Shown: positions 1 through 64,000 of the stretch, in pieces
Position numbering within the stretch: the stretch's first letter is position 1
Layout of the letters: every line of letters starts with the position of its first letter
Assembly: GCF_964204645.1 (NCBI RefSeq)
Contig: NC_134033.1
Location: 9,432,655 to 9,496,654 of the forward strand
Direction of reading: 5' to 3'
DNA from: Tubulanus polymorphus
Lineage: Eukaryota > Animalia > Nemertea
Length of the DNA: 64,000 nt
The notes under the pieces: model-generated
Databases searched by the model: none
Told to the model about the DNA's origin: nothing
Seen by the model: the letters and a program-made list of their open reading frames with translations, nothing else
Program-made: the position numbers and the translations under genes

Positions 1-545
1 TCAGGCTCGGGCCAAATTTGGTAATTAGAGAGTGCGTTCACACGCAAACAATTAACTCGATACTAAACAATGCTCAAACAAAGCGAAGTGGATCATTTGC
101 GGTGCTAGTTGCAATTCAAACGCAGTCTGGTGCTCGGGCCAGGTCCGACGTTTTTTGTCGGGCCAAACAGGCTCGGGCCCATTTGGCACCCGTGTGAATA
201 GTTGTTCCGGGCCAAATTTGGCCCTGGCCAAACCTACACGTGTGATCGCGGCTATAGAGACGATTTGTCGGGGCTAAATTGGCTCGAATCAGGTCCGACT
301 TTAATTTTACGTATGGCTTACCAAAGAGCGCGCAGATTTTCATGTTCAAATTCATTTCACATTCAAATTCAAACCCATTCATTCGTTACTAAACAATGTT
401 TAAACCATGGAATCTAAAACGAGTCCATACTTAAACCAAGCGAAGTGACTGTCTTCCAGAACCAGTTTAAATCAACACACTTAATTTGACTCAGGTCTGG
501 TCCGTCGTTTTTGGTCGGGCAATCAGGCACGGGTCCATTTTGCGC
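1..545. repeat. Degenerate host repeat (recurring CAGGCTCGGGCC / AAGCGAAGTG / TCTGGT..CGT.TTTTT.GTCGGGC blocks)
   Basis: Similar blocks recur at ~1-20, ~120-190, ~210-300 and ~490-545; no coherent ORF. Confidence 0.4.
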
Positions 546-1159
546 CCATTACTGTTTTTTTTTCGCCAGATCTCACCGTCCCTACACCTTTTGACTTGAC
601 TTTTATCATCCACGTATTTAAATTTCGATTCTTTCAGCTTGTGTTAATTTTATACTCGTGCAAAGCACACTGATTACAATTTGCAGCAGTGCGCTATTTA
701 ATGAAATAAGTAATATTGATTGTTAATATCAATATCAAGTGTGAATTTGCGGTTGTAAAATAATTGATTTGATTAACAGTATAATTTGATCTAGACCTCC
801 CAGCGTCAATCAATGAAGAAAAAATTTAACTAGTCAAAGACTCAAGATCGAGTAAAGAAAAAGGAAGATGCATTCTAACAACTGATTGCGATGTGAAGAC
901 AATATTAGGCTTATTATTAGAACCTGCACTACAGCTATTCAACTTTCTATAAATCATTCGTCGCAGACCCTCAAATACCGTGTACATTATCACTCATATT
1001 GCCTAAATATGTCTGGTGTCGTCGCTATAGTATACTACTTATTAAAACAATTGTTACACCAATATAATAAATATATATACCTATCATTCTAAAAGCTCAG
1101 GTTTTTAGCGTTTAGTGGTTTTGAAGAACATTCAACCCAAAGTCTATATTTCGAATAAC

Positions 1160-1365
1160 AGACCAGGTCCAGTTTCCTTCGTTTGACATTCGGAGGAACA
1201 TTCCTCCCGAAGTCGATACTTTGAATATCAGACCTGAAGGTCAGATTCTCTTCATTTGACCTTGGGAGGAATATTCCTCCCAAAGTCAATTGTTAAAATA
1301 TCGGACCACTTGGTCAAGTTTCCATCGATTGACATTGGGAGGAATATTCCTCCCAAGGTCAATTT
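1160..1365. repeat. Three-copy palindromic repeat (GGGAGGAATATTCCTCCC), possibly a MITE relic
   Basis: Self-complementary core at ~1189-1212, ~1258-1290 and ~1328-1362; the last two copies are also inverted relative to each other. Confidence 0.55.
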
Positions 1366-1437
1366 TCACAATAGCGGTCCTCTTAATTGGTGACACTCAA
1401 AGAACGCGCGGCTCAGATTTCTATTGTGCGCCTATCA

Positions 1438-1644
1438 AGCTCGTAAAAATGAAAAAACATAAAAATAATAACAATTTCTACTTGAATTACTCGCAAAATA
1501 AATTCTCACACGCTCGAATTTATTTTTCATTTTTATGAGTTTCGCTCCTAATTCAAGTAGAAATTGTTATTATTTTTATGTTTTTTCATTTTTACTCACC
1601 CGCCCGTTCAACCTTTAGCCTGAAACAACTAAACCCCTATTACT
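1438..1644. repeat. Left terminal fold-back of copy A (outer arm truncated)
   Basis: Reverse complement of 9610-~9833 apart from a short internal deletion; internally palindromic. Confidence 0.9.
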
Positions 1645-1724
1645 CTTAAAATATTCACATATATGAATAACATTTAAATCATTGAACTTCTAAAATCAAT
1701 TTTAATAAAAAATATAGTATTAAA

Positions 1725-1976
1725 ATGGAAGCAAATAAATACTACTGCCCAACATGTAATATCGATATAGACAAGTCTCAAAAAGCAAGACACAATAAAA
1801 CTATAACACATTTAGAGAATAAATTAAAACTAGAATATTTACAGTTATATTCAGAACAGTTAACAAAGGGAAAGAAATTTATTGAATTATGGAATAATGA
1901 TCCAAATAATGAACAATACGTTGAGGAATTTATTATCAAGGAATCGAAAGAACTTATCAAAAGCAGCGAGGAATGA
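1725..1976 (+). CDS. Chimeric stub ORF: pPolB N-terminal C2H2 zinc finger (inside the TIR) fused to an HNH C-terminal relic
   Basis: First 38 aa identical to the pPolB start; LQLYSEQLTKGKKFIELWN..NEQYVE resembles the HNH C-terminus LQLYLNQLEKVKKFIELWNSTHNEQYVE. Confidence 0.6.
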   Translation: MEANKYYCPTCNIDIDKSQKARHNKTITHLENKLKLEYLQLYSEQLTKGKKFIELWNNDPNNEQYVEEFIIKESKELIKSSEE

Positions 1977-2053
1977 AAAAGGATGACGTTGGTCGAAGAA
2001 ATGGAAGAGGATTCTAAAATGTTAATCAATTTTAATAAAAATATGTATAATAA

Positions 2054-2566
2054 ATGGAGCCGGAACAACCACAAACTATCAATATTACAAATAACACTGG
2101 CGTTATAAACATATATTACAAAAAGTGTTCTAAATGTGAATTAGATAAATTAGCTTTAACAGAATTTAGTAAGCGTAAGATTAGCAAAGATGGTTTTCAA
2201 AATTGTTGTAAAACTTGTGCTAAACTATATACCAAACAATACCGAGAAGATAATAGAGAAGCTTATAATGATTATATGACAGAATACATGAGAGAAAAAT
2301 ATAAAACAGATCTTAATTTTAGATTAAAACAATGTTTACGGTCTAGATTAACACAATTATTCAGTAAAGACAGTCACTCATACACATTATCTGATCTATT
2401 AGGTTGTTCAGATGAATTTCTCAAATCATGGATAATATATCAATTCGATGATAAAATGAATATAGATAATTATGGTGAATACTTTCATATTGATCATGTG
2501 TTGCCGATTTCTAAATTTGACATGAATGATGAATATTATAAGAAGCTAATCTGGAACTGGAGAAAT
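2054..2566 (+). pseudogene. HNH endonuclease, 3'-truncated by deletion (copy A)
   Basis: Matches the 25006..25671 protein up to LIWNW, then reads into the antisense strand of an unrelated gene. Confidence 0.85.
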
Positions 2567-3006
2567 TCTAAATTATTCGTGAAATATGGGTCATCTTTAA
2601 AAATTTGTTCTACAACATCTTCAGTATCAATTTCATCTATTACAACTTTTGGTAATAATTCGTTAACAATTGTATCTGTTACTCTAGATTTCATTTTATA
2701 TAATTCCATAGGTTTATCAGGATATTTTTCTTGTTGTTTTACTAATAGTTTCATAAATTCTTTTCTTTCTGTTCTAGTTGAAATTCTACCACTTTCAGGA
2801 GCTTTTAAATATTTATTTAATTTTTCACGTAATTCAGAATTAATACCATCATAATCATCATCATAATCATCATCTTCACCTAAATTAGTATTATATGCTG
2901 ATTCATCATCATTATCAATATTAGCACCTGCATCATTATAATCATCATCAATATATCCTTCATTATCATTTCCCATGTCATCCAATGGAATATCTTCTAC
3001 ATCCAT
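2566..3006 (-). pseudogene. N-terminal fragment of the coiled-coil/transmembrane protein (copy A variant)
   Basis: MDVEDIPLDDMGNDNEGYIDDD matches the start of 59932..61377; truncated at the deletion junction. Confidence 0.75.
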
Positions 3007-3024
3007 TTACATAATAAAAAAAAA

Positions 3025-4413
3025 TTAAAATTTAAAATATAATATTCCTCCGATTACAATTCCTATACAAGTTATAGCTAATTTAGTATTTTCATGGGAT
3101 TTATTATCATCATTTAGTTTAATTATATCATGTTGAATTTTATCAGTTTTTATATCTTCTGATGTATTGTAATCTTTTATTTTAGAATCATTATTTAATT
3201 TAATATTTTTAGTTTTAGTTTCAGTTGATTGAATGTGTTTTTTATTTTTTTCGCCTTCCATTAATTTTGGAGCAGTAATAATCTTTTTATTTATATCATT
3301 TAACCCAAATGAATTATTTATTGTTGCAGTTTTAATTAGATTATTATAACCAATTATATTTCCCATCTTCAATACTAAATCATTAGAAATAATTAATAGA
3401 TTAGGGCCTATACAATAATTAAGTCTTACATGAGATTTATCTAAATAATTTTGATATCTTATAATGTTTTCTGGAATAGATCTATTTTTATCATTATGAA
3501 TTGAATCTTCAAATAAAACTTTAAATTGTTTTTGTGTATCAAATGATGTATTCAAATTTCCAATTATCGGTGATCTTGTTTCAACTTGCGCACCTAAAAT
3601 ACAAATTAAATAAGTTCTAATAGATTGATTTATTCTTTCTATACCTGATTTTGTAAAACCTTCACTATTTTCTAAAATAAAATAAACCCAACCATTATTG
3701 TTTTCTTGTTTTAAATTATCATAAAATTTTGGTAATTTATTGAAATTTAATGTTTCTAAATCCTTTGTTTCTATTTTACCATAACCTAATTTTTTATTAT
3801 AGATATTATAAAAACTATTAGATGGTATAGGAAGTGCACAATATTCTGCAATCTTTTTAGGGCAAGGAAGTGATCTTATTGTTCCAATTTTTATTCTAAA
3901 ATCAGAATTATTTATATCTATATTAAATTCATTGCAAATTTTATAAAACTTTGATAAATTAATATTATTATCTAATTCTTTGAAATACCTAGACCCTGGT
4001 AAAGCACACTCTAATTCATTTAATATTATTCTGATTTGAAAGTATGTATGAAATCTAAATAAACTTTGAATTAGTTTATATTTAGAATTATTCAAATGAT
4101 CATTCCAACTAATTCCACATCCTGTTGTTGCACAATAAACAGCAAAATTTAATTGATTCTGCCAATACTTCATATTAGATTTTAATAACCATTGTTTTTC
4201 ATCTTTCAATTTTTTAAAATTAATCAAATATACATGAAATATATTTTCCATCTTTGCATTAAAATTATTAGTTTCAGTAACATAAATATATAAATCAATT
4301 AATGAATTTAAAACTTCATTTCTATATGTAATATCTTTATTAAAATCTATTGCTGGAATATTATATTTAATTGATTTATTATATTGGAAAGCTTTTGGAA
4401 AACTATCTACCAT
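3025..4413 (-). CDS. 462-aa putative virion protein with a C-terminal TM anchor
   Basis: Near-identical to 58527..59915; ends LAITCIGIVIGGILYFKF. Confidence 0.8.
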   Translation of the reverse strand: MVDSFPKAFQYNKSIKYNIPAIDFNKDITYRNEVLNSLIDLYIYVTETNNFNAKMENIFHVYLINFKKLKDEKQWLLKSNMKYWQNQLNFAVYCATTGCGISWNDHLNNSKYKLIQSLFRFHTYFQIRIILNELECALPGSRYFKELDNNINLSKFYKICNEFNIDINNSDFRIKIGTIRSLPCPKKIAEYCALPIPSNSFYNIYNKKLGYGKIETKDLETLNFNKLPKFYDNLKQENNNGWVYFILENSEGFTKSGIERINQSIRTYLICILGAQVETRSPIIGNLNTSFDTQKQFKVLFEDSIHNDKNRSIPENIIRYQNYLDKSHVRLNYCIGPNLLIISNDLVLKMGNIIGYNNLIKTATINNSFGLNDINKKIITAPKLMEGEKNKKHIQSTETKTKNIKLNNDSKIKDYNTSEDIKTDKIQHDIIKLNDDNKSHENTKLAITCIGIVIGGILYFKF

Positions 4414-4429
4414 TTATATAATTAAAAAA

Positions 4430-4864
4430 TTAATAATTTATTAATTCTTTTAATAATTTATCTTGTTCTTCAACTGTTATATGACCATTTAAACTAATTA
4501 TATAATCTAGTGTGTTCTTTAATTTATTTATTTCTTTTATATTAGTTTTGATTTTTTCTTTATTACTTTTTATATTTAATTTTGAACTTATACCAGTTAA
4601 AACACTTGAACTTAATCCTAATACACCAATTGATATAGCTAAAGGTGTTAATGGACTGAATATTGCTAGAAATGTTATTACAGAACTAATTGTAACCGAA
4701 CCACTTATAATCAAATAATATATAATTTTACTTTTTAAATATTTTTTCTTTTTTATCTTTAAGTCACTTTCAAATTCTAATATTTGTTTTTCTAAATATA
4801 TTTTTAATTTAGTTTTATTTATATCATGAGGAATAATATCAATACTATCAACTTTATCTTCCAT
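4430..4864 (-). CDS. 144-aa two-TM protein flanked by coiled coils
   Basis: Two hydrophobic helices; conserved in copies A, C, D and E. Confidence 0.8.
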   Translation of the reverse strand: MEDKVDSIDIIPHDINKTKLKIYLEKQILEFESDLKIKKKKYLKSKIIYYLIISGSVTISSVITFLAIFSPLTPLAISIGVLGLSSSVLTGISSKLNIKSNKEKIKTNIKEINKLKNTLDYIISLNGHITVEEQDKLLKELINY

Positions 4865-4883
4865 TTATTTAGAATAAAAATTA

Positions 4884-5306
4884 CTAATTAGTAAACTTAT
4901 AAGCAACAAATATAACAATAACAGTTCCACCTAAAATCCATATTATTTCATATTTCTGTTGTTCTTTACTCGGGGTATAATAATCTGATAATTTAGGTTT
5001 GTATAGATGTAATTTTTCTTTATTTGTTACTGCGTTATATAAACTCATTGCATCATCAACTGATTGAAAATCTCTATGTGAAATCTTCTGATCATATAAT
5101 TCTTTATTGATGTAATCCATATAGTTTTGTCTCTTTTCTCTATATTCTTCTGCAGCTTTATTGTATTTCTCTAACGCTAAGTTATGTCTTCTTTGTTCTC
5201 CTAATGAACTATTTTTATCAATATGTTTAAATAAATAACCACCACTAGTAAATGCTAAAGCGTTAACAATTGCCGATCCTATAATAGTTATAATTGCAGA
5301 AGCCAT
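4884..5306 (-). CDS. 140-aa protein with N- and C-terminal hydrophobic segments
   Basis: Conserved and open in copies A, C, D and E; TAAATG start. Confidence 0.8.
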   Translation of the reverse strand: MASAIITIIGSAIVNALAFTSGGYLFKHIDKNSSLGEQRRHNLALEKYNKAAEEYREKRQNYMDYINKELYDQKISHRDFQSVDDAMSLYNAVTNKEKLHLYKPKLSDYYTPSKEQQKYEIIWILGGTVIVIFVAYKFTN

Positions 5307-5334
5307 TTATTTAGCAAAAAAAATTACACACTTC

Positions 5335-5556
5335 TTATATGGGAGGAATATATTTTTGTTTTTCTAAATAATCAATAGTTAAATTAGATAAAGTAACTGC
5401 TAATGTTAACTTTAAAATATCATTTATATCAAATCTATCAACATTAACACTTCCCATTTTGAATACTTTTTTTAATACCATTGAATAACCAACAGTTCCA
5501 ACTGATAGTAATGCTCCATTATATAATCCAGTTATTATCCACTTATTATCACTCAT
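5335..5556 (-). CDS. 73-aa hydrophobic protein
   Basis: Near-identical to 35137..35358; TAAATG start. Confidence 0.75.
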   Translation of the reverse strand: MSDNKWIITGLYNGALLSVGTVGYSMVLKKVFKMGSVNVDRFDINDILKLTLAVTLSNLTIDYLEKQKYIPPI

Positions 5557-5898
5557 TTATTTATCAAAAAAATTACTATCATCAAAATATTTAGTTAACT
5601 TAGTGATGATTATTTCAACATTTATTTCATTACTAGTTTTATGATTATCATATATTTTGGATAATATGTTTTTGATATCATCAATAATCCCATCTTCATT
5701 TAATTCATAATATTCTAAAGGTGATTTAATTAAATCAATTACTTTTTCTATATTATACTTTTCTTTATCAATCATTGACGCATTGTTAAATGATTTACTT
5801 TTTATATCAGTAATTACATCATTTAGTTTAATTCTCATTTCTTTACCATGTTTAAAATCAAATCCAAAACATATACTCGGTCCAACAGTTATATTCAT
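5557..5898 (-). CDS. 113-aa hypothetical protein (divergent allele of the 118-aa gene)
   Basis: Shares MNITVGPSICFGFDFK and KYFDDSNFFDK ends with 35359..35715; central part differs. Confidence 0.7.
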   Translation of the reverse strand: MNITVGPSICFGFDFKHGKEMRIKLNDVITDIKSKSFNNASMIDKEKYNIEKVIDLIKSPLEYYELNEDGIIDDIKNILSKIYDNHKTSNEINVEIIITKLTKYFDDSNFFDK

Positions 5899-5915
5899 TT
5901 ATATAGTGAAAAAAA

Positions 5916-6295
5916 TTACTCTCTACATCTTATAACTAATTCATAAATTACAGGGAAATTATTTAAATCAATTAAGTATCCATTATGATTTCTAATTTCT
6001 AATCTAAAATTATTAAAACGAGGAATGCATGGTTTGAAATCACATTCTGTTAAATTATAATTTATTTGCGTTCCAAATTCTTTAACATTCTTCAATGGTA
6101 AAATGTTTAGTAAACCAGAATTACAAGTTATATCTTTAGTTGCTTCGAATGTTTTTGTAGGATCGATTAAATTGCAATAGATATAAAAATGTGTAAAAGG
6201 CATTATATTTGAAATACCTTCTACGTTTCCTGTACCAATATCTGGTGCAATTCCTAGCAATTTAGCTATAGGTTTTTTTACCATAAATGCATGTT
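5916..6295 (-). pseudogene. Minor capsid (penton) 3' half, fused in frame to truncated pPolB
   Basis: ORF 5916..6956 switches from pPolB ...FYGKTCEN to penton KHAFMVKKPIAKLL...NNFPVIYELVIR. Confidence 0.85.
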
Positions 6296-9200
6296 TGTTT
6301 TCACATGTTTTTCCATAAAATGCATTATTCATTAACTTAAAAAAATCCTTCTCAAAATCAGTTTTAGATTTAGTTCTCTGTGTAGTATTAAAATCTATAT
6401 ATTTTTCTAACCACTTAGATTGATTAAATGAAATATATCTATGTACTTTTTTTAATATCATTCCTTGATTCAAATAAAACTTCAACATTCTATAATGTAC
6501 TACATAATTATATTTATCTTCTTGAGTTACCATTAACTTTTCTGTATGAATATGATTATCAGGTTTAATTCTTTTTTGATAATTTGATAATTCTTCATGT
6601 TTAACAGTTTTATGTTCGGGACAATATGCTAGATTTCTAGATTTGAATTTAATATTTTCGGGGTATTCTAAATCTACAACAAAGAAGTAACCAGTATCTG
6701 AATCATCTGCAATATCTAGAATTCTTTTCTTCCAATCAAATTTATCAATTTGTAAAACTTCAGTTATTTCAAACATCCCATAAGGTTGTGGTTCCATCAT
6801 TGCCCAACCATAAAGGTTATTTGCATCTATATATAATAATTTATATCCAGGATTATCATTTACATTGAAATATCTATCACCTAATACACCTGAAACACCT
6901 CCTCTTATAGATTTTTCAAATAATAGTAATTGATCTATATTTGTTAACAAATCCATTTTTATATTTGTAAATTTTAATCCACAATCCCATGTTAATCCTG
7001 GTGATGAATAACAATGACAAGGATCAATATTTTAGGTTTACATCTCTAAACCTTTCAAATATATCGGTTAATAATAATACATCTGATTTTAAATATAAAT
7101 CTACTAATTGTCCATGATTTTTAATTTCGAAATGATTCCAAATATTCAATGTTCTATTATATACTTCATCTTTAACATATTCATTTTTTAATTCATCATA
7201 GAATTGTTCTTTCAATAATTCAGTTATTTTAAAATCATTATGATTTTTATAGAAAGAATATGGAATTGCTCCTTTATATCTCATTAATTTAAAATCATCA
7301 TAATTAGGGTAATATTCTTTTAATATCTTTAATTCATCATCAACTAAACTTTTTGATAAATTATCTAATGAACTATTTAAAAATCTATATGAATCTATAA
7401 ATCTTAAACAACCAAATTGGAATGAAATATAATTTTCAGATGTTTTAGCTAGTATTTTTAATTTATAAGTTGGTATTTTATCTTTTGATCTATTTGAATT
7501 TAATCTTTCTATTTCATTATTAATTTCTTCTATTTTATAGCATAACTGTTTGATAAATAAATGTGCGTCATACCCCGATAAATTGTGAAATATAATGGGG
7601 ACAAAATTGATTTTCTTTGCTTGCAAATTACAATTCTCATGTGCAGCCCCTCTAAACTTTCCATTCAAATGATCATGGTCTCTTACTTTTTTATCTTTAT
7701 AATTAAATATCTTTTCACAATAATAACATTTATCTGCAAACTCAAATGCTTCTTTATCTTCTTCTGTCATAATTATTTCTTTATTTGTATTCAACTTTTC
7801 ATTAAATCTTATTTCATATTCAATTAATAAGTCACAAAAATGATTAATAACATTTTCATTTCTATAATGATAATATTCACTTTCAATTAGTTCTGGATAA
7901 TCAGATTTTATATATAACCCAAAAGCAGCAGCTGATTGATGAATCTTTTTAATAGTATTTGTTATTGGTGGTTCTTCTGAATAATCATTTTCATTAGAAT
8001 TTAATTTCTTTCTTTTATAATATATATCTTTTCTATCTTTATCTGTTAATTCTTTATTTAATGATTCAAAATCTCCATATATTACAAATGGTACTTTATT
8101 TTTATAATCATATTTTTTGAATTCTAATATTTTATCTTTTTCATTTGGTAAAACTAATTTACAATAATCATGATTATCACATAGTTGTTTATGATTTAAT
8201 AATGCGCCTTCAGTTCTGAATTTATGTAAACATTTTCTACATAGATATATTTTATTATCAAAATCATTTTCTGATTTAAAAAATAAATCGATTTGTTTAA
8301 TCCACATGTAATGATTCTCATAATATAGTATATCTATAACATCATTTGAATCATAATCTTTTGATAGGTATAAAGGTTCTAATGTATAATGTTTAATATT
8401 ATTTCCTTTTGTATTTGGTAATTTGATTAAATCAAATACATTTATCTTTAAATTATTATCTCTTTCTATTTTTGGAATATTTTTAATTCTAACAGGATAC
8501 TTATCTATCTTATAATTATTTTCAAATTGTTTATAATGAGTTAATCTATAAGTATGTTTATTATAATCTTCAACTGGGTGTAAACAACTTATTATAGCCC
8601 ATAGAAAACATTTATCATCTTCATTTTGTACATTTATTACACCATTAGTTTTAAATGGTAGTTTAATATAACTTGTTCCATTTATACTATCATCTTTATA
8701 ATATGATAAATTATTTTCATCAATTGGTTTTGATTTAGTTAACTTATTATATTTTGTGTTATAAACATGTAAAGTTATAAATATTATCTCATCAAATATT
8801 AAACCAGATCCTTCAAAATATTTCTCTTCTATTTTAGTTTTTATTTCATTATAACATTTATTTAATTTATCATCTATATGTTGTTTAGATATAATATGTT
8901 GTGAATGAGAATTTATATTATATATTGGTTTATCTTCAGATTTTATAAACTTTACTTTAACTGATATACTAATTTTTGGATATTCTACGTTTGTAATTAT
9001 TTTTATTATTTCTTTCATATTTTCTAAATGTTTTTTATTTTCTTCTATTGTTTTTGCTTTATGAAATTTAAACTCAATAGCTGCTGGACCAATATCACTG
9101 TTAAATGCTTCGGTTATCTCTATATCTTTTTTATTATCTAATGAATTAATATAATTTCTTACATCTTCCATATATGGTCTTTTATTGTTTAATTTATTTT

Positions 9201-9529
9201 TTATTCTTTTAATTGTCTTCTGTTTCTTATCGTTATCATTATCAAAATAATCTTCACCTAAAATATCATTATTCTTATTTCTAATATGGCTTTTAGATTT
9301 TAAATGTTCTTTATAATATCTTTTATCACTGAATGATTGATTACATGTATCACATTTATATTTTTTCTTTTTCATTCTTTAATTCATCTAATTTAGTTTC
9401 TAATATATCATCTTTATATTCTAGTTTCAATTTATTCTCTAAATGTGTTATAGTTTTATTGTGTCTTGCTTTTTGAGACTTGTCTATATCGATATTACAT
9501 GTTGGGCAGTAGTATTTATTTGCTTCCAT
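6296..9529 (-). pseudogene. polB: Protein-primed DNA polymerase B, frameshifted and 3'-deleted (copy A)
   Basis: Matches copy C pPolB; frameshifts near 9370 and 7025; ends after motif B (KLMNNAFYGK). Confidence 0.92.
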
Positions 9530-9609
9530 TTTAATACTATATTTTTTATTAAAATTGATTTTAGAAGTTCAATGATTTAAATGTTATTCATATATGTGAA
9601 TATTTTAAG

Positions 9610-9877
9610 AGTAATAGGGGTTTAGTTGTTTCAGGCTAAAGGTTGAACGGGCGGGTGAGTAAAAATGAAAAAACATAAAAATAATAACAATTTCTACTTG
9701 AATTAGGAGCGAAACTCATAAAAATGAAAAATAAATTCGAGCGTGTGAGAATTTATTTTTCATTTTTATGAGTTTTGCGAGTAATTCAAGTAGAAATTGT
9801 TATTATTTTTATGTTTTTTCATTTTTACGAGCTCGACCGTTCGACCTTTGGCCTGAAACAACTAAACCCCTATTACT
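9610..9877. repeat. Right terminal fold-back of copy A (268 bp)
   Basis: AGTAATAGGGGTTTAGTTGTTTCAGG...CCTGAAACAACTAAACCCCTATTACT. Confidence 0.93.
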
Positions 9878-10613
9878 ATTAGACTTTTGTATACTATAAA
9901 ATAGATTAGTGACTATTATGGTTTGTGAGACAATTTATTTAACCTTTTAAAAGAGGTGTACATTTTCAATTATCGTGATAAAAACACTATGTGCAATATG
10001 TAAATATGTACATAAATCATACATTAGTTATTCCTTTTTTAAAATAATAATTATCTATATTATTCAATACAAGACTTATGGCGTTTGGACGAAGCAGGAT
10101 CCACTTTCTTGAGGCCAGGTCTAAAAAAAATCTTATTCTTTATGGAGGTGGCGAGTGCCAGGGTCTTTGGACACATAGATGGGGGCAAGATACTAAAGCC
10201 AGGACGAGGAGATCGTGCAGGGAGGCACTCGATATGACGTTACACAGTGAGGACCTGAGGAAAAGATGCGCCGGAGCTCGGGTGACTGTGAGGTGCGGCG
10301 TCGAGTCAAGGGCCCTAACTCGATAGATCTCATGGCGGATACCTGTCCTGTCTGGTCTGTGTAATTTGGTCAATAGTTAAGATTTACCTGTGACACTTGC
10401 TTCCTCCTCCCCAATTCCTTTTATGAACTCTAACTTTTTGTCTTTGAAGCTGTCCGTCCCTTCGGCAGAAACTTTGTAGTTCCACTCCCCGGGACTACAG
10501 GACCAAGGCAGACCCTGTAGCCACGCTTATTGAGGGAAAACTTGACGGTCGTGACACCTATCGGTCGCTAGCAGAGGATGACACTAAATCGCGGACGCGT
10601 ACCGGCTACAAAT

Positions 10614-10625
10614 TGGTGGCAGCGG
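10614..10625 (+). promoter_or_regulatory. Primer-binding site complementary to a tRNA 3' end (Leu-like)
   Basis: TGGTGGCAGCGG begins 3 nt after a CA-ending LTR-like segment. Confidence 0.65.
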
Positions 10626-10768
10626 TTGGATGGATTGCTTTCAGAGACTTTTTTTATCCACTATTTTTTTTTTCTGTTTCTCTTAACCTTCCCATGACAA
10701 TGATAACCATATATAACATTTAAACATAAGGCGTATTAATTAGTTATACTAAAACACATACAAATTGC

Positions 10769-11666
10769 GTGACACGTGAAATGACTCCCTGTGACTATCC
10801 TGATGCCGGGGTTCCAAGACCCGTAGATGCACCCGCCGGTGATGAGTTTACTCGACCAGTTGATGTGAACAGGTCACGTTCCTTCCATACTGATGCCTCT
10901 GGTCAGATGTCCCGTAACGTAACCTGTAAAGTAAAACCAGATTGTTACAATGGAGATGAACCGTGGAACGATTACTTTTTGACGTTTGAGACTTTTTTCT
11001 CATCTACGCTGCGCGGCGAGACAATTGGCGTGTAATTTGACAAGAGATGAAATAGCTGATTATATTCAATTGTGTACAGCCCTGGAGAATAGATTTGGAC
11101 CTAGCCATAGAGCCGAAATTCACTTAGCGGAATTACGGTCGCGTCGACGTAAGTGCGGTGAATCGTTAAAAGAATTAGGTCAAACTATCTTGATGATGGG
11201 AAGATTGGCTTACCCAGACCTAACCCCTAAGCAGAGGGAACGTCTTCGCAGAAATCATTTCATTGAAATTCTACCGGAAGTCGAGACTCGCGTTATGAAG
11301 TACCAAAAAGATACAAGTTCATTCGATGCCCTGGTAAATAATGCCCTCGAGCTAGAGAGTATACATACGATGGAAAGCAACCGCCATCTTGAAAACATGA
11401 TGTCACAGATAAACGCAGTCACCTCTAGGGGTTCCGAAGATTCCAAGGCCATTCAACAGCTGCCCAACGCAGTTTCTCGGTTAGCCGCAGACGTTCGAAC
11501 GATGAAGATGCAAGACCCGAACTTAACTGAAGGCTGTAGATGTTACAATTGTGACCAATTAGGCCATATCCGGATCAACTGTCCACACCTCAGACATCGA
11601 GGACAGGCTCCTCACAAACCGTGGGAGCAAACTAAGCCAAATTCGTCAAAGACCATGGGAAAATAG
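10769..11666 (+). pseudogene. gag: Retrotransposon Gag with CCHC zinc knuckle (frameshift/deletion near 11000)
   Basis: KPDCYNGDEPWNDY, ALENRFGP, LRSRRRKCGESLKEL and CYNCDQLGHIRINC (CX2CX4HX4C). Confidence 0.85.
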
Positions 11667-11744
11667 GTGCTGTTACTCCTGAGAGGGAAGGGGTAACACC
11701 CAGACGGACGCATCCTCACCAACCTATCAAATCTAATCCACCTG

Positions 11745-12149
11745 AGTAATAGGGATAATAGGCTTTCAAGCCAAAGGTCGAACGGTCGAGCTCATTAAAA
11801 AACAAAACATTAAAAGTAATTTAAAACTATAATATATTTTCATAACCGTGTGTATTTTATATTATAACTAAATATTTATTCTAAGATATCAATAATTTAA
11901 AAAGCATATTGTATTAAATCAATTGGTCGCTCCACTTCGCTACCGCTCTGCTCCGCGACCAATTGATTTATTTACAATACACAAATTCATATAATCAAAT
12001 ATATTTTAATAATAATAATTATTCTATTATTCAACTGAAATACACACGGTTATGAAAATATATTATAGTTTTAAATTACTTTTAATATTTGTTATTTAAT
12101 GAACTCGACCATTCAACCTTTAACCTGAAAGCCTATTATCCCTATTACT
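11745..12149. repeat. Left terminal fold-back of copy B (405 bp)
   Basis: Arms AGTAATAGGGATAATAGGCTTTC / GAAAGCCTATTATCCCTATTACT; central stem TAAATCAATTGGTCGC...GCGACCAATTGATTTA. Confidence 0.93.
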
Positions 12150-12360
12150 CCTAAAATATTCATGTAAATGAATAACATTTAAAAGTGTAAGCTCTTATAG
12201 AATAGATATATAGATATATTTACAACATTATTTCAATATTTATATTTGTGTGAGTTAGATTTTTAAACATTAAAAGTGTTAGTAAAGTGTGATTGAAATA
12301 ATGCATGATATAAATCATTGAACTTCTAAAATCAATTTAGTAAAAAAATACATATAATAA

Positions 12361-13029
12361 ATGGAATCAGAACAACCACAAACTATAAATATTACAAATA
12401 ACACTGGCGTCAAAAATATATACTACAAGATGTGTTCTAAATGTGAATTAGATAAATTAGCTTTAACAGAATTTAGTAAGCGTAAGATTAGCAAAGATGG
12501 TTTTCAATATTGCTGTAAAACTTGTTTTAAACTATATACCAAACAATATAGAGAAGATAATAGAGAAGCTAATAATGATTATATGACAGAATATATGAGA
12601 GTAAGATATCAAACAGATATTAATTTTAGATTGAAACAATGCTTAAGATCTAGATTAACACAATTATTCAACAAAGAAACACATTCAGAAACACTATCTA
12701 ATTTATTGGGTTGTTCAGATGAATTCTTAAAATCATGGATTATATTTCAATTCGATGATAAAATGAATATAGATAATTATGGTGAATACTTTCATATTGA
12801 TCACGTGTTGCCGATTTCTAAATTTGACATGAGTGATGATTATAATAAGAAGCTAATATGGAACTGGAAAAATTTAAGGCCTTTAGAAAAGAAGGAAAAC
12901 ATAATTAAATCTAATAAACTAGATTTACAGTTATATTTAGATCAACTGGATAAAGCAAAGACATTTGTTGAATTATGGAATAGTATTTCACAGAATCAAC
13001 CGCATTCTGAGGTTTTGATCAGTGGTTAG
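12361..13029 (+). CDS. HNH endonuclease with N-terminal Cys4 zinc ribbon (large-DNA-virus type)
   Basis: CSKC...CKTC, HIDHVLP and NLRPLEKKENIIKSNK. Confidence 0.85.
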   Translation: MESEQPQTINITNNTGVKNIYYKMCSKCELDKLALTEFSKRKISKDGFQYCCKTCFKLYTKQYREDNREANNDYMTEYMRVRYQTDINFRLKQCLRSRLTQLFNKETHSETLSNLLGCSDEFLKSWIIFQFDDKMNIDNYGEYFHIDHVLPISKFDMSDDYNKKLIWNWKNLRPLEKKENIIKSNKLDLQLYLDQLDKAKTFVELWNSISQNQPHSEVLISG

Positions 13030-13365
13030 AAAGCTGGCAATTCTATTTGAGCTTTGTATGTATATAATACATAGCTTTTGCTTACTACTAAAACATGTTG
13101 CCAAATATATCTTGTTTTCAATTCTAAAGAATTAATCAACTTCATCATAAAGAACATCTGTGCAGAAATAATTAGTTTGGTTGAACGTGCGACACGTCGG
13201 CAGTTAGAAATCAACTTTCACATACATAGTACGTATTGGATATTCTCTCTCAAAACACAGTTTACAGTTCTAAATCTAAATGTAAGTACATATATTATGA
13301 AGTAGGGAAACCTTTAAACATATTTAAGTACAGTAATTCATTTTCACAACATCTTTTAGATTAAA

Positions 13366-14095
13366 ATGGAATACAGAGATCGACCAGAAATTCTAAGCCA
13401 ACCATCGGAAAAGGAACTAATGCTGCTGGATAGTGAAACACAGGAATCAATAGAAATGGAGGATAAAACTCTCGTAATTGACGAACAAACTTCACAAAAA
13501 TTACAAGAACATTTGGACTATCATCAAGAAATGGTGAAAATTCTGAGTGATGTAATACATAATAAACAATTACCGCGCGAACTACAATTACCAAAATTAC
13601 CAGCAACGCGACTTAAATTGCTGTTGGGACTCAAAGAACCGAAAACTAAGAAAATGAGTGGAGAAGAGTTGAACGAGTTTTTAAAATCTAAATTAATCAT
13701 TGACACAGATCATTTAAACTTTCCGGAAATACAAAGTGTAGAAGTTATTTCATTTGATGAAATTACTGATATCTTTAAAAAAAAGTTATAAAACCATATT
13801 AAATAGAAAAGCAAATCACCTATGGGACCACATCATTTTCGGGGGTTATCTAAATATAGGGTTTTCAATGTTTGATAAAGAAACTGAGGGGATTTCTTGG
13901 GGGCTGTGGGTTAAAAAGAACATAGATATCAGTGCCGGTTTTGAAAGAAAACTGAGAAGAGTAGGTAGATTAATAAAATATGAAAAATTCAAAATATTAG
14001 GAATAGCATTTAGTGAAGTAGTAAGATATTTACCAGAAATTGAAGAAATGATTGGAAACAATCCAGTAATTAAAGAATTCTGGACAAAATTATAA
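13366..14095 (+). CDS. Accessory gene(s) of unknown function: two overlapping ORFs, possibly one frameshifted gene
   Basis: ORFs 13366..13791 and 13754..14095 overlap at an A-run; decayed homologous sequence in copy C at ~24100-24470. Confidence 0.55.
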
Positions 14096-14182
14096 ATTAT
14101 AACACTGAAGGTCTTAGATATCAAAAATGTAATCTCGATTGTATATATCTGTTTCAATATTGTATTGTTTACTGTTAACTAA

Positions 14183-14395
14183 GTATTGCGCAATAACCGG
14201 TCCGATTGGACCGCTTTTCTATTGTTCTCCATTGTTCTATTATTAATCGTTGTTGACTGACACAGCTGCTCAATATTGATTGGTTACAGTTCTATGTTTG
14301 AATGTTGTAGTTTACAGAATAAAAATATAACTGTGTATTGCGCAATAACCGGTCCGATTGGACCGCATTTCTATTGTTCTCCATTGTTCTATTAT
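14183..14395. promoter_or_regulatory. ~60-bp direct repeat (2 copies) containing palindromes TATTGCGCAATA and GGTCCGATTGGACC
   Basis: Copies at ~14183-14243 and ~14335-14395; regulatory role is inferred. Confidence 0.5.
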
Positions 14396-14817
14396 CGATC
14401 GCTAAAATTTGTATAATAAATATATGTGTTTATGAAATAGTAATTCCACCAGTCGTTTCTTTGAATTTATTTTCAGTTTGAGGATTTATTATCGAGGATC
14501 CGAAATGACTTATCTGGACAGTTATAATTACTGCTCCTAATAGATAGACAATAGTAGTGAGATGGTGCCGTACGGCACCCACATGGTGATATTCAATCCT
14601 AATTTAAATAAAATATAATAAAAAAACAATAACTTCAACTAGCTAGTGAATTCTATTATATTTTTAATATTTTCTTTTCAAAAAAGAATACTTTATATCA
14701 CAAATAAAAAATACTAAAAAAACAATAACTAATACTAAAATTCTTTACCTTTAACTAAGCTAGTATTAATCTAAAGAGATACTTATATTTTTTTTTTCGC
14801 TTTTTTCTCTAATATAA

Positions 14818-15432
14818 ATGTCAAAGAAATCGTGTAAGAATAGTATTGATATTGAAAAGACATTAGATGATTTGGGTATAAGTGATAATAAAGATACAGT
14901 TGTAACTAATTGTGCTCAAGTTAATTGTAATATAGATTATGAATACTATTTATATTGTAAGCATCATCTAGAACTATTGATTGCCGGTGGAAAAACTAAG
15001 GATTTCTTGGGAAAAATAATAACTTTTCAAGAATTAGATGCTATGAAACCAGATAAAGTAATAAAATATTTTAAGATTTATGAAGAAGCAAGATTAGCCC
15101 GAATAAATGATTCTATTTCAGATGGTATTGTCAAATGTTATTCTAAGTTATGTAACCAGTTAATACCAATTAATGATGAAAATAAATTATATAGTGATTT
15201 GAAAAATGACTACTAAGTTATGACTGAATTACAAAAATGGGTTGGTTATGCTTCATTTCAATTAGGATCTGTTATGACATTAATTTCTACTGGCGTCATA
15301 ACATTTTCGAACATCAAGCCTATGGAATATAAATCAGGTAAGAACGAAACAGATGACGCTGTACTACAACCAAACGTCGAAACAGAAAATGAATCAGAAC
15401 CAGAACAAAAATTAACTAAAATAAATGAGTGA
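14818..15432 (+). pseudogene. Homologue of the 200-aa conserved Polinton protein, with an in-frame stop at 15214
   Basis: Aligns with 25919..26521. Confidence 0.85.
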
Positions 15433-15793
15433 TGGCGTTAAGGAAAAGCCTAGATCCGAGAAACAAATTAAATGGGCAAGAGAATTAGGTAAAAGATCTT
15501 CATAATTAAAAAAAGCTAAGAAAAAGAAATTAACTGATATAAATGAATCACAGACTTTATCTGATATTGATTCAAGTAATAATCCATCTGATTCTTCTAA
15601 TGCTGGAAGTAATTATAAATTATATATTACAATAGGATTAGTAACAGTTATTATATTATCCGGTGTAATATATAAATCAAAATTCAAATCTGATGATAAA
15701 TATGATTCAAATGACAATAAACCAATCATACCAGAAAATAAGTCAAATCATAAAACCATTGAAACTAAATCTAAATTATTATTAATGGATTAA
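15425..15793 (+). pseudogene. Homologue of the 119-aa basic/TM protein, disrupted
   Basis: Aligns with 26514..26873 but contains a premature stop. Confidence 0.75.
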
Positions 15794-15799
15794 AATAAG

Positions 15800-16886
15800 A
15801 TGAAAAAAGAACAATATTTAAGAGATTTATATTATAACCCAGAAAGTGAAGTATCATATTCTAACGTTACAGAATTATGGAATAAAAATAAAGTCTGATA
15901 ATGGTGGTATAAAATATAGTGAATTAAAACCATGGTTACAAAATCAACCCACATATCAAATCCACAAGAAAATGGATAAAAATTATTTAACAAGAAAAGT
16001 TATGGTTTCATATATTGATCAACAATGGCAAGCAGATTTAATTGACATGAAGAACTTAGAGGAATACAACAAAGGATATTTCTGGATACTGAATGTAATA
16101 GACATATTCAGTCGATACGCATGGTCAATTCCAATCAAAAATAAAACTGGTATAGAAGTTACAAATGCTTTTAAATCTATATTTAAAGAAGCTATTCCAG
16201 ATAAGATACAATTTGATGAAGGTAAGGAATTTCATAACAAACATTTTACAAAACTATTATCTGATAACGATGTAAAATATTTTTCAACACACTCGGATAA
16301 AAAAGCATCTATTATAGAAAGATTTAATAAAACATTGAAAACTAGAATGTGGAAATATTTTACTGCTAATGAAACATATAAATATATCGATATATTAGAT
16401 GATTTAGTGAAAGGTTATAATAATTCTAAACATAGTTCTATAAATATGAAACCTATACAAGCTAGAAAAGAAGAAAATTCGGCAATAGTTTGGAATAATT
16501 TATATGGCGCGTTTGTTACACATGATTTCGGAGAACCTAAATCTAAAATTGGACAACATGTTAGAATATCTAAATATAGAAAAACGTTTTATAAAGGTTA
16601 TACTCCAAATTTTACAGAAGAAATATTCAAGATTAAAAAGATAATATTAACTAAACCATTTGTTTATAAACTAGAAGATCTAAAAGATGAAGAAATATTA
16701 GGTTATTTCTATGAACAAGAATTATCACTTGTACCAAATCCAGATGAAATAGAATATAAAATAGAAAAAGTATTGAAAACAAAAACTCTTAAAGGAAAAA
16801 AGTATTCTTTTGTGAAATATAAAGGATATGATGATAAATTTAATGAATGGATTTTATCTAGTAAAATTAAAAGAATAAATGAATAA
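15800..16886 (+). pseudogene. rve integrase with C-terminal chromo-like domain, 5' frameshift (copy B)
   Basis: WQADL / QFDEGKEF / IERFNKTLK triad; frameshift near 15860. Confidence 0.9.
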
Positions 16887-17487
16887 AGATTTATTTATAT
16901 TCGAACCGCATAATATGTTAGTTACTGGTGTTACCAATTGTGGTAAAACACATTTCATATTAGATTTGTTAGAAACTATTTATAAGAATCATTTTGATAA
17001 TATAATATTATTCTGCCCTACTTATGAAATGAATAAAACATATAATAGAGATATAGTTAAGACAAAAAAGTTTTATTATATTAGACCCTAAAACAGTAAA
17101 AGAAAATTTAGATAATTGTATTAATATAGCAATTGATACTTATAAAGGATCAAATACATAATTCATTATAGATGATTGCGCAAATTTACATGATTCAGAA
17201 GTGAGAGAAAGTGAGTTACGTTACCTAGCTTTTTCTAGGATTTCGGGATAACAACATGGGTTTTAAATCAAAAATATAATTCAGTTGTTAAAGACTTTAG
17301 GGAGAATATAAGATTTCTAGTTTTATTTTATAACAAAGATAAAAAATCTATGCAACAATCATTGGAAGAAAATCAAATTATACCTACTGAATTACATTAT
17401 GAATATATGAATAAATTAAAGAATAATAAAGGTTCAAAATTATTACTGAGATTACAATTTCCATATGAATATAAATTTATAAAATAA
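16879..17487 (+). pseudogene. A32/FtsK-like packaging ATPase, frameshifted (copy B)
   Basis: Walker A GVTNCGKT; aligns with 27958..28569. Confidence 0.9.
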
Positions 17488-17504
17488 CTATTTATAATTT
17501 GGAA

Positions 17505-17893
17505 TATTATAGAAACTAATTTATATATCTATGTACTAGACGAACGAGTAAGAAAGTAAGATTCTTGCCAAGAAAGTAAGAAAGTAAGAATCTTGGTAAG
17601 AATTCTTACGTACGTCTAGTATATAGATATATAAATTAGTTTTATAATAATTATTCTAAATTTAAATTATAAAAATGAATAAATTATATGTTTTCTCTTA
17701 ATAATAATAAAAATAGATTATATTATAACTATTTCTATACTTAGATTAATAATTTCATGTTTTTAATTTTTATGAAAACTATTATATAGATATCTATGTA
17801 CTAGACGTACGAGTAAGAAAGTAAGATTTCTTGGATTCTTGGATTCTTACTCGTACGTCTAGTATATAGTTATATGAATTAGTTTTATAATAA
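17505..17893. terminator. Paired hairpins between convergent gene blocks (copy B)
   Basis: CTAGACG...CGTCTAG stems at ~17512-17650 and ~17777-17893; terminator role is inferred from position. Confidence 0.45.
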
Positions 17894-19130
17894 TTATTCT
17901 AATTTTGTTTCTAATATATTTATAAAATCATCTCTGTTTATATCTAATTCACCAAAAGTCTTAGGTAGATTTATTAATTTTAATTGAGCCATCTTAACAT
18001 AATTATTAGTAGGTAAATAAGCTTTTTCTCTTAATTTTTCTAAGTATTCATCAAAATCATCATAATCAAAATCAAAATGATGTCCAAAATTATTTATCAG
18101 ATAACTTAAATCTATTTTTCTTAAATATAATAATTTATATATTTGTTTAGGATTATCTTCTGCATAAGCTAATAATTTATCAAATAACAACTTATAGAAT
18201 ATATAATATTGGTTAGTTTTAGGATTAAAATATTTGATATATTTATTTGGGTTATTTAACAATGGTATCATACTCACCATTTTATAAACATTAATTAGAT
18301 GTAACTTTGATTTATAATGAGTATTTTCATCAACAGGTTCAATTTTCTTATTACAATATTGGCACATTTTATTTCTTTCTATTTCTTCTAATTTCTTTTC
18401 ATGTGTTTCTAACTTCATTTCATTTTCGATATGCACTTGAGATTTTTTATGTTTAGAAAAATTACTTTTAGAAATTATCTAAATCACAAATGTTACAATG
18501 TTTTTTAGAATCATCAATTGTTTCATTATCTGTTATATCATTATCATTAGTTTCAATTGGGTTAACATTATTTATTACATTATCTGTTATATTATCTATG
18601 GTATCATTTGTTTCAATTGTATTAACATTATCTTTTATATTACTAACTGATATATTATTATAATTATTATTCTTTTCTATTTCTATATGTTTCTTTGATT
18701 TCTTATGTGATGCCCAATTTTTATATGATATATATTTCTTACATACATCACAACATTTTTTATTATAATCTTTTTTTGATTCAATATCATATGTAGAGGG
18801 TATATTATAAGATGTAGATGCTGTTACATCTTCTATTTTAGTTTCAATATTTTTACTATCTTCTATTTTAGTTTCAATATTATCTTCTATTTTATATTCA
18901 ATATCATTCTTATCTTCTATTTTATATTCAATATCATTCTTAACTTCTATTTTAGGTTCAATATTATTTTCTTTTTTTGTTTCAATATTCTTATCTATTT
19001 TACTTATTCTATATTTGAATTGATTAAAGTATTCTCCAAAATACATACAATATTCATCATAAGGTAATATATAATATAAATCTGATATCATTTCACTTGG
19101 AGTTTGTATTTTACATATTCCACCTTCCAT
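17894..19130 (-). pseudogene. Multi-C2H2 zinc-finger protein with acidic repeats, split near 18470 (copy B)
   Basis: CDVC..H..H, CNIC and CQYC..H..H motifs; IEDKNDIEYK repeats. Confidence 0.8.
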
Positions 19131-19179
19131 TTAATATAAGATTTTTTATTAAAGTTAAAATTTTAATATTTCATAACAC

Positions 19180-20427
19180 TTAATACATAACACTATTTAA
19201 TTGAGAATTTACAATATTTAATTGCGCGTCAGATATAATATAAATGTGCATTTTGAAATTTAGGCTTCCTTTTTTCTTTGTCATGAATAATTGTATTCCA
19301 TCTTTAGTGTTTTGTAATTTTTTTCCAGAACCATGTAATGAATTATCCTCTGTTGTTCTAAAATCTAACCATAATGCATATTTATTACCGGTATAATAAT
19401 CAATTTGATTAATATTACAATTTTCAGATGATTTTACTTTTTTATTCATAAAATGTTTTCTAATTTCTGGCCATTGATCTATCATTCTCATTCCTTGACA
19501 AAATATTTTATTTGCTATTCCTTCGATAGTTATTTCTACTTTTGTTATTTCAGGATTATAATACTTATCAACCTGTATTGCACCATTAGAATATGTTGCA
19601 ATGGTAAAAAATATTAATATACCTTTAATAGATCTTCTTGGGAAGTTAATATTCTCATTAAATATTTCATCATTTGCATTAATAGTTACGGTTTTAAATT
19701 TATCAATATAATCATATAATAATGAAAATCCTTGGTTGTATTGAGTTTGAATTATGCTAGCAATATTTTCATCAGTTACTGTATCATATTCCAAACATAT
19801 ATTCGATAATTTATAACTCATATCTTTAACAACGCTAGATATTACAATTTCATTAACAGGAGCAAATGTTATTTCGAGTATAACATCTTCTTGAATTGCG
19901 TATTTATACAAAGGTGCATTATTATTTATCAATTCAAAGTCTAATGGAATTTTATATTTGCTTCCATAAATCTTTTTTATCAAATTATCTGCGGTACGAG
20001 TTACTATTGCGTCATTAGCTCCTGATCTTAATTTATTTTGGTTTTCTGATTGGATGCCTTGAAATATCATATTATTTCTATGTTCTTTAGTTAACCATAA
20101 ATCTTTATAATGCATAAATAAATTATAATCATCTAATGAGAAAACTGTTTCTGGGCCGATCTTTATAGTTAATTTTTCAATAAAATATCTCCCAACATTA
20201 TCAACAACATAATTATTATTATTACCGATTACTTTTATATCGGCTGATAAATAAATACTATTTGGAACATAAAAAGTATTTTGTGTTAATCTAGGAATTC
20301 TAACATATAAAGTTTCATCGGGATTAATATTAGAAGGGTTATGAGTAATTATATGATGCGATCTTTCTGCTTTAATAGCATTAGATATTCTATGATTCTT
20401 AGAAGGATTGATATAACTCCCACTCAT
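19180..20427 (-). CDS. Major capsid protein (double jelly-roll, Polinton type), intact
   Basis: 415 aa, beta-rich; ITHNPSNI, NVGR..I.KLTIKIG, YKDLW and YALWLDFRT motifs; position in the structural block. Confidence 0.82.
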   Translation of the reverse strand: MSGSYINPSKNHRISNAIKAERSHHIITHNPSNINPDETLYVRIPRLTQNTFYVPNSIYLSADIKVIGNNNNYVVDNVGRYFIEKLTIKIGPETVFSLDDYNLFMHYKDLWLTKEHRNNMIFQGIQSENQNKLRSGANDAIVTRTADNLIKKIYGSKYKIPLDFELINNNAPLYKYAIQEDVILEITFAPVNEIVISSVVKDMSYKLSNICLEYDTVTDENIASIIQTQYNQGFSLLYDYIDKFKTVTINANDEIFNENINFPRRSIKGILIFFTIATYSNGAIQVDKYYNPEITKVEITIEGIANKIFCQGMRMIDQWPEIRKHFMNKKVKSSENCNINQIDYYTGNKYALWLDFRTTEDNSLHGSGKKLQNTKDGIQLFMTKKKGSLNFKMHIYIISDAQLNIVNSQLNSVMY

Positions 20428-20446
20428 TTATTTCACAAAAAATTAA

Positions 20447-21890
20447 TTATTTATTTTTGATCATGTTCACTAAGCCAAAAAGAATTGCACTTACAACTGT
20501 AATTAAAAATAAAATAATATGTTCAGCAGCAAAGTTAATAATGTTTCCTGCAGATTTCAATATAAAACCAACAATTAATGCAATAATTCCTGGTAAAGCT
20601 GCAGCAGATTTTTTAGATAGTTCCCATAAATATTTTGCTAATTTTTTTAAACCATCTTTAACTTTATCTTGTATTGAATTATTATCTGGGGGTTTATCCG
20701 GTTTATTGGGAGTAGGAGTAGATTTCAGTGAATTTGATGTTGCTAAACCAATTGTTGTAAATAGCATAGTTACAGCTGTTAGAATTGAAAGAATTGTTAT
20801 TCCTTCTAACTTAAATAATAATCTTATTCTATCTTTCAATGATATTTTAGAATTTGGTTTTATCAACAAATCTTTAAAAACATCTTTTAAAATTATTACC
20901 AAATTCTTTTAATAATATATCTCTTTCACCTTTCAGTACTTCTAAATTATCTTTTAAATTATTAATTTCTTTTTCTAAACGTGATTCTTTTTGCTTATAT
21001 TCTATTTCATCAATTACTTGACGATCTAAATCAGACTTTAATTGTTCTATTTCTTTATTTTTATCATTTAATTCTTTTTCTAAATTGTTAATTTTAATAT
21101 CTCTTATACTTTTTTCATGCGCAATTTTATCAGCCGATTCTTGCATACCTTTAATTTCTCTACGTGTTTGTTCAGGATATGCTTCTAATTCATCATCAGT
21201 TAAATCAAGTAATCCCTTCGGTAAAAGTTTTTCAGTTTGAACTTCGTTTGATTTAGGTTTACAAGTTTTGGAAGTTTTATTCTGTTCAGAAGTTGTTTCT
21301 GTTTCTAAATTATTATCGATTGTTTCAAATAATTCATTAATTCTTTGTTTTAATACTCTTTCATTTTTAATAATTTCTTCTTGTGTTACATCTTCTATTT
21401 CATTACTATTTCTTATTCTCTTAATTCTAGATAGTAATGAGTCAGACTTAAGCAATGTTGATTCTGCTAATATTTTGTTTTGTTTTTTCTAAGAGATATC
21501 AATATAATAATCATCTTTCAAATGATAATAATATTCACCATCTAAAGATTTTAATTCTTGTACTAAAAGTCTGGCGCCTCTATCATTTATATTATATCCA
21601 GAATCTTTAAATACACGTTGAAAATCATACATAAATTCAATATTTTCTAAATTTTGTCTTGATAAACCTTGGTCTAAATTTTCAGTAGGTATTCTCGATC
21701 AAGTTCTTCTATCAAATTCATCTGTTGATGGGGCTTTAGAACCACTATCTGCTAAATTAGAATTATATGCTGTATCATTATCATTATCAATATTAGTATC
21801 AGCAGTCATATAATCATCATTGTTAGTATTAGCATCATCATTATTTCCCATGCCTTCCATTTCATAATCTTCTCCACCTTTTACATCCAT
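20447..21890 (-). pseudogene. Coiled-coil protein with C-terminal TM helices, disrupted (copy B)
   Basis: Fragments 21699..21890, 20874..21455 and 20447..20902 align with 31435..32901. Confidence 0.82.
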
Positions 21891-21905
21891 TTACATAACA
21901 AAAAA

Positions 21906-22959
21906 TTAAAATTTAAAATATAACATTCCTCCGATTACAATTCCTATACAAGTTATAGCTAATTTAGTATTTTCATGGGATTTATTATCATCATTAGTTT
22001 TAATTATTTCATGTTGAATAATATCAGTTCTAATATCTTCCGATGTATTGTTATCTTTTATTTTAGAATCATTATTTAATATAATATTATTAGTTTTAGT
22101 TTCTGTTGATTGAATGTGTTTTTTTATTTTTTTCACCTTCCATTAATTTTGGAGCAGTAATTATCTTTTTATTTATATCATTCAATCCAAATGAATTATT
22201 TATTGTTGCAGTTTTAATTAGATTATTATAACCAATTATGTTTCCCATCTTTAATACTAAATCATTAGAAATAATAAATAGATTAGGGCCTATACAATAA
22301 TTTAATCTAATATGTGATTTATCTAAATGATTTTGATATCTTACAATGTTTTCTGGAATAGATCTATTTTTATCATTATGAATTGAATCTTCAAATAATA
22401 CTTTGAATTGTTTCTGCACATCGAATGAAGTGTTATCATTTCCAATTATTGGGGATCTTGTTTCAACTTGCGCACCTAAAATACATATCAAATAAGTTCT
22501 AATAGATGGATTTATTCTTTGTATACCAGCTTTAGTAAAACCTTCACTATTTTCTAAAATGAAATTAACCCAACCATTATTGTTTTGTTGTTGTATATTA
22601 TTATAATATTTTGGTAATTCATTCCAATTTAGCGTTCTTATATCTGAATTTGTCATTATTTTTCCAAATTCTTTAGTATATAATATTCCTAATCCACCCA
22701 TTGTTCCAATTTTTGCTCTAAAATCTTTATTTGAATTAATATTAAATTCATTACATATTTTATAAAACTTAGAAAAATTAATATTATTATTCAATTCTTT
22801 AAAATATTTTGAACCTGGTAAAGGACATTCTAATTCATCTAATATTAATTTTATTTGAAAATATGTATGAAATCTAAAAAGTGATAACATCAATGGTAAA
22901 CTTGGTTTGTTTAAATGATTATTCCAACTAATTCCACATCCTGTTGTTGCACAATAAAC
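21906..22959 (-). pseudogene. 433/462-aa TM-anchored protein, 5'-truncated and frameshifted (copy B)
   Basis: Homology starts at VYCATTGCGISW. Confidence 0.85.
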
Positions 22960-23301
22960 GATCCCTTTCCCCCACAGCGAACGCTTACTCCGAATGTCAA
23001 GTGAGTCCAGCATACGGATAGGAGTGTGTTATATACTTGTATTTAGTAAATAACTTGTGCATTTGACAATGATCGGTATGTACTGTAGGAAATATAGAGT
23101 ATTGATGGTATTGATATAGAGGTTGAAGCCCGCGGCCGAATAAAGTAATATATTCTTTTATTTTGATACCTCGTCGACATAACAGCTTTTCTCCGCTATA
23201 TCTCTTCGGCGTGTTTAGTTTAGGCCTACGATTCCCCGGTACACTAAAGATTTATCTTAGTAAATACACGGTTAATTCGGTGAAGAAAAATAGGTATTGT
23301 T

Positions 23302-23673
23302 AGTAATAGGGATAATAGGCTTTCAGGCCAAAGGTCGAACGGTCGAGCTCGTAAAAAATGAAAATAATAATAATTTACAGTTGAATTAGTCGCGCACACT
23401 CCTAATTCAACTGTAAATTATTATTATTTTCATTTTTACTCACCCGCCCGTTCAACCTTTGACCTGAAAGCCTATTATCCCTATTACTCTTAAAATATTC
23501 ACATATATGAATAATATTTAAATCATTGAACTTCTAAAATCAATTTTAATAAAAAATATAGTATTAAAATGGAAGCAAATAAATACTACTGCCCAACATG
23601 TAATATCGATATAGACAAATCCCAAAAAGCAAGACACAATAAAACTATAACACATTTAGAGAATAAATTGAAA
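23302..23673. repeat. Left TIR of copy C (187-bp terminal fold-back at 23302-23488, promoter and first 35 pPolB codons)
   Basis: Reverse complement of 40805-41176. Confidence 0.95.
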
Positions 23674-23829
23674 CTAGAGTATTCAGAACAGTTAACAAAA
23701 GGAAAGAAATTTATTGAATTATGGAATAATGATCCAAATAATGAACAATACGTTGAGGATACGATGTTTATACTAGAACATGATTCTATTTTAGCCTATA
23801 TACATTCAATGTACAGAGCTATAGAATAA
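23569..23829 (+). CDS. Chimeric stub ORF (pPolB N-terminal zinc finger + HNH C-terminal relic)
   Basis: Same architecture as 1725..1976. Confidence 0.55.
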   Translation: MEANKYYCPTCNIDIDKSQKARHNKTITHLENKLKLEYSEQLTKGKKFIELWNNDPNNEQYVEDTMFILEHDSILAYIHSMYRAIE

Positions 23830-23917
23830 ATCGATAAATTCACAGCTGTTACAGTTGTTACTATAACGACGAGATATTATGATTCATAATATTACAAATT
23901 GTGCTGGAACTCTGAAT

Positions 23918-24035
23918 AGAGATGACGCATCATAATTAGAAACGTGTAGAATATTCTAGAACCGGAACTAGATGGCGTGGTATAATCAACGACGTGTCAT
24001 TCTAGAAAGGCGTGCCGGAACTAGATGACGGGATA
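23918..24035. promoter_or_regulatory. Cluster of CCGGAACTAGATG repeats with TGACG and AGATGGCG motifs
   Basis: CCGGAACTAGATG at ~23962 and ~24015; GC-richer than the coding regions; function inferred. Confidence 0.35.
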
Positions 24036-24544
24036 TACGCTGTAATATTGTGCTCAGGATATTCTATCTTTCGAAACGAAATAAGGAGTTTATAGTTTAC
24101 AATTATAAATCTAAATGTAAGTACTGTTTTTTGTAGTTATTGGGGCTATTAAATATGAAACCTTTAGATATATTTAAGTGTATTTAGTATATCTTTTAGA
24201 TAGCTAGAGTTACCGCTAATATCTTTTAGATTAATAAAACGCCATACGCATCAAGAAGTGATAGAGAAACTCAAGATACTCTTTCTGACTGAGGAATCAA
24301 CAGCAATGGATATCAAACCAATAGAAATTAGCACAAGAAACACAAGAATCGCCAAAAGATCGACGAAGAAACTATATAAGGATTTCAAAAACATTAAGAC
24401 TCCAATGATTAAGTTTAACATTTGTTGATGTAGTTAAATATTTACCAGCAATTGAAAAAATGTTTGTAATTATAAATTGTATTTATAGAAATCAAATGAT
24501 GTATTGGAAGAAACGACCGAACAACTTGTATAATGTATTGTGTA

Positions 24545-24870
24545 AATCTGATTGATGAATTTTTATGTTCGGTCGTTTCTATTCAGAATGAATATATGAT
24601 TATGATTAGCGCATGCGCATTGATCAAAAGCGCGCACGAATGCGCGCTTTTGCTCAGGTATGATTTGTGAATTTTTATGTTTAGTCGTTTCTATTATGAT
24701 TAACGCATACGCATTAAGCAAAACCGGCCATAAATGGCCGAATGTAACACATGTAACACATGTAACGCATGTGTTGTTTCTATTTTACAGAATTTACAGA
24801 ATGAATATATAATTATGATTAGCGCATGCGCATTAAGCAAAAGCGCGCATGAATGCGCGGTTTTGCCCAG
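24545..24870. repeat. Imperfect triple repeat with GCGCATGCGC palindromes followed by GC-rich mini-hairpins
   Basis: GCGCATGCGC at 24609 and 24822, variant at ~24703; CAAAAGCGCGCA-CGAA-TGCGCGCTTTTG at ~24626. Confidence 0.65.
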
Positions 24871-25005
24871 TGGTATTATTTAGATATCAAGGAATCGAAA
24901 CAACTTATCAAAAGCAGCGAGGAATGAAAAAGGATGACGTTAGTCGGAGAAATGGAAGAGGATTCTAAAATATTAACCAATTTAGTAAAAAAATACGTAT
25001 AATAA

Positions 25006-25671
25006 ATGGAACCAGAACAACCACAAACTATCAATATTACAAATAACACTGGTGTTATAAATATATATTACAAGAAATGTTCTAAATGTGAATTAGATAA
25101 ATTAGCTTTAACAGAATTTAGTAAGCGTAAGATTAGCAAAGATGGTTTTCAATATTACTGTAAAACTTGCATTAAACTATATACCAAACAATATCGAGAA
25201 GATAATAGAGAATCTTATAATGATTATATGACAGAATATATGAGAGAAAGATATCAAACAGATCTTAATTTTAGATTGAAACAATGTTTAAGGACTAGAT
25301 TAACACAATTATTCAACAAAGAAACACATTCAGAAACATTAACTAATTTATTGGGTTGTTCAGATAAATTTCTCAAATCATGGATTATATTTCAATTCAA
25401 TGATAAAATGAATATAGATAATTATGGGGATTATTACCACATTGATCACGTGTTACCAATATCTAAATTTAACATGAACGATGAATACAATAAAAAACTT
25501 ATTTGGAATTGGAAAAATTTAAGACCTTTAGAAAAGAAAGAAAATCAAATCAAATCTAATAAAATAGATTTACAGTTATATTTGAATCAACTGGAAAAAG
25601 TAAAAAAATTTATTGAATTATGGAATTCAACACATAATGAACAATACGTTGAGTCTTTAATGAGTGGTTAA
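25006..25671 (+). CDS. HNH endonuclease with N-terminal Cys4 zinc ribbon
   Basis: CSKC...CKTC, YHIDHVLP and NLRPLEKKENQIKSNK. Confidence 0.87.
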   Translation: MEPEQPQTINITNNTGVINIYYKKCSKCELDKLALTEFSKRKISKDGFQYYCKTCIKLYTKQYREDNRESYNDYMTEYMRERYQTDLNFRLKQCLRTRLTQLFNKETHSETLTNLLGCSDKFLKSWIIFQFNDKMNIDNYGDYYHIDHVLPISKFNMNDEYNKKLIWNWKNLRPLEKKENQIKSNKIDLQLYLNQLEKVKKFIELWNSTHNEQYVESLMSG

Positions 25672-25918
25672 AGAATAATAGAATTCAAATAAAAAGTATT
25701 AAAAAAACAATAACTTCAACTGCTAGTGAATTCTGTTATATTTTTAATATTTTCTTTTCAAAAGAGAATACTTTATATTTTGAATAGATTCAAATAAAAA
25801 TTCTTTAAATTCAAATAGCTAGTATCAGTAGTCAATACTAGAATTCTTTAGCTTTAACTATCTAGTATCATTTGAAGAATACTTATAATATTTTTTTTGC
25901 TTTTTTCCTCTAATATAA

Positions 25919-26521
25919 ATGTCAAAGAAATCTAATAAGAATAATATTGATATTGAAAAGACATTAGATGATTTAGGTATTAGTGATAATAAAGATACAG
26001 TTGCAACTAATTGTGCTCAAGTTAATAACAATATAGATTATGAATACTACTTATATTGTAAGCATCATCTTGAATTATTAATTGCTGGCGGGAAATCTAA
26101 GGACTTCTTAGGAAAAATAATAACTTTTCAAGAACTAGACTCTATGAAACCCGATAAAGTAATAAAATATTTTAAGATTTATGAAGAAGCAAGATTAGCT
26201 AGAATAAATGATTCTATTTCAGATGGTATTGTCAAATGTTATTCTAAGTTATGTAACCAGTTAATACCAATTGATGATGAAAATAAATTATATAATGATT
26301 TGAAAAATGACTATTTAGTTATGACTGAATTACAAAAATGGGTCGGTTATGCTTCATTTCAATTAGGATCGGTTATGACATTGATTTCTACTGGAGTTAT
26401 AACATTTTCGAATATCAAGCCTATGGAATATAAATCAGGTAAGAACGAAACAGATGTACTACAACCAAACATCGAAACAGAAAATGAATCAGAACAAAAA
26501 TTAACTAAAATAAATGAGTGA
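25919..26521 (+). CDS. 200-aa conserved hypothetical protein with a hydrophobic C-proximal helix
   Basis: Open ORF, TAAATG start, homologue in copy B. Confidence 0.8.
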   Translation: MSKKSNKNNIDIEKTLDDLGISDNKDTVATNCAQVNNNIDYEYYLYCKHHLELLIAGGKSKDFLGKIITFQELDSMKPDKVIKYFKIYEEARLARINDSISDGIVKCYSKLCNQLIPIDDENKLYNDLKNDYLVMTELQKWVGYASFQLGSVMTLISTGVITFSNIKPMEYKSGKNETDVLQPNIETENESEQKLTKINE

Positions 26522-26873
26522 TGGAGTTAAGAAAAAGGCTAGATCAGAGAAACAAATTAAATGGGCAAGAGAATTAGGTAAAAGATCATCAGAATTAAAA
26601 AAAGCTAAGAAAAAGAAATTATCTGATATAAATGAATCTGATGGTATTGATTCAAATAATAATCCATCTAATTCTTCTAATAGTGGAAGAAATAATTACT
26701 TATATATTACAATTGGGTTAATCACAATTATTATATTATCCGGTGTAATATATAAATCAAAATTTAAATCTGATGATAAAGATGATTCCAATGATGATAA
26801 ACCTATTATACCCGAAAATAAGTCAAATCATAAATCAAATGAAAATAAATCTAAAATATTATTAATGGATTAA
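26514..26873 (+). CDS. 119-aa protein with basic N-terminus and a single TM helix
   Basis: KKARSEKQIKWARELGKR; YLYITIGLITIIILSGVIY. Confidence 0.75.
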   Translation: MSDGVKKKARSEKQIKWARELGKRSSELKKAKKKKLSDINESDGIDSNNNPSNSSNSGRNNYLYITIGLITIIILSGVIYKSKFKSDDKDDSNDDKPIIPENKSNHKSNENKSKILLMD

Positions 26874-26876
26874 AAT

Positions 26877-27965
26877 ATGATGAAAAAAGAACAATATTTG
26901 AGAGATTTATATTACAACCCAGAAAGTGAAGTATCATATTCAAGTGTTTCGGAATTATGGGATAAAATTAAATCTGATAAAGAAAAAATAAAATATAGTG
27001 AATTAAAATCATGGTTACAAAATCAACCCACATATCAAATTCATAAAAAGATGGATAAAAAATATTTAACAAGAAAAGTTATGGTTTCATATATCGATCA
27101 ACAATGGCAAGCAGATTTAATTGATATGAAAAACTTAGAAGAATATAACAAAGGATATTTTTGGATACTAAATGTTATAGATATATTCAGTAGATACGCA
27201 TGGTCAATTCCAATCAAAAATAAAACTGGTATAGAAGTTACAAATGCTTTTAAATCTATATTTAAAGAAGCTATTCCAGATAAGATACAATTTGATGAAG
27301 GTAAGGAATTTTATAACAAACATTTCAAAAAACTATTATCTGATAACGATGTAGAATATTTTTCAACACATTCAGATAAAAAAGCATCCGTTATAGAAAG
27401 ATTTAATAAAACATTGAAAACTAGAATGTGGAAATATTTCACCGCTAATGAAACATATAAATATATCGATGTGTTAGATGATTTAGTTAAAGGTTATAAT
27501 AATTCTAAACATAGTTCTATAAATATGAAACCTATACAAGCTAGAAAAGAAGATAATTCGGAAATAGTTTGGAATAATTTATATGGTGCGTTTGTTACAC
27601 ATGATTTTGGAGAACCTAAATTTAAAATTGGACAACACGTTAGAATTTCTAAATATAGAAAAACATTTTATAAAGGTTATACACCTAATTTTACTGAAGA
27701 AATATTTAAAATTAAAAAGATAATATTAACTAAACCTTTTGTTTATAAATTGTTTGATTTAAAAGATGAAGAAATATTAGGTTATTTCTATGAACAAGAA
27801 TTATCATTAGTACCAAATCCAGATGAAATAGAATACAAAATAGAAAAAGTATTGAAAACAAAAACTCTTAAAGGAAAAAAGTATTCTTTGGTGAAATATA
27901 AAGGATATGATGATAAATTTAATGAATGGATTTTATCTAGTAAAATTAAAAGAATAAATGAATAA
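26877..27965 (+). CDS. Retroviral-like (rve, DDE) integrase with C-terminal chromo-like domain
   Basis: WQADL, QFDEGKEF and VIERFNKTLK; YKIEKVL...SLVKYKGYDDKFNEWI; consistent with the 6-bp TSD. Confidence 0.95.
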   Translation: MMKKEQYLRDLYYNPESEVSYSSVSELWDKIKSDKEKIKYSELKSWLQNQPTYQIHKKMDKKYLTRKVMVSYIDQQWQADLIDMKNLEEYNKGYFWILNVIDIFSRYAWSIPIKNKTGIEVTNAFKSIFKEAIPDKIQFDEGKEFYNKHFKKLLSDNDVEYFSTHSDKKASVIERFNKTLKTRMWKYFTANETYKYIDVLDDLVKGYNNSKHSSINMKPIQARKEDNSEIVWNNLYGAFVTHDFGEPKFKIGQHVRISKYRKTFYKGYTPNFTEEIFKIKKIILTKPFVYKLFDLKDEEILGYFYEQELSLVPNPDEIEYKIEKVLKTKTLKGKKYSLVKYKGYDDKFNEWILSSKIKRINE

Positions 27966-28569
27966 AGATTTATTTATATTTGAACCACATAATATGTTAG
28001 TTACTGGAGTTACAAATTGTGGTAAAACACACTTCATATTAGATTTGTTAGAAACTATTTATAAGAATCATTTTGATAATATAATATTATTCTGTCCTAC
28101 ATATGAAATGAATGAAACGTATAATAGAGATATAGTTAAGATAAAAAAGTTTATTATATTAGATCCTAAAACAGTGAAAGATAATTTAGATAATTGTATA
28201 AAAATTGCAATAGATATTTATAAAGGATCTAATACATTATTTATTATTGATGATTGCGCAAATTTACATGATTCTAAAATTAGAGAAAGTGAGTTATGTT
28301 ATTTAGCTTTCTCTGGTAGACATTTTGGGATAACAACTTGGGTTTTAAATCAGAAATATAATTCAATTGTGAAAGATTTTAGAGAGAATATAAGATTTCT
28401 AGTTTTATTTTATAACAAAGATAGAAAATCTATGCAACAATCATTAGAAGAAAATCAAATTATACCTCCTGAATTACATGATGAATATATGAATAAATTA
28501 AAGAATAATAAAGGTTCAAAATTATTAATGAGATTACAATTTCCATATGAATATAAATTTATAAAATAA
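27958..28569 (+). CDS. A32/FtsK-HerA-like genome packaging ATPase
   Basis: Walker A GVTNCGKT, Walker B FIIDD, GRH arginine-finger motif. Confidence 0.93.
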   Translation: MNKDLFIFEPHNMLVTGVTNCGKTHFILDLLETIYKNHFDNIILFCPTYEMNETYNRDIVKIKKFIILDPKTVKDNLDNCIKIAIDIYKGSNTLFIIDDCANLHDSKIRESELCYLAFSGRHFGITTWVLNQKYNSIVKDFRENIRFLVLFYNKDRKSMQQSLEENQIIPPELHDEYMNKLKNNKGSKLLMRLQFPYEYKFIK

Positions 28570-28585
28570 AATCCTAATTTGGAAT

Positions 28586-28975
28586 ATTATAGAAACTAAT
28601 TTATATATCTATGTACTAGACGTACGAGTAAGAAAGTAAGATTCTTACCTTTTTACTTTCTTAGCAAGAATCTTGGATTCTTACGTACGTCTAGTCCATA
28701 AAAATATGAATTATTAAATGAAATATATAATAATGAATAAATCATATATTAAAACTATGTTTATAATTTATGTTTATAATTTATATTTATAATTTATGTT
28801 TATAATTCATATTTATAATTTATATTTATAATTTATGTTTATAATTTATGTTTATAATCTATGTTTATAATTTATATTTCTTGGCAAGGATTCTTGGATT
28901 CTTACTTTCTTACTCGTACGTCTAGTGCATAGATATATAAATAGTTTTATAGATATATAAATAGTTTTATAATAA
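28586..28975. terminator. Long inverted repeat enclosing a 12-bp tandem array, between convergent gene blocks
   Basis: TATATATCTATGTACTAGACGTACGAGTAAGAAAGTAAG ... CTTACTTTCTTACTCGTACGTCTAGTGCATAGATATATA; about ten TTTATAATTTAT(G/A)-type units at ~28757-28878. Confidence 0.5.
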
Positions 28976-30109
28976 TTATTCTAATTTTGTTTCTAATACA
29001 TTTATAAAATCATCTTCGTTTATATCAAATTCTCCATAAGTCTTTGGTATATTTATTGAGTTTAGTCGATCCATCATTAATCTATAATCAGTAGGCATAT
29101 TAATTTTTTCTTTTATTTTTTCAAAGTTTTCATCAAAATCATAATAATAAAAATCAATATCATATCCAAAATTAATTATCAAATAAGTTGAATCTTTTCT
29201 TCTCAAATATAATAATTTATACATTTGTTCAAGATTATCGTTTGCATAATCTAAAAATTTATGTAATAACAAATTATAGAATATATCATATTGGTTAATA
29301 TTATAATCAAAATATTTTATATATTCTTAAGGGTTATTTAACAATGGTAACATACCCACTTTTTTATAAACATTAATTAGATGTAATTTTGATTTATAAT
29401 GAGTAATTTTATCAACAGGTTCAATTTCTTTATTACAATAATCACATATTAATTCTTTTTCATTTTCTATGTGCCACTTAGATTTTTTATGTTTAGAAAA
29501 ATTACTTTTAGAAATATCTAAATTACAAATGTTACAATGTTTTTTAGAATCATCAATTATTTCGTTATCTGTTATATCATTATCATTAGTTTCAATTGGG
29601 TTAACATTATTTATTACATTATCTGTTATATTATCTATGGTATCATTAGTTTCAATTGGGTTAACATTATCTTTTATATTACTAACTGATATATTATTAT
29701 CATTATTATTCTTTTCTTTTTCTATATGTTTCTTTGATTTCTTATGTGATGCCCAATTTTTATATGATATATATTTCTTACATACATCACAATATTTTTC
29801 ATTTATCTTTTTGGTTTTGATATCAGGTTCAATCTTATCATAATTCGATGTAGAAGGTATAACATTATCTTCTATTTTAGATTCAATATCATCTTCTATT
29901 TTATATTCAATATCATTCTTATCTTCTATTTTAGGTTCAATATTATCTTCTATTTTTGTTTCAATATTCTTATCTATTTTACTTATTCTATATTTGAATT
30001 GATTAAAGTAATTTCCAAAATACTTACTGTATTCATCATAAGGTAATATATAATATATATCTGATATCATTTCACTTGGAGATTGTATTTCATATATTCC
30101 ACCTTCCAT
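28976..30109 (-). pseudogene. Multi-C2H2 zinc-finger protein with one in-frame stop (29327-29329)
   Basis: ORFs 29327..30109 and 28976..29272 share a frame; copy B is open across this point (NNPNKYIKYF). Confidence 0.8.
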
Positions 30110-30141
30110 TTAATGTAAGATTTTTTATTAAAGTTAAAATT

Positions 30142-31389
30142 TTAATACATAACACTATCTAATTGTGAATTTATAATATTTAATTGCGCGTCAGATAAAA
30201 TATAAATGTGCATTTTAAAATTTTTTATTCCTTTATTCTTTTTCATGAATAATTGTATTCCATCTTTAGTGTTTTGTAGTTTTTTTCCAGAACCATGTAA
30301 TGAATTATCCTCTGTTGTTCTAAAATCTAACCATAATGCATATTTATTACCGGTATAATAATCAATTTGATTAATGTTACAATTTTCAAATGATTTTATT
30401 TTTTCATTCATAAAATGTTTTTTAATTTCTACCCATTGATCTATCATTCTCATTCCTTGACAAAATATTTTATTTGCTATTCCTTCGATAGTTATTTCTA
30501 CTTTTGTTATTTCAGGATTATAATAATTATCAACATTTATTGCACCATTAGTATACGTTCCAATTGTAAAAAATATTAATATACCTTTAATAGATCTTCT
30601 AGGAAAGTTAATATTCTCATTTATTATTTCATCATTTGCATTAATAGTTACAGTTTTAAATTTATCAATATAATCATATAATAATGAAAACCCTTGATTG
30701 TATTGAGTTTGAATTATACTTGAAATATTTTCATCAGTTACTGTATCATATTCTAAACATATATTCGATAATTTATAACTCATATCTTTATTAACGCTAG
30801 ATAATACAATTTCATTTACAGGAGCAAATGTTATCTCAAATATAATATCTTCTTGAATTGCGTATTTATATAAAGGTGCATTATTATTTATCAATTCAAA
30901 ATCTAATGGAATTTTATATTTGCTTCCATATAAACTTTTTATCAATTTATCTACATCATTAGTTAATATTGCGCTATTAGCTTCTGATCTTAATTTATTT
31001 TGGTTTTCTGATTGAATTCCTTGAAATATCATATTATTTCTATTTTCTTTAGTTAACCATAAATCTTTATAATGCATAAATAAATTATAATCATCTAATG
31101 AGAAAACTGTTTCTGGACCAATCTTTATTGTTAACTTTTTAATCAAATATCTTCCAACATTATCAACGACATAATTATTATTATTACCGATTACTTTTAT
31201 ATCAACGGATAAATAAATACTGTTTGGAACATAAAAAGTATTTTGTGTTAATCTAGGAATTCTAACATATAAAGTTTCATCGGGATTAATATTTGAAGGG
31301 TTATGAGTAATTATATGATGTGATCTTTCTGCTTTAATAGCATTAGATATTCTAGAAATCTTTATAGGACTTATATAACTCCCACTCAT
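30142..31389 (-). CDS. Major capsid protein (double jelly-roll, Polinton type)
   Basis: 415 aa; same motifs as 19180..20427. Confidence 0.85.
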   Translation of the reverse strand: MSGSYISPIKISRISNAIKAERSHHIITHNPSNINPDETLYVRIPRLTQNTFYVPNSIYLSVDIKVIGNNNNYVVDNVGRYLIKKLTIKIGPETVFSLDDYNLFMHYKDLWLTKENRNNMIFQGIQSENQNKLRSEANSAILTNDVDKLIKSLYGSKYKIPLDFELINNNAPLYKYAIQEDIIFEITFAPVNEIVLSSVNKDMSYKLSNICLEYDTVTDENISSIIQTQYNQGFSLLYDYIDKFKTVTINANDEIINENINFPRRSIKGILIFFTIGTYTNGAINVDNYYNPEITKVEITIEGIANKIFCQGMRMIDQWVEIKKHFMNEKIKSFENCNINQIDYYTGNKYALWLDFRTTEDNSLHGSGKKLQNTKDGIQLFMKKNKGIKNFKMHIYILSDAQLNIINSQLDSVMY

Positions 31390-31434
31390 TTATTTAACAA
31401 AAAAAATTAATTATTTATTTTTTGATATCATGGT

Positions 31435-32901
31435 TTACTTGATATTTTTTGATATCATATTTACTAAACCAAAAATAATAGCACTTACAACTGTAATTAA
31501 AAATATAATAATATGTTCAGCAGCAAAGTTAAGAATATTACCTGCAGATTTCAATATAAAACCAACAATTGAAGCAATAACTCCTGGCAATGCTGCAGCA
31601 GATTTTTTAGATAGTTCCCATAAATATTTTGCTAATTTCTTTAAACCATCTTTAACTTTATCTTGTATAGAATTATTGCCTGGAGGTTTATCTGGTTTAT
31701 TGGGAGTAGGAGTAGGAGTAGATTTCAGTGAATTTGATATAGCTAAACCTATTGTTGTAAATAACATAGTTACAGCTGTTAGAATTGAAAGAATTGTTAT
31801 TCCTTCAAACTTAAATAATAATTTTATTCTATCTTTTAATGATATGTCAGAATTTGGTTTTATCAACAAATCTTTAAAAATAACTTTTAATCTATTTATA
31901 TTATAATCATATGATTTTAACAATAACTTAATTTCTTCTTTTTGTAATTCTTTGTTATATTCTAAATCATCAATTTCTTTTTCTAAATATGCATTTCTTT
32001 TTTTAAATTCAATTTCTTCAATAACTTTATTATCTCTATCTAATTTCAATTGTTCTATTTCTTTTCTTGATTTTAATAATTCATCTTCTAAAGTTCTAAT
32101 TTTTAAATCTCTTATACTTTTATCATGTACAATTTTATCAGCTTCATTTCTTATACTAATAATTTCTCTAATTGCTTCATCAGAAAATATATTTAAATCT
32201 TCTAATTCTTGATCTGTTGCATCAAGTAACCCATTCGGTAAAAGTTTTTCAATTGGAACTTTATTTGATTTAAGTTTACTAGTTTTGGAAGTTATATTCT
32301 GTTCAGAAGTTGTTTCTATTTTCGATTTCTTTTTGATTATTTTAAATAAGTCATTAATTCTTTGTTTAAATAATCTTAAATTATCTTCTATTTCTTTTTG
32401 TGTAACATCAGTTATAACATCATTATTGATTTTCTTAATTCTATATGGTTCTAACTTAAGCAAAGTTGATTTCGCTAATATTTCAGTTAGAATTGTCTTT
32501 TGATTAGTGATATCAATAAAATAATCCATGGACAAACGATAATAATATTCACCATCTAAAAACTTTAAATCTTCTGCTAAAAGTCTGGCGCCTTCGTCAT
32601 TTATATTATATTCAGATTTTTTAAAATCATATTTAATCTTACTTATAAAATTAATTTTTTCTAAATTTTTCTTAAATAATTCTGGATCTTCATTTTCAAT
32701 AGGTATTTTCGATCTAGTTCTTCTATCAAATTCATCTGTTGATGGGGTTTTATAACCTCTATTTGCTAAATTAGAATTATAAGCTGATTCATTATCATTA
32801 TCAATATTAGTTTCTTCATCATTATAATAATCATCATCAATATATCCTTCATTATTATTTCCCATTTCTTTCATTTCATAATCTACTCCACCTTTTGCCA
32901 T
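31435..32901 (-). CDS. 488-aa protein: acidic N-terminus, long coiled coil, C-terminal hydrophobic helices
   Basis: Heptad-rich central region; GITILSILTAVTMLFTTIGLAI, LPGVIASIVGFIL and IIIFLITVVSAIIFGLV segments. Confidence 0.82.
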   Translation of the reverse strand: MAKGGVDYEMKEMGNNNEGYIDDDYYNDEETNIDNDNESAYNSNLANRGYKTPSTDEFDRRTRSKIPIENEDPELFKKNLEKINFISKIKYDFKKSEYNINDEGARLLAEDLKFLDGEYYYRLSMDYFIDITNQKTILTEILAKSTLLKLEPYRIKKINNDVITDVTQKEIEDNLRLFKQRINDLFKIIKKKSKIETTSEQNITSKTSKLKSNKVPIEKLLPNGLLDATDQELEDLNIFSDEAIREIISIRNEADKIVHDKSIRDLKIRTLEDELLKSRKEIEQLKLDRDNKVIEEIEFKKRNAYLEKEIDDLEYNKELQKEEIKLLLKSYDYNINRLKVIFKDLLIKPNSDISLKDRIKLLFKFEGITILSILTAVTMLFTTIGLAISNSLKSTPTPTPNKPDKPPGNNSIQDKVKDGLKKLAKYLWELSKKSAAALPGVIASIVGFILKSAGNILNFAAEHIIIFLITVVSAIIFGLVNMISKNIK

Positions 32902-32917
32902 TTACATAATAAAAAAA

Positions 32918-34219
32918 TTAAAATTTAAAATATAATATTCCTCCGATTACAATTCCTATACAAGTTATAGCTAATTTAGTATTTTCATGGGATTTATTAT
33001 CATCATTTAGTTTAATTATATCATGTTGAATATTATCAGTTCTATTATTTTCTGATGTATTATAATCTTTTATTTTAGAATCATTATTTAATTTAATATT
33101 CTTAGTTTTAGTTTCAGTTGATTGAATGTGTTTTTTATTTTTTTCACCTTCCATTAATTTTGGAGCAGTAATAATCTTTTTATTTATATCATTTAATCCA
33201 AATGAATTATTTATTGTTGCAGTTTTAATTAGATTATTATAACCAATTATATTTCCCATCTTTAATACTAAATCATTAGAAATAATGAATAGATTAGGGC
33301 CTATACAATAATTTAGTCTTACATGAGATTTATCTAAATAATTTTGATATCTTATAATGTTTTCTGGAATCGATCTATTTTTATCATTATGTATGGAATC
33401 TTCAAATAAAACTTTAAACTGTTTTTGCGCATCGAATGAAGTGTTATCATTTCCAATTATTTGGGATCTTGTTTCAACTTGCGCACTTAGAATACATATC
33501 AAATAAGTTCTAATAGATTGATTTATTCTTTGTATTCCAGCTTTAGTAAAACCTTCACCATTTTCTAAAATGAAATTAACCCAACCATTATTATTATCAA
33601 TTTTATAATTATGATAAGCTCCAATTCTATGCATATAATCAATTCTTTTTATTTCATACTGTTCACCGACACCTTGCAATTTACCATGCGCTCTAAAATC
33701 GGAATTAATATTTATATTAAATTCATTACATATTTTATAAAACTTGGATATATTAATATTATTATCTAATTCTTTAAAATATTTAGACCCGGGTAAAGGA
33801 CATTCTAATTCATTTAATATTATTCTGATTTGAAAATATGAGTGAAATCTAAATATTGTGTGAATTAATTTTAAATCAGAATACTTCAAATTTTTATCTA
33901 AGTTATTTAAATGATCATTCCAACTTATTCCACATCCTGTTGTTGCACAATAAACAGCAAAATCTAATTGATTCTGCCAATACTTCATATTAGATTTTAC
34001 TTTATATTTATGATATTCATCCCGAGTAAAAGTAACTTCATATGCATTAAATATATTTTCCATTTTAGAAATAAAAAACTGTGATTCATTAACATAAATT
34101 TCTAAATTAGTTAATGAATTTAAAACTATATTTTTATATGTAATATTTTTCTTAAAATCTATTGCTGGAATATTATATTTAATTGATTTATTATATTGGA
34201 AAGCTTTTGGAAACCCCAT
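32918..34219 (-). CDS. 433-aa putative virion protein with C-terminal TM anchor
   Basis: YWQNQL.FAVYCATTGCGISW motif shared with other copies; variable central segment. Confidence 0.82.
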   Translation of the reverse strand: MGFPKAFQYNKSIKYNIPAIDFKKNITYKNIVLNSLTNLEIYVNESQFFISKMENIFNAYEVTFTRDEYHKYKVKSNMKYWQNQLDFAVYCATTGCGISWNDHLNNLDKNLKYSDLKLIHTIFRFHSYFQIRIILNELECPLPGSKYFKELDNNINISKFYKICNEFNININSDFRAHGKLQGVGEQYEIKRIDYMHRIGAYHNYKIDNNNGWVNFILENGEGFTKAGIQRINQSIRTYLICILSAQVETRSQIIGNDNTSFDAQKQFKVLFEDSIHNDKNRSIPENIIRYQNYLDKSHVRLNYCIGPNLFIISNDLVLKMGNIIGYNNLIKTATINNSFGLNDINKKIITAPKLMEGEKNKKHIQSTETKTKNIKLNNDSKIKDYNTSENNRTDNIQHDIIKLNDDNKSHENTKLAITCIGIVIGGILYFKF

Positions 34220-34235
34220 TTATATAATTAAAAAA

Positions 34236-34670
34236 TTAATAATTAACTAATTCTTTTAATAATTTATCTTGTTCTTCAACTGTTATATGGCCATTTAAAC
34301 TTATTATATAATCTAGTGTGTTCTTTAATTTATTAATTTCTTTTATATTAGTTTTAATTTTTTCTTTATTACTTTTTATATTTAATTTTGAACTTATACC
34401 AGTTAAAACACTTGAACTTAATCCTAATACACCAATTGATATAGCTAAAGGTGTTAATGGACTGAATATTGCTAGAAATGTTATTACAGAACTAATTGTA
34501 ACCGAACCACTAATAATCAAATAATATATAATTTTACTTTTTAAATATTTTTTCTTTTTTATCTTTAGGTCACTTTCAAATTCTAATATTTGTTTTTCTA
34601 AATATATTTTTAATTTAGTTTTATTTATATCATGAGGAATAATATCAATACTATCAACTTTATCTTCCAT
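34236..34670 (-). CDS. 144-aa two-TM protein
   Basis: Conserved across copies. Confidence 0.8.
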   Translation of the reverse strand: MEDKVDSIDIIPHDINKTKLKIYLEKQILEFESDLKIKKKKYLKSKIIYYLIISGSVTISSVITFLAIFSPLTPLAISIGVLGLSSSVLTGISSKLNIKSNKEKIKTNIKEINKLKNTLDYIISLNGHITVEEQDKLLKELVNY

Positions 34671-34689
34671 TTATTTAGAATAAAAATTA

Positions 34690-35112
34690 CTAATTAGTAA
34701 ACTTATAAGCAACAAATATAACAATAACTGTTCCACCTAAAATCCAAATTATTTCATATTTCTGTTGTTCTTTACTTGGGGTATAATAATCTGATAATTT
34801 AGGTTTGTATAGATGTAATTTTTCTTTATTTGTTACTGCGTTATATAAACTCATTGCATCATCAACTGATTGAAAATCTCTATGTGAAATCTTCTGATCA
34901 TATAATTCTTTATTGATGTAATCCATATAGTTTTGTCTCTTTTCTCTATATTCTTCTGCTGCTTTATTGTATTTCTCTAACGCTAAGTTATGTCTTCTTT
35001 GTTCTCCTAATGAACTATTTTTATCAATATGTTTAAATAAATAACCACCACCTGTAAATGCTAAAGCGTTAACAATTGCCGATCCTATAATAGTTATAAT
35101 TGCAGAAGCCAT
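34690..35112 (-). CDS. 140-aa membrane-associated protein
   Basis: Hydrophobic termini; conserved across copies. Confidence 0.8.
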   Translation of the reverse strand: MASAIITIIGSAIVNALAFTGGGYLFKHIDKNSSLGEQRRHNLALEKYNKAAEEYREKRQNYMDYINKELYDQKISHRDFQSVDDAMSLYNAVTNKEKLHLYKPKLSDYYTPSKEQQKYEIIWILGGTVIVIFVAYKFTN

Positions 35113-35136
35113 TTATTTAGCAAAAAAATTATGCAT

Positions 35137-35358
35137 TTATATGGGAGGAATATATTTTTGTTTTTCCAAATAATCAATTGTTAAATTAGATAAAGTAATT
35201 GCTAACGTTAACTTTAAAATATCATTGATATCAAATCTATCAACATTAACACTTCCCATTTTGAATACTTTTTTTAATACCATTGAATAACCAACAGTTC
35301 CAACTGATAGTAATGCGCCATTATATAATCCAGTTATTATCCACTTATTATCACTCAT
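35137..35358 (-). CDS. 73-aa hydrophobic protein
   Basis: Conserved across copies; TAAATG start. Confidence 0.75.
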   Translation of the reverse strand: MSDNKWIITGLYNGALLSVGTVGYSMVLKKVFKMGSVNVDRFDINDILKLTLAITLSNLTIDYLEKQKYIPPI

Positions 35359-35715
35359 TTATTTATCAAAAAAATTACTATCATCAAAATATTTAGTTAT
35401 CTTAGTGATGATTATTTCAACATTTATTTTATTACTAGTTTCATTTGTATATATTTCAATTATTATTTTTTTAATATCATCGATTATAAAATCTTCATCT
35501 AATTCATAAAATCTTAAAGATTCTCTAATTAAATTAGTAATCTTTTCTACATTTAAAGTTTCTTTATCAATTGTTGTTTCATACTCAAATGTTGTTTCAT
35601 TAGAAAATATAATATTTTTGATATGTGTTATTACATCATTAATGTTAAATTTCATTTCTTTCTCACGTTTAAAATCAAATCCAAAACATATACTCGGTCC
35701 AACAGTTATATTCAT
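35359..35715 (-). CDS. 118-aa hypothetical protein
   Basis: Conserved across copies; TAAATG start. Confidence 0.75.
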   Translation of the reverse strand: MNITVGPSICFGFDFKREKEMKFNINDVITHIKNIIFSNETTFEYETTIDKETLNVEKITNLIRESLRFYELDEDFIIDDIKKIIIEIYTNETSNKINVEIIITKITKYFDDSNFFDK

Positions 35716-35731
35716 TTATATATCAAAAAAA

Positions 35732-36487
35732 TTACTCTTTACATCTTATAACTAATTCATAAATTACAGGAAAGTTATTTAAATCAATTAAGTATCCATT
35801 ATGATTTCTTATTTCTAATTTAAAATTATTAAATTTAGGAATGCATGGTTTAAAATCACATTCTGTTAAATTATAATTTATTTGCGTTCCAAATTGTTTA
35901 ACATTTTTTAGCGGTAAAATATTTAGTATACTAGAACTACAAATTGTTTCTTTAGTTGCTTCGAAAGTTTTTGTAGGCTCGATTAAATTGCAATAAATAT
36001 AAAAGTGTGTAAAAGGTATTATATTTGAGCTGCCTTCTGCGTTTCCAGTAACTGTAAGTGGTTTAATTCCTAACATTTTAGCCATTGGTTTGTTTACCAT
36101 AAATTTATGTTGTTCATTAGATATCTTTATTCTTATTTTATTAGTACTATCAATTTTATTAAATTTAATTTCAAATGCAGAAGTGCCTCCGATTTTCAAC
36201 CGAGCTCTTCTATTAATTTCCTGCGCTAATGATTCTAAATTATATAATCCTGGTTTTAAAAATATATGAAACCATTTATCTTTATTTCTCATATAAATCA
36301 TAAACCCTCTATGTTCAAAAGTTTTATCCGATACATTGTAAAAAGAATTACATAAACTTATATTAACTAATTTTAAATCTACACAATTCTTGAATTCTCT
36401 ATCTAATTGAACTAGTAAATTATGAGATTTATAATTTGTAAGTTTTCTAGAATCAACAAATATTCTGTATTCTTTTAATTCCACCAT
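35732..36487 (-). CDS. Minor capsid protein (penton, single jelly-roll)
   Basis: 251 aa; IFVDSR, L.NISL.NSFYN, FYIYCNLI and LEIRNHNGYLIDLNNFPVIYEL pattern typical of Polinton mCPs. Confidence 0.8.
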   Translation of the reverse strand: MVELKEYRIFVDSRKLTNYKSHNLLVQLDREFKNCVDLKLVNISLCNSFYNVSDKTFEHRGFMIYMRNKDKWFHIFLKPGLYNLESLAQEINRRARLKIGGTSAFEIKFNKIDSTNKIRIKISNEQHKFMVNKPMAKMLGIKPLTVTGNAEGSSNIIPFTHFYIYCNLIEPTKTFEATKETICSSSILNILPLKNVKQFGTQINYNLTECDFKPCIPKFNNFKLEIRNHNGYLIDLNNFPVIYELVIRCKE

Positions 36488-36504
36488 TTATTTTACATAT
36501 TTTC

Positions 36505-36846
36505 TTATTCGAAATCTATTTCATGGTGCCCTTTTTCATTCTTACCTTTGTATACGAAATAGAAATCTCCAGAACATAATTCTTCTAAATCTTCACTTGA
36601 TAATCTATGAAATCTATCTGGTAAATAAGTTCTGAATTTATATTTATTTCCTTTTAATCCTTCATATTCTAAATGAATTACTAATTTATCTCCATATTTG
36701 TTAGTAACTGTAACAATATTTGTAATTAAATATTTCTTGTGAATTGTTAATTCTGTTAACTTTTTGAATTTATAATCTACAGATTTGACGCTTGAAGTAT
36801 CTTTAATTCTATCTAAGAATTCACTGTGTACTTGTTTACTCTCCAT
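36505..36846 (-). CDS. 113-aa protein next to polB, possibly a small OB-fold ssDNA-binding protein
   Basis: FKKLTEL..KKYLIT...NKYGDKLVIHL...TYLPDRF...FVYKG beta-rich pattern; function is a guess. Confidence 0.6.
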   Translation of the reverse strand: MESKQVHSEFLDRIKDTSSVKSVDYKFKKLTELTIHKKYLITNIVTVTNKYGDKLVIHLEYEGLKGNKYKFRTYLPDRFHRLSSEDLEELCSGDFYFVYKGKNEKGHHEIDFE

Positions 36847-36874
36847 TTATTATACAAATTTTTATTGAAATTGA

Positions 36875-39800
36875 TTAACACGTTAGAATCCTTTTCATAA
36901 TCTCATTTTCTTTTGTTTCTTCTCTTTTGAATTTTATATATTCATCTAAATTGCAACCATAGGCGACTGTGTGGATTCCATCATCTAAAATATATCTTTT
37001 ATCATCAAATGGGTTTAGACTTATCTTCTCTATCTCTTCAATAAACATTTCGTGGTACTCAGATCTTAAACATTTCATTTTATGTTTTCTAACTTCTTCA
37101 TTAAATATACAATTGATGTAATCTTTGAAATGAATATTCTTTTCTACTACACTTTTGGTTATTCCTTTTAACTTTTTAGCTTCATGTTCTTTAGTTTTAT
37201 ATGAATACATTTTAGATCTAATACCAATGAACTCTATCATTTCTTCACCACCTAATTCATCCTTAAACTTACCTGGAACTTTTTTATTATCATTGCTAAA
37301 CAATTCATGATTTTTTGGATAATTACTAAAATCAAAATGGTGTTTTAATGTTTTTAAATCATCTGTTATGTTATCAGTTTTTATCTTTAATATGTAACTG
37401 TCGGTATCAAAATATAATATTTCTATATGTTTTTCTCCAAAAAGTGGTTGTAATACATTATAATAGAATTCATACATTAATAACTTTGATAATTCTAGAA
37501 CTGATGCACCAACATAAATAGGTTTATTGAACTTCATTGAAGTTCTTTTCATTTTAACTGCTGCTAAATTTTCATCGAATATTCTGTTACCTATAAATTT
37601 CGGATACGATTGTAAATGCCTAATTCTTTTACCATTACTAACTAACTCAATATCATTTCTATTTCTAATATTTTCACAAGTCTTACCATAGAATGCATTA
37701 TTCATTAGTTTGAAGAAATCTTTTTCAAAATCAGTTTTAGATTTAGTTCTCTGTGTAGTATTAAAATCTATATATTTTTCTAACCATTTAGATTGACTGA
37801 ATGAAATATATCTATGTACTTTTTTTAATATCATTCCTTGATTCAAATAAAACTTCAACATTCTATAATGTACTACATAATTATATTTATCTTCTTGAGT
37901 TACCATTAACTTTTCAGTATGAATATGATTATCGGGTTTAATTCTTTTTTGATAATTTGATAATTCTTCATGTTTAACAGTTTTATGTTCGGGACAATAT
38001 GCTAGATTTCTAGATTTGAATTTAATATTTTCGGGGTATTTTAAATCTACAACAAAGAAGTAACCAGTATCTGAATCATCTGCAATATCTAGGATTCTTT
38101 TCTTCCAATCAAATTTATCAATTTGTAAAACTTCAGTTATTTCAAACATCCCATAAGGTTGTGGTTCCATCATTGCCCAACCATAAAGATTATTTGCATC
38201 TATGTATAATAATTTATATCCAGGATTATCATTTACATTGAAATATCTATCACCCAATACACCTGAAACACCTCCTCTTATAGATTTTTCAAATAATAGT
38301 AATTGATCTATATTTGTTAACAAATCCATTTTTATATCTGTAAATTTTAATCCACAATCCCATGTTAATCCTGGTGATGAATAACAATGACAAGGATCAA
38401 TATTGAAATATTTTAGGTTTACATCTCTAAACCTTTCGAATATATCGGTTAATAATAATACATCTGATTTTAAATATAAATCTACTAATTGACCATGATT
38501 TTCTATTTTGAAATGATTCCAAATATTCAATGTTCTATTATATACTTCATCTTTAACATATTCATTTTTTAATTCATCATAGAATTGTTCTTTCAATAAT
38601 TCAGTTATGTTAAAATCATTATGTGATTTATAAAATGAATATGGAATTGCGCCTTTATATCTCATTAATTTAAAATCATCATAATTTGGGTAATATTCTT
38701 TTAATATATTCAATTCATCATCAACTAATGATTTTGATAGATTGTCTAATGAACTACTTAAAAATCTATATGAATCTATAAATCTTAGACAACCAAATTG
38801 GAATGATATATAATTTTCAGATGTTTTAGCTAACATTCTAAATTTATAAGTTGGTATTTTATCTTTTGATCTATTTGAATTTAATATTTCTATTTCATTA
38901 TTGATTTCTTCTATTTTATAGCATAACTGTTTGATAAATAAATGTGCATCATATCCTGATAGATTATGAAATATAACTGGTACAAAGTTAATTTTCTTAG
39001 CTTGTAAGTTACAATTCTCATGTGCAGCGCCTCTAAACTTTCCATTCAAATGATCATGATCTCTTACTTTTTTATCTTTATAATTAAATATCTTTTCACA
39101 ATAATAACATTTATCTGCAAACTCAAATTCTTCTTTATCTTCTTCTGTCATTATAATTTCTATATTTGTATTCAATAATTTACTAAATCTTATTTCATAT
39201 TCAATTAATAAGTCACAAAAATGATTGATAACATTTTCATTTCTGTAATTATAATATTCACTTTCAATTAGTTCTGGATAATCAGATTTAATATATAACC
39301 CGAAAGCTGCAGCTGATTGATGAATCTTTTTAATTGTATTTGTTATTGGTGGTTCATCTGAATAATCACTTTCATTAGAATTTAATTTCTTTCTTTTATA
39401 ATATATTTCTTTTCTATCTTGATCAGTTAGTTCTTTATTTAATGATTCAAAATCTCCATATATTACAAATGGTACTTTATTTTTGTAATCATATTTTTTG
39501 AATTCTAATATTTTATCTTTTTCATTTGGTAAAACTAATTTACAATAATCATGATTATCACATAGTTGTTTATGATTTAATAATATACTTTCATTACTAA
39601 ATCTATGTAAACATTTTCTACATAGATATATTTTATTATGGTGATCACTTTCTGTTCTAAAGAATAAATCTATTTGTTTAATCCACATATAATGATTCTC
39701 ATAATATAATATATCTATAACATCGTTTGAATCATAATCTTTTGATAGGTATAAAGGTTCTAATGTATAATGTTTAATATTATTTCCTTTTGTATTTGGT

Positions 39801-40909
39801 AATTTAATTAAATCAAATACATTTATTTTAAGATTATTATCTCTTTCTATTTTGGGGATGTTTTTAATTCTAACAGGATACTTATCTATCTTATAATTAT
39901 TTTCAAATTGTTTATAATGAGTTAATCTATAAGTATGTTTATTATAATCTTCAACTGGATGTAAACAACTTATTATAGCCCATAGAAAACATTTATCATC
40001 TTCATTTTGTATATTTATTACAGCATTAGTTTTAAATGGTAATTTAATATAACTTGTTCCATTTATACTATCATCTTTATAATATGATAAATTATTTTCA
40101 TCAATTGGTTTTGATTTAGTTAACTTATTATATTTTGTGTTATAAACATGTAAAGTTATAAATATTATCTCATCAAATATTAAACCAGATCCTTCAAAAT
40201 ATTTCTCTTCTATTTTAGTTTTTATTTCATTATAACATTTATCTAATTTATCATCTATATGTTGTTTAGAAATAATATGTTGTGAATGAGAATTTATATT
40301 ATATATTGGTTTATCTTCAGATTTTATAAACTTTACTTTAACTGATATACTTATTTTAGGATATTCTACGTTTGTAATTATTTTTATTATTTCTTTCATA
40401 TTTTCTAAATGTTTTTTATTTTCTTCTAATGTTTTACCTTTATGAAATTTAAACTCGATAGCTGCTGGACCAATATCACTTTTAAATGCTTCGGTTATCT
40501 CTATATCTTTTTTATTATCTAATGAATTAATATAATTTCTTACATCTTCCATGTATGGTCTTTTATTGTTTAATTTATTTTTTATTCTTTTAATTGTCTT
40601 CTGTTTCTTATCGTTATCATTATCAAAATAATCTTCACCTAAAATATCATTATTCTTATTTCTAATATGACTTATAGATTTTAAATGTTCTTTATAATAT
40701 CTTTTATCACTGAATGATTGATTACATGTATCACATTTATATGTTTCTTTTTCATTCTTTAATTCTTCTAATTTAGTTTCTAATATATCATCTTCATATT
40801 CTAATTTCAATTTATTCTCTAAATGTGTTATAGTTTTATTGTGTCTTGCTTTTTGGGATTTGTCTATATCGATATTACATGTTGGGCAGTAGTATTTATT
40901 TGCTTCCAT
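36875..40909 (-). CDS. polB: Protein-primed family B DNA polymerase (1344 aa, intact): N-terminal zinc fingers, putative terminal-protein and OTU-like regions, EndoVII-like insert
   Basis: ExoI YGDFES, ExoII FHNLSGYD, ExoIII YLKSDV; pol A YIDANNLYG, B KLMNNAFYGK, C YFDTDS; EGSGL; DDKCFLWA...NHY; CYYC..RDHDH..AHENCN. Confidence 0.97.
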   Translation of the reverse strand: MEANKYYCPTCNIDIDKSQKARHNKTITHLENKLKLEYEDDILETKLEELKNEKETYKCDTCNQSFSDKRYYKEHLKSISHIRNKNNDILGEDYFDNDNDKKQKTIKRIKNKLNNKRPYMEDVRNYINSLDNKKDIEITEAFKSDIGPAAIEFKFHKGKTLEENKKHLENMKEIIKIITNVEYPKISISVKVKFIKSEDKPIYNINSHSQHIISKQHIDDKLDKCYNEIKTKIEEKYFEGSGLIFDEIIFITLHVYNTKYNKLTKSKPIDENNLSYYKDDSINGTSYIKLPFKTNAVINIQNEDDKCFLWAIISCLHPVEDYNKHTYRLTHYKQFENNYKIDKYPVRIKNIPKIERDNNLKINVFDLIKLPNTKGNNIKHYTLEPLYLSKDYDSNDVIDILYYENHYMWIKQIDLFFRTESDHHNKIYLCRKCLHRFSNESILLNHKQLCDNHDYCKLVLPNEKDKILEFKKYDYKNKVPFVIYGDFESLNKELTDQDRKEIYYKRKKLNSNESDYSDEPPITNTIKKIHQSAAAFGLYIKSDYPELIESEYYNYRNENVINHFCDLLIEYEIRFSKLLNTNIEIIMTEEDKEEFEFADKCYYCEKIFNYKDKKVRDHDHLNGKFRGAAHENCNLQAKKINFVPVIFHNLSGYDAHLFIKQLCYKIEEINNEIEILNSNRSKDKIPTYKFRMLAKTSENYISFQFGCLRFIDSYRFLSSSLDNLSKSLVDDELNILKEYYPNYDDFKLMRYKGAIPYSFYKSHNDFNITELLKEQFYDELKNEYVKDEVYNRTLNIWNHFKIENHGQLVDLYLKSDVLLLTDIFERFRDVNLKYFNIDPCHCYSSPGLTWDCGLKFTDIKMDLLTNIDQLLLFEKSIRGGVSGVLGDRYFNVNDNPGYKLLYIDANNLYGWAMMEPQPYGMFEITEVLQIDKFDWKKRILDIADDSDTGYFFVVDLKYPENIKFKSRNLAYCPEHKTVKHEELSNYQKRIKPDNHIHTEKLMVTQEDKYNYVVHYRMLKFYLNQGMILKKVHRYISFSQSKWLEKYIDFNTTQRTKSKTDFEKDFFKLMNNAFYGKTCENIRNRNDIELVSNGKRIRHLQSYPKFIGNRIFDENLAAVKMKRTSMKFNKPIYVGASVLELSKLLMYEFYYNVLQPLFGEKHIEILYFDTDSYILKIKTDNITDDLKTLKHHFDFSNYPKNHELFSNDNKKVPGKFKDELGGEEMIEFIGIRSKMYSYKTKEHEAKKLKGITKSVVEKNIHFKDYINCIFNEEVRKHKMKCLRSEYHEMFIEEIEKISLNPFDDKRYILDDGIHTVAYGCNLDEYIKFKREETKENEIMKRILTC

Positions 40910-41176
40910 TTTAATACTATATTTTTTATTAAAATTGATTTTAGAAGTTCAATGATTTAAATATTATTCATATATGTGAATATTTTAAGAGTAATAGGGA
41001 TAATAGGCTTTCAGGTCAAAGGTTGAACGGGCGGGTGAGTAAAAATGAAAATAATAATAATTTACAGTTGAATTAGGAGTGTGCGCGACTAATTCAACTG
41101 TAAATTATTATTATTTTCATTTTTTACGAGCTCGACCGTTCGACCTTTGGCCTGAAAGCCTATTATCCCTATTACT
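40805..41176. repeat. Right TIR of copy C (terminal fold-back at 40990-41176)
   Basis: Ends ...GCCTATTATCCCTATTACT, followed by the TSD ATTGTT. Confidence 0.95.
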
Positions 41177-41727
41177 ATTGTTATACTAACTCCTTGAAAC
41201 CCGCAGCCAAATCACTGGTAGTAATAAATTAATTTGTACTCGATTTGATTCTCATGATGAGGAGAAACTTGCAGCTGATCCCCGGAACGACGATGTAGTA
41301 ACACACGTCGATTCGTCGATGTTTACGGCTCGACAGTGCTTTTAAAATCTAAAGTAGTAAATTTCCAGTGTATCGGTAATATGATTTGATGAGGAAAATG
41401 GGCAATTGTTAAAATCACTGTTTGATTACCGCGACTGAATTTGAAGTCTGCGGCAATAAATTAGTTCATTTATACTTGAATTGATAATCGAAGTGACAGT
41501 CGGCCTGCGGGTTGATTTCGGGATGACGACTCGAAAAACATGTCGCCCCATTGAATGGGGCTAAATTTTCGATGTTTACGGCCCGACAGCGCTTTTGTAA
41601 CGATGATTCGTGAAAAAACACGCGGGCTATTTGTAGATCTCAGTGAGCTGAACGATATTATATGGATTGTATATGAAACAGTTGTAAGGTAACAAAGCCT
41701 ATGTTCTTTTGGTAAAAATAGTGTGGA

Positions 41728-41797
41728 AGAAAATAATAATAATAATAATCACGCGGATATCAATAGGGTTTTCTGTGAAATAACAGAAAACCCTAAT
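41728..41797 (+). repeat. (AAT)n tract plus 3' hairpin TAGGGTTTTCTGT-GAAATA-ACAGAAAACCCTA; probable end of a non-autonomous Helitron/Helentron-like host repeat
   Basis: Perfect 13-bp stem directly abutting the broken end of copy D. Confidence 0.45.
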
Positions 41798-42293
41798 TAA
41801 TATCAAATTCATTACATATTTTATAAAACTTAGAAAAATTAATATTGTTATTCAATTCTTTAAAATATTTTGAACCTGGTAAAGGACATTCTAATTCATC
41901 TAATATTAATTTTATTTGAAAATATGTATGAAATCTAAAAAGTGATAACATCAATGGTAAACTTGGTTTATTCAAATGATCATTCCAACTTATACCACAC
42001 CCTGTTGTTGCGCAATAAACAGCAAAATTTAATTGGTTCTGCCAATACTTCATATTAGATTTTAATAACCATTGTTTTGCCTCATTTAAATTTTTGAAAT
42101 TAATTGTATACACATGAAATATATTTTCCATCTTTACATGAAAATTATTACTTTCAGTAACATAAATATATAAATCAATTAATGAATTTAAAACTTCATT
42201 TCTATATGTAATATCTTTATTAAAATCTATTGCAGGAATATTATATTTAATTGATTTATTATATTGGAAAGCTTTTGGAAAACTATCTGCCAT
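41795..42293 (-). pseudogene. 433/462-aa protein, 3'-truncated (copy D)
   Basis: MADSFPKAFQY...ICNEFDIN, then host repeat. Confidence 0.85.
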
Positions 42294-42309
42294 TTATATA
42301 ATTAAAAAA

Positions 42310-42745
42310 TTAATAATTTATTAATTCTTTTAATAATTTATCTTGTTCTTCAACTGTTATATGACCATTTAAACTTATTATATAATCTAGTGTATTCTTT
42401 AATTTATTAATTTCTTTTATATTAGTTTCTAATTTTTTCTTTATTACTTTTTATATTTAATTTTGAACTTATACCAGTTAAAACACTTGAACTTAATCCT
42501 AATACACCAATTGATATAGCTAAAGGTGTTAATGGACTGAATATTGCTAGAAATGTTATTACAGAACTAATTGTAACCGAACCACTTATAATCAAATAAT
42601 ATATAATTTTACTTTTTAAATATTTTTTCTTTTTAACTTTTAAGTCACTTTCAAATTCTAATATTTGTTTTTCTAAATATGTTTTTAATTTTGTTTTATT
42701 TATATCATGAGGAATAATATCAATATTATCAACTTTATCATCCAT
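42310..42745 (-). pseudogene. 144-aa two-TM protein, frameshifted (copy D)
   Basis: Aligns with 34236..34670; frameshift near 42430. Confidence 0.82.
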
Positions 42746-42765
42746 TTATTTAGCAAAAAAAATTA

Positions 42766-43188
42766 CTAATTAGTAAACTTATACGCTACAAATATAACAA
42801 TAACTGTTCCACCTAAAATCCATATTATTTCATATTTCTGTTGTTCTTCACTCGGGGTATGATAATCTGATAATTTGGGTTTGTATAGATGTAATTTTTC
42901 TTTATTGGTTACCGCGTTATATAAACTCATTGCATCATCAACTGATTGAAAATCTCTATGTGAAATCTTCTGCTCATATAATTCCTTGTTAATATAATCC
43001 ATATAGTTTTGCCTCTTTTCTCTATATTCTTCTGCTGCTTTTTTGTATTTCTCTAATGCTAAGTTATGTCTTTTTTCTTCTGTTAATGATCCATTTTTAT
43101 CAATATGTTTAAATAAATAACCACCACCAGTAAATGCTAAAGCGTTAACAATTGCCGATCCTATAATAGTTATAACTGCAGAAGCCAT
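42766..43188 (-). CDS. 140-aa membrane-associated protein (copy D)
   Basis: Open homologue of 34690..35112. Confidence 0.8.
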   Translation of the reverse strand: MASAVITIIGSAIVNALAFTGGGYLFKHIDKNGSLTEEKRHNLALEKYKKAAEEYREKRQNYMDYINKELYEQKISHRDFQSVDDAMSLYNAVTNKEKLHLYKPKLSDYHTPSEEQQKYEIIWILGGTVIVIFVAYKFTN

Positions 43189-43426
43189 TTATTTAGTAAA
43201 ATAATTATGCAATTATATAGGAGGAATATATTTTTGTTTTTCTAAATAATCAATAGTTAAATTAGATAAAGTAACTGCTAATGTTAATTTTAAAATATCA
43301 TTGATATCAAATCTATCTACATTAACACTTCACATTTTGAATACTTTTTTTAATACCATTGAATAACCAACAGTTCCAACTGATAGTAAGGCGCCATTAT
43401 ATAATCCAGTTATTATCCACCTATTA

Positions 43427-43792
43427 TCACTCATTTATTAATAAAAAAAAATTACTATCTTCAAAATATTTAGTTAACTTATTTATGATTAATTCAACAT
43501 TTATTTCATTACTAGTTCCATTTGTATATATTTCAATTATTATTTTTTTAATATCATCGATGATAAAATCTTCATCTAATTCATAAAATCTTAAAGATTC
43601 TCTAATTAAATTAGTAATCTTTTCTACATTTAAAGTTTCTTTATTTAATGTTGTTTCATACTCAAATGTTGTTTCATTAGAAAATGCAATATTTTTGATA
43701 TGTGTAATTACATCATTAACGATAAATTTCATTTCTTTCTCATGTTTAAAATCAAACCCAAAACATATACTCGGTCCAACAGTTATATTCAT
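43427..43792 (-). CDS. Homologue of the 118-aa hypothetical protein (copy D)
   Basis: Aligns with 35359..35715; altered 3' end. Confidence 0.7.
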   Translation of the reverse strand: MNITVGPSICFGFDFKHEKEMKFIVNDVITHIKNIAFSNETTFEYETTLNKETLNVEKITNLIRESLRFYELDEDFIIDDIKKIIIEIYTNGTSNEINVELIINKLTKYFEDSNFFLLINE

Positions 43793-43809
43793 TTATATAG
43801 TGAAAAAAA

Positions 43810-44569
43810 TTACTCTCTACATCTTATAACAAATTCATAAATTACAGGGAAATTATTTAAATCAATTAAATATCCATTATGATTTCTTATTTCTAATTTA
43901 AAATTATTAAATTTAGGAATGCAAGGTTTAAAATCACATTCAGTTAAATTATAATTTATTTGAGTTCCAAATTGTTTAACATTTTTTAGCGGTAAAATAT
44001 TTAGTATACTAGAACTACAAATTGTTTCTTTAGTTGCTTCGAAAGTTTTTGTAGGCTCGATTAAATTGCAATAAATATAAAAGTGTGTAAAAGGTATTAT
44101 ATTTGAATTACCATCTATGTTTCCTGTAACAGTATCTGGTGCAATTCCTAGCAATTTAGCTAATGGTTTTTTTTACCATAAATGCATGTTGACTTTCATC
44201 ATATACCTTTATTTTAATTTTATTTGTGCTATCACTTTTTATAAATCTAATTAAAAATTTATCATCTCTTCTAATTTTCAACCGTGCTCTTCGATTAATT
44301 TCTTGAGCTAATGTTTCTGAATTATATAATCCTGGTTTTAAAATTATATGAAACCATTTATCTATATTTCCAATATGAATTAAAAAAGTATTATCTTCAA
44401 TAGTTTTATCCGTTATATTATAAAAAGAATTACATAAACTTATATTAACTAATTTTAAATCTACACAATTCTTAAATTCTCTATCTAATTGAACTAGTAA
44501 ATTATGAGATTTATAATTTGTAAGTTTTCATGAATCAACAAATATTCTGTATTCTTTTAATTCCGCCAT
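43810..44569 (-). pseudogene. Minor capsid (penton), frameshifted (copy D)
   Basis: Start MAELKEYRIFVDS at 44569; break near 44170. Confidence 0.8.
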
Positions 44570-44586
44570 TTATTTTACATATTTTC

Positions 44587-44940
44587 TTATGCGAAATCTA
44601 TTTCATGGTGCCCCTTTTCATTCTTACCTTTGTATACGAAATAGAAATCACCAGAACATAATTCTTCTAAATCTTCACTTGATAATCTATGAAATCTATC
44701 CGGTAAATATGTTCTGAATTTATATGTATTTCCTTTTAATCCTTCATATTCTAAGTGTATAACTAATTTATCTCCATAGTTATTAGTAACTGTATCAATA
44801 TTTGTAATTAGATATTTCTTATGGATTATTAATTCTGTTAACTTTTTGAATTTATAATCTACAGATTTTACATTTGTAGTATCTTTTATTCTATCTAGAA
44901 ATAATTTGTTGTTCTCACTGTGTGTTTGTTTACTCTCCAT
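44587..44940 (-). CDS. 117-aa polB-adjacent protein (copy D)
   Basis: Homologue of 36505..36846. Confidence 0.7.
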   Translation of the reverse strand: MESKQTHSENNKLFLDRIKDTTNVKSVDYKFKKLTELIIHKKYLITNIDTVTNNYGDKLVIHLEYEGLKGNTYKFRTYLPDRFHRLSSEDLEELCSGDFYFVYKGKNEKGHHEIDFA

Positions 44941-44969
44941 TTTAATAACATATTTTTATTAAAATTTGA

Positions 44970-47900
44970 TTAACACGTTAGAATTCTTTTCATTATCTCG
45001 TTCTCTTTTGTTTCTTCTCTTTTAAATTTTAAGTATTCATCTAAATTGCAACCATATGCTACTGTATGAATTCCATCATCTAAAATATATCTTTTATCAT
45101 CAAATGGGTTTAGACTTATCTTTTCAATTTCTTCAATAAACATTTCATGATCTTCAGATCTTAAACATCTCATCTTATGTTTTCTTAACTTCTTCATTGA
45201 ATATACAATTGATGTAATCTTTGAAATGAATATTCTTTTCTACTACACTTTTGGTTATTCCTTTTAACTTTTTAGATTCATGTTCTTTAGTTTTATATGA
45301 ATACATTTTAGATCTAATACCAACGAATTCAATCATTTCTTCACCACCTAATTCATCTTTGAATTTACCGGGAACTTTTTTATTATCATTGCTAAACAAT
45401 TCATGATCTTTAGGATAATTACTGAAATCGAAATGATGTTTTAATGTTTTTAAATCATCAGTTATGTTATCAGTTTTTATCTTTAATATGTAACTGTCAG
45501 TATCAAAATATAATATTTCTATATGCTTTTCTCCAAAAAGTGGTTGTAATACATTATAATAGAATTCATACATTAGTAATTTTGATAATTCTAAAACTGA
45601 TGCTCCAACATAGATTGGTTTATTAAATTTCATAGAAGTTCTTCTCATCTTAACTGCGGCTAAATTTTCATCAAATATTCTGTTACCAATGAAATTAGGA
45701 TATGTTGTAAATGTCTAATTCTTTTACCATTACTAACTAACTCAATATCATTTCTATTTCTAATATTTTCACAAGTCTTACCATAGAATGCATTATTCAT
45801 TAACTTGAAGAAATTTTTCTCGAAATCAGTTTTAGCTTCAGTTCTCTGTTTGGTGTTAAAATCTATATATTTTTCTAACCACTTAGATTGACTAAATGAA
45901 ATATATCTATGTACTTTTTTAGAATCATTCCTTGATTCAAATAAAACTTTAACATTCTATAATGTACTACATAATTATATTTATCTTCTTGAGTTACCAT
46001 TAACTTTTCTGTATGATTATGATTTTCGGGTTTAATTCTTTTTTGATAATTTGATAATTCTTCATGTGTTACAGTTTTATGTTCGGGACAGAATGCTAGA
46101 TTTCTAGATTTAAATTTAATATGTTCAGGATATTCTAAATCTACAACAAAGAAGTAACCAGTATCTGAATCATCTGCAATATCTAGAATTCTTTTCTTCC
46201 AATCAAATTTATCATTATTTTCATTCTGTAAAACTTCACTTATTTCAAATACTCCATAAGGTTGTGGTTCCATCATTGCCCAACCATATAAATTATTTGC
46301 ATCTATATATAATAACTTATATCCAGGGTTATCATTTACATTGAAATATCTATCACATAATACACCTGAAACTCCTCCTGTTATAGATTTTTCAAATAAT
46401 AGTAATTGATCTATATTTGTTAACAAATCCATTTTTATATCTGTAAATTTTAATCCACAATCCCATGTTAATCCTGGACTTGAATAACAATGACAAGGAT
46501 CAATGTTAAAATATTTTAGGTTTACATCTCTAAACCTTTCGAATATATCGGTTAATAATAATACATCTGATTTTAAATATATATCTACTAATTGCCCATG
46601 ATTTTCTATTTTGAAATGATTCCAAATATTCAATGTTCTATTATATACTTCATCTTTAACATATTCATTTTTTAATTCATCATAAAATTGTTCTTTTAAT
46701 AATTCAGTTATATTGAAATCATTATGTGATTTATAAAATGAATATGGAATTGCTCCTTTATATCTCATTAATTGAAAATCATCATTATTTGGGTAATATT
46801 CTTTTAATATCTTTAATTCATCATCAACTAATGACTTTGATAAGTTATCTAATGAACTATTTAAAAATCTATATGAATCTATAAATCTTAGGCAACCTAA
46901 TTGGAATGATATATAATTCTCAGATGTTTTAGCTAACATTCTAAATTTATAAGTTGGTATTTTATCTTTTGATCTATTTGAATTTAATCTTTCTATTTCA
47001 TTATTGATTTCTTCTATTTTATGGCATAACTGTTTGATGAATAAATGTGCATCATATCCTGATAGATTATGAAATATTACTGGTACAAAGTTAATTTTCT
47101 TAGCTTGTAAGTTACAATTCTCATGCGCAGCGCCTCTAAACTTTCCGTTCAAATGATCATGGTCTCTTACTTTTTTATCTTTAAAATTAAATATCTTTTC
47201 ACAATAATAACATTTATCTGCAAACTCAAATGCTTCTTTATCTTCTTCTGTCATTATAATTTCTATATTTGTATTCAATAATTTACTAAATCTTATTTTA
47301 TATTCAATTAATAAGTCACAAAAATGATTGATAACATTTTCATTTCTATAATGATATTCACTTTTAATTAGTTCTGGATAATCAGATTTAATATATAACC
47401 CGAAAGCAGCAGCTGATTGATGAATCTTTTTAATAGTATTTGTTTTTGGTGGTTCTTCTGAAAAATCATTTTCATTAGAGTTTAATTTCTTTCTTTAATA
47501 ATATATTTCTTATCTATCTTGATCAGTTAATTCTTTATTCAATGATTCAAAATCTCCATATATAACAAATGGTACTTTATTTTTGTAATCATATTTTTTG
47601 AATTCTAATATTTTATCTTTTTCATTTGGTAAAACTAATTTACAATAATCATGATTTTCACATAATTGTTTATGATTTAATAATGTACTTTCATTACTGA
47701 ATCTATGTAAACATTTTCTACATAGATATATATTATGGTGATCATTTTCTGATTTAAAAAATAAATCGATTTGTTTAATCCACATATAATGATTCTCATA
47801 ATATAGTATATCTATAACATCATTTGAATCATAATCTTTTGATAGATATAAAGGTTCTAATGTATAATGTTTTATATTGTTACCTTTTGTATTTGGTAAT

Positions 47901-48801
47901 TTGATTAAATCAAATACATTTATTCTTAAATTATTATCTCTTTCTATCTTTGGGATGTTTTTAATTCTAACAGGATACTTATCTATCTTATAATTATTTT
48001 CAAATGGTTTATAATTCATTATATTTTGTGTTATAAACATGTAAAGTCATAAATATTATTTCATCAAATATTAAACCAGACCCTTCAAAATATTTCTCTT
48101 CTTTTTTAGTTTTTACTTAATTATAACATTTATCTAATTTATCATCTATATGTTGTTTTGAAATAATATGTTGTGAATGAGAATTTATATTAATATATTG
48201 GTTTATCTTCAGATTTTATGAATTTAACTTTTGATGAAATACTTATTTTAGGATATTCAACATCATTATTATTTTTATTATTTCTTTCATATTTTCTAAA
48301 TGTTTTTTATTTTCGTCTAATGTTTTTCCTTTATGAAATTTAAACTCGATAGCTGCCGGGCCAATATCACTTTTAAATGCTTCGGTTATCTCTATATCTT
48401 TTTTATTATCCAATAAATTAATATATTTTCTTACATCTTCCATGTATGGTCTTTTATTGTTTAATTTATTTTTTATGCTTTTAATTGTCTTCTGTTTCTT
48501 ATCATTATCTTTATCAAAATAATCTTCACCTAAAATATCATTATTCATATTTCTAATATGACTTTTAGATTTTAAATGTTCATTATAATATCTTTTATCA
48601 CTGAATGATTGATTACATGTATCACATTCGTATGTTTCTTTCTCATTCTTTAATTCATCTAATTTAGTTTCTAATATATCATCTTCATATTCTAATTTCA
48701 ATTTATTCTCTTAAATGTGTTTTAGTTTTATTGTGTCTTGCTTTTTGGGATTTATCTATATTGATATTACATGTTGGACAGTAGTACTTATTTGCTTCCA
48801 T
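44970..48801 (-). pseudogene. polB: pPolB with multiple frameshifts and an internal deletion (copy D); intein-free allele
   Basis: Fragments align with copy C; contiguous YFDTDS. Confidence 0.92.
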
Positions 48802-49006
48802 TTTAATATCAATTTTTTTTTTAAATTGACTTTAGAAGTTCAATGATTTATATCATGTATCATTTCAATCACACTTTACTAACACTTTTAATGTTTAAAA
48901 ATCTAACTCACACAAATATGAATATTGAAATAATGTTGTAAATATATACTTTTATATTGAATAATCTGTCAATTAAAATGTTATTCATTTACATGATTAT
49001 TTTAAG

Positions 49007-49410
49007 AGTAATAGGGGTAATGGGCTTTCGGGTTAAAGGTTGAATGGTCGAGTTCATTAATAACAAATATTAAAAGTAATTTAAAACTATAATATATTTG
49101 CATAACCGTGTGTATTTCAGTTTAATAATAGAATAATTATTATTATTAAAATATATTTGATTATATGAATTTGTGTATTGTAAATAAATCAATTGGTCGC
49201 GGAGCGGAGCGGTAGCGAAGTGGAGCGACCAATTGATTTAATACAATATGCTTTTTAAATAATTGATATCTTAGAATAAATATTTAGTTATAATATAAAA
49301 TACACACGGTTTTGAAAATATATTATAGTTTTAAATTACTTTTAATGTTTTGTTTTTTAATGAGCTCGACCGTTCGACCTTTGATCTGAAAGCCCATTAC
49401 CCCTATAACT
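49007..49410. repeat. Right terminal fold-back of copy D (404 bp, same subtype as copy B)
   Basis: AGTAATAGGGGTAATGGGCTTTC...GAAAGCCCATTACCCCTATAACT. Confidence 0.92.
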
Positions 49411-49822
49411 CTTATCAACTTTGAATAACTGGAGTATATCAGTCTACCAGTCGAGGATAACTTTAGCATTTTTACAAAAAAATAGTTTTTCATTGTTTTA
49501 TTAAATGAATGGCATTTCCTATAGCTTAATTTGGGTTCATGTGTTAGAAATAAAGATAATTTTGATCATACATGTATTATAGAATTCCTGTTTTAATGTT
49601 TTATTATTTGTTCACACTGACCAAAATTCAGTCCTTTTTGATACATTTTTTCTTGTTTAAGTTTTCAATGAAATGAATTTTTGCATGCCGGTAGCCTACA
49701 CGTGACAGATTTTTTACTTCCTTTATTTATTCATGTCAGTAATTAGAAGATGGCGTTTTCAGATCAGAGGACGAGAGGACGAGACACCACTCATCACCAC
49801 AAGTAATTTTTTTTCCTAATAA

Positions 49823-52800
49823 ATGGGGGAGAATGAACACCAACTAGAAAACAATAATATCAATAAAAATCAATATTATTGTCAATATTGTAAAAAATAC
49901 ATCGATACATCTAATAAAACACGACATGAAAAAACTGCAAATCATATAAAAAATGTTATAGATTTTGAAACTCCAGAAAATTCCAATGAAAGAAAAGAAC
50001 GATTAGAAAATATGAATGTGGATGAAATAAAATGTGAAGTTTGTAATGAATTTATAGTAAAAAGGAATTATAGTAGACATCTCGAATCACAAAAACATTA
50101 TAAAAATTTAAATAAAAATGTTTTTGGATTAGAATATTTTGATAATAAACCTCAAAAAGTAAAAGAATCAACTTCAAAAACTAAATCCATTTCAAATAAA
50201 CCTTACATGGAAAATGTTAGAAATTATATTGATTCACTAGAAATAAAAGATACAATTGAAATCTTAGAAACATTACATAGTAAAATTGGTCCTGCAGCTA
50301 TTATATTTAGATTCTTTAAAGGTACAACAATAGAAGATTATAGTAAATTTAATGAAATAATAGAAAAAATACTAGATTTGATAACAGATGTTGAATATCC
50401 AAAAATTAGTATCTCTGGGAAAGTAAGTTTTATGAAGTCAGAAGAAAAAATGAATTATAATATTCAAACACTCTCTGAAGAAATAATTTCAAAAACACAA
50501 ATAAAAGAGAAGTTAGAAAAAATATTAAATGAATTTAAACGTCATATTGAAGAAAGATATTTTGAGGGTTCTGGTTTAACATTGAATGAAATTATATATT
50601 TAGATTTAAATGTTTATAATACAAAAAGAAATAAAACATCAAAAAGTAATAAAATGTTTAAAAATAATTCAAACTTTATAATAGAAAAAGATATGAAAGC
50701 ATCAAGTTATATTAAATTACCATTTTTATCAAAAGCAGTAATAAATATTCAAAATGAAGATAATAAATGTTTTCTATGGTCAATTATTAGTTGCTTACAT
50801 CCATCACAGGAAAATGCTTGTAGAATAACAGATTATCGGAAATATGAAACATTATATAAAATTGATCAATATCCAGTAACTATAAAAATGATACCCAAAA
50901 TAGAAAAAATTAATAATTTAAAAATAAATGTATTCGAATTAATGCAATTACCAAAGACAAAAGGTGAAAATATTAAAGATTATACATTGGAAGCTTTATA
51001 TTTAACAGAATATTATGATGATGAAAATGCTATAGATTTGTTATATTACAAAAAAGATGAAAATGAACATTATATGTGGTTAAAACAAATTGATTTATTC
51101 TTTAGAACAGAAAGTGATTTTAACAACCATAAAAATTTATCTATGTAGAAAATGTTTATCTAAATTTAGAACTGAGAATGCGTTACTAAAACATAAAGAA
51201 TTATGTGATAATAAAGATTTTTGTAAATTAATAATGCCAACAGAAAAAGATTATAAATTGAAATTTACTAATCATAAATTTAAAAATATTGTTCCATTTG
51301 TAATTTATGGGGATTTTGAATCGTTGAATAAAGAATTAACTGATCAAGATAGAAAAGAAATATATAACAAAAAGCAATTATTAAAATCAATGGATAAAGG
51401 AAATGAATTAAATGAAGACGCAACACAAGACCCACCAATTATAAATACAATTAAAAAAGTTCATCAAAGAGCTGCTGCTAATGGAATTTACATCAAATCA
51501 AATTATCCCGAATTATATGAAAGTCAATATATTTCTTTTAGAGGTGAAAATGTAGTTAATGATTTTTGTGATAAAATGATTGAATTAGAAAGTGATTTTA
51601 CAAAATTATTAAACAAAAATAAAAGAATAGTTATGACAAAAGAAGATGAAATTGATTTTAATTATGCAACTCATTGTTGTTATTGTGAAAAACGTTTTTA
51701 TTCATTTGATAAAAAAGTTAGAGATCATGATCATTTAAATTCAAAATATCGTGGAGCTGCTCATGAAGATTGCAATTTACAAGCTAAGAAAGTTAATTTC
51801 GTACCAATATTATTTCACAATTTATCGGGTTATGATACCCATCTATTTATAAAACAATTATCAAAGAAATTGGGTACAATTAATCAAGAAATAGAAGAAT
51901 ATAATGCTATGAATGGTGTAAATGTAAGAAAATATGATTTTAAACTATTAGCTAAAACATCTGAAAATTATATTTCATTACAATTTGGTTGCATTAGATT
52001 TTTAGATTCTTATAGATTTCTAGCAAGTTCATTAGATAATTTATCAAAAAGTTTAGTTGATAATGATTTTGTTATAACTCGATATTATTATCCAAATGAC
52101 CAAGATTTTAAATTATTGAGATATAAAGGCGCAATTCCTTATTCATTTTATAAAACACACAATGATTTTAATGTAACAGAATTATTAAAAGATCAATTTT
52201 ATGATCAATTAAAAGAGGAGTATGTGAAAGATGAAGTGTTTAATAGAACATTAAATATTTGGAACCATTTTAAGATGAAAAATCATGGTGAATTAGTTGA
52301 TTTATATTTAAAATCAGATGTTATGATATTGGCTGACATATTTGAAAAATTTAGAGAAGTTAATTTAAATCATTTTAATGTTGATCCTTGTTATTGTTAT
52401 TCAAGTCCTGGTTTAACCTGGCAATGTGGTTTAAAATATACAAATGTAGAATTAGATTTATTAAAAGAACCAGATATGGTTTTATTATTTGAAAAATCAA
52501 TTAGAGGTGGAATTAGTGGTGTTATGGGAGATAGATATTTTAAAGCAAATGATGAATATAAATTATTATATATTGACGCCAATAATTTATATGGTTGGGC
52601 AATGATGCAACCTCAACCATAATAAAATTTTATATTAACAGAAGTTGAAAATGATGATAAAACTGATTGGGAAAGCGCAATTGCGAGTTTAAAAGATGAA
52701 GCACCAATTGGTTATTTCTTTGTAGTTGATTTAGAATATCCTGAAAAAATAAAGTTTATAACAAGAAACTTACCTTATTGCCAAGAACATTTAACTGTAG

Positions 52801-54890
52801 ATGATAGTTATTTAAGTGAATACCAGAAGAAAATAAAACCGAAAGATCATGTTTTTACAGAAAAATTAATACTTACTCAAAATAATAAATACAATTATAT
52901 TGTTCATTATAGAATGTTAAAATTTTATCTAAAACAAGGAATGAAATTAAAGAAAGTACATAGATATATTGAATTTAATCAATCGAAGTGGTTAGAAAAA
53001 TATATAGATTTCAATACTCAACAGAGAACCATATCAAAAACAGATTTTGAAAAAGATTTCTTTAAATTAATGAATAATAGTTTTTATGGTAAAACATGTG
53101 AAAATATTAGAAATAGAAATGATATTGAATTAGTAAATAATTCTGAAAGATTAAGACATTTACAATCAAGTCCTAGACATTTAGGAAATAAAAGGTTTGA
53201 AGATTATTTAACCGCGGTAAAATTAAAAAGAACGTCCATGAAATTTAATAAACCAATATTTATAGGTTCAACCGTTTTAGAAATTTCAAAGCTATTGATG
53301 TATGAATTCTATTATAATGTTTTACAACCACTTTTTGGGGAAAAACATATAGAAATATTATATTTTGATTCTGTAACGGCTGACACCCCAATATTATTAA
53401 AATGTAATAATAAAATATTGGTAAGAAGAATTTCAGAAATAATTCCAAAACAAAATGAATGTTATATTTCATATGGAGAAAAAGAATTAATACAAATAAA
53501 TGGTTTAATGGATGTTTGGACAAGAAATGGATGGAAAAAATTAAAGAATATTATTAGACATAAAACAAATAAGAAAATCTATAGAGTTAGAACTAAATTA
53601 GGATTTGTTGATATTACTGAAGACCATAGTTTGATTAAACAAAATGGTAATGAAATAAAACCAACTGATATAAAAATTGGAGATGAATTATTACATAAAA
53701 GATTTTTCCCAAGAATGAATCATATGTCATTTGATGAAATAATTAATAATATTTATAATATAGAACCCGAAACATTGGAAGAAAAAGAATATTTTATCAA
53801 AGGATTTTTCATGGGTGATGGTTCAGCAGGTGTGTATAAATATGTTTGGGGTAATAAATATTGTTGGTATTTATGCAATCAAGACTTAAAATTATTAGAA
53901 AGAATTAAGAAATTCTGTGAAGAAGTTTATTCACATAAAACATTTAGAATCATGGACCATATGAAATCATCCGCGGTTTATAGAATATTTGTAAATAATC
54001 CTAAAGATTTTGCTACAAAATATAATGATGAATTCTATATTCATGCAATAGTGAAAAGTAATACTTCAACAAAAGAAAAGATAGTTCCAGATTATGTATT
54101 GAATGCAAAAAATAATTTAAGAAAGTGGTTCTTCATTGGATTCTATGCCGCAGATGGTTCAAAAAGGTTCCAAAACCGCAAAACAATATCCTTTGCTCAA
54201 AAAGGAAAAGTTGCTATATCAGGATTGAATATATTATGCAGTTCATTAGGATTTAATATGAATATAGAATTAATTAAATCTAAACCAAATTGTTTTAATT
54301 TAAGGCATGTAGCAAAAGAATTAACAGAAGAAGTTAAAGATTTATTTGAAATATATAACCCAACTGACTATGTTTATGATTTATCAACAGATGATGGAAC
54401 ATTCAATTCTGGGTTCCCATTAATCCAAAAAAATACTGACAGTTACATACTAAAAATCAAGACAAATGATATAACAAAAGACTTAAAAACATTAAAACAT
54501 TATTTTGATTTTAGCAATTACCCCAAAGATCATGAATTGTTTAGCAATGATAATAAAAAGATTCCTGGTAAATTTAAAGATGAATTAGGAGGTGATGAAA
54601 TGATTGAATTTGTTGGGATAAGAAGTAAAATGTATAGTTACAGAACAAAAGATCATGAAGCTAAAAAGTTAAAAGGAATAACAAAACATGTGGTTGATAA
54701 ACATATAGAATTTCAAGATTATATAAAGTGTTTATATAAATCAATTGTAATGAAACACAAAATGAATTGTTTAAGATCAGAAGATCATGAGATGTACATT
54801 AATGAAGTTGAAAAAACTAGTTTAAATCCATTTGATGATAAAAGGCATATTTTAGATGATGGTATAAAAACATTACCTTATGGCCATTAA
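49823..54890 (+). pseudogene. polB: Divergent pPolB containing an intein; frameshift near 51130 and stop at 52620
   Basis: All exonuclease and polymerase motifs present across ORFs 49823..51148, 51090..52622 and 52914..54890. Confidence 0.93.
53370..54434 (+). mobile_element. Intein (355 aa) with LAGLIDADG homing endonuclease, inserted in pol motif C (YFD|TDS)
   Basis: Block A SVTADTPILL; block B DITEDHSL; LAGLIDADG FIKGFFMGDG and FFIGFYAADG; block F VYDLST; ends QKN with +1 Thr; absent from copies C and D. Confidence 0.95.
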
Positions 54891-56203
54891 AACATAAAAT
54901 CAATATCATCATACTCGAAATCACTATTAGCTTCTTCATTTTCATTTAATTGTTCAGGTTCTTCTTCCATTCCATTTTTCTCATTTAAATAAATTTCTAT
55001 CTTGTTCCACATTTCATCTCGCTCTCTTTGTTTCTTTTTATTTGTTAATTCATCAAATGGAATTATAATATCTAGGTTTAAATAATTTACAATCTTATTT
55101 AAAAAGAATTCATAATTTATTGAATCTGTTATTCTATTTTCCAAATGATACATTAATATTTGTTTAAATATTTTTTTTATATTTTCCATATCTTCTTCTG
55201 TTAATTTAGGTTTTTCATAATAATCGTTAAATAATAAATATAAATACATTTTCTTTTGTTTTGTGTTAAATGTTGGTGGAATAATTGTTTTTATAATATC
55301 TTTTTTAGTTATTTCACCATTTTCATTTTCTATTATTTTCATTTTTTCAAGCCATTGCATATATTCTGGTGTATGATCTTCTATAGAAAATATTTTAACA
55401 ATTTCATCTAGATAATTTAATTTTGGTTCTATGAGAAAATCTCTAGTTTTTTCTTCACCCCATAAATTTTTTTGCCATCCACAATCAACACAAAATAACA
55501 CAGTACCTTCTTGCCTTAAGGTCGCATAAATACATTGTGGGCATTTTTGTTTATAATTTACTGGTAATAGATCTTCATTAAGCTCTTGGTATTTTCTTAC
55601 GTTTTCTTTATGTTTTATTGTTCTATTATGTAGATTTGAATTACTTGTTGTAATAATCAATTTACAATATTTACAATAATATGTTTTTCTTGTTAATTCA
55701 TTATATTGTTTTTCTAACTTTTCAACTGTTTCTTCATTATCTGGTAACGTTTTCTCATATTTTATTTTTTCTAATAAATTATTTTTTCTTTCATTAAATT
55801 CAGTTTCAAATTTATTAGAAATTTTATCTATATGTACTTTACGAAATTGATGATTCTCCCAATCTTCTATATTTTCAGGCTTATATTTTATTCGACAAGG
55901 CTCACAGAAATAATCTTTTATATTATCCTTATCATAGAATAAGAAAGGTCTTTTCCAAATAATTTCAGGTTCAACTTCAACAGAATTATTATTACTTTCG
56001 TTACTGTCAACATTAACTATTAAGTTATTATTTTTACACTTCTCTAAATGTTTTTAGAAATAATTTCTAGAGAATGTTTTATTACAATTTGGACAGTTTA
56101 TTTTAGGGGGTTTATAATTTTCATCATGTTTTTTCATATGTCGAGCCATATTACTTTTTCTTAGAAGTTCACCACAAATTTCACATGCTATCTTCTCATT
56201 CAT
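54887..56203 (-). CDS. Four C2H2-type zinc fingers fused to a poxvirus A2L/VLTF-3-like late transcription factor domain (~438 codons, one in-frame TAA at 56054-56056)
   Basis: ATG at 56203 (TAATAAATG) is in frame with ORF 54887..55660; CPQC-x13-CVDC zinc ribbon; SINYEFFLNKI...DEMWNKI. Confidence 0.75.
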
Positions 56204-56271
56204 TTATTAAGGAAAAATTTTATTAAAAATAATTTTTAGTGATGAGCGGTAATTTTTTTATGTTATAAATA

Positions 56272-57036
56272 ATGGTAGAATTAAAAGAATACAGAATATT
56301 TGTTGATTCTAGAAAACTTACAAATTATAAATCACATAATTTATTAGTACAATTAGATAGAGAATTCAAGAATTGTGTTGATTTAAAATTAGTAAATATA
56401 AGTTTATGTAACTCATTTTATAATATAACAGCTAAAAGTCTTGAACATTTATTTTTTTCAATCAAGAGTAAGGATAAATAGAATTATCTATTTTTAAAAC
56501 CAGTATTATATAATTTAAATACATTAGCGCAGGAAATTAATAAAAAAGCTCGGATGAAATTAGGTAGTGATGCTGAATTTAACATTAGATTTTTGAAAAG
56601 TGATAATTCTAATAAAATGAAGATAAGGTTAGCTCATAATGAAAAATATCAATTTTCAGTTAAAAAACCTATAGCTAAACTATTAGGAATTACACCAGAT
56701 AAATATTATTCAAATGTTGATACTACACCAAATATAATACCTTTTACACATTTTTATATTTATTGCAATTTAATCGATCCTACAAAAACATTCGAAGCAA
56801 CTAAAGATATAACTTGTAATTCTGGTTTACTAAACATTTTACCATTGAAGAATGTTAAAGAATTTGGAACACAAATAAATTATAATTTAGCTGAATGTGA
56901 TTTCAAACCTTGTATTCCTCAATTTAATAATTTTAAATTAGAAATAAGAAATCATAATGGATACTTAATTGATTTGAATAACTTTCCTGTAATTTATGAA
57001 TTAGTTATAAGAGTAATTTTTTCACTATATAAATGA
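56272..57036 (+). pseudogene. Minor capsid (penton) with an in-frame stop at 56479 (copy E)
   Basis: ORFs 56272..56481 and 56554..57036 share a frame. Confidence 0.82.
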
Positions 57037-57389
57037 ATATAACTGTTGGACCGAGTATATGTTTTGGATTTGATTTTAAACGTGAGAAAGAAATGAAATT
57101 TAACATTAATGATGTAATAACACATATCAAAAATACTGCATTTTCTAATGAAACAACATTTGAGTATGAAACAACAATAGATAAAGAAACTTTAAATGTA
57201 GAAAAGATTACTAATTTAATTAGAGAATCTTTAAGATTTTATGAATTAGATGAAGATTTTATAATCGATGATATTAAAAAAATAATAATTGAAATATATA
57301 CAAATGAAACTAGTAATAAAATAAATGTTGAATTAATCATAAATAAGTTAACTAAATATTTTGATGATAGTAATTTTTTTGATAAATAA
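57033..57389 (+). CDS. 118-aa hypothetical protein (copy E)
   Basis: Near-identical to 35359..35715. Confidence 0.75.
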   Translation: MNITVGPSICFGFDFKREKEMKFNINDVITHIKNTAFSNETTFEYETTIDKETLNVEKITNLIRESLRFYELDEDFIIDDIKKIIIEIYTNETSNKINVELIINKLTKYFDDSNFFDK

Positions 57390-57610
57390 ATGAGTGATAA
57401 TAAGTGGATAATAACTGGATTATATAATGGCGCATTACTATCAGTTGGAACTGTTGGTTATTCAATGGTATTAAAAAAGTATTCAAAATGGGAAGTGTTA
57501 ATGTTGATAGATTTGATATCAATGATATTCTAAAATTAACATTAGCAGTTACTTTATCTAATTTAACTATTGATTATTTAGAAAAACAAAAATATATTCC
57601 TCCCATATAA
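57390..57610 (+). pseudogene. 73-aa hydrophobic protein with a 1-nt frameshift in an A-run (copy E)
   Basis: ATGAGTGATAATAAGTGG start; aligns with 35137..35358. Confidence 0.75.
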
Positions 57611-57634
57611 ATGCATAATTTTTTTGCTAAATAA

Positions 57635-58057
57635 ATGGCTTCTGCAATTATAACTATTATAGGATCGGCAATTGTTAACGCTTTAGCATTTACTGGTGGT
57701 GGTTATTTATTTAAACATATTGATAAAAATAGTTCATTAGGAGAACAAAGAAGACATAACTTAGCGTTAGAGAAATACAATAAAGCTGCAGAAGAATATA
57801 GAGAAAAGAGGCAAAACTATATGGATTACATCAATAAAGAATTATATGATCAGAAGATTTCACATAGAGATTTTCAATCAGTTGATGATGCAATGAGTTT
57901 ATATAACGCGGTAACCAATAAAGAAAAATTACATCTATACAAACCTAACTTATCAGATTATTATACCCCAAGTAAAGAACAACAGAAATATGAAATAATA
58001 TGGATTTTAGGTGGAACTGTTATTGTTATATTTGTTGCTTATAAGTTTACTAATTAG
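57635..58057 (+). CDS. 140-aa membrane-associated protein (copy E)
   Basis: Near-identical to copy C. Confidence 0.8.
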   Translation: MASAIITIIGSAIVNALAFTGGGYLFKHIDKNSSLGEQRRHNLALEKYNKAAEEYREKRQNYMDYINKELYDQKISHRDFQSVDDAMSLYNAVTNKEKLHLYKPNLSDYYTPSKEQQKYEIIWILGGTVIVIFVAYKFTN

Positions 58058-58075
58058 TAATTTTTTGTTAAATAA

Positions 58076-58510
58076 ATGGAAGATAAAGTTGATAGTATTG
58101 ATATTATTCCTCATGATATAAATAAAACTAAATTAAAAACATATTTAGAAAAACAAATATTAGAATTTGAAAGTGACTTAAAGATAAAAAAGAAAAAATA
58201 TTTAAAAAGTAAAATTATATATTATTTGATTATAAGTGGTTCGGTTACAATTAGTTCTGTAATAACATTTCTAGCAATATTCAGCCCATTAACACCTTTA
58301 GCTATATCAATTGGTGTATTAGGATTATCATCAAGTGTTTTAACTGGTATAAGTTCAAAATTAAATATAAAAAGTAATAAAGAAAAAATAAAATCTAATA
58401 TAAAAGAAATTAATAAATTAAAGAACACACTAGATTATATAATAAGTTTAAATGGTCATATAACAGTTGAAGAACAAGATAAATTATTAAAAGAATTAAT
58501 AAATTATTAA
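58076..58510 (+). CDS. 144-aa two-TM protein (copy E)
   Basis: Near-identical to copy C. Confidence 0.8.
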   Translation: MEDKVDSIDIIPHDINKTKLKTYLEKQILEFESDLKIKKKKYLKSKIIYYLIISGSVTISSVITFLAIFSPLTPLAISIGVLGLSSSVLTGISSKLNIKSNKEKIKSNIKEINKLKNTLDYIISLNGHITVEEQDKLLKELINY

Positions 58511-58526
58511 TTTTTTAATTATATAA

Positions 58527-59915
58527 ATGGTAGATAGTTTTCCAAAAGCTTTCCAATATAATAAATCAATTAAATATAATATTCCAACAATAGATTTTAA
58601 TAAAGATATTACATATAGAAATGAAGTTTTAGATTCATTAATTGATTTACATATTTATGTTACTGAAACTAATAATTTTAATGCAAAGATGGAAAATATA
58701 TTTCATGTATATTTAATTAATTTTAAAAAATTGAAAGATGAAAAACAATGGTTATTAAAATCTAATATGAAGTATTGGCAGAACCAATTAAATTTTGCTG
58801 TTTATTGTGCAACAACAGGATGTGGAATTAGTTGGAATGATCATTTGAATAATTCTAAATATAAATTAATTCAAAGTTTATTTAGATTTCATACATACTT
58901 TCAAATAAGAATAATATTAAATGAATTAGAGTGCGCTTTACCAGGATCTAGGTATTTCAAAGAATTAGATAATAATATTAATTTATCAAAGTTTTATAAG
59001 ATTTGCAATGAATTTAATATAGATATAAATAATTCTGATTTTAGAACAAAAATTGGAACAATAAGATCACTTCCTTGCCCTAGAAAGATTGCAGAATATT
59101 GTGCACTTCCCATACCATCTAATAGTTTTTATAATATCTATAATAATAAATTAGGTTATGGTAAAATAGAAACTAAGGATTTAGAAACATTAAATTTCAA
59201 TAAATTGCCGAAATTTTATGATCATTTAAAACAAGAAAACAATAATGGTTGGGTATACTTTATTTTAGAAAATAGTGAAGGTTTTACTAAATCAGGTATA
59301 GAAAGAATAAATCAATCTATTAGAACTTATTTGATATGTATTTTAGGTGCGCAAGTTGAAACAAGATCACCGATAATTGGAAATTTGAATACATCATTCG
59401 ATACACAAAAACAATTTAAAGTTTTATTTGAAGATTCCATACATAATGATAAAAATAGATCTATTCCAGAAAACATTATAAGATATCAAAATTATTTAGA
59501 TAAATCTCATGTAAGACTTAATTATTGTATAGGCCCTAATCTATTAATTATTTCTAATGATTTAGTATTAAAGATGGGAAATATAATTGGTTATAATAAT
59601 CTAATTAAAACTGCAACAATAAATAATTCATTTGGGTTAAATGATATAAATAAAAAGATTATCACTGCTCCAAAATTAATGGAAGGTGAAAAAAATAAAA
59701 AACACATTCAATCAACAGAAACTAAAACTAAGAATATAAAATTGGATAATGATTCTAAAATAAAAGATTACAATACATCAGAAAATATAAAAACTGATAA
59801 AATTCAACATGATATAATTAAAACTGATAATGATAATAAATCACATGAAAATACTAAATTAGCTATAACTTGTATAGGAATTGTAATCGGAGGAATATTA
59901 TATTTTAAATTTTAA
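58527..59915 (+). CDS. 462-aa TM-anchored putative virion protein (copy E, A-type allele)
   Basis: Near-identical to 3025..4413. Confidence 0.82.
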   Translation: MVDSFPKAFQYNKSIKYNIPTIDFNKDITYRNEVLDSLIDLHIYVTETNNFNAKMENIFHVYLINFKKLKDEKQWLLKSNMKYWQNQLNFAVYCATTGCGISWNDHLNNSKYKLIQSLFRFHTYFQIRIILNELECALPGSRYFKELDNNINLSKFYKICNEFNIDINNSDFRTKIGTIRSLPCPRKIAEYCALPIPSNSFYNIYNNKLGYGKIETKDLETLNFNKLPKFYDHLKQENNNGWVYFILENSEGFTKSGIERINQSIRTYLICILGAQVETRSPIIGNLNTSFDTQKQFKVLFEDSIHNDKNRSIPENIIRYQNYLDKSHVRLNYCIGPNLLIISNDLVLKMGNIIGYNNLIKTATINNSFGLNDINKKIITAPKLMEGEKNKKHIQSTETKTKNIKLDNDSKIKDYNTSENIKTDKIQHDIIKTDNDNKSHENTKLAITCIGIVIGGILYFKF

Positions 59916-59931
59916 TTTTTTTATTATGTAA

Positions 59932-61377
59932 ATGGATGTAGAAGGTGGAGAAGATATTCCATTGGATGACATGGGAAATAATAATGAAGGATATATTGAT
60001 GATGAACCACAAACCGATTTTAATAAAACTAATATTGATAATGATGATGAATCAGCATATAATTCTAATTTAACTACACCCCAATTTATTGACAAAGCAC
60101 GTTCAAAGATAAGTATTGAAAATGAAGTACCAGAAATAACAGAAAAAGAATACAATTATAATGAAATTATTCATGAATTTAAACCAATATTAAAAAAATC
60201 TGGTTTCAATATAACAGATAAAGATATGGATAAATTAGCAAAAGATTTGAAATATTTAAATGGTGATTATTATTGGAAATTGAAAGGCGACTATTATTTT
60301 AAGATTTCAAATCTTAAAAGTAGCAGTAATGATAAAATAATAACACAATCAACTTCTAATTTATTAGAACAATCTAGAATTAAGAAAATCAATAATGATG
60401 TTATAACTGATGTTACAAAAAAAGAAAGAATTGTTAATTTAAAAGAATTTAAACAAAGAAATGCTAATTTTTTTAAGATAATTAATGCAAATTTAAGACA
60501 AAAAAAAATTCCTAAAGAAGTTATTAATTCCAAAACTAGTAAACCTAATTCAAGAGAAGTTCAAACTGAAAAACTTTTACCAAATGGATTACTTGATGCA
60601 ACAAATCAACAATTAGAAGATTTAGATATATTTTCTGATAAAGCAATAAGAGAAATTGTTAGTATAAGACTTGCATCTGAAAAAATTGCATATAATAAAA
60701 GTATAAGAGATATTAAAATTAGAACTTTAGAAAAAGAATTAACTGATAAAAATAAAGAAATAGAACAATTAAAGTCTGATTTAGATCATCAAGTAATTGA
60801 TGAAATAGAATATAAACAAAAAGAATTACGTTTAGAAAAAGAAATAGATGATTTAAAATATAACAAAGAATTACAAAAAGAAGAAAGAGATACATTGTTA
60901 AAATCATATGATTATAATATTAATAGATTAAAAGTTATTTTTAAAGATTTGTTGATTAAACCAAATTCTGAAATATCATTAAAAGACAGGATGAAGTTAT
61001 TATTTAAATTAGAAGGAATAACAATTCTTTCAATTCTAACAGCTGTAACTATGTTATTTACAACAATTGGTTTAGCAATATCAAATGCTTTGAAATCTAC
61101 TCCCACTCCCAATAAACCAGATAAACCTCCAGGTAATAATTCTATACAAGATAAAGTTAAGGATGGTTTAAAGAAATTAGCAAAATATTTATGGGAACTA
61201 TCAAAGAAATCTGCTGCAGCTTTACCAGGAGTTATTGCATCAATTGTTGGTTTTATATTGAAATCTGCAGGAAACATTATTAACTTTGCTGCTGAACATA
61301 TTATTTTATTTTTAATTACAGTTGTAAGTGCTATTATTTTTGGTTTAGTAAATATGATATCAAAAAATATCAAGTAA
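59932..61377 (+). CDS. 481-aa coiled-coil/TM protein (copy E)
   Basis: Homologue of 31435..32901. Confidence 0.82.
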   Translation: MDVEGGEDIPLDDMGNNNEGYIDDEPQTDFNKTNIDNDDESAYNSNLTTPQFIDKARSKISIENEVPEITEKEYNYNEIIHEFKPILKKSGFNITDKDMDKLAKDLKYLNGDYYWKLKGDYYFKISNLKSSSNDKIITQSTSNLLEQSRIKKINNDVITDVTKKERIVNLKEFKQRNANFFKIINANLRQKKIPKEVINSKTSKPNSREVQTEKLLPNGLLDATNQQLEDLDIFSDKAIREIVSIRLASEKIAYNKSIRDIKIRTLEKELTDKNKEIEQLKSDLDHQVIDEIEYKQKELRLEKEIDDLKYNKELQKEERDTLLKSYDYNINRLKVIFKDLLIKPNSEISLKDRMKLLFKLEGITILSILTAVTMLFTTIGLAISNALKSTPTPNKPDKPPGNNSIQDKVKDGLKKLAKYLWELSKKSAAALPGVIASIVGFILKSAGNIINFAAEHIILFLITVVSAIIFGLVNMISKNIK

Positions 61378-61421
61378 ACCATGATATCAAAAAATAAATA
61401 ATTAATTTTTTTGTTAAATAA

Positions 61422-62669
61422 ATGAGTGGGAGTTATATAAGTCCGTCGAAGAATCATAGAATATCTAATGCTATTAAAGCAGAAAGATCACATCATATAA
61501 TTACTCATAATCCTTCAAATATTAATCCCGATGAAACTTTATATGTTAGAATTCCTAGATTAACACAAAATACTTTTTATGTTCCAAATAGTATTTATTT
61601 ATCAGCCGATATAAAAGTAACTGGTCATGATAATAATTATGTTGTCGATAATGTTGGAAGATATTTGATTAAAAAGTTAACAATAAAGATTGGTTCAGAA
61701 ACAGTTTTCTCATTAGATGATTATAATTTATTTATGTATTATAAAGATTTATGGTTAACTAAAGAAAATAGAAATAATATGATATTTCAAGGTATTCAAT
61801 CGGAAAACCATAATAAATTAAGATCTGAAGCCAATAACGCAGTAGTAAATAATAGCGTAGATAATTTGATTAAAAAGATTTATGGAAGTAAATATAAAAT
61901 TCCATTAGACTTTGAATTGATAAATAATAATGCACCTTTATATAAATACGCAATTTAAGAAGATATTATATTTGAGATAACATTTGCTCCTGTAAATGAA
62001 ATTGTATTATCTAGCGTTGTTAAAGATATGGGTTATAAATTATCGAATATATGTTTAGAATATAACACAGTAACTAATGAAAATATTGCTAGCACAATTC
62101 AAACTCAATACAATCAAGGATTTTCATTATTATATGATTATATTGATAAATTTAAAACTGTAACTATTAATGCAAATGATGAAATAATTAATGAGAATAT
62201 TAACTTTCCTAGAAGATCTATTAAAGGTATATTAATATTTTTTACCATTGCAACATATTCTAATGGCGCAATAAATGTTGATAATTATTATAATCCTGAA
62301 ATAACAAAAGTAGAAATAACTATCGAAATAATAGCAAATAAAATATTTTGCCAAGGAATGAGAATGATAGACCAATGGCCAGAAATTAGAAAACATTTTA
62401 TGAATGAAAAAGTAAAATCATCTGAAAATTGTAATATTAATCAAATTGATTATTATACCGGTAATAAATATGCATTATGGTTAGATTTTAGAACAACAGA
62501 GGATAATTCATTACATGGTTCTGGGAAAAAACTACAGAACACTAAAGATGGAATACAATTATTCATGAAAAAGAAAAAAGGAAGCTTAAATTTCAAAATG
62601 CACATTTATATTATATCTGACGCACAATTAAATATTGTAAATTCACAATTAGATAGTATTCAATATTAG
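61422..62669 (+). pseudogene. Major capsid protein with an in-frame stop at 61956 (copy E)
   Basis: CAA-to-TAA change at YAI*EDI; otherwise collinear with 30142..31389. Confidence 0.85.
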
Positions 62670-62699
62670 AAATATAAAGTTAAAATTAAGGATATATAA

Positions 62700-63827
62700 A
62701 TGAGTGGTAAAAAAACTCCTAATACTAAAGAACAATATTTAAGAAATTTATATTACAACCCTGAGAGTTCGGTTGCTTATTCTTCTACTAAAAATATATG
62801 GCGTAAAGTAAAACAAGATAAATTAGATAAGATAATCCCACAAAATTTAGTTAAATATAAAGATATAAATGAATTTATGTTAGAACAACCAACGTATACA
62901 ACACATAAAAAAATTGTTAGAAAATATAAAACTCGTAAAACTATGGTAAGTTATGTAGATCAACAGTGGCAAGGAGATTTAATTGATATGAAAAATCTTA
63001 AAAAAGATAATGATGATTATTGGTGGATATTGAATATAATTGATATTTTTAGTCGTTATGTATGGAGCTTCCCACTTTATAGAAAAGATGCTGCACAAAC
63101 ATCACATGTTTTAAGAAAATTTCTTTCAGGTGGTAAACTAAAACCAGAAAAAATTCAATTTGATAATGGAAAAGAATTTGATAATTCATTAGTTCATGGA
63201 CTTTTAGATTTTCATAATATTAAATATTTTTCAACAAAATCGGATAAAAAAGCAGCAGTTGTTGAACGATTTAATAGAACATTAAGAACAAGAATGTGGA
63301 AATATTTTACAGCAAATAATACTTTTAAATGGATTGATGTTTTACCAAAATTGATAGAAGGATATAATAATTCTTATCATTCTTCTATTGGAATGAAACA
63401 TATTGATGCTAGAAAACCTGAAAATGCTGAAATTGTTTGGAATAATTTATATGGAGCATTTCTTGTAGATGATTTTGGTGAACCTAAATTTAAAGTTGGT
63501 CAAAATGTTAGAATTTCTAAGTATAAAAAGATATTTGACAAAGGATACGATCGAAATTTTACTAGGGAAATATATAAAATAAAAAAGGTAATAACAACAA
63601 AACCATATGTCTATAGATTAGAAGATTTAGATGGTGAAGAAGTTGATGGATATTTTTACGAAGAAGAATTAAGTTTAACTACTGAAAATCTAGAACAAGA
63701 ATATAAAATTGAAAAAGTACTAAAAACAAAAACTGTTAAAAGAAAAAAATATTCTTTAGTAAAATGGGTTGGATGGCCAGATAAATTCAATGAATAGATA
63801 TTATCAAGTAAAATTAAAAATATATAA
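62700..63827 (+). CDS. Divergent rve integrase with chromo-like domain; premature TAG ~10 codons before the natural end
   Basis: WQGDL, QFDNGKEF and VVERFNRTLR; SLVKWVGWPDKFNE*ILSSKIK. Confidence 0.9.
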
Positions 63828-64000
63828 ATGAATAAGGAATTATTTATATTTGAGCCTCATAATATGTTAATTTCTGGTGTAACAAATTGTGGAAAAACTT
63901 ATTTTATATTAAATTTATTAGAAACTGTTTACAAAAACTATTTTGATAATATAGTATTATTTTGTCCAACATATGAATTTAATCAAACTTATGATAGAAA
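63828..64000 (+). CDS. Packaging ATPase, partial (runs off the window)
   Basis: MNKELFIFEPHNMLISGVTNCGKT. Confidence 0.88.
   Translation, partial: MNKELFIFEPHNMLISGVTNCGKTYFILNLLETVYKNYFDNIVLFCPTYEFNQTYDR

Follow-up and report, generated by a model that had tools for sequence, protein, structure and literature searches.

The window (the whole 64,000-nucleotide stretch of DNA analyzed here) is made up of five or more related Polinton copies in an array, in which genes for pPolB (a DNA polymerase of family B that is protein-primed), rve integrase, A32 ATPase, and capsid are recognizable (Table 1). The Polinton gene set is represented by pPolB, a retroviral-like integrase, an A32 ATPase (seen in element C), and a double jelly-roll capsid; element E extends past the window edge. 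Terminal inverted repeats start with AG (AGTAAT... termini at 11745, 41176, 49410, and other positions). No adenain-like protease was matched by profile in the 48 ORFs scanned, no matched pair of 6-bp target-site duplications was identified in the rearranged array, and Rfam returned no match in the window.

Table 1. Features of the window (positions counted from its first nucleotide)
Feature	Positions	Strand	Basis or remark
Copy A pPolB	6297..9529	-	stops short of motif C; no site
Element C rve-chromo integrase	26877-27965		core gene
Element C A32 ATPase	27958-28569		core gene
Element C double jelly-roll-like capsid	30142-31389		core gene
Copy C pPolB, uninterrupted, 1344 aa	36875..40909	-	empty site 37406/37405, reads YFDTDSY
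Copy D pPolB, frameshifted	44973..48801	-	empty site 45502/45501, reads YFDTDSY
Copy E host pPolB, intein-bearing	49823..54890	+	broken upstream of intein
Possible conversion tract, 25 codons upstream of intein	53295..53369	+	protein identical to C; 3 silent differences vs 8.3 expected, P=0.010
Intein, 355 aa, Ser1 to Lys354-Asn355, then +1 Thr	53370..54434	+	profiles, model pLDDT 90, fold matches
N-terminal Hint part, ~residues 1-112	53370..53705	+	TIGR01445 over cut-off; H86 in 120/120 aligned relatives
Block B TEDH	53616-53627	+	within N-terminal Hint part
LAGLIDADG endonuclease domain, ~residues 134-313, including K237	53769..54308	+	Pfam LAGLIDADG_3; I-DmoI and PI-PkoII fold matches
LAGLIDADG motif 1, D150	53793-53819	+	D150 in 111/120 relatives
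LAGLIDADG motif 2, D262	54129-54158	+	D262 in 116/120 relatives; K237 in 120/120
C-terminal Hint part: block F Asp337, clade signature FNxGF-PL (one-residue deletion)	54321..54434	+	alignment
VLTF3-like gene adjoining intein-bearing pPolB	54887..55360	-	Pfam Pox_VLTF3 over cut-off
Element E capsid gene, two pieces	61422-62669		
Element E rve integrase	62700..63797	+	profile match

Several other features of the array deserve mention. Element E is mosaic, with capsid-side genes (56267-62683) that are ~88%-94% identical to those of neighboring copies versus ~75% for the polB side (49823-55360), and its VLTF3-like gene replaces a small polB-adjacent gene of element C. The terminal ORF of each element (2054-2854, 12361-13029, 25006-25671) has a Cys-pair N-terminus and a HIDH...NL motif without any Pfam match; we take these ORFs to resemble a free-standing HNH endonuclease. 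Each element also carries a small two-helix membrane gene (4430-4864, 34236-34670, 58076-58510) with a weak SLATT-domain match. Between two Polinton ends lies the remnant of a Gypsy LTR retrotransposon (10100-11700; an LTR end and a gag with a zinc knuckle), for which Mollusca is the commonest label among the few labeled members of gag look-alike clusters. Its tRNA-Leu-type primer site (10612-10623) matches a flatworm tRNA-Leu-primed element in the accessible text of PMC4558846. These features lend indirect support to an animal host, which was assumed at the outset and is considered likely here; an Atlas search with the capsid pointed to none.

The pPolB of copy E is split by a 1065-nt insert of 355 codons, in frame and without a stop, flanked by ILYFD upstream and TDSY downstream, and placed within motif C (FD/TDS, the slash marking the insertion point). 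The initial annotation had proposed an intein here from Ser1, TxxH, two LAGLIDADG motifs, VYDLST, a terminal Asn, and a +1 Thr, and each could be located in the translation (Ser1, T83-E-D-H86, FIKGFFMGD150, FFIGFYAAD262G, VYD337LST, K354-N355, and the +1 Thr). Profile searches agree for both the Hint and the endonuclease parts: TIGR01445 (intein_Nterm) scored 29.7 bits against a cut-off of 24.5 and Pfam LAGLIDADG_3 29.9 against 22.5, whereas Pfam Intein_splicing matched at 5.9e-7 with a score (29.9) below its cut-off of 35.8. The predicted structure (pLDDT 90) matches endonuclease-bearing inteins along its full length; the best PDB matches are endonuclease inteins, with PI-PkoII at Z 28.7 (rmsd 4.3, 311 aligned), and mini-inteins match at Z 19 and rmsd 2.1-2.2, consistent with a Hint fold. 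The endonuclease domain has the two helices with acidic residues (D150, D262) and the conserved K237 of LAGLIDADG (DOD) enzymes. Residues S1, H86, K237, G257, D337, and N355 are invariant in the 120 closest nonredundant relatives, and all are present in the window, as are D150 and D262. Judged from sequence and model, the insert is a Hint plus LAGLIDADG intein with conserved catalytic residues, apparently intact and predicted to splice.

The hallmarks of class 1 inteins are found here (an in-frame insertion missing from homologs, Ser or Cys at position 1, TxxH, the block F Asp, a terminal Asn, and Ser, Thr, or Cys at +1), except for the penultimate His, which is replaced by Lys354. This His is usual in class 1 inteins but is treated here as non-essential. 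The Lys, correctly pointed out at the outset, precedes the terminal Asn in 87 of 201 nonredundant inteins (the commonest state; His, 84) and in 174 of 337 extracted inteins before redundancy removal, and Lys-bearing relatives interrupt essential PolB motifs. Because it is common in the clade, Lys354 was rejected as a sign of decay. Base composition was likewise rejected as evidence that the intein arrived recently from a foreign source (intein GC3 0.16 vs 0.11-0.17 in the flanks), and the comparison is uninformative because viral relatives are equally AT-rich. Intein blocks were defined as in the available text of PMC7765530.

Among known systems, archaeal PI-PkoII, PI-PfuI, and TliVMA and yeast PI-SceI share the Hint and two-motif LAGLIDADG architecture, but the window intein is only ~20% identical to them, is smaller, and has Lys in place of His before the Asn. 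The PolB motif-C inteins of Nucleocytoviricota (phycodnavirus, mimivirus, HaV01) and that of Chloropicon primus Pol delta are alike in the D/TDS site, Ser1/Asn/+1 Thr, fold, and size (30%-41% identity), which supports the original description of motif C as a classic PolB intein site with kin in giant viruses. The window intein differs from these in belonging to a clade of its own and in having as host a protein-primed PolB of an integrated multicopy element.

The polymerases of copies C and D are uninterrupted at this site, as first reported. Compared with E, the flanks of the empty site show one mismatch from -30 to +15 in C and are identical from -24 to +15 in D; because they match so nearly, both are plausible homing targets. 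The window copy itself, initially considered able to home into these alleles, has one frameshift and in-frame stops upstream of the intein; with its gene so broken, production of the endonuclease is unlikely. Within its multicopy family, this copy is probably dead. The copy E pPolB also has an HNH-like insert (Pfam Endonuclease_7).

Raw reads of another sample (~12% of run X6) bear on how the intein occurs in the species. The intein start is joined to pPolB both in contigs and in these reads, and most of the reads differ from copy E at its breaks, so the breaks look private. Such breaks might hint at an assembly chimera or a contaminating viral contig, an explanation that is refuted by the joint seen in the other sample and opposed by the same insertion in independent pPolBs; we regard its probability as negligible. 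Read depth is 200-235 over the first two-thirds of the intein (flanks, 210-285) and 90-140 over the last third, where alleles may therefore be diverged or decayed; at the empty site it is ~325. In one contig set, the counts (141 vs 4 at a unique junction) point to tens of copies of the intein, with the proviso that depth is not equal to copy number. A joint between the intein end and a C-type downstream flank was absent from the six X6 loose ends listed of a table with 42 further rows, and none of the 15 joints listed (of 55) skips the whole intein. In a few reads and in two contigs, ~350 bases within the intein (54077-54428) are missing, pointing to a deleted allele in the species.

The top five of 113 longer homologs are pPolBs with an insertion at the same site. 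The closest relatives (45%-64% identity) all lie at that site in other Polinton pPolBs, the best match (P0001) being 64% identical across the intein and 61% across the exteins, whereas viral relatives reach 30%-41%. Fragments up to 73% identical came from a near-length search, and a further intein-bearing pPolB locus (L081) from a metagenome scan. Overall, 431 intein host proteins comprised 355 RNA-primed PolB-like, 34 pPolB-like, 10 topoisomerase II, and 32 unclassified sequences. PolB inteins occupy the same site in hundreds of viral loci, many with a GVMAG label, which we take to denote giant-virus genome bins. Only two of the best 120 of 4758 pPolB relatives carry the intein and 118 are empty, a count biased downward by the use of an empty query. 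No relative was found in a GTDB scan, IMG/VR scans with P0006 and the copy C polymerase gave no match, and intein motifs were seen in none of 85 further cluster members.

Some relatives fall outside this picture. P0102, also a pPolB, has at motif C an intein of another lineage, which groups with an archaeal-type intein; it was left out of the Polinton intein clade, and its separate lineage makes it likely that protein-primed polymerases were invaded at least twice. In P0031, P0041, P0051, and P0057, the same intein family interrupts topoisomerase II at DQD/TDG, a site resembling the PolB motif, likely by a non-allelic jump. P0308 has a related intein at MD/TD, ending in HN, in a protein without a polymerase domain.

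In trees of 46-79 of the 201 nonredundant inteins (non-mixture model), a single clade unites the six full-length Polinton inteins (SH 98-99) when distant outgroups are omitted, with weak support (75/67) when they are included (53 rows). All six have a one-residue deletion close to the C-terminus, found also in 23 of 184 RNA-primed PolB inteins but in no outgroup. The Hint tree unites Polinton inteins with the deletion-bearing viral subclade (SH 94); the endonuclease tree is looser, with P0007 nearest to the Polinton inteins, and an AU test did not reject the union (p 0.159). The subclade includes giant-virus bins, and one of its polymerases is nearest to the Phaeocystis pouchetii virus PolB (59% over 309 columns); three others look T4-like. 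Because the deletion is common to Polinton inteins and this one giant-virus/phage-like PolB subclade, a viral link is likely but old. From the sequences, we consider one old exchange with that subclade likely, more probably from virus to Polinton, and not a recent capture.

The initial annotation had instead proposed acquisition from a co-infecting large DNA virus. The intein's kinship with giant viruses stands (the deletion, the Hint tree), but its nearest relatives are other Polintons in a clade of their own. A recent direct capture by this Polinton family could draw on the hundreds of viral PolB inteins at the site, on the deletion shared with a subclade in which the polymerase sampled has Phaeocystis pouchetii virus as its nearest match, and on the VLTF3-like neighbor gene; given that no viral relative exceeds 41% identity where another Polinton reaches 64%, and that the Polinton inteins group together, it is very improbable. 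The opposite direction, in which Polintons were the older reservoir and gave the intein to large DNA viruses, has in its favor the tree rooted on archaeal and phage-like inteins, where the Polinton inteins diverge ahead of all 40 rows from viruses, Pol delta, and topoisomerase (99/91). However, the outgroup branches are long, the derived deletion is shared with a single viral subclade (consistent with a position nested in the viral diversity), and viral inteins are far more numerous, so we consider this unlikely, although less so than recent capture. It bears on origin only, and is compatible with continuing homing.

For P0004, intein and extein histories are not congruent. The P0004 intein is 50% identical to that of the window and sister to window plus P0001 (97/84), yet its exteins have no BLAST match to copy C under E 0.05. 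Presence is patchy: nine intein rows need eight changes on a 42-row extein tree, at least six of them forced, where the intein rows were chosen by us and the changes cannot tell gain from loss. Two 90% clusters (136 and 121 members) hold both allele types among the 15 members listed for each, and one near-identical pair (P0283 vs P0280, 743/746 residues) differs in allele type. In the P0002 family, seven intein and four empty alleles (from 15 listed members, four of them without a usable site) are ~98% identical over 1191 residues, and 11 of 11 fixed differences fall between -7 and +43. Immediately downstream, the intein alleles agree at 95% with another intein-bearing family but at 60% with the empty alleles of their own. 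In the window, the 20 codons directly upstream of the intein show two silent differences from C versus 7.1 expected (P=0.0075, the lowest of the windows tested), a signal that is one-sided (downstream P=0.67).

These patterns make persistence by homing between Polinton families likely, so far as sequences can tell. The intein might instead be a vertical relic, present in an ancestral Polinton and still splicing, with homing lost and repeated losses since. Such a history would suit the single intein clade, the similar intein (64%) and extein (61%) identities of the window and P0001, and the failure to see homing into C among the reads listed. It is opposed by the P0004 incongruence, by 98%-99% identical alleles with and without the intein, by allele differences confined to the insertion site, and by the retention of catalytic residues in 6/6 Polinton inteins, and we judge it improbable. 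The endonuclease domain is about as conserved as the Hint domain among Polinton inteins (49.7% vs 53.5%).

Empty alleles are often altered in the clade richest in the intein. There, 60 of 79 deviate from TDS (CDS, TDA, TDG, or similar) compared with 1 of 39 elsewhere, counts drawn from a single clade, perhaps from a single host lineage, with likely pseudogenes among them. The alterations require nine changes on the tree, at least three of them forced. At the empty site in the species, 89 of 295 reads have other letters in the codons just downstream, which in one contig amount to silent recoding. Both patterns are leads to possible resistance, the altered motif-C alleles being likely escape variants.

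We therefore favor, as the probable account, a Polinton-wide intein lineage in pPolB motif C that derives from a single old entry from, or alongside, a large-DNA-virus PolB subclade and persists by homing. By analogy with class 1 chemistry, splicing would begin with an acyl shift at Ser1 assisted by T83 and H86, proceed by attack of the +1 Thr, and end with cyclization of Asn355 without a penultimate His, restoring the catalytic DTD. The excised protein would then make a cut at motif C of polB alleles that lack the intein. Repair templated by an intein-bearing copy within that nucleus would copy the intein with short flanks, the targets being supplied by the many Polinton copies per genome. 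A bolder proposal, to which we give slightly less than even credence, is that the intein is actively homing on Polintons in an animal nuclear genome, crosses deeply divergent polymerase lineages, and has driven repeated escape changes in an otherwise almost invariant catalytic motif, DTDS (DCDS, DTDA, DTDG, silent recoding), amounting to a homing arms race in a multicopy endogenous virus family.

Nuclease domains in Polinton polymerases have been described before. The available text of Jeong 2023 (PMC10748475) reports HNH and VSR inserts in pPolB2, the HNH type also in oomycetes, without the word intein; as described there, they lack Hint and lie outside motif C, whereas the window insert contains a full splicing domain and lies in the catalytic motif. 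Krupovic 2024 (PMC11071308, accessible portion) reads nuclease inserts in pPolB as traces of intein invasions. The nuclear inteins of Anaeramoeba and those of endogenous giant-virus PolBs (Gallot-Lavallee 2023, PMC10710043) are also virus-linked, reside in nuclear DNA, and move between paralogs, but their hosts are protist or algal, and Polintons are absent from the main text. In the accessible portions, PMC12220804, PMC3671162, and PMC13768754 name inteins in general terms only, and PMC8502044 and 10.64898/2026.06.19.733378 contain no occurrence of them. The searchable literature yielded no account of a Polinton polymerase with a Hint-bearing intein, although supplements, Repbase, InBase, or subscription papers could hold an earlier note. 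The sequence is that of an apparently intact homing intein whose host element, a Polinton, is of a new kind, and the signs of homing are indirect but agree with one another.

If the host is an animal, the statement that metazoan genomes lack inteins (Green 2018, PMC5784728, in its available text, which also lists iridovirus PolB inteins) would be overturned. At the sequence level, the intein is evidence that Polintons and large DNA viruses have exchanged genetic material, and it bears on whether Polintons replicate alongside such viruses. That an insert dependent on splicing has persisted in motif C implies that the polymerases are still expressed and needed. A single genome has alleles with the intein, empty alleles, and altered alleles, which makes the cycle of invasion, resistance, and loss of homing elements directly testable.

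Follow-up and report, generated by a model that had tools for sequence, protein, structure and literature searches.

The window, that is, the whole stretch of 64,000 nucleotides analysed here, holds a cluster of nested Polinton copies, among them copy E, in which a gene encoding four zinc fingers and a poxvirus VLTF3/A2-like C-terminal part lies between a polymerase gene and a penton-like gene. The features of copy E are listed below; T class denotes one of two classes of promoter-like boxes described further on, and P0004 and P0005 are homologues from other loci.

49823..54890, plus strand: pPolB, a protein-primed family B polymerase gene with a LAGLIDADG intein; frameshift near 51084-51148, stop at 52623-52625; T-class start
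54887..56203, minus strand: gene for the zinc-finger/VLTF3 fusion; 438 codons, one of them an in-frame stop; a pseudogene in copy E
54968..55462, minus strand: VLTF3 helical core, about residues 248-412, with a predicted cyclin/TFIIB-like fold (PF04947, Foldseek, structural search)
55481..55543, minus strand: C4 zinc ribbon, C221-x2-C224-x13-C238-x2-C241, of A2-type spacing, directly preceding the helical core
55610..55675, minus strand: finger 4 (residues 177-198; C177/C180/H192/H198), U1/matrin type, long His spacing
55832..55906, minus strand: finger 3 (residues 100-124; C100/C103/H118/H124), long His spacing; a long helix pair comes next
56036..56185, minus strand: fingers 1 (C2H2, residues 7-26) and 2 (C2HC, residues 37-56), in tandem, ligands kept in P0004 and P0005
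56201..56229, minus strand: predicted promoter of the fusion gene, comprising a TAATAAAA box, a T run and TAAATG
56249..57036, plus strand: putative penton-like gene, head-to-head with the fusion gene, with a T-class upstream box; stop at 56479-56481
57014..61424, plus strand: 118-, 73-type, 140-, 144-, 462- and 481-aa genes, all of which begin with the late-like TAAT-T5/6-N-TAAATG
61422..62669, plus strand: major capsid protein gene; stop at 61956-61958; T-class start
62700..63797, plus strand: rve integrase with chromodomain; TAAATG start
63828..64000, plus strand: opening part of the gene for an A32-type packaging ATPase, with a TAAATG start; copy E continues beyond the window

Judged by its predicted gene content (protein-primed PolB, rve integrase, major capsid protein and A32 ATPase), the element is a Polinton/Maverick. 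The PolB and integrase match PF03175 and PF00665, an intact paralogue of the ATPase in copy C (27958-28569) matches Pox_A32 (E 1.6e-11), and the capsid protein matches Capsid_N (E 0.00085) and has 925 homologues; the penton-like protein has DUF5901 as its only match, a weak one. AGTAATAGGG-type ends occur inverted in the Polinton copies neighbouring copy E, and a gag-like ORF is also present in the window. Neither a maturation protease nor an RNA polymerase was matched among the 35 proteins of the window searched against Pfam, with the small TAA(A)ATG-started ORFs judged by eye only; the statement of an earlier note on this DNA that the element encodes no RNA polymerase thus holds for the part seen, as copy E continues past position 64000. 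Copy E is decayed throughout, with a frameshift and a stop in pPolB and one stop each in the penton-like and capsid genes.

The fusion gene, which occurs once in the window, ends tail-to-tail with pPolB, overlapping its 3' end by 4 nt, and begins head-to-head with the penton-like gene. In copy C the slot between these two neighbours is taken by a co-oriented gene of 113 aa, and in copy D by one of 117 aa, so that the earlier placing of the fusion gene in the slot of a 113-aa gene in both copies is right for copy C, while the gene in copy D is longer and the fusion gene runs in the opposite direction. Of the named Atlas clusters, the one nearest to the slot gene is that of a phi29-type SSB (0.85), no more than a lead. 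The Atlas clusters of the slot gene are arthropod-dominated, which, with the gag-like ORF of the window, may indicate an animal as host.

We find that the fusion frame runs, as the earlier note had read it, from an ATG at 56203 to a stop at 54887-54889 through a single internal TAA, codon 50 (56054-56056). The 257-aa frame seen on its own begins at TTG, and the first ATG past the internal stop, at 55360, opens a product of only 157 aa that lacks the ribbon. All four fingers claimed earlier are present, but not all are classical C2H2: finger 1 has ligands C7/C10/H22/H26, finger 2, within which the internal stop falls, is C2HC (C37/C40/H52/C56), and fingers 3 and 4 have the long His spacing. Fingers 1 and 2 weakly resemble DNA-binding C2H2 arrays (Foldseek, E 0.5-1.7), and finger 4 matches Pfam zf-U1 (E 1e-6) and, by tblastn, the N-terminus of pPolB at 49853-49957 (E 1.2e-4). 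Since pPolB at its N-terminus and the 260-aa protein of the element carry zinc fingers of this same type, shuffling within the element is the simplest origin of fingers 3 and 4. Downstream, the C-x2-C-x13-C-x2-C motif and the SINYEFFLNKI...W signature lie, as described before, at residues 221-241, 361-371 and 399, followed by an acidic tail; the ribbon aligns with those of the entomopox-type P0007 and L005, and the Pfam A2L_zn_ribbon profile (PF08792) gives no match to the fusion protein.

The internal stop looks private to the decayed copy E, because 161 of the 173 reads of one DNA run with the same species label differ from the window within codon 50, with no indel listed over 56030-56290. 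An alternative genetic code for the internal TAA is rejected, since TAA also terminates other genes and the majority of reads disagree with the window at this codon. Read depth is 177-315 over the fusion gene vs about 590-670 in flanks common to other copies, which indicates that the gene marks a multi-copy subfamily; most copies lack it, so it is dispensable. The fusion is real, and the window copy is a dead pseudogene of it.

A homologue search of 1.84 billion representatives returned four proteins at E ≤ 0.001, namely P0004, P0005, P0006 and P0007. P0004 (697 aa, locus L001) and P0005 (446 aa, locus L002) are open frames, 46% and 34% identical to the fusion protein, that keep all four fingers and the ribbon; as whole proteins they fall short of the PF04947 cut-off. 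The fusion is therefore intact at two independent loci. In L001 the intact fusion gene again lies tail-to-tail with an intact pPolB, which is 79% and 83% identical to that of copy E over the two main segments and 64% at the N-terminus, compared with 63% to that of copy C. One end of L001 adjoins a RhoGAP exon behind a TTTTCAG acceptor, which places this relative as an integrant in a eukaryotic gene. P0006 has one C4 motif without a finger array, and, judging by equal contig sizes (16,883 and 12,994 bp), P0009 and P0006 may lie on the same contigs as the capsid homologues P0133 and P0035. Alone among the four, P0007 is a canonical VLTF3, matching PF04947 and the A2L-ribbon profiles; it aligns with the fusion protein in hhalign at a probability of 95.8 and shares 63% identity with a gene of a locus whose MSV199, T5orf172, NAD-ligase and pox entry-complex domains mark it as entomopox-type. 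Word-index protein searches for fusion homologues, a method nearly blind here, gave 0 of 271 and 1 of 7995 candidates, and viral-contig scans with the element's proteins or alignments gave nothing new beyond the entomopox-type record.

The VLTF3/A2 identity of the gene and its fusion to fingers are supported by both profile and fold. The C-terminal 227 residues match Pfam Pox_VLTF3 (PF04947) at E 5.4e-6, scoring 26.7 bits where the cut-off is 25; the match spans positions 83-165 of the 168-position profile. The 257-aa frame matches at E 7.5e-6; the full-length protein gives no Pox_VLTF3 match in Pfam. An AlphaFold2 model (pLDDT 73, pTM 0.63), distinct from the full-length one, has cowpox VLTF3 as its top Foldseek match (E 5e-6, TM 0.58), and of its 4 matches at E ≤ 0.001 named poxvirus VLTF3 proteins make up 3. 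The full-length model has 12 matches at this threshold, 8 of them named VLTF3. In the ESM Atlas, 28 of 30 matches are PF04947 clusters (score 0.95), with a recognition value under its threshold. The VLTF-3/A2L assignment made from the letters alone is thus borne out by the Pfam and structure-prediction checks proposed with it. Like poxvirus A2 and NCLDV VLTF3 (PF04947, PF08792), the fusion protein has a C4 ribbon followed by a helical core, the I-[NS]-Y-E-[FY] motif and a terminal W; its fold matches cowpox and entomopox proteins, and the entomopox-type VLTF3 gene opens with TAAATG, as does the fusion gene. It differs from poxvirus A2, to which it is 28% identical, by some 210 extra N-terminal residues with the four fingers, and its element, in the part seen, lacks RNA polymerase, VLTF1 and VLTF2.

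The structural search (VIA) ranks cyclin-fold chains first, from Pol II/III initiation complexes and cyclins, with a best Z of 6.6 (rmsd 4.1, 93 aligned residues) and none at Z 8; chain M of the top-ranked complexes we take to be TFIIB. From these chains the modelled C-terminal part looks like a ribbon plus one cyclin-like repeat. PDB sequence searches with the fusion protein returned chance rows only, and Foldseek against the PDB gave nothing at E ≤ 0.001.

The gene starts of the element share a signal. TAA(A)ATG stands at 37 of 41 listed gene starts, and among unfiltered ORFs of at least 90 aa at 38 of 61, vs 229 of 2522 ATGs overall; the ORFs without it are mostly fragments and antisense frames. 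Upstream of the gene starts we find two box classes at fixed spacing. The patterns were drawn post hoc from these same sequences, in related copies (A-E) of an element that is about 77% A+T. On these terms the T-class pattern (TAAT, then a T run and TAAATG) is matched 25 times, each time at a start of one of 8 gene types, where dinucleotide shuffling gives 0.47; the A class (AATAAAA-type) has 14 matches, of which 13 are at gene starts, where shuffling gives 1.56, and a stricter A pattern has 5 vs 0.85. A T at -10 is found in 8 of 8 T-class vs 3 of 9 A-class gene types. T-class boxes stand before the genes of the capsid block. A-class boxes stand before pPolB in copies A, C and D, the slot gene, the HNH-like gene, the 260-aa gene, the penton gene of copy C and the fusion gene at all three loci (copy E, L001, L002). 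The fusion promoter is near-identical in L001, L002 keeps its A-box and TAAATG, and no read variant is listed over these two elements in copy E. pPolB is T class in both VLTF3-bearing elements seen, as is the copy E penton gene, a switch that rests on two pPolB genes and one penton gene. The classes thus sort by function, the T class with the virion block and the A class with replication genes and VLTF3 itself.

Compared with published consensus sequences, the predicted T class resembles vaccinia late promoters and the A class vaccinia intermediate promoters. In the part of PMC11980589 that describes them, vaccinia late promoters combine TAAAT(G) with a group of Ts, the one at -10 being conserved, and intermediate promoters combine TAAA with an A-preferring upstream tract; A2L is itself an intermediate gene, according to the relevant passage of PMC5294985. 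The late motifs of ASFV, mimivirus and CroV are unlike the boxes of the element. Two distant Polintons lack the boxes, and the AT-rich one of them has, by eye, TAAAATG at 3 of 4 virion-type genes; at the entomopox-type locus 4 of 10 ORFs open with TAAATG, its VLTF3 among them, without these exact upstream boxes. T5NT is depleted in the coding strands of the element (4 vs 13.6 expected), an avoidance that pox post-replicative transcription would not demand.

The same letters could serve as translation or 3'-end signals of an AT-rich host, with the VLTF3 gene as cargo without a targeting role, either a spare A2 or a protein with some other job. The A-box is built from AATAAA, which also overlaps 5 of the 8 T-class starts; most copies do without the gene, and the codon positions that differ between the window and L001 (0.36/0.31/0.36) show no third-position excess, in a test limited by extreme codon bias. 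We nevertheless regard this explanation as improbable: the 3 T-class starts without AATAAA still have TAAATG, the box classes sort by gene function, and the motifs precede genes without a co-oriented upstream neighbour (the fusion gene in copy E; pPolB in copies C, E and L001), for which a poly(A) signal, although it accounts for some of the letters, gives no explanation. A splice-acceptor reading of the T run is rejected, since all 8 T-class starts lack an AG from the T run to the ATG.

Transcription in the nucleus by host RNA polymerase II is a further alternative, in which the fusion protein would be a private TFIIB-like factor for the late boxes, as is presumably the case in mriyaviruses. 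The ribbon and cyclin-like fold and the Pol II/III initiation-complex chains that head the structural search would suit it, as would the integrase, which implies access to the nucleus, and the retention of VLTF3 by nuclear viruses. Mriyaviruses and ariadnaviruses keep VLTF3 without encoding an RNA polymerase and are inferred to be nuclear, in the relevant parts of PMC11253617 and 10.64898/2026.08.29.747986; they share this combination with the element and differ from it, according to those parts, by VLTF2, by membership of Nucleocytoviricota and by their inferred nuclear life. It is therefore unsafe to presume, as the earlier note did, that VLTF3 cannot work without a viral RNA polymerase. Against host polymerase II, the distance from the boxes to the ATG is 8-22 nt and TAAAT overlaps the ATG itself, so that as core promoters they would leave almost no leader; the same boxes stand in copies without the fusion gene; the nearest fold matches are poxviral; and AATAAA is not avoided in the coding strands (59 vs 55.8 expected in 13.1 kb, a weak point in a count that has no host control). 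On balance we consider this alternative unlikely.

With genes that start at poxvirus-style signals, the element likely multiplies as a parasite of a poxvirus-type virus. The earlier note had proposed dependence on a helper virus; the pox-type promoters before nearly every gene argue for it, and are a support that the note did not draw on. That the family borrows the polymerase of a pox-type helper, whether the fusion protein redirects or poisons it, we hold to be probable. The poisoning form, in which the fusion protein is a decoy that jams helper late transcription and protects the host, draws on the same promoter evidence and on the strong divergence from helper-type A2, and Sputnik is described as delaying mimivirus late expression in part of PMC11998528. 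The capsid block of the element itself uses late-like boxes, so a general late block would silence the element too, and none of the three fused homologues has lost its ribbon or core motifs. That the ribbon and the cyclin-like domain are preserved would fit use better than poisoning, which we consider distinctly unlikely.

We lean, by a narrow preference, towards a Polinton subfamily that is a hyperparasite of a pox-type virus and brings its own late factor, finger-tethered to the element's DNA. During helper infection, the helper polymerase and intermediate factors would read the A-rich class, that is, the replication genes and the fusion gene; the fusion protein, by way of its ribbon and cyclin-like domain, would then replace the helper's A2 or compete with it, and the fingers of the fusion protein, from the element's own finger repertoire, would tether it to element DNA. 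So tethered, it would bias late transcription to the T-rich class, which covers the capsid block and here also pPolB and penton, and copies without the fusion gene would rely on the helper's own A2. Only tentatively do we extend this to a Maverick that is a true poxvirus-type virophage, running an intermediate/late cascade on the helper polymerase with a captured A2 re-aimed by its own fingers, and with pPolB and penton moved to the late class. Counting against the hyperparasite reading are the persistence of VLTF3 in viruses without an RNA polymerase, a base composition that may favour entomopox matches, the absence of the fusion gene from most copies, the TAAAATG starts shared by a distant AT-rich Polinton, the lack of these exact boxes at the entomopox-type locus, and the T5NT depletion.

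Mavirus shares a promoter motif with its helper. Sputnik, mavirus and transpovirons are likewise parasites that copy helper promoter motifs and borrow a polymerase, according to the parts of PMC11998528 and PMC11788076 that treat them; they have another helper family and other motifs, and in those parts no VLTF3 encoded by them is reported. Closer in helper class, PLVs found in entomopoxvirus occlusion bodies are proposed poxvirus hyperparasites and are likewise small and Polinton-related (PMC11296320); they lack an rve integrase or carry a tyrosine recombinase, unlike the integrated pPolB and rve Maverick described here, and the words 'VLTF' and 'transcription' are absent from its text. VLTF3 in Polintons is already reported in a passage of PMC11131425, citing Krupovic and Koonin 2016, and in figure legends of PMC8502044 and 10.64898/2026.06.19.733378; in these Polinton-type elements (Polintons and PLVs), as in the present one, a homologue of VLTF3 is among the accessory genes, and the passages and legends make no mention of a finger fusion, pox affinity or promoter classes. 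Transfer of KilA from an egovirus to a Polinton is reported in part of 10.1101/2024.03.23.586382. Among the listings read in a search of openly accessible literature, no paper treats pox-type Polinton promoters or a finger-VLTF3 fusion. What is new here is this fusion together with pox-type promoter classes in a Polinton; VLTF3 in Polintons was already known.

Gene starts that match poxvirus intermediate and late promoters name a helper class for a Polinton family, and bear on the expression of integrated animal-type Polintons and on their possible need for a helper. As relatives of A2 are absent from the PDB sequence and fold matches obtained here, a captured A2 would be a natural probe of A2 action. 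If the hyperparasite reading is true, the captured, finger-extended A2 would be a case of a parasite that hijacks the transcription cascade of its helper with the helper's own factor.

In the coding strands of ten genes of the window (13.1 kb), we find that TTTTTNT is about threefold rarer than in synonymous shuffles. A 73-aa hydrophobic gene, not among the listed ORFs and with a promoter-like T-class start (TAAT, T run, TAAATG), is conserved and common to several of the nested Polinton copies.

Window 35140-35358, 5338-5556 and 57390-57530: 73-aa hydrophobic gene, T-class start
Window 36505-36846 and 44587-44940: slot gene, replaced by the fusion

The protein-primed polymerase (pPolB) of copy E contains an intein with LAGLIDADG (window 53411-54432); its close relative at the related locus L001 lacks the intein, and in copies C and D the corresponding position is occupied by sequence. 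At window 1725-2854 and 23569-23826, the pPolB N-terminal finger is fused to sequence from the opposite element end, in deleted or chimeric copies. Near-palindromes of ~405 bp (window 49006-49411 and 11747-12150), each flanked on both sides by a AGTAATAGGG-type element end and containing a hairpin at the centre, represent either a mini-element or two elements joined end to end. Just inside one element end (window 24590-24870) lie short tandem repeats that are GC-richer and include GCGCATGCGC palindromes, and a gag-like ORF that is GC-rich and encodes a zinc knuckle, probably a retroelement fragment, lies between Polinton copies (window 10983-11666).

At L001 (6290-6508), a RhoGAP exon preceded by a canonical acceptor begins ~60 bp past the end of the related element, which places that end within an intron. 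Polinton capsid homologues also occur under bacterial or archaeal assembly labels (P0056, P0137-P0144; loci L003 and L004), most likely reflecting contamination by host DNA.

For the gene between pPolB and the penton-like gene (113 aa in copy C, 117 aa in copy D), the nearest named Atlas cluster is phi29-type SSB (score 0.85), an assignment we treat as a lead only. Since the zinc-finger/VLTF3 fusion replaces this gene, it may be absent from the VLTF3 subfamily.
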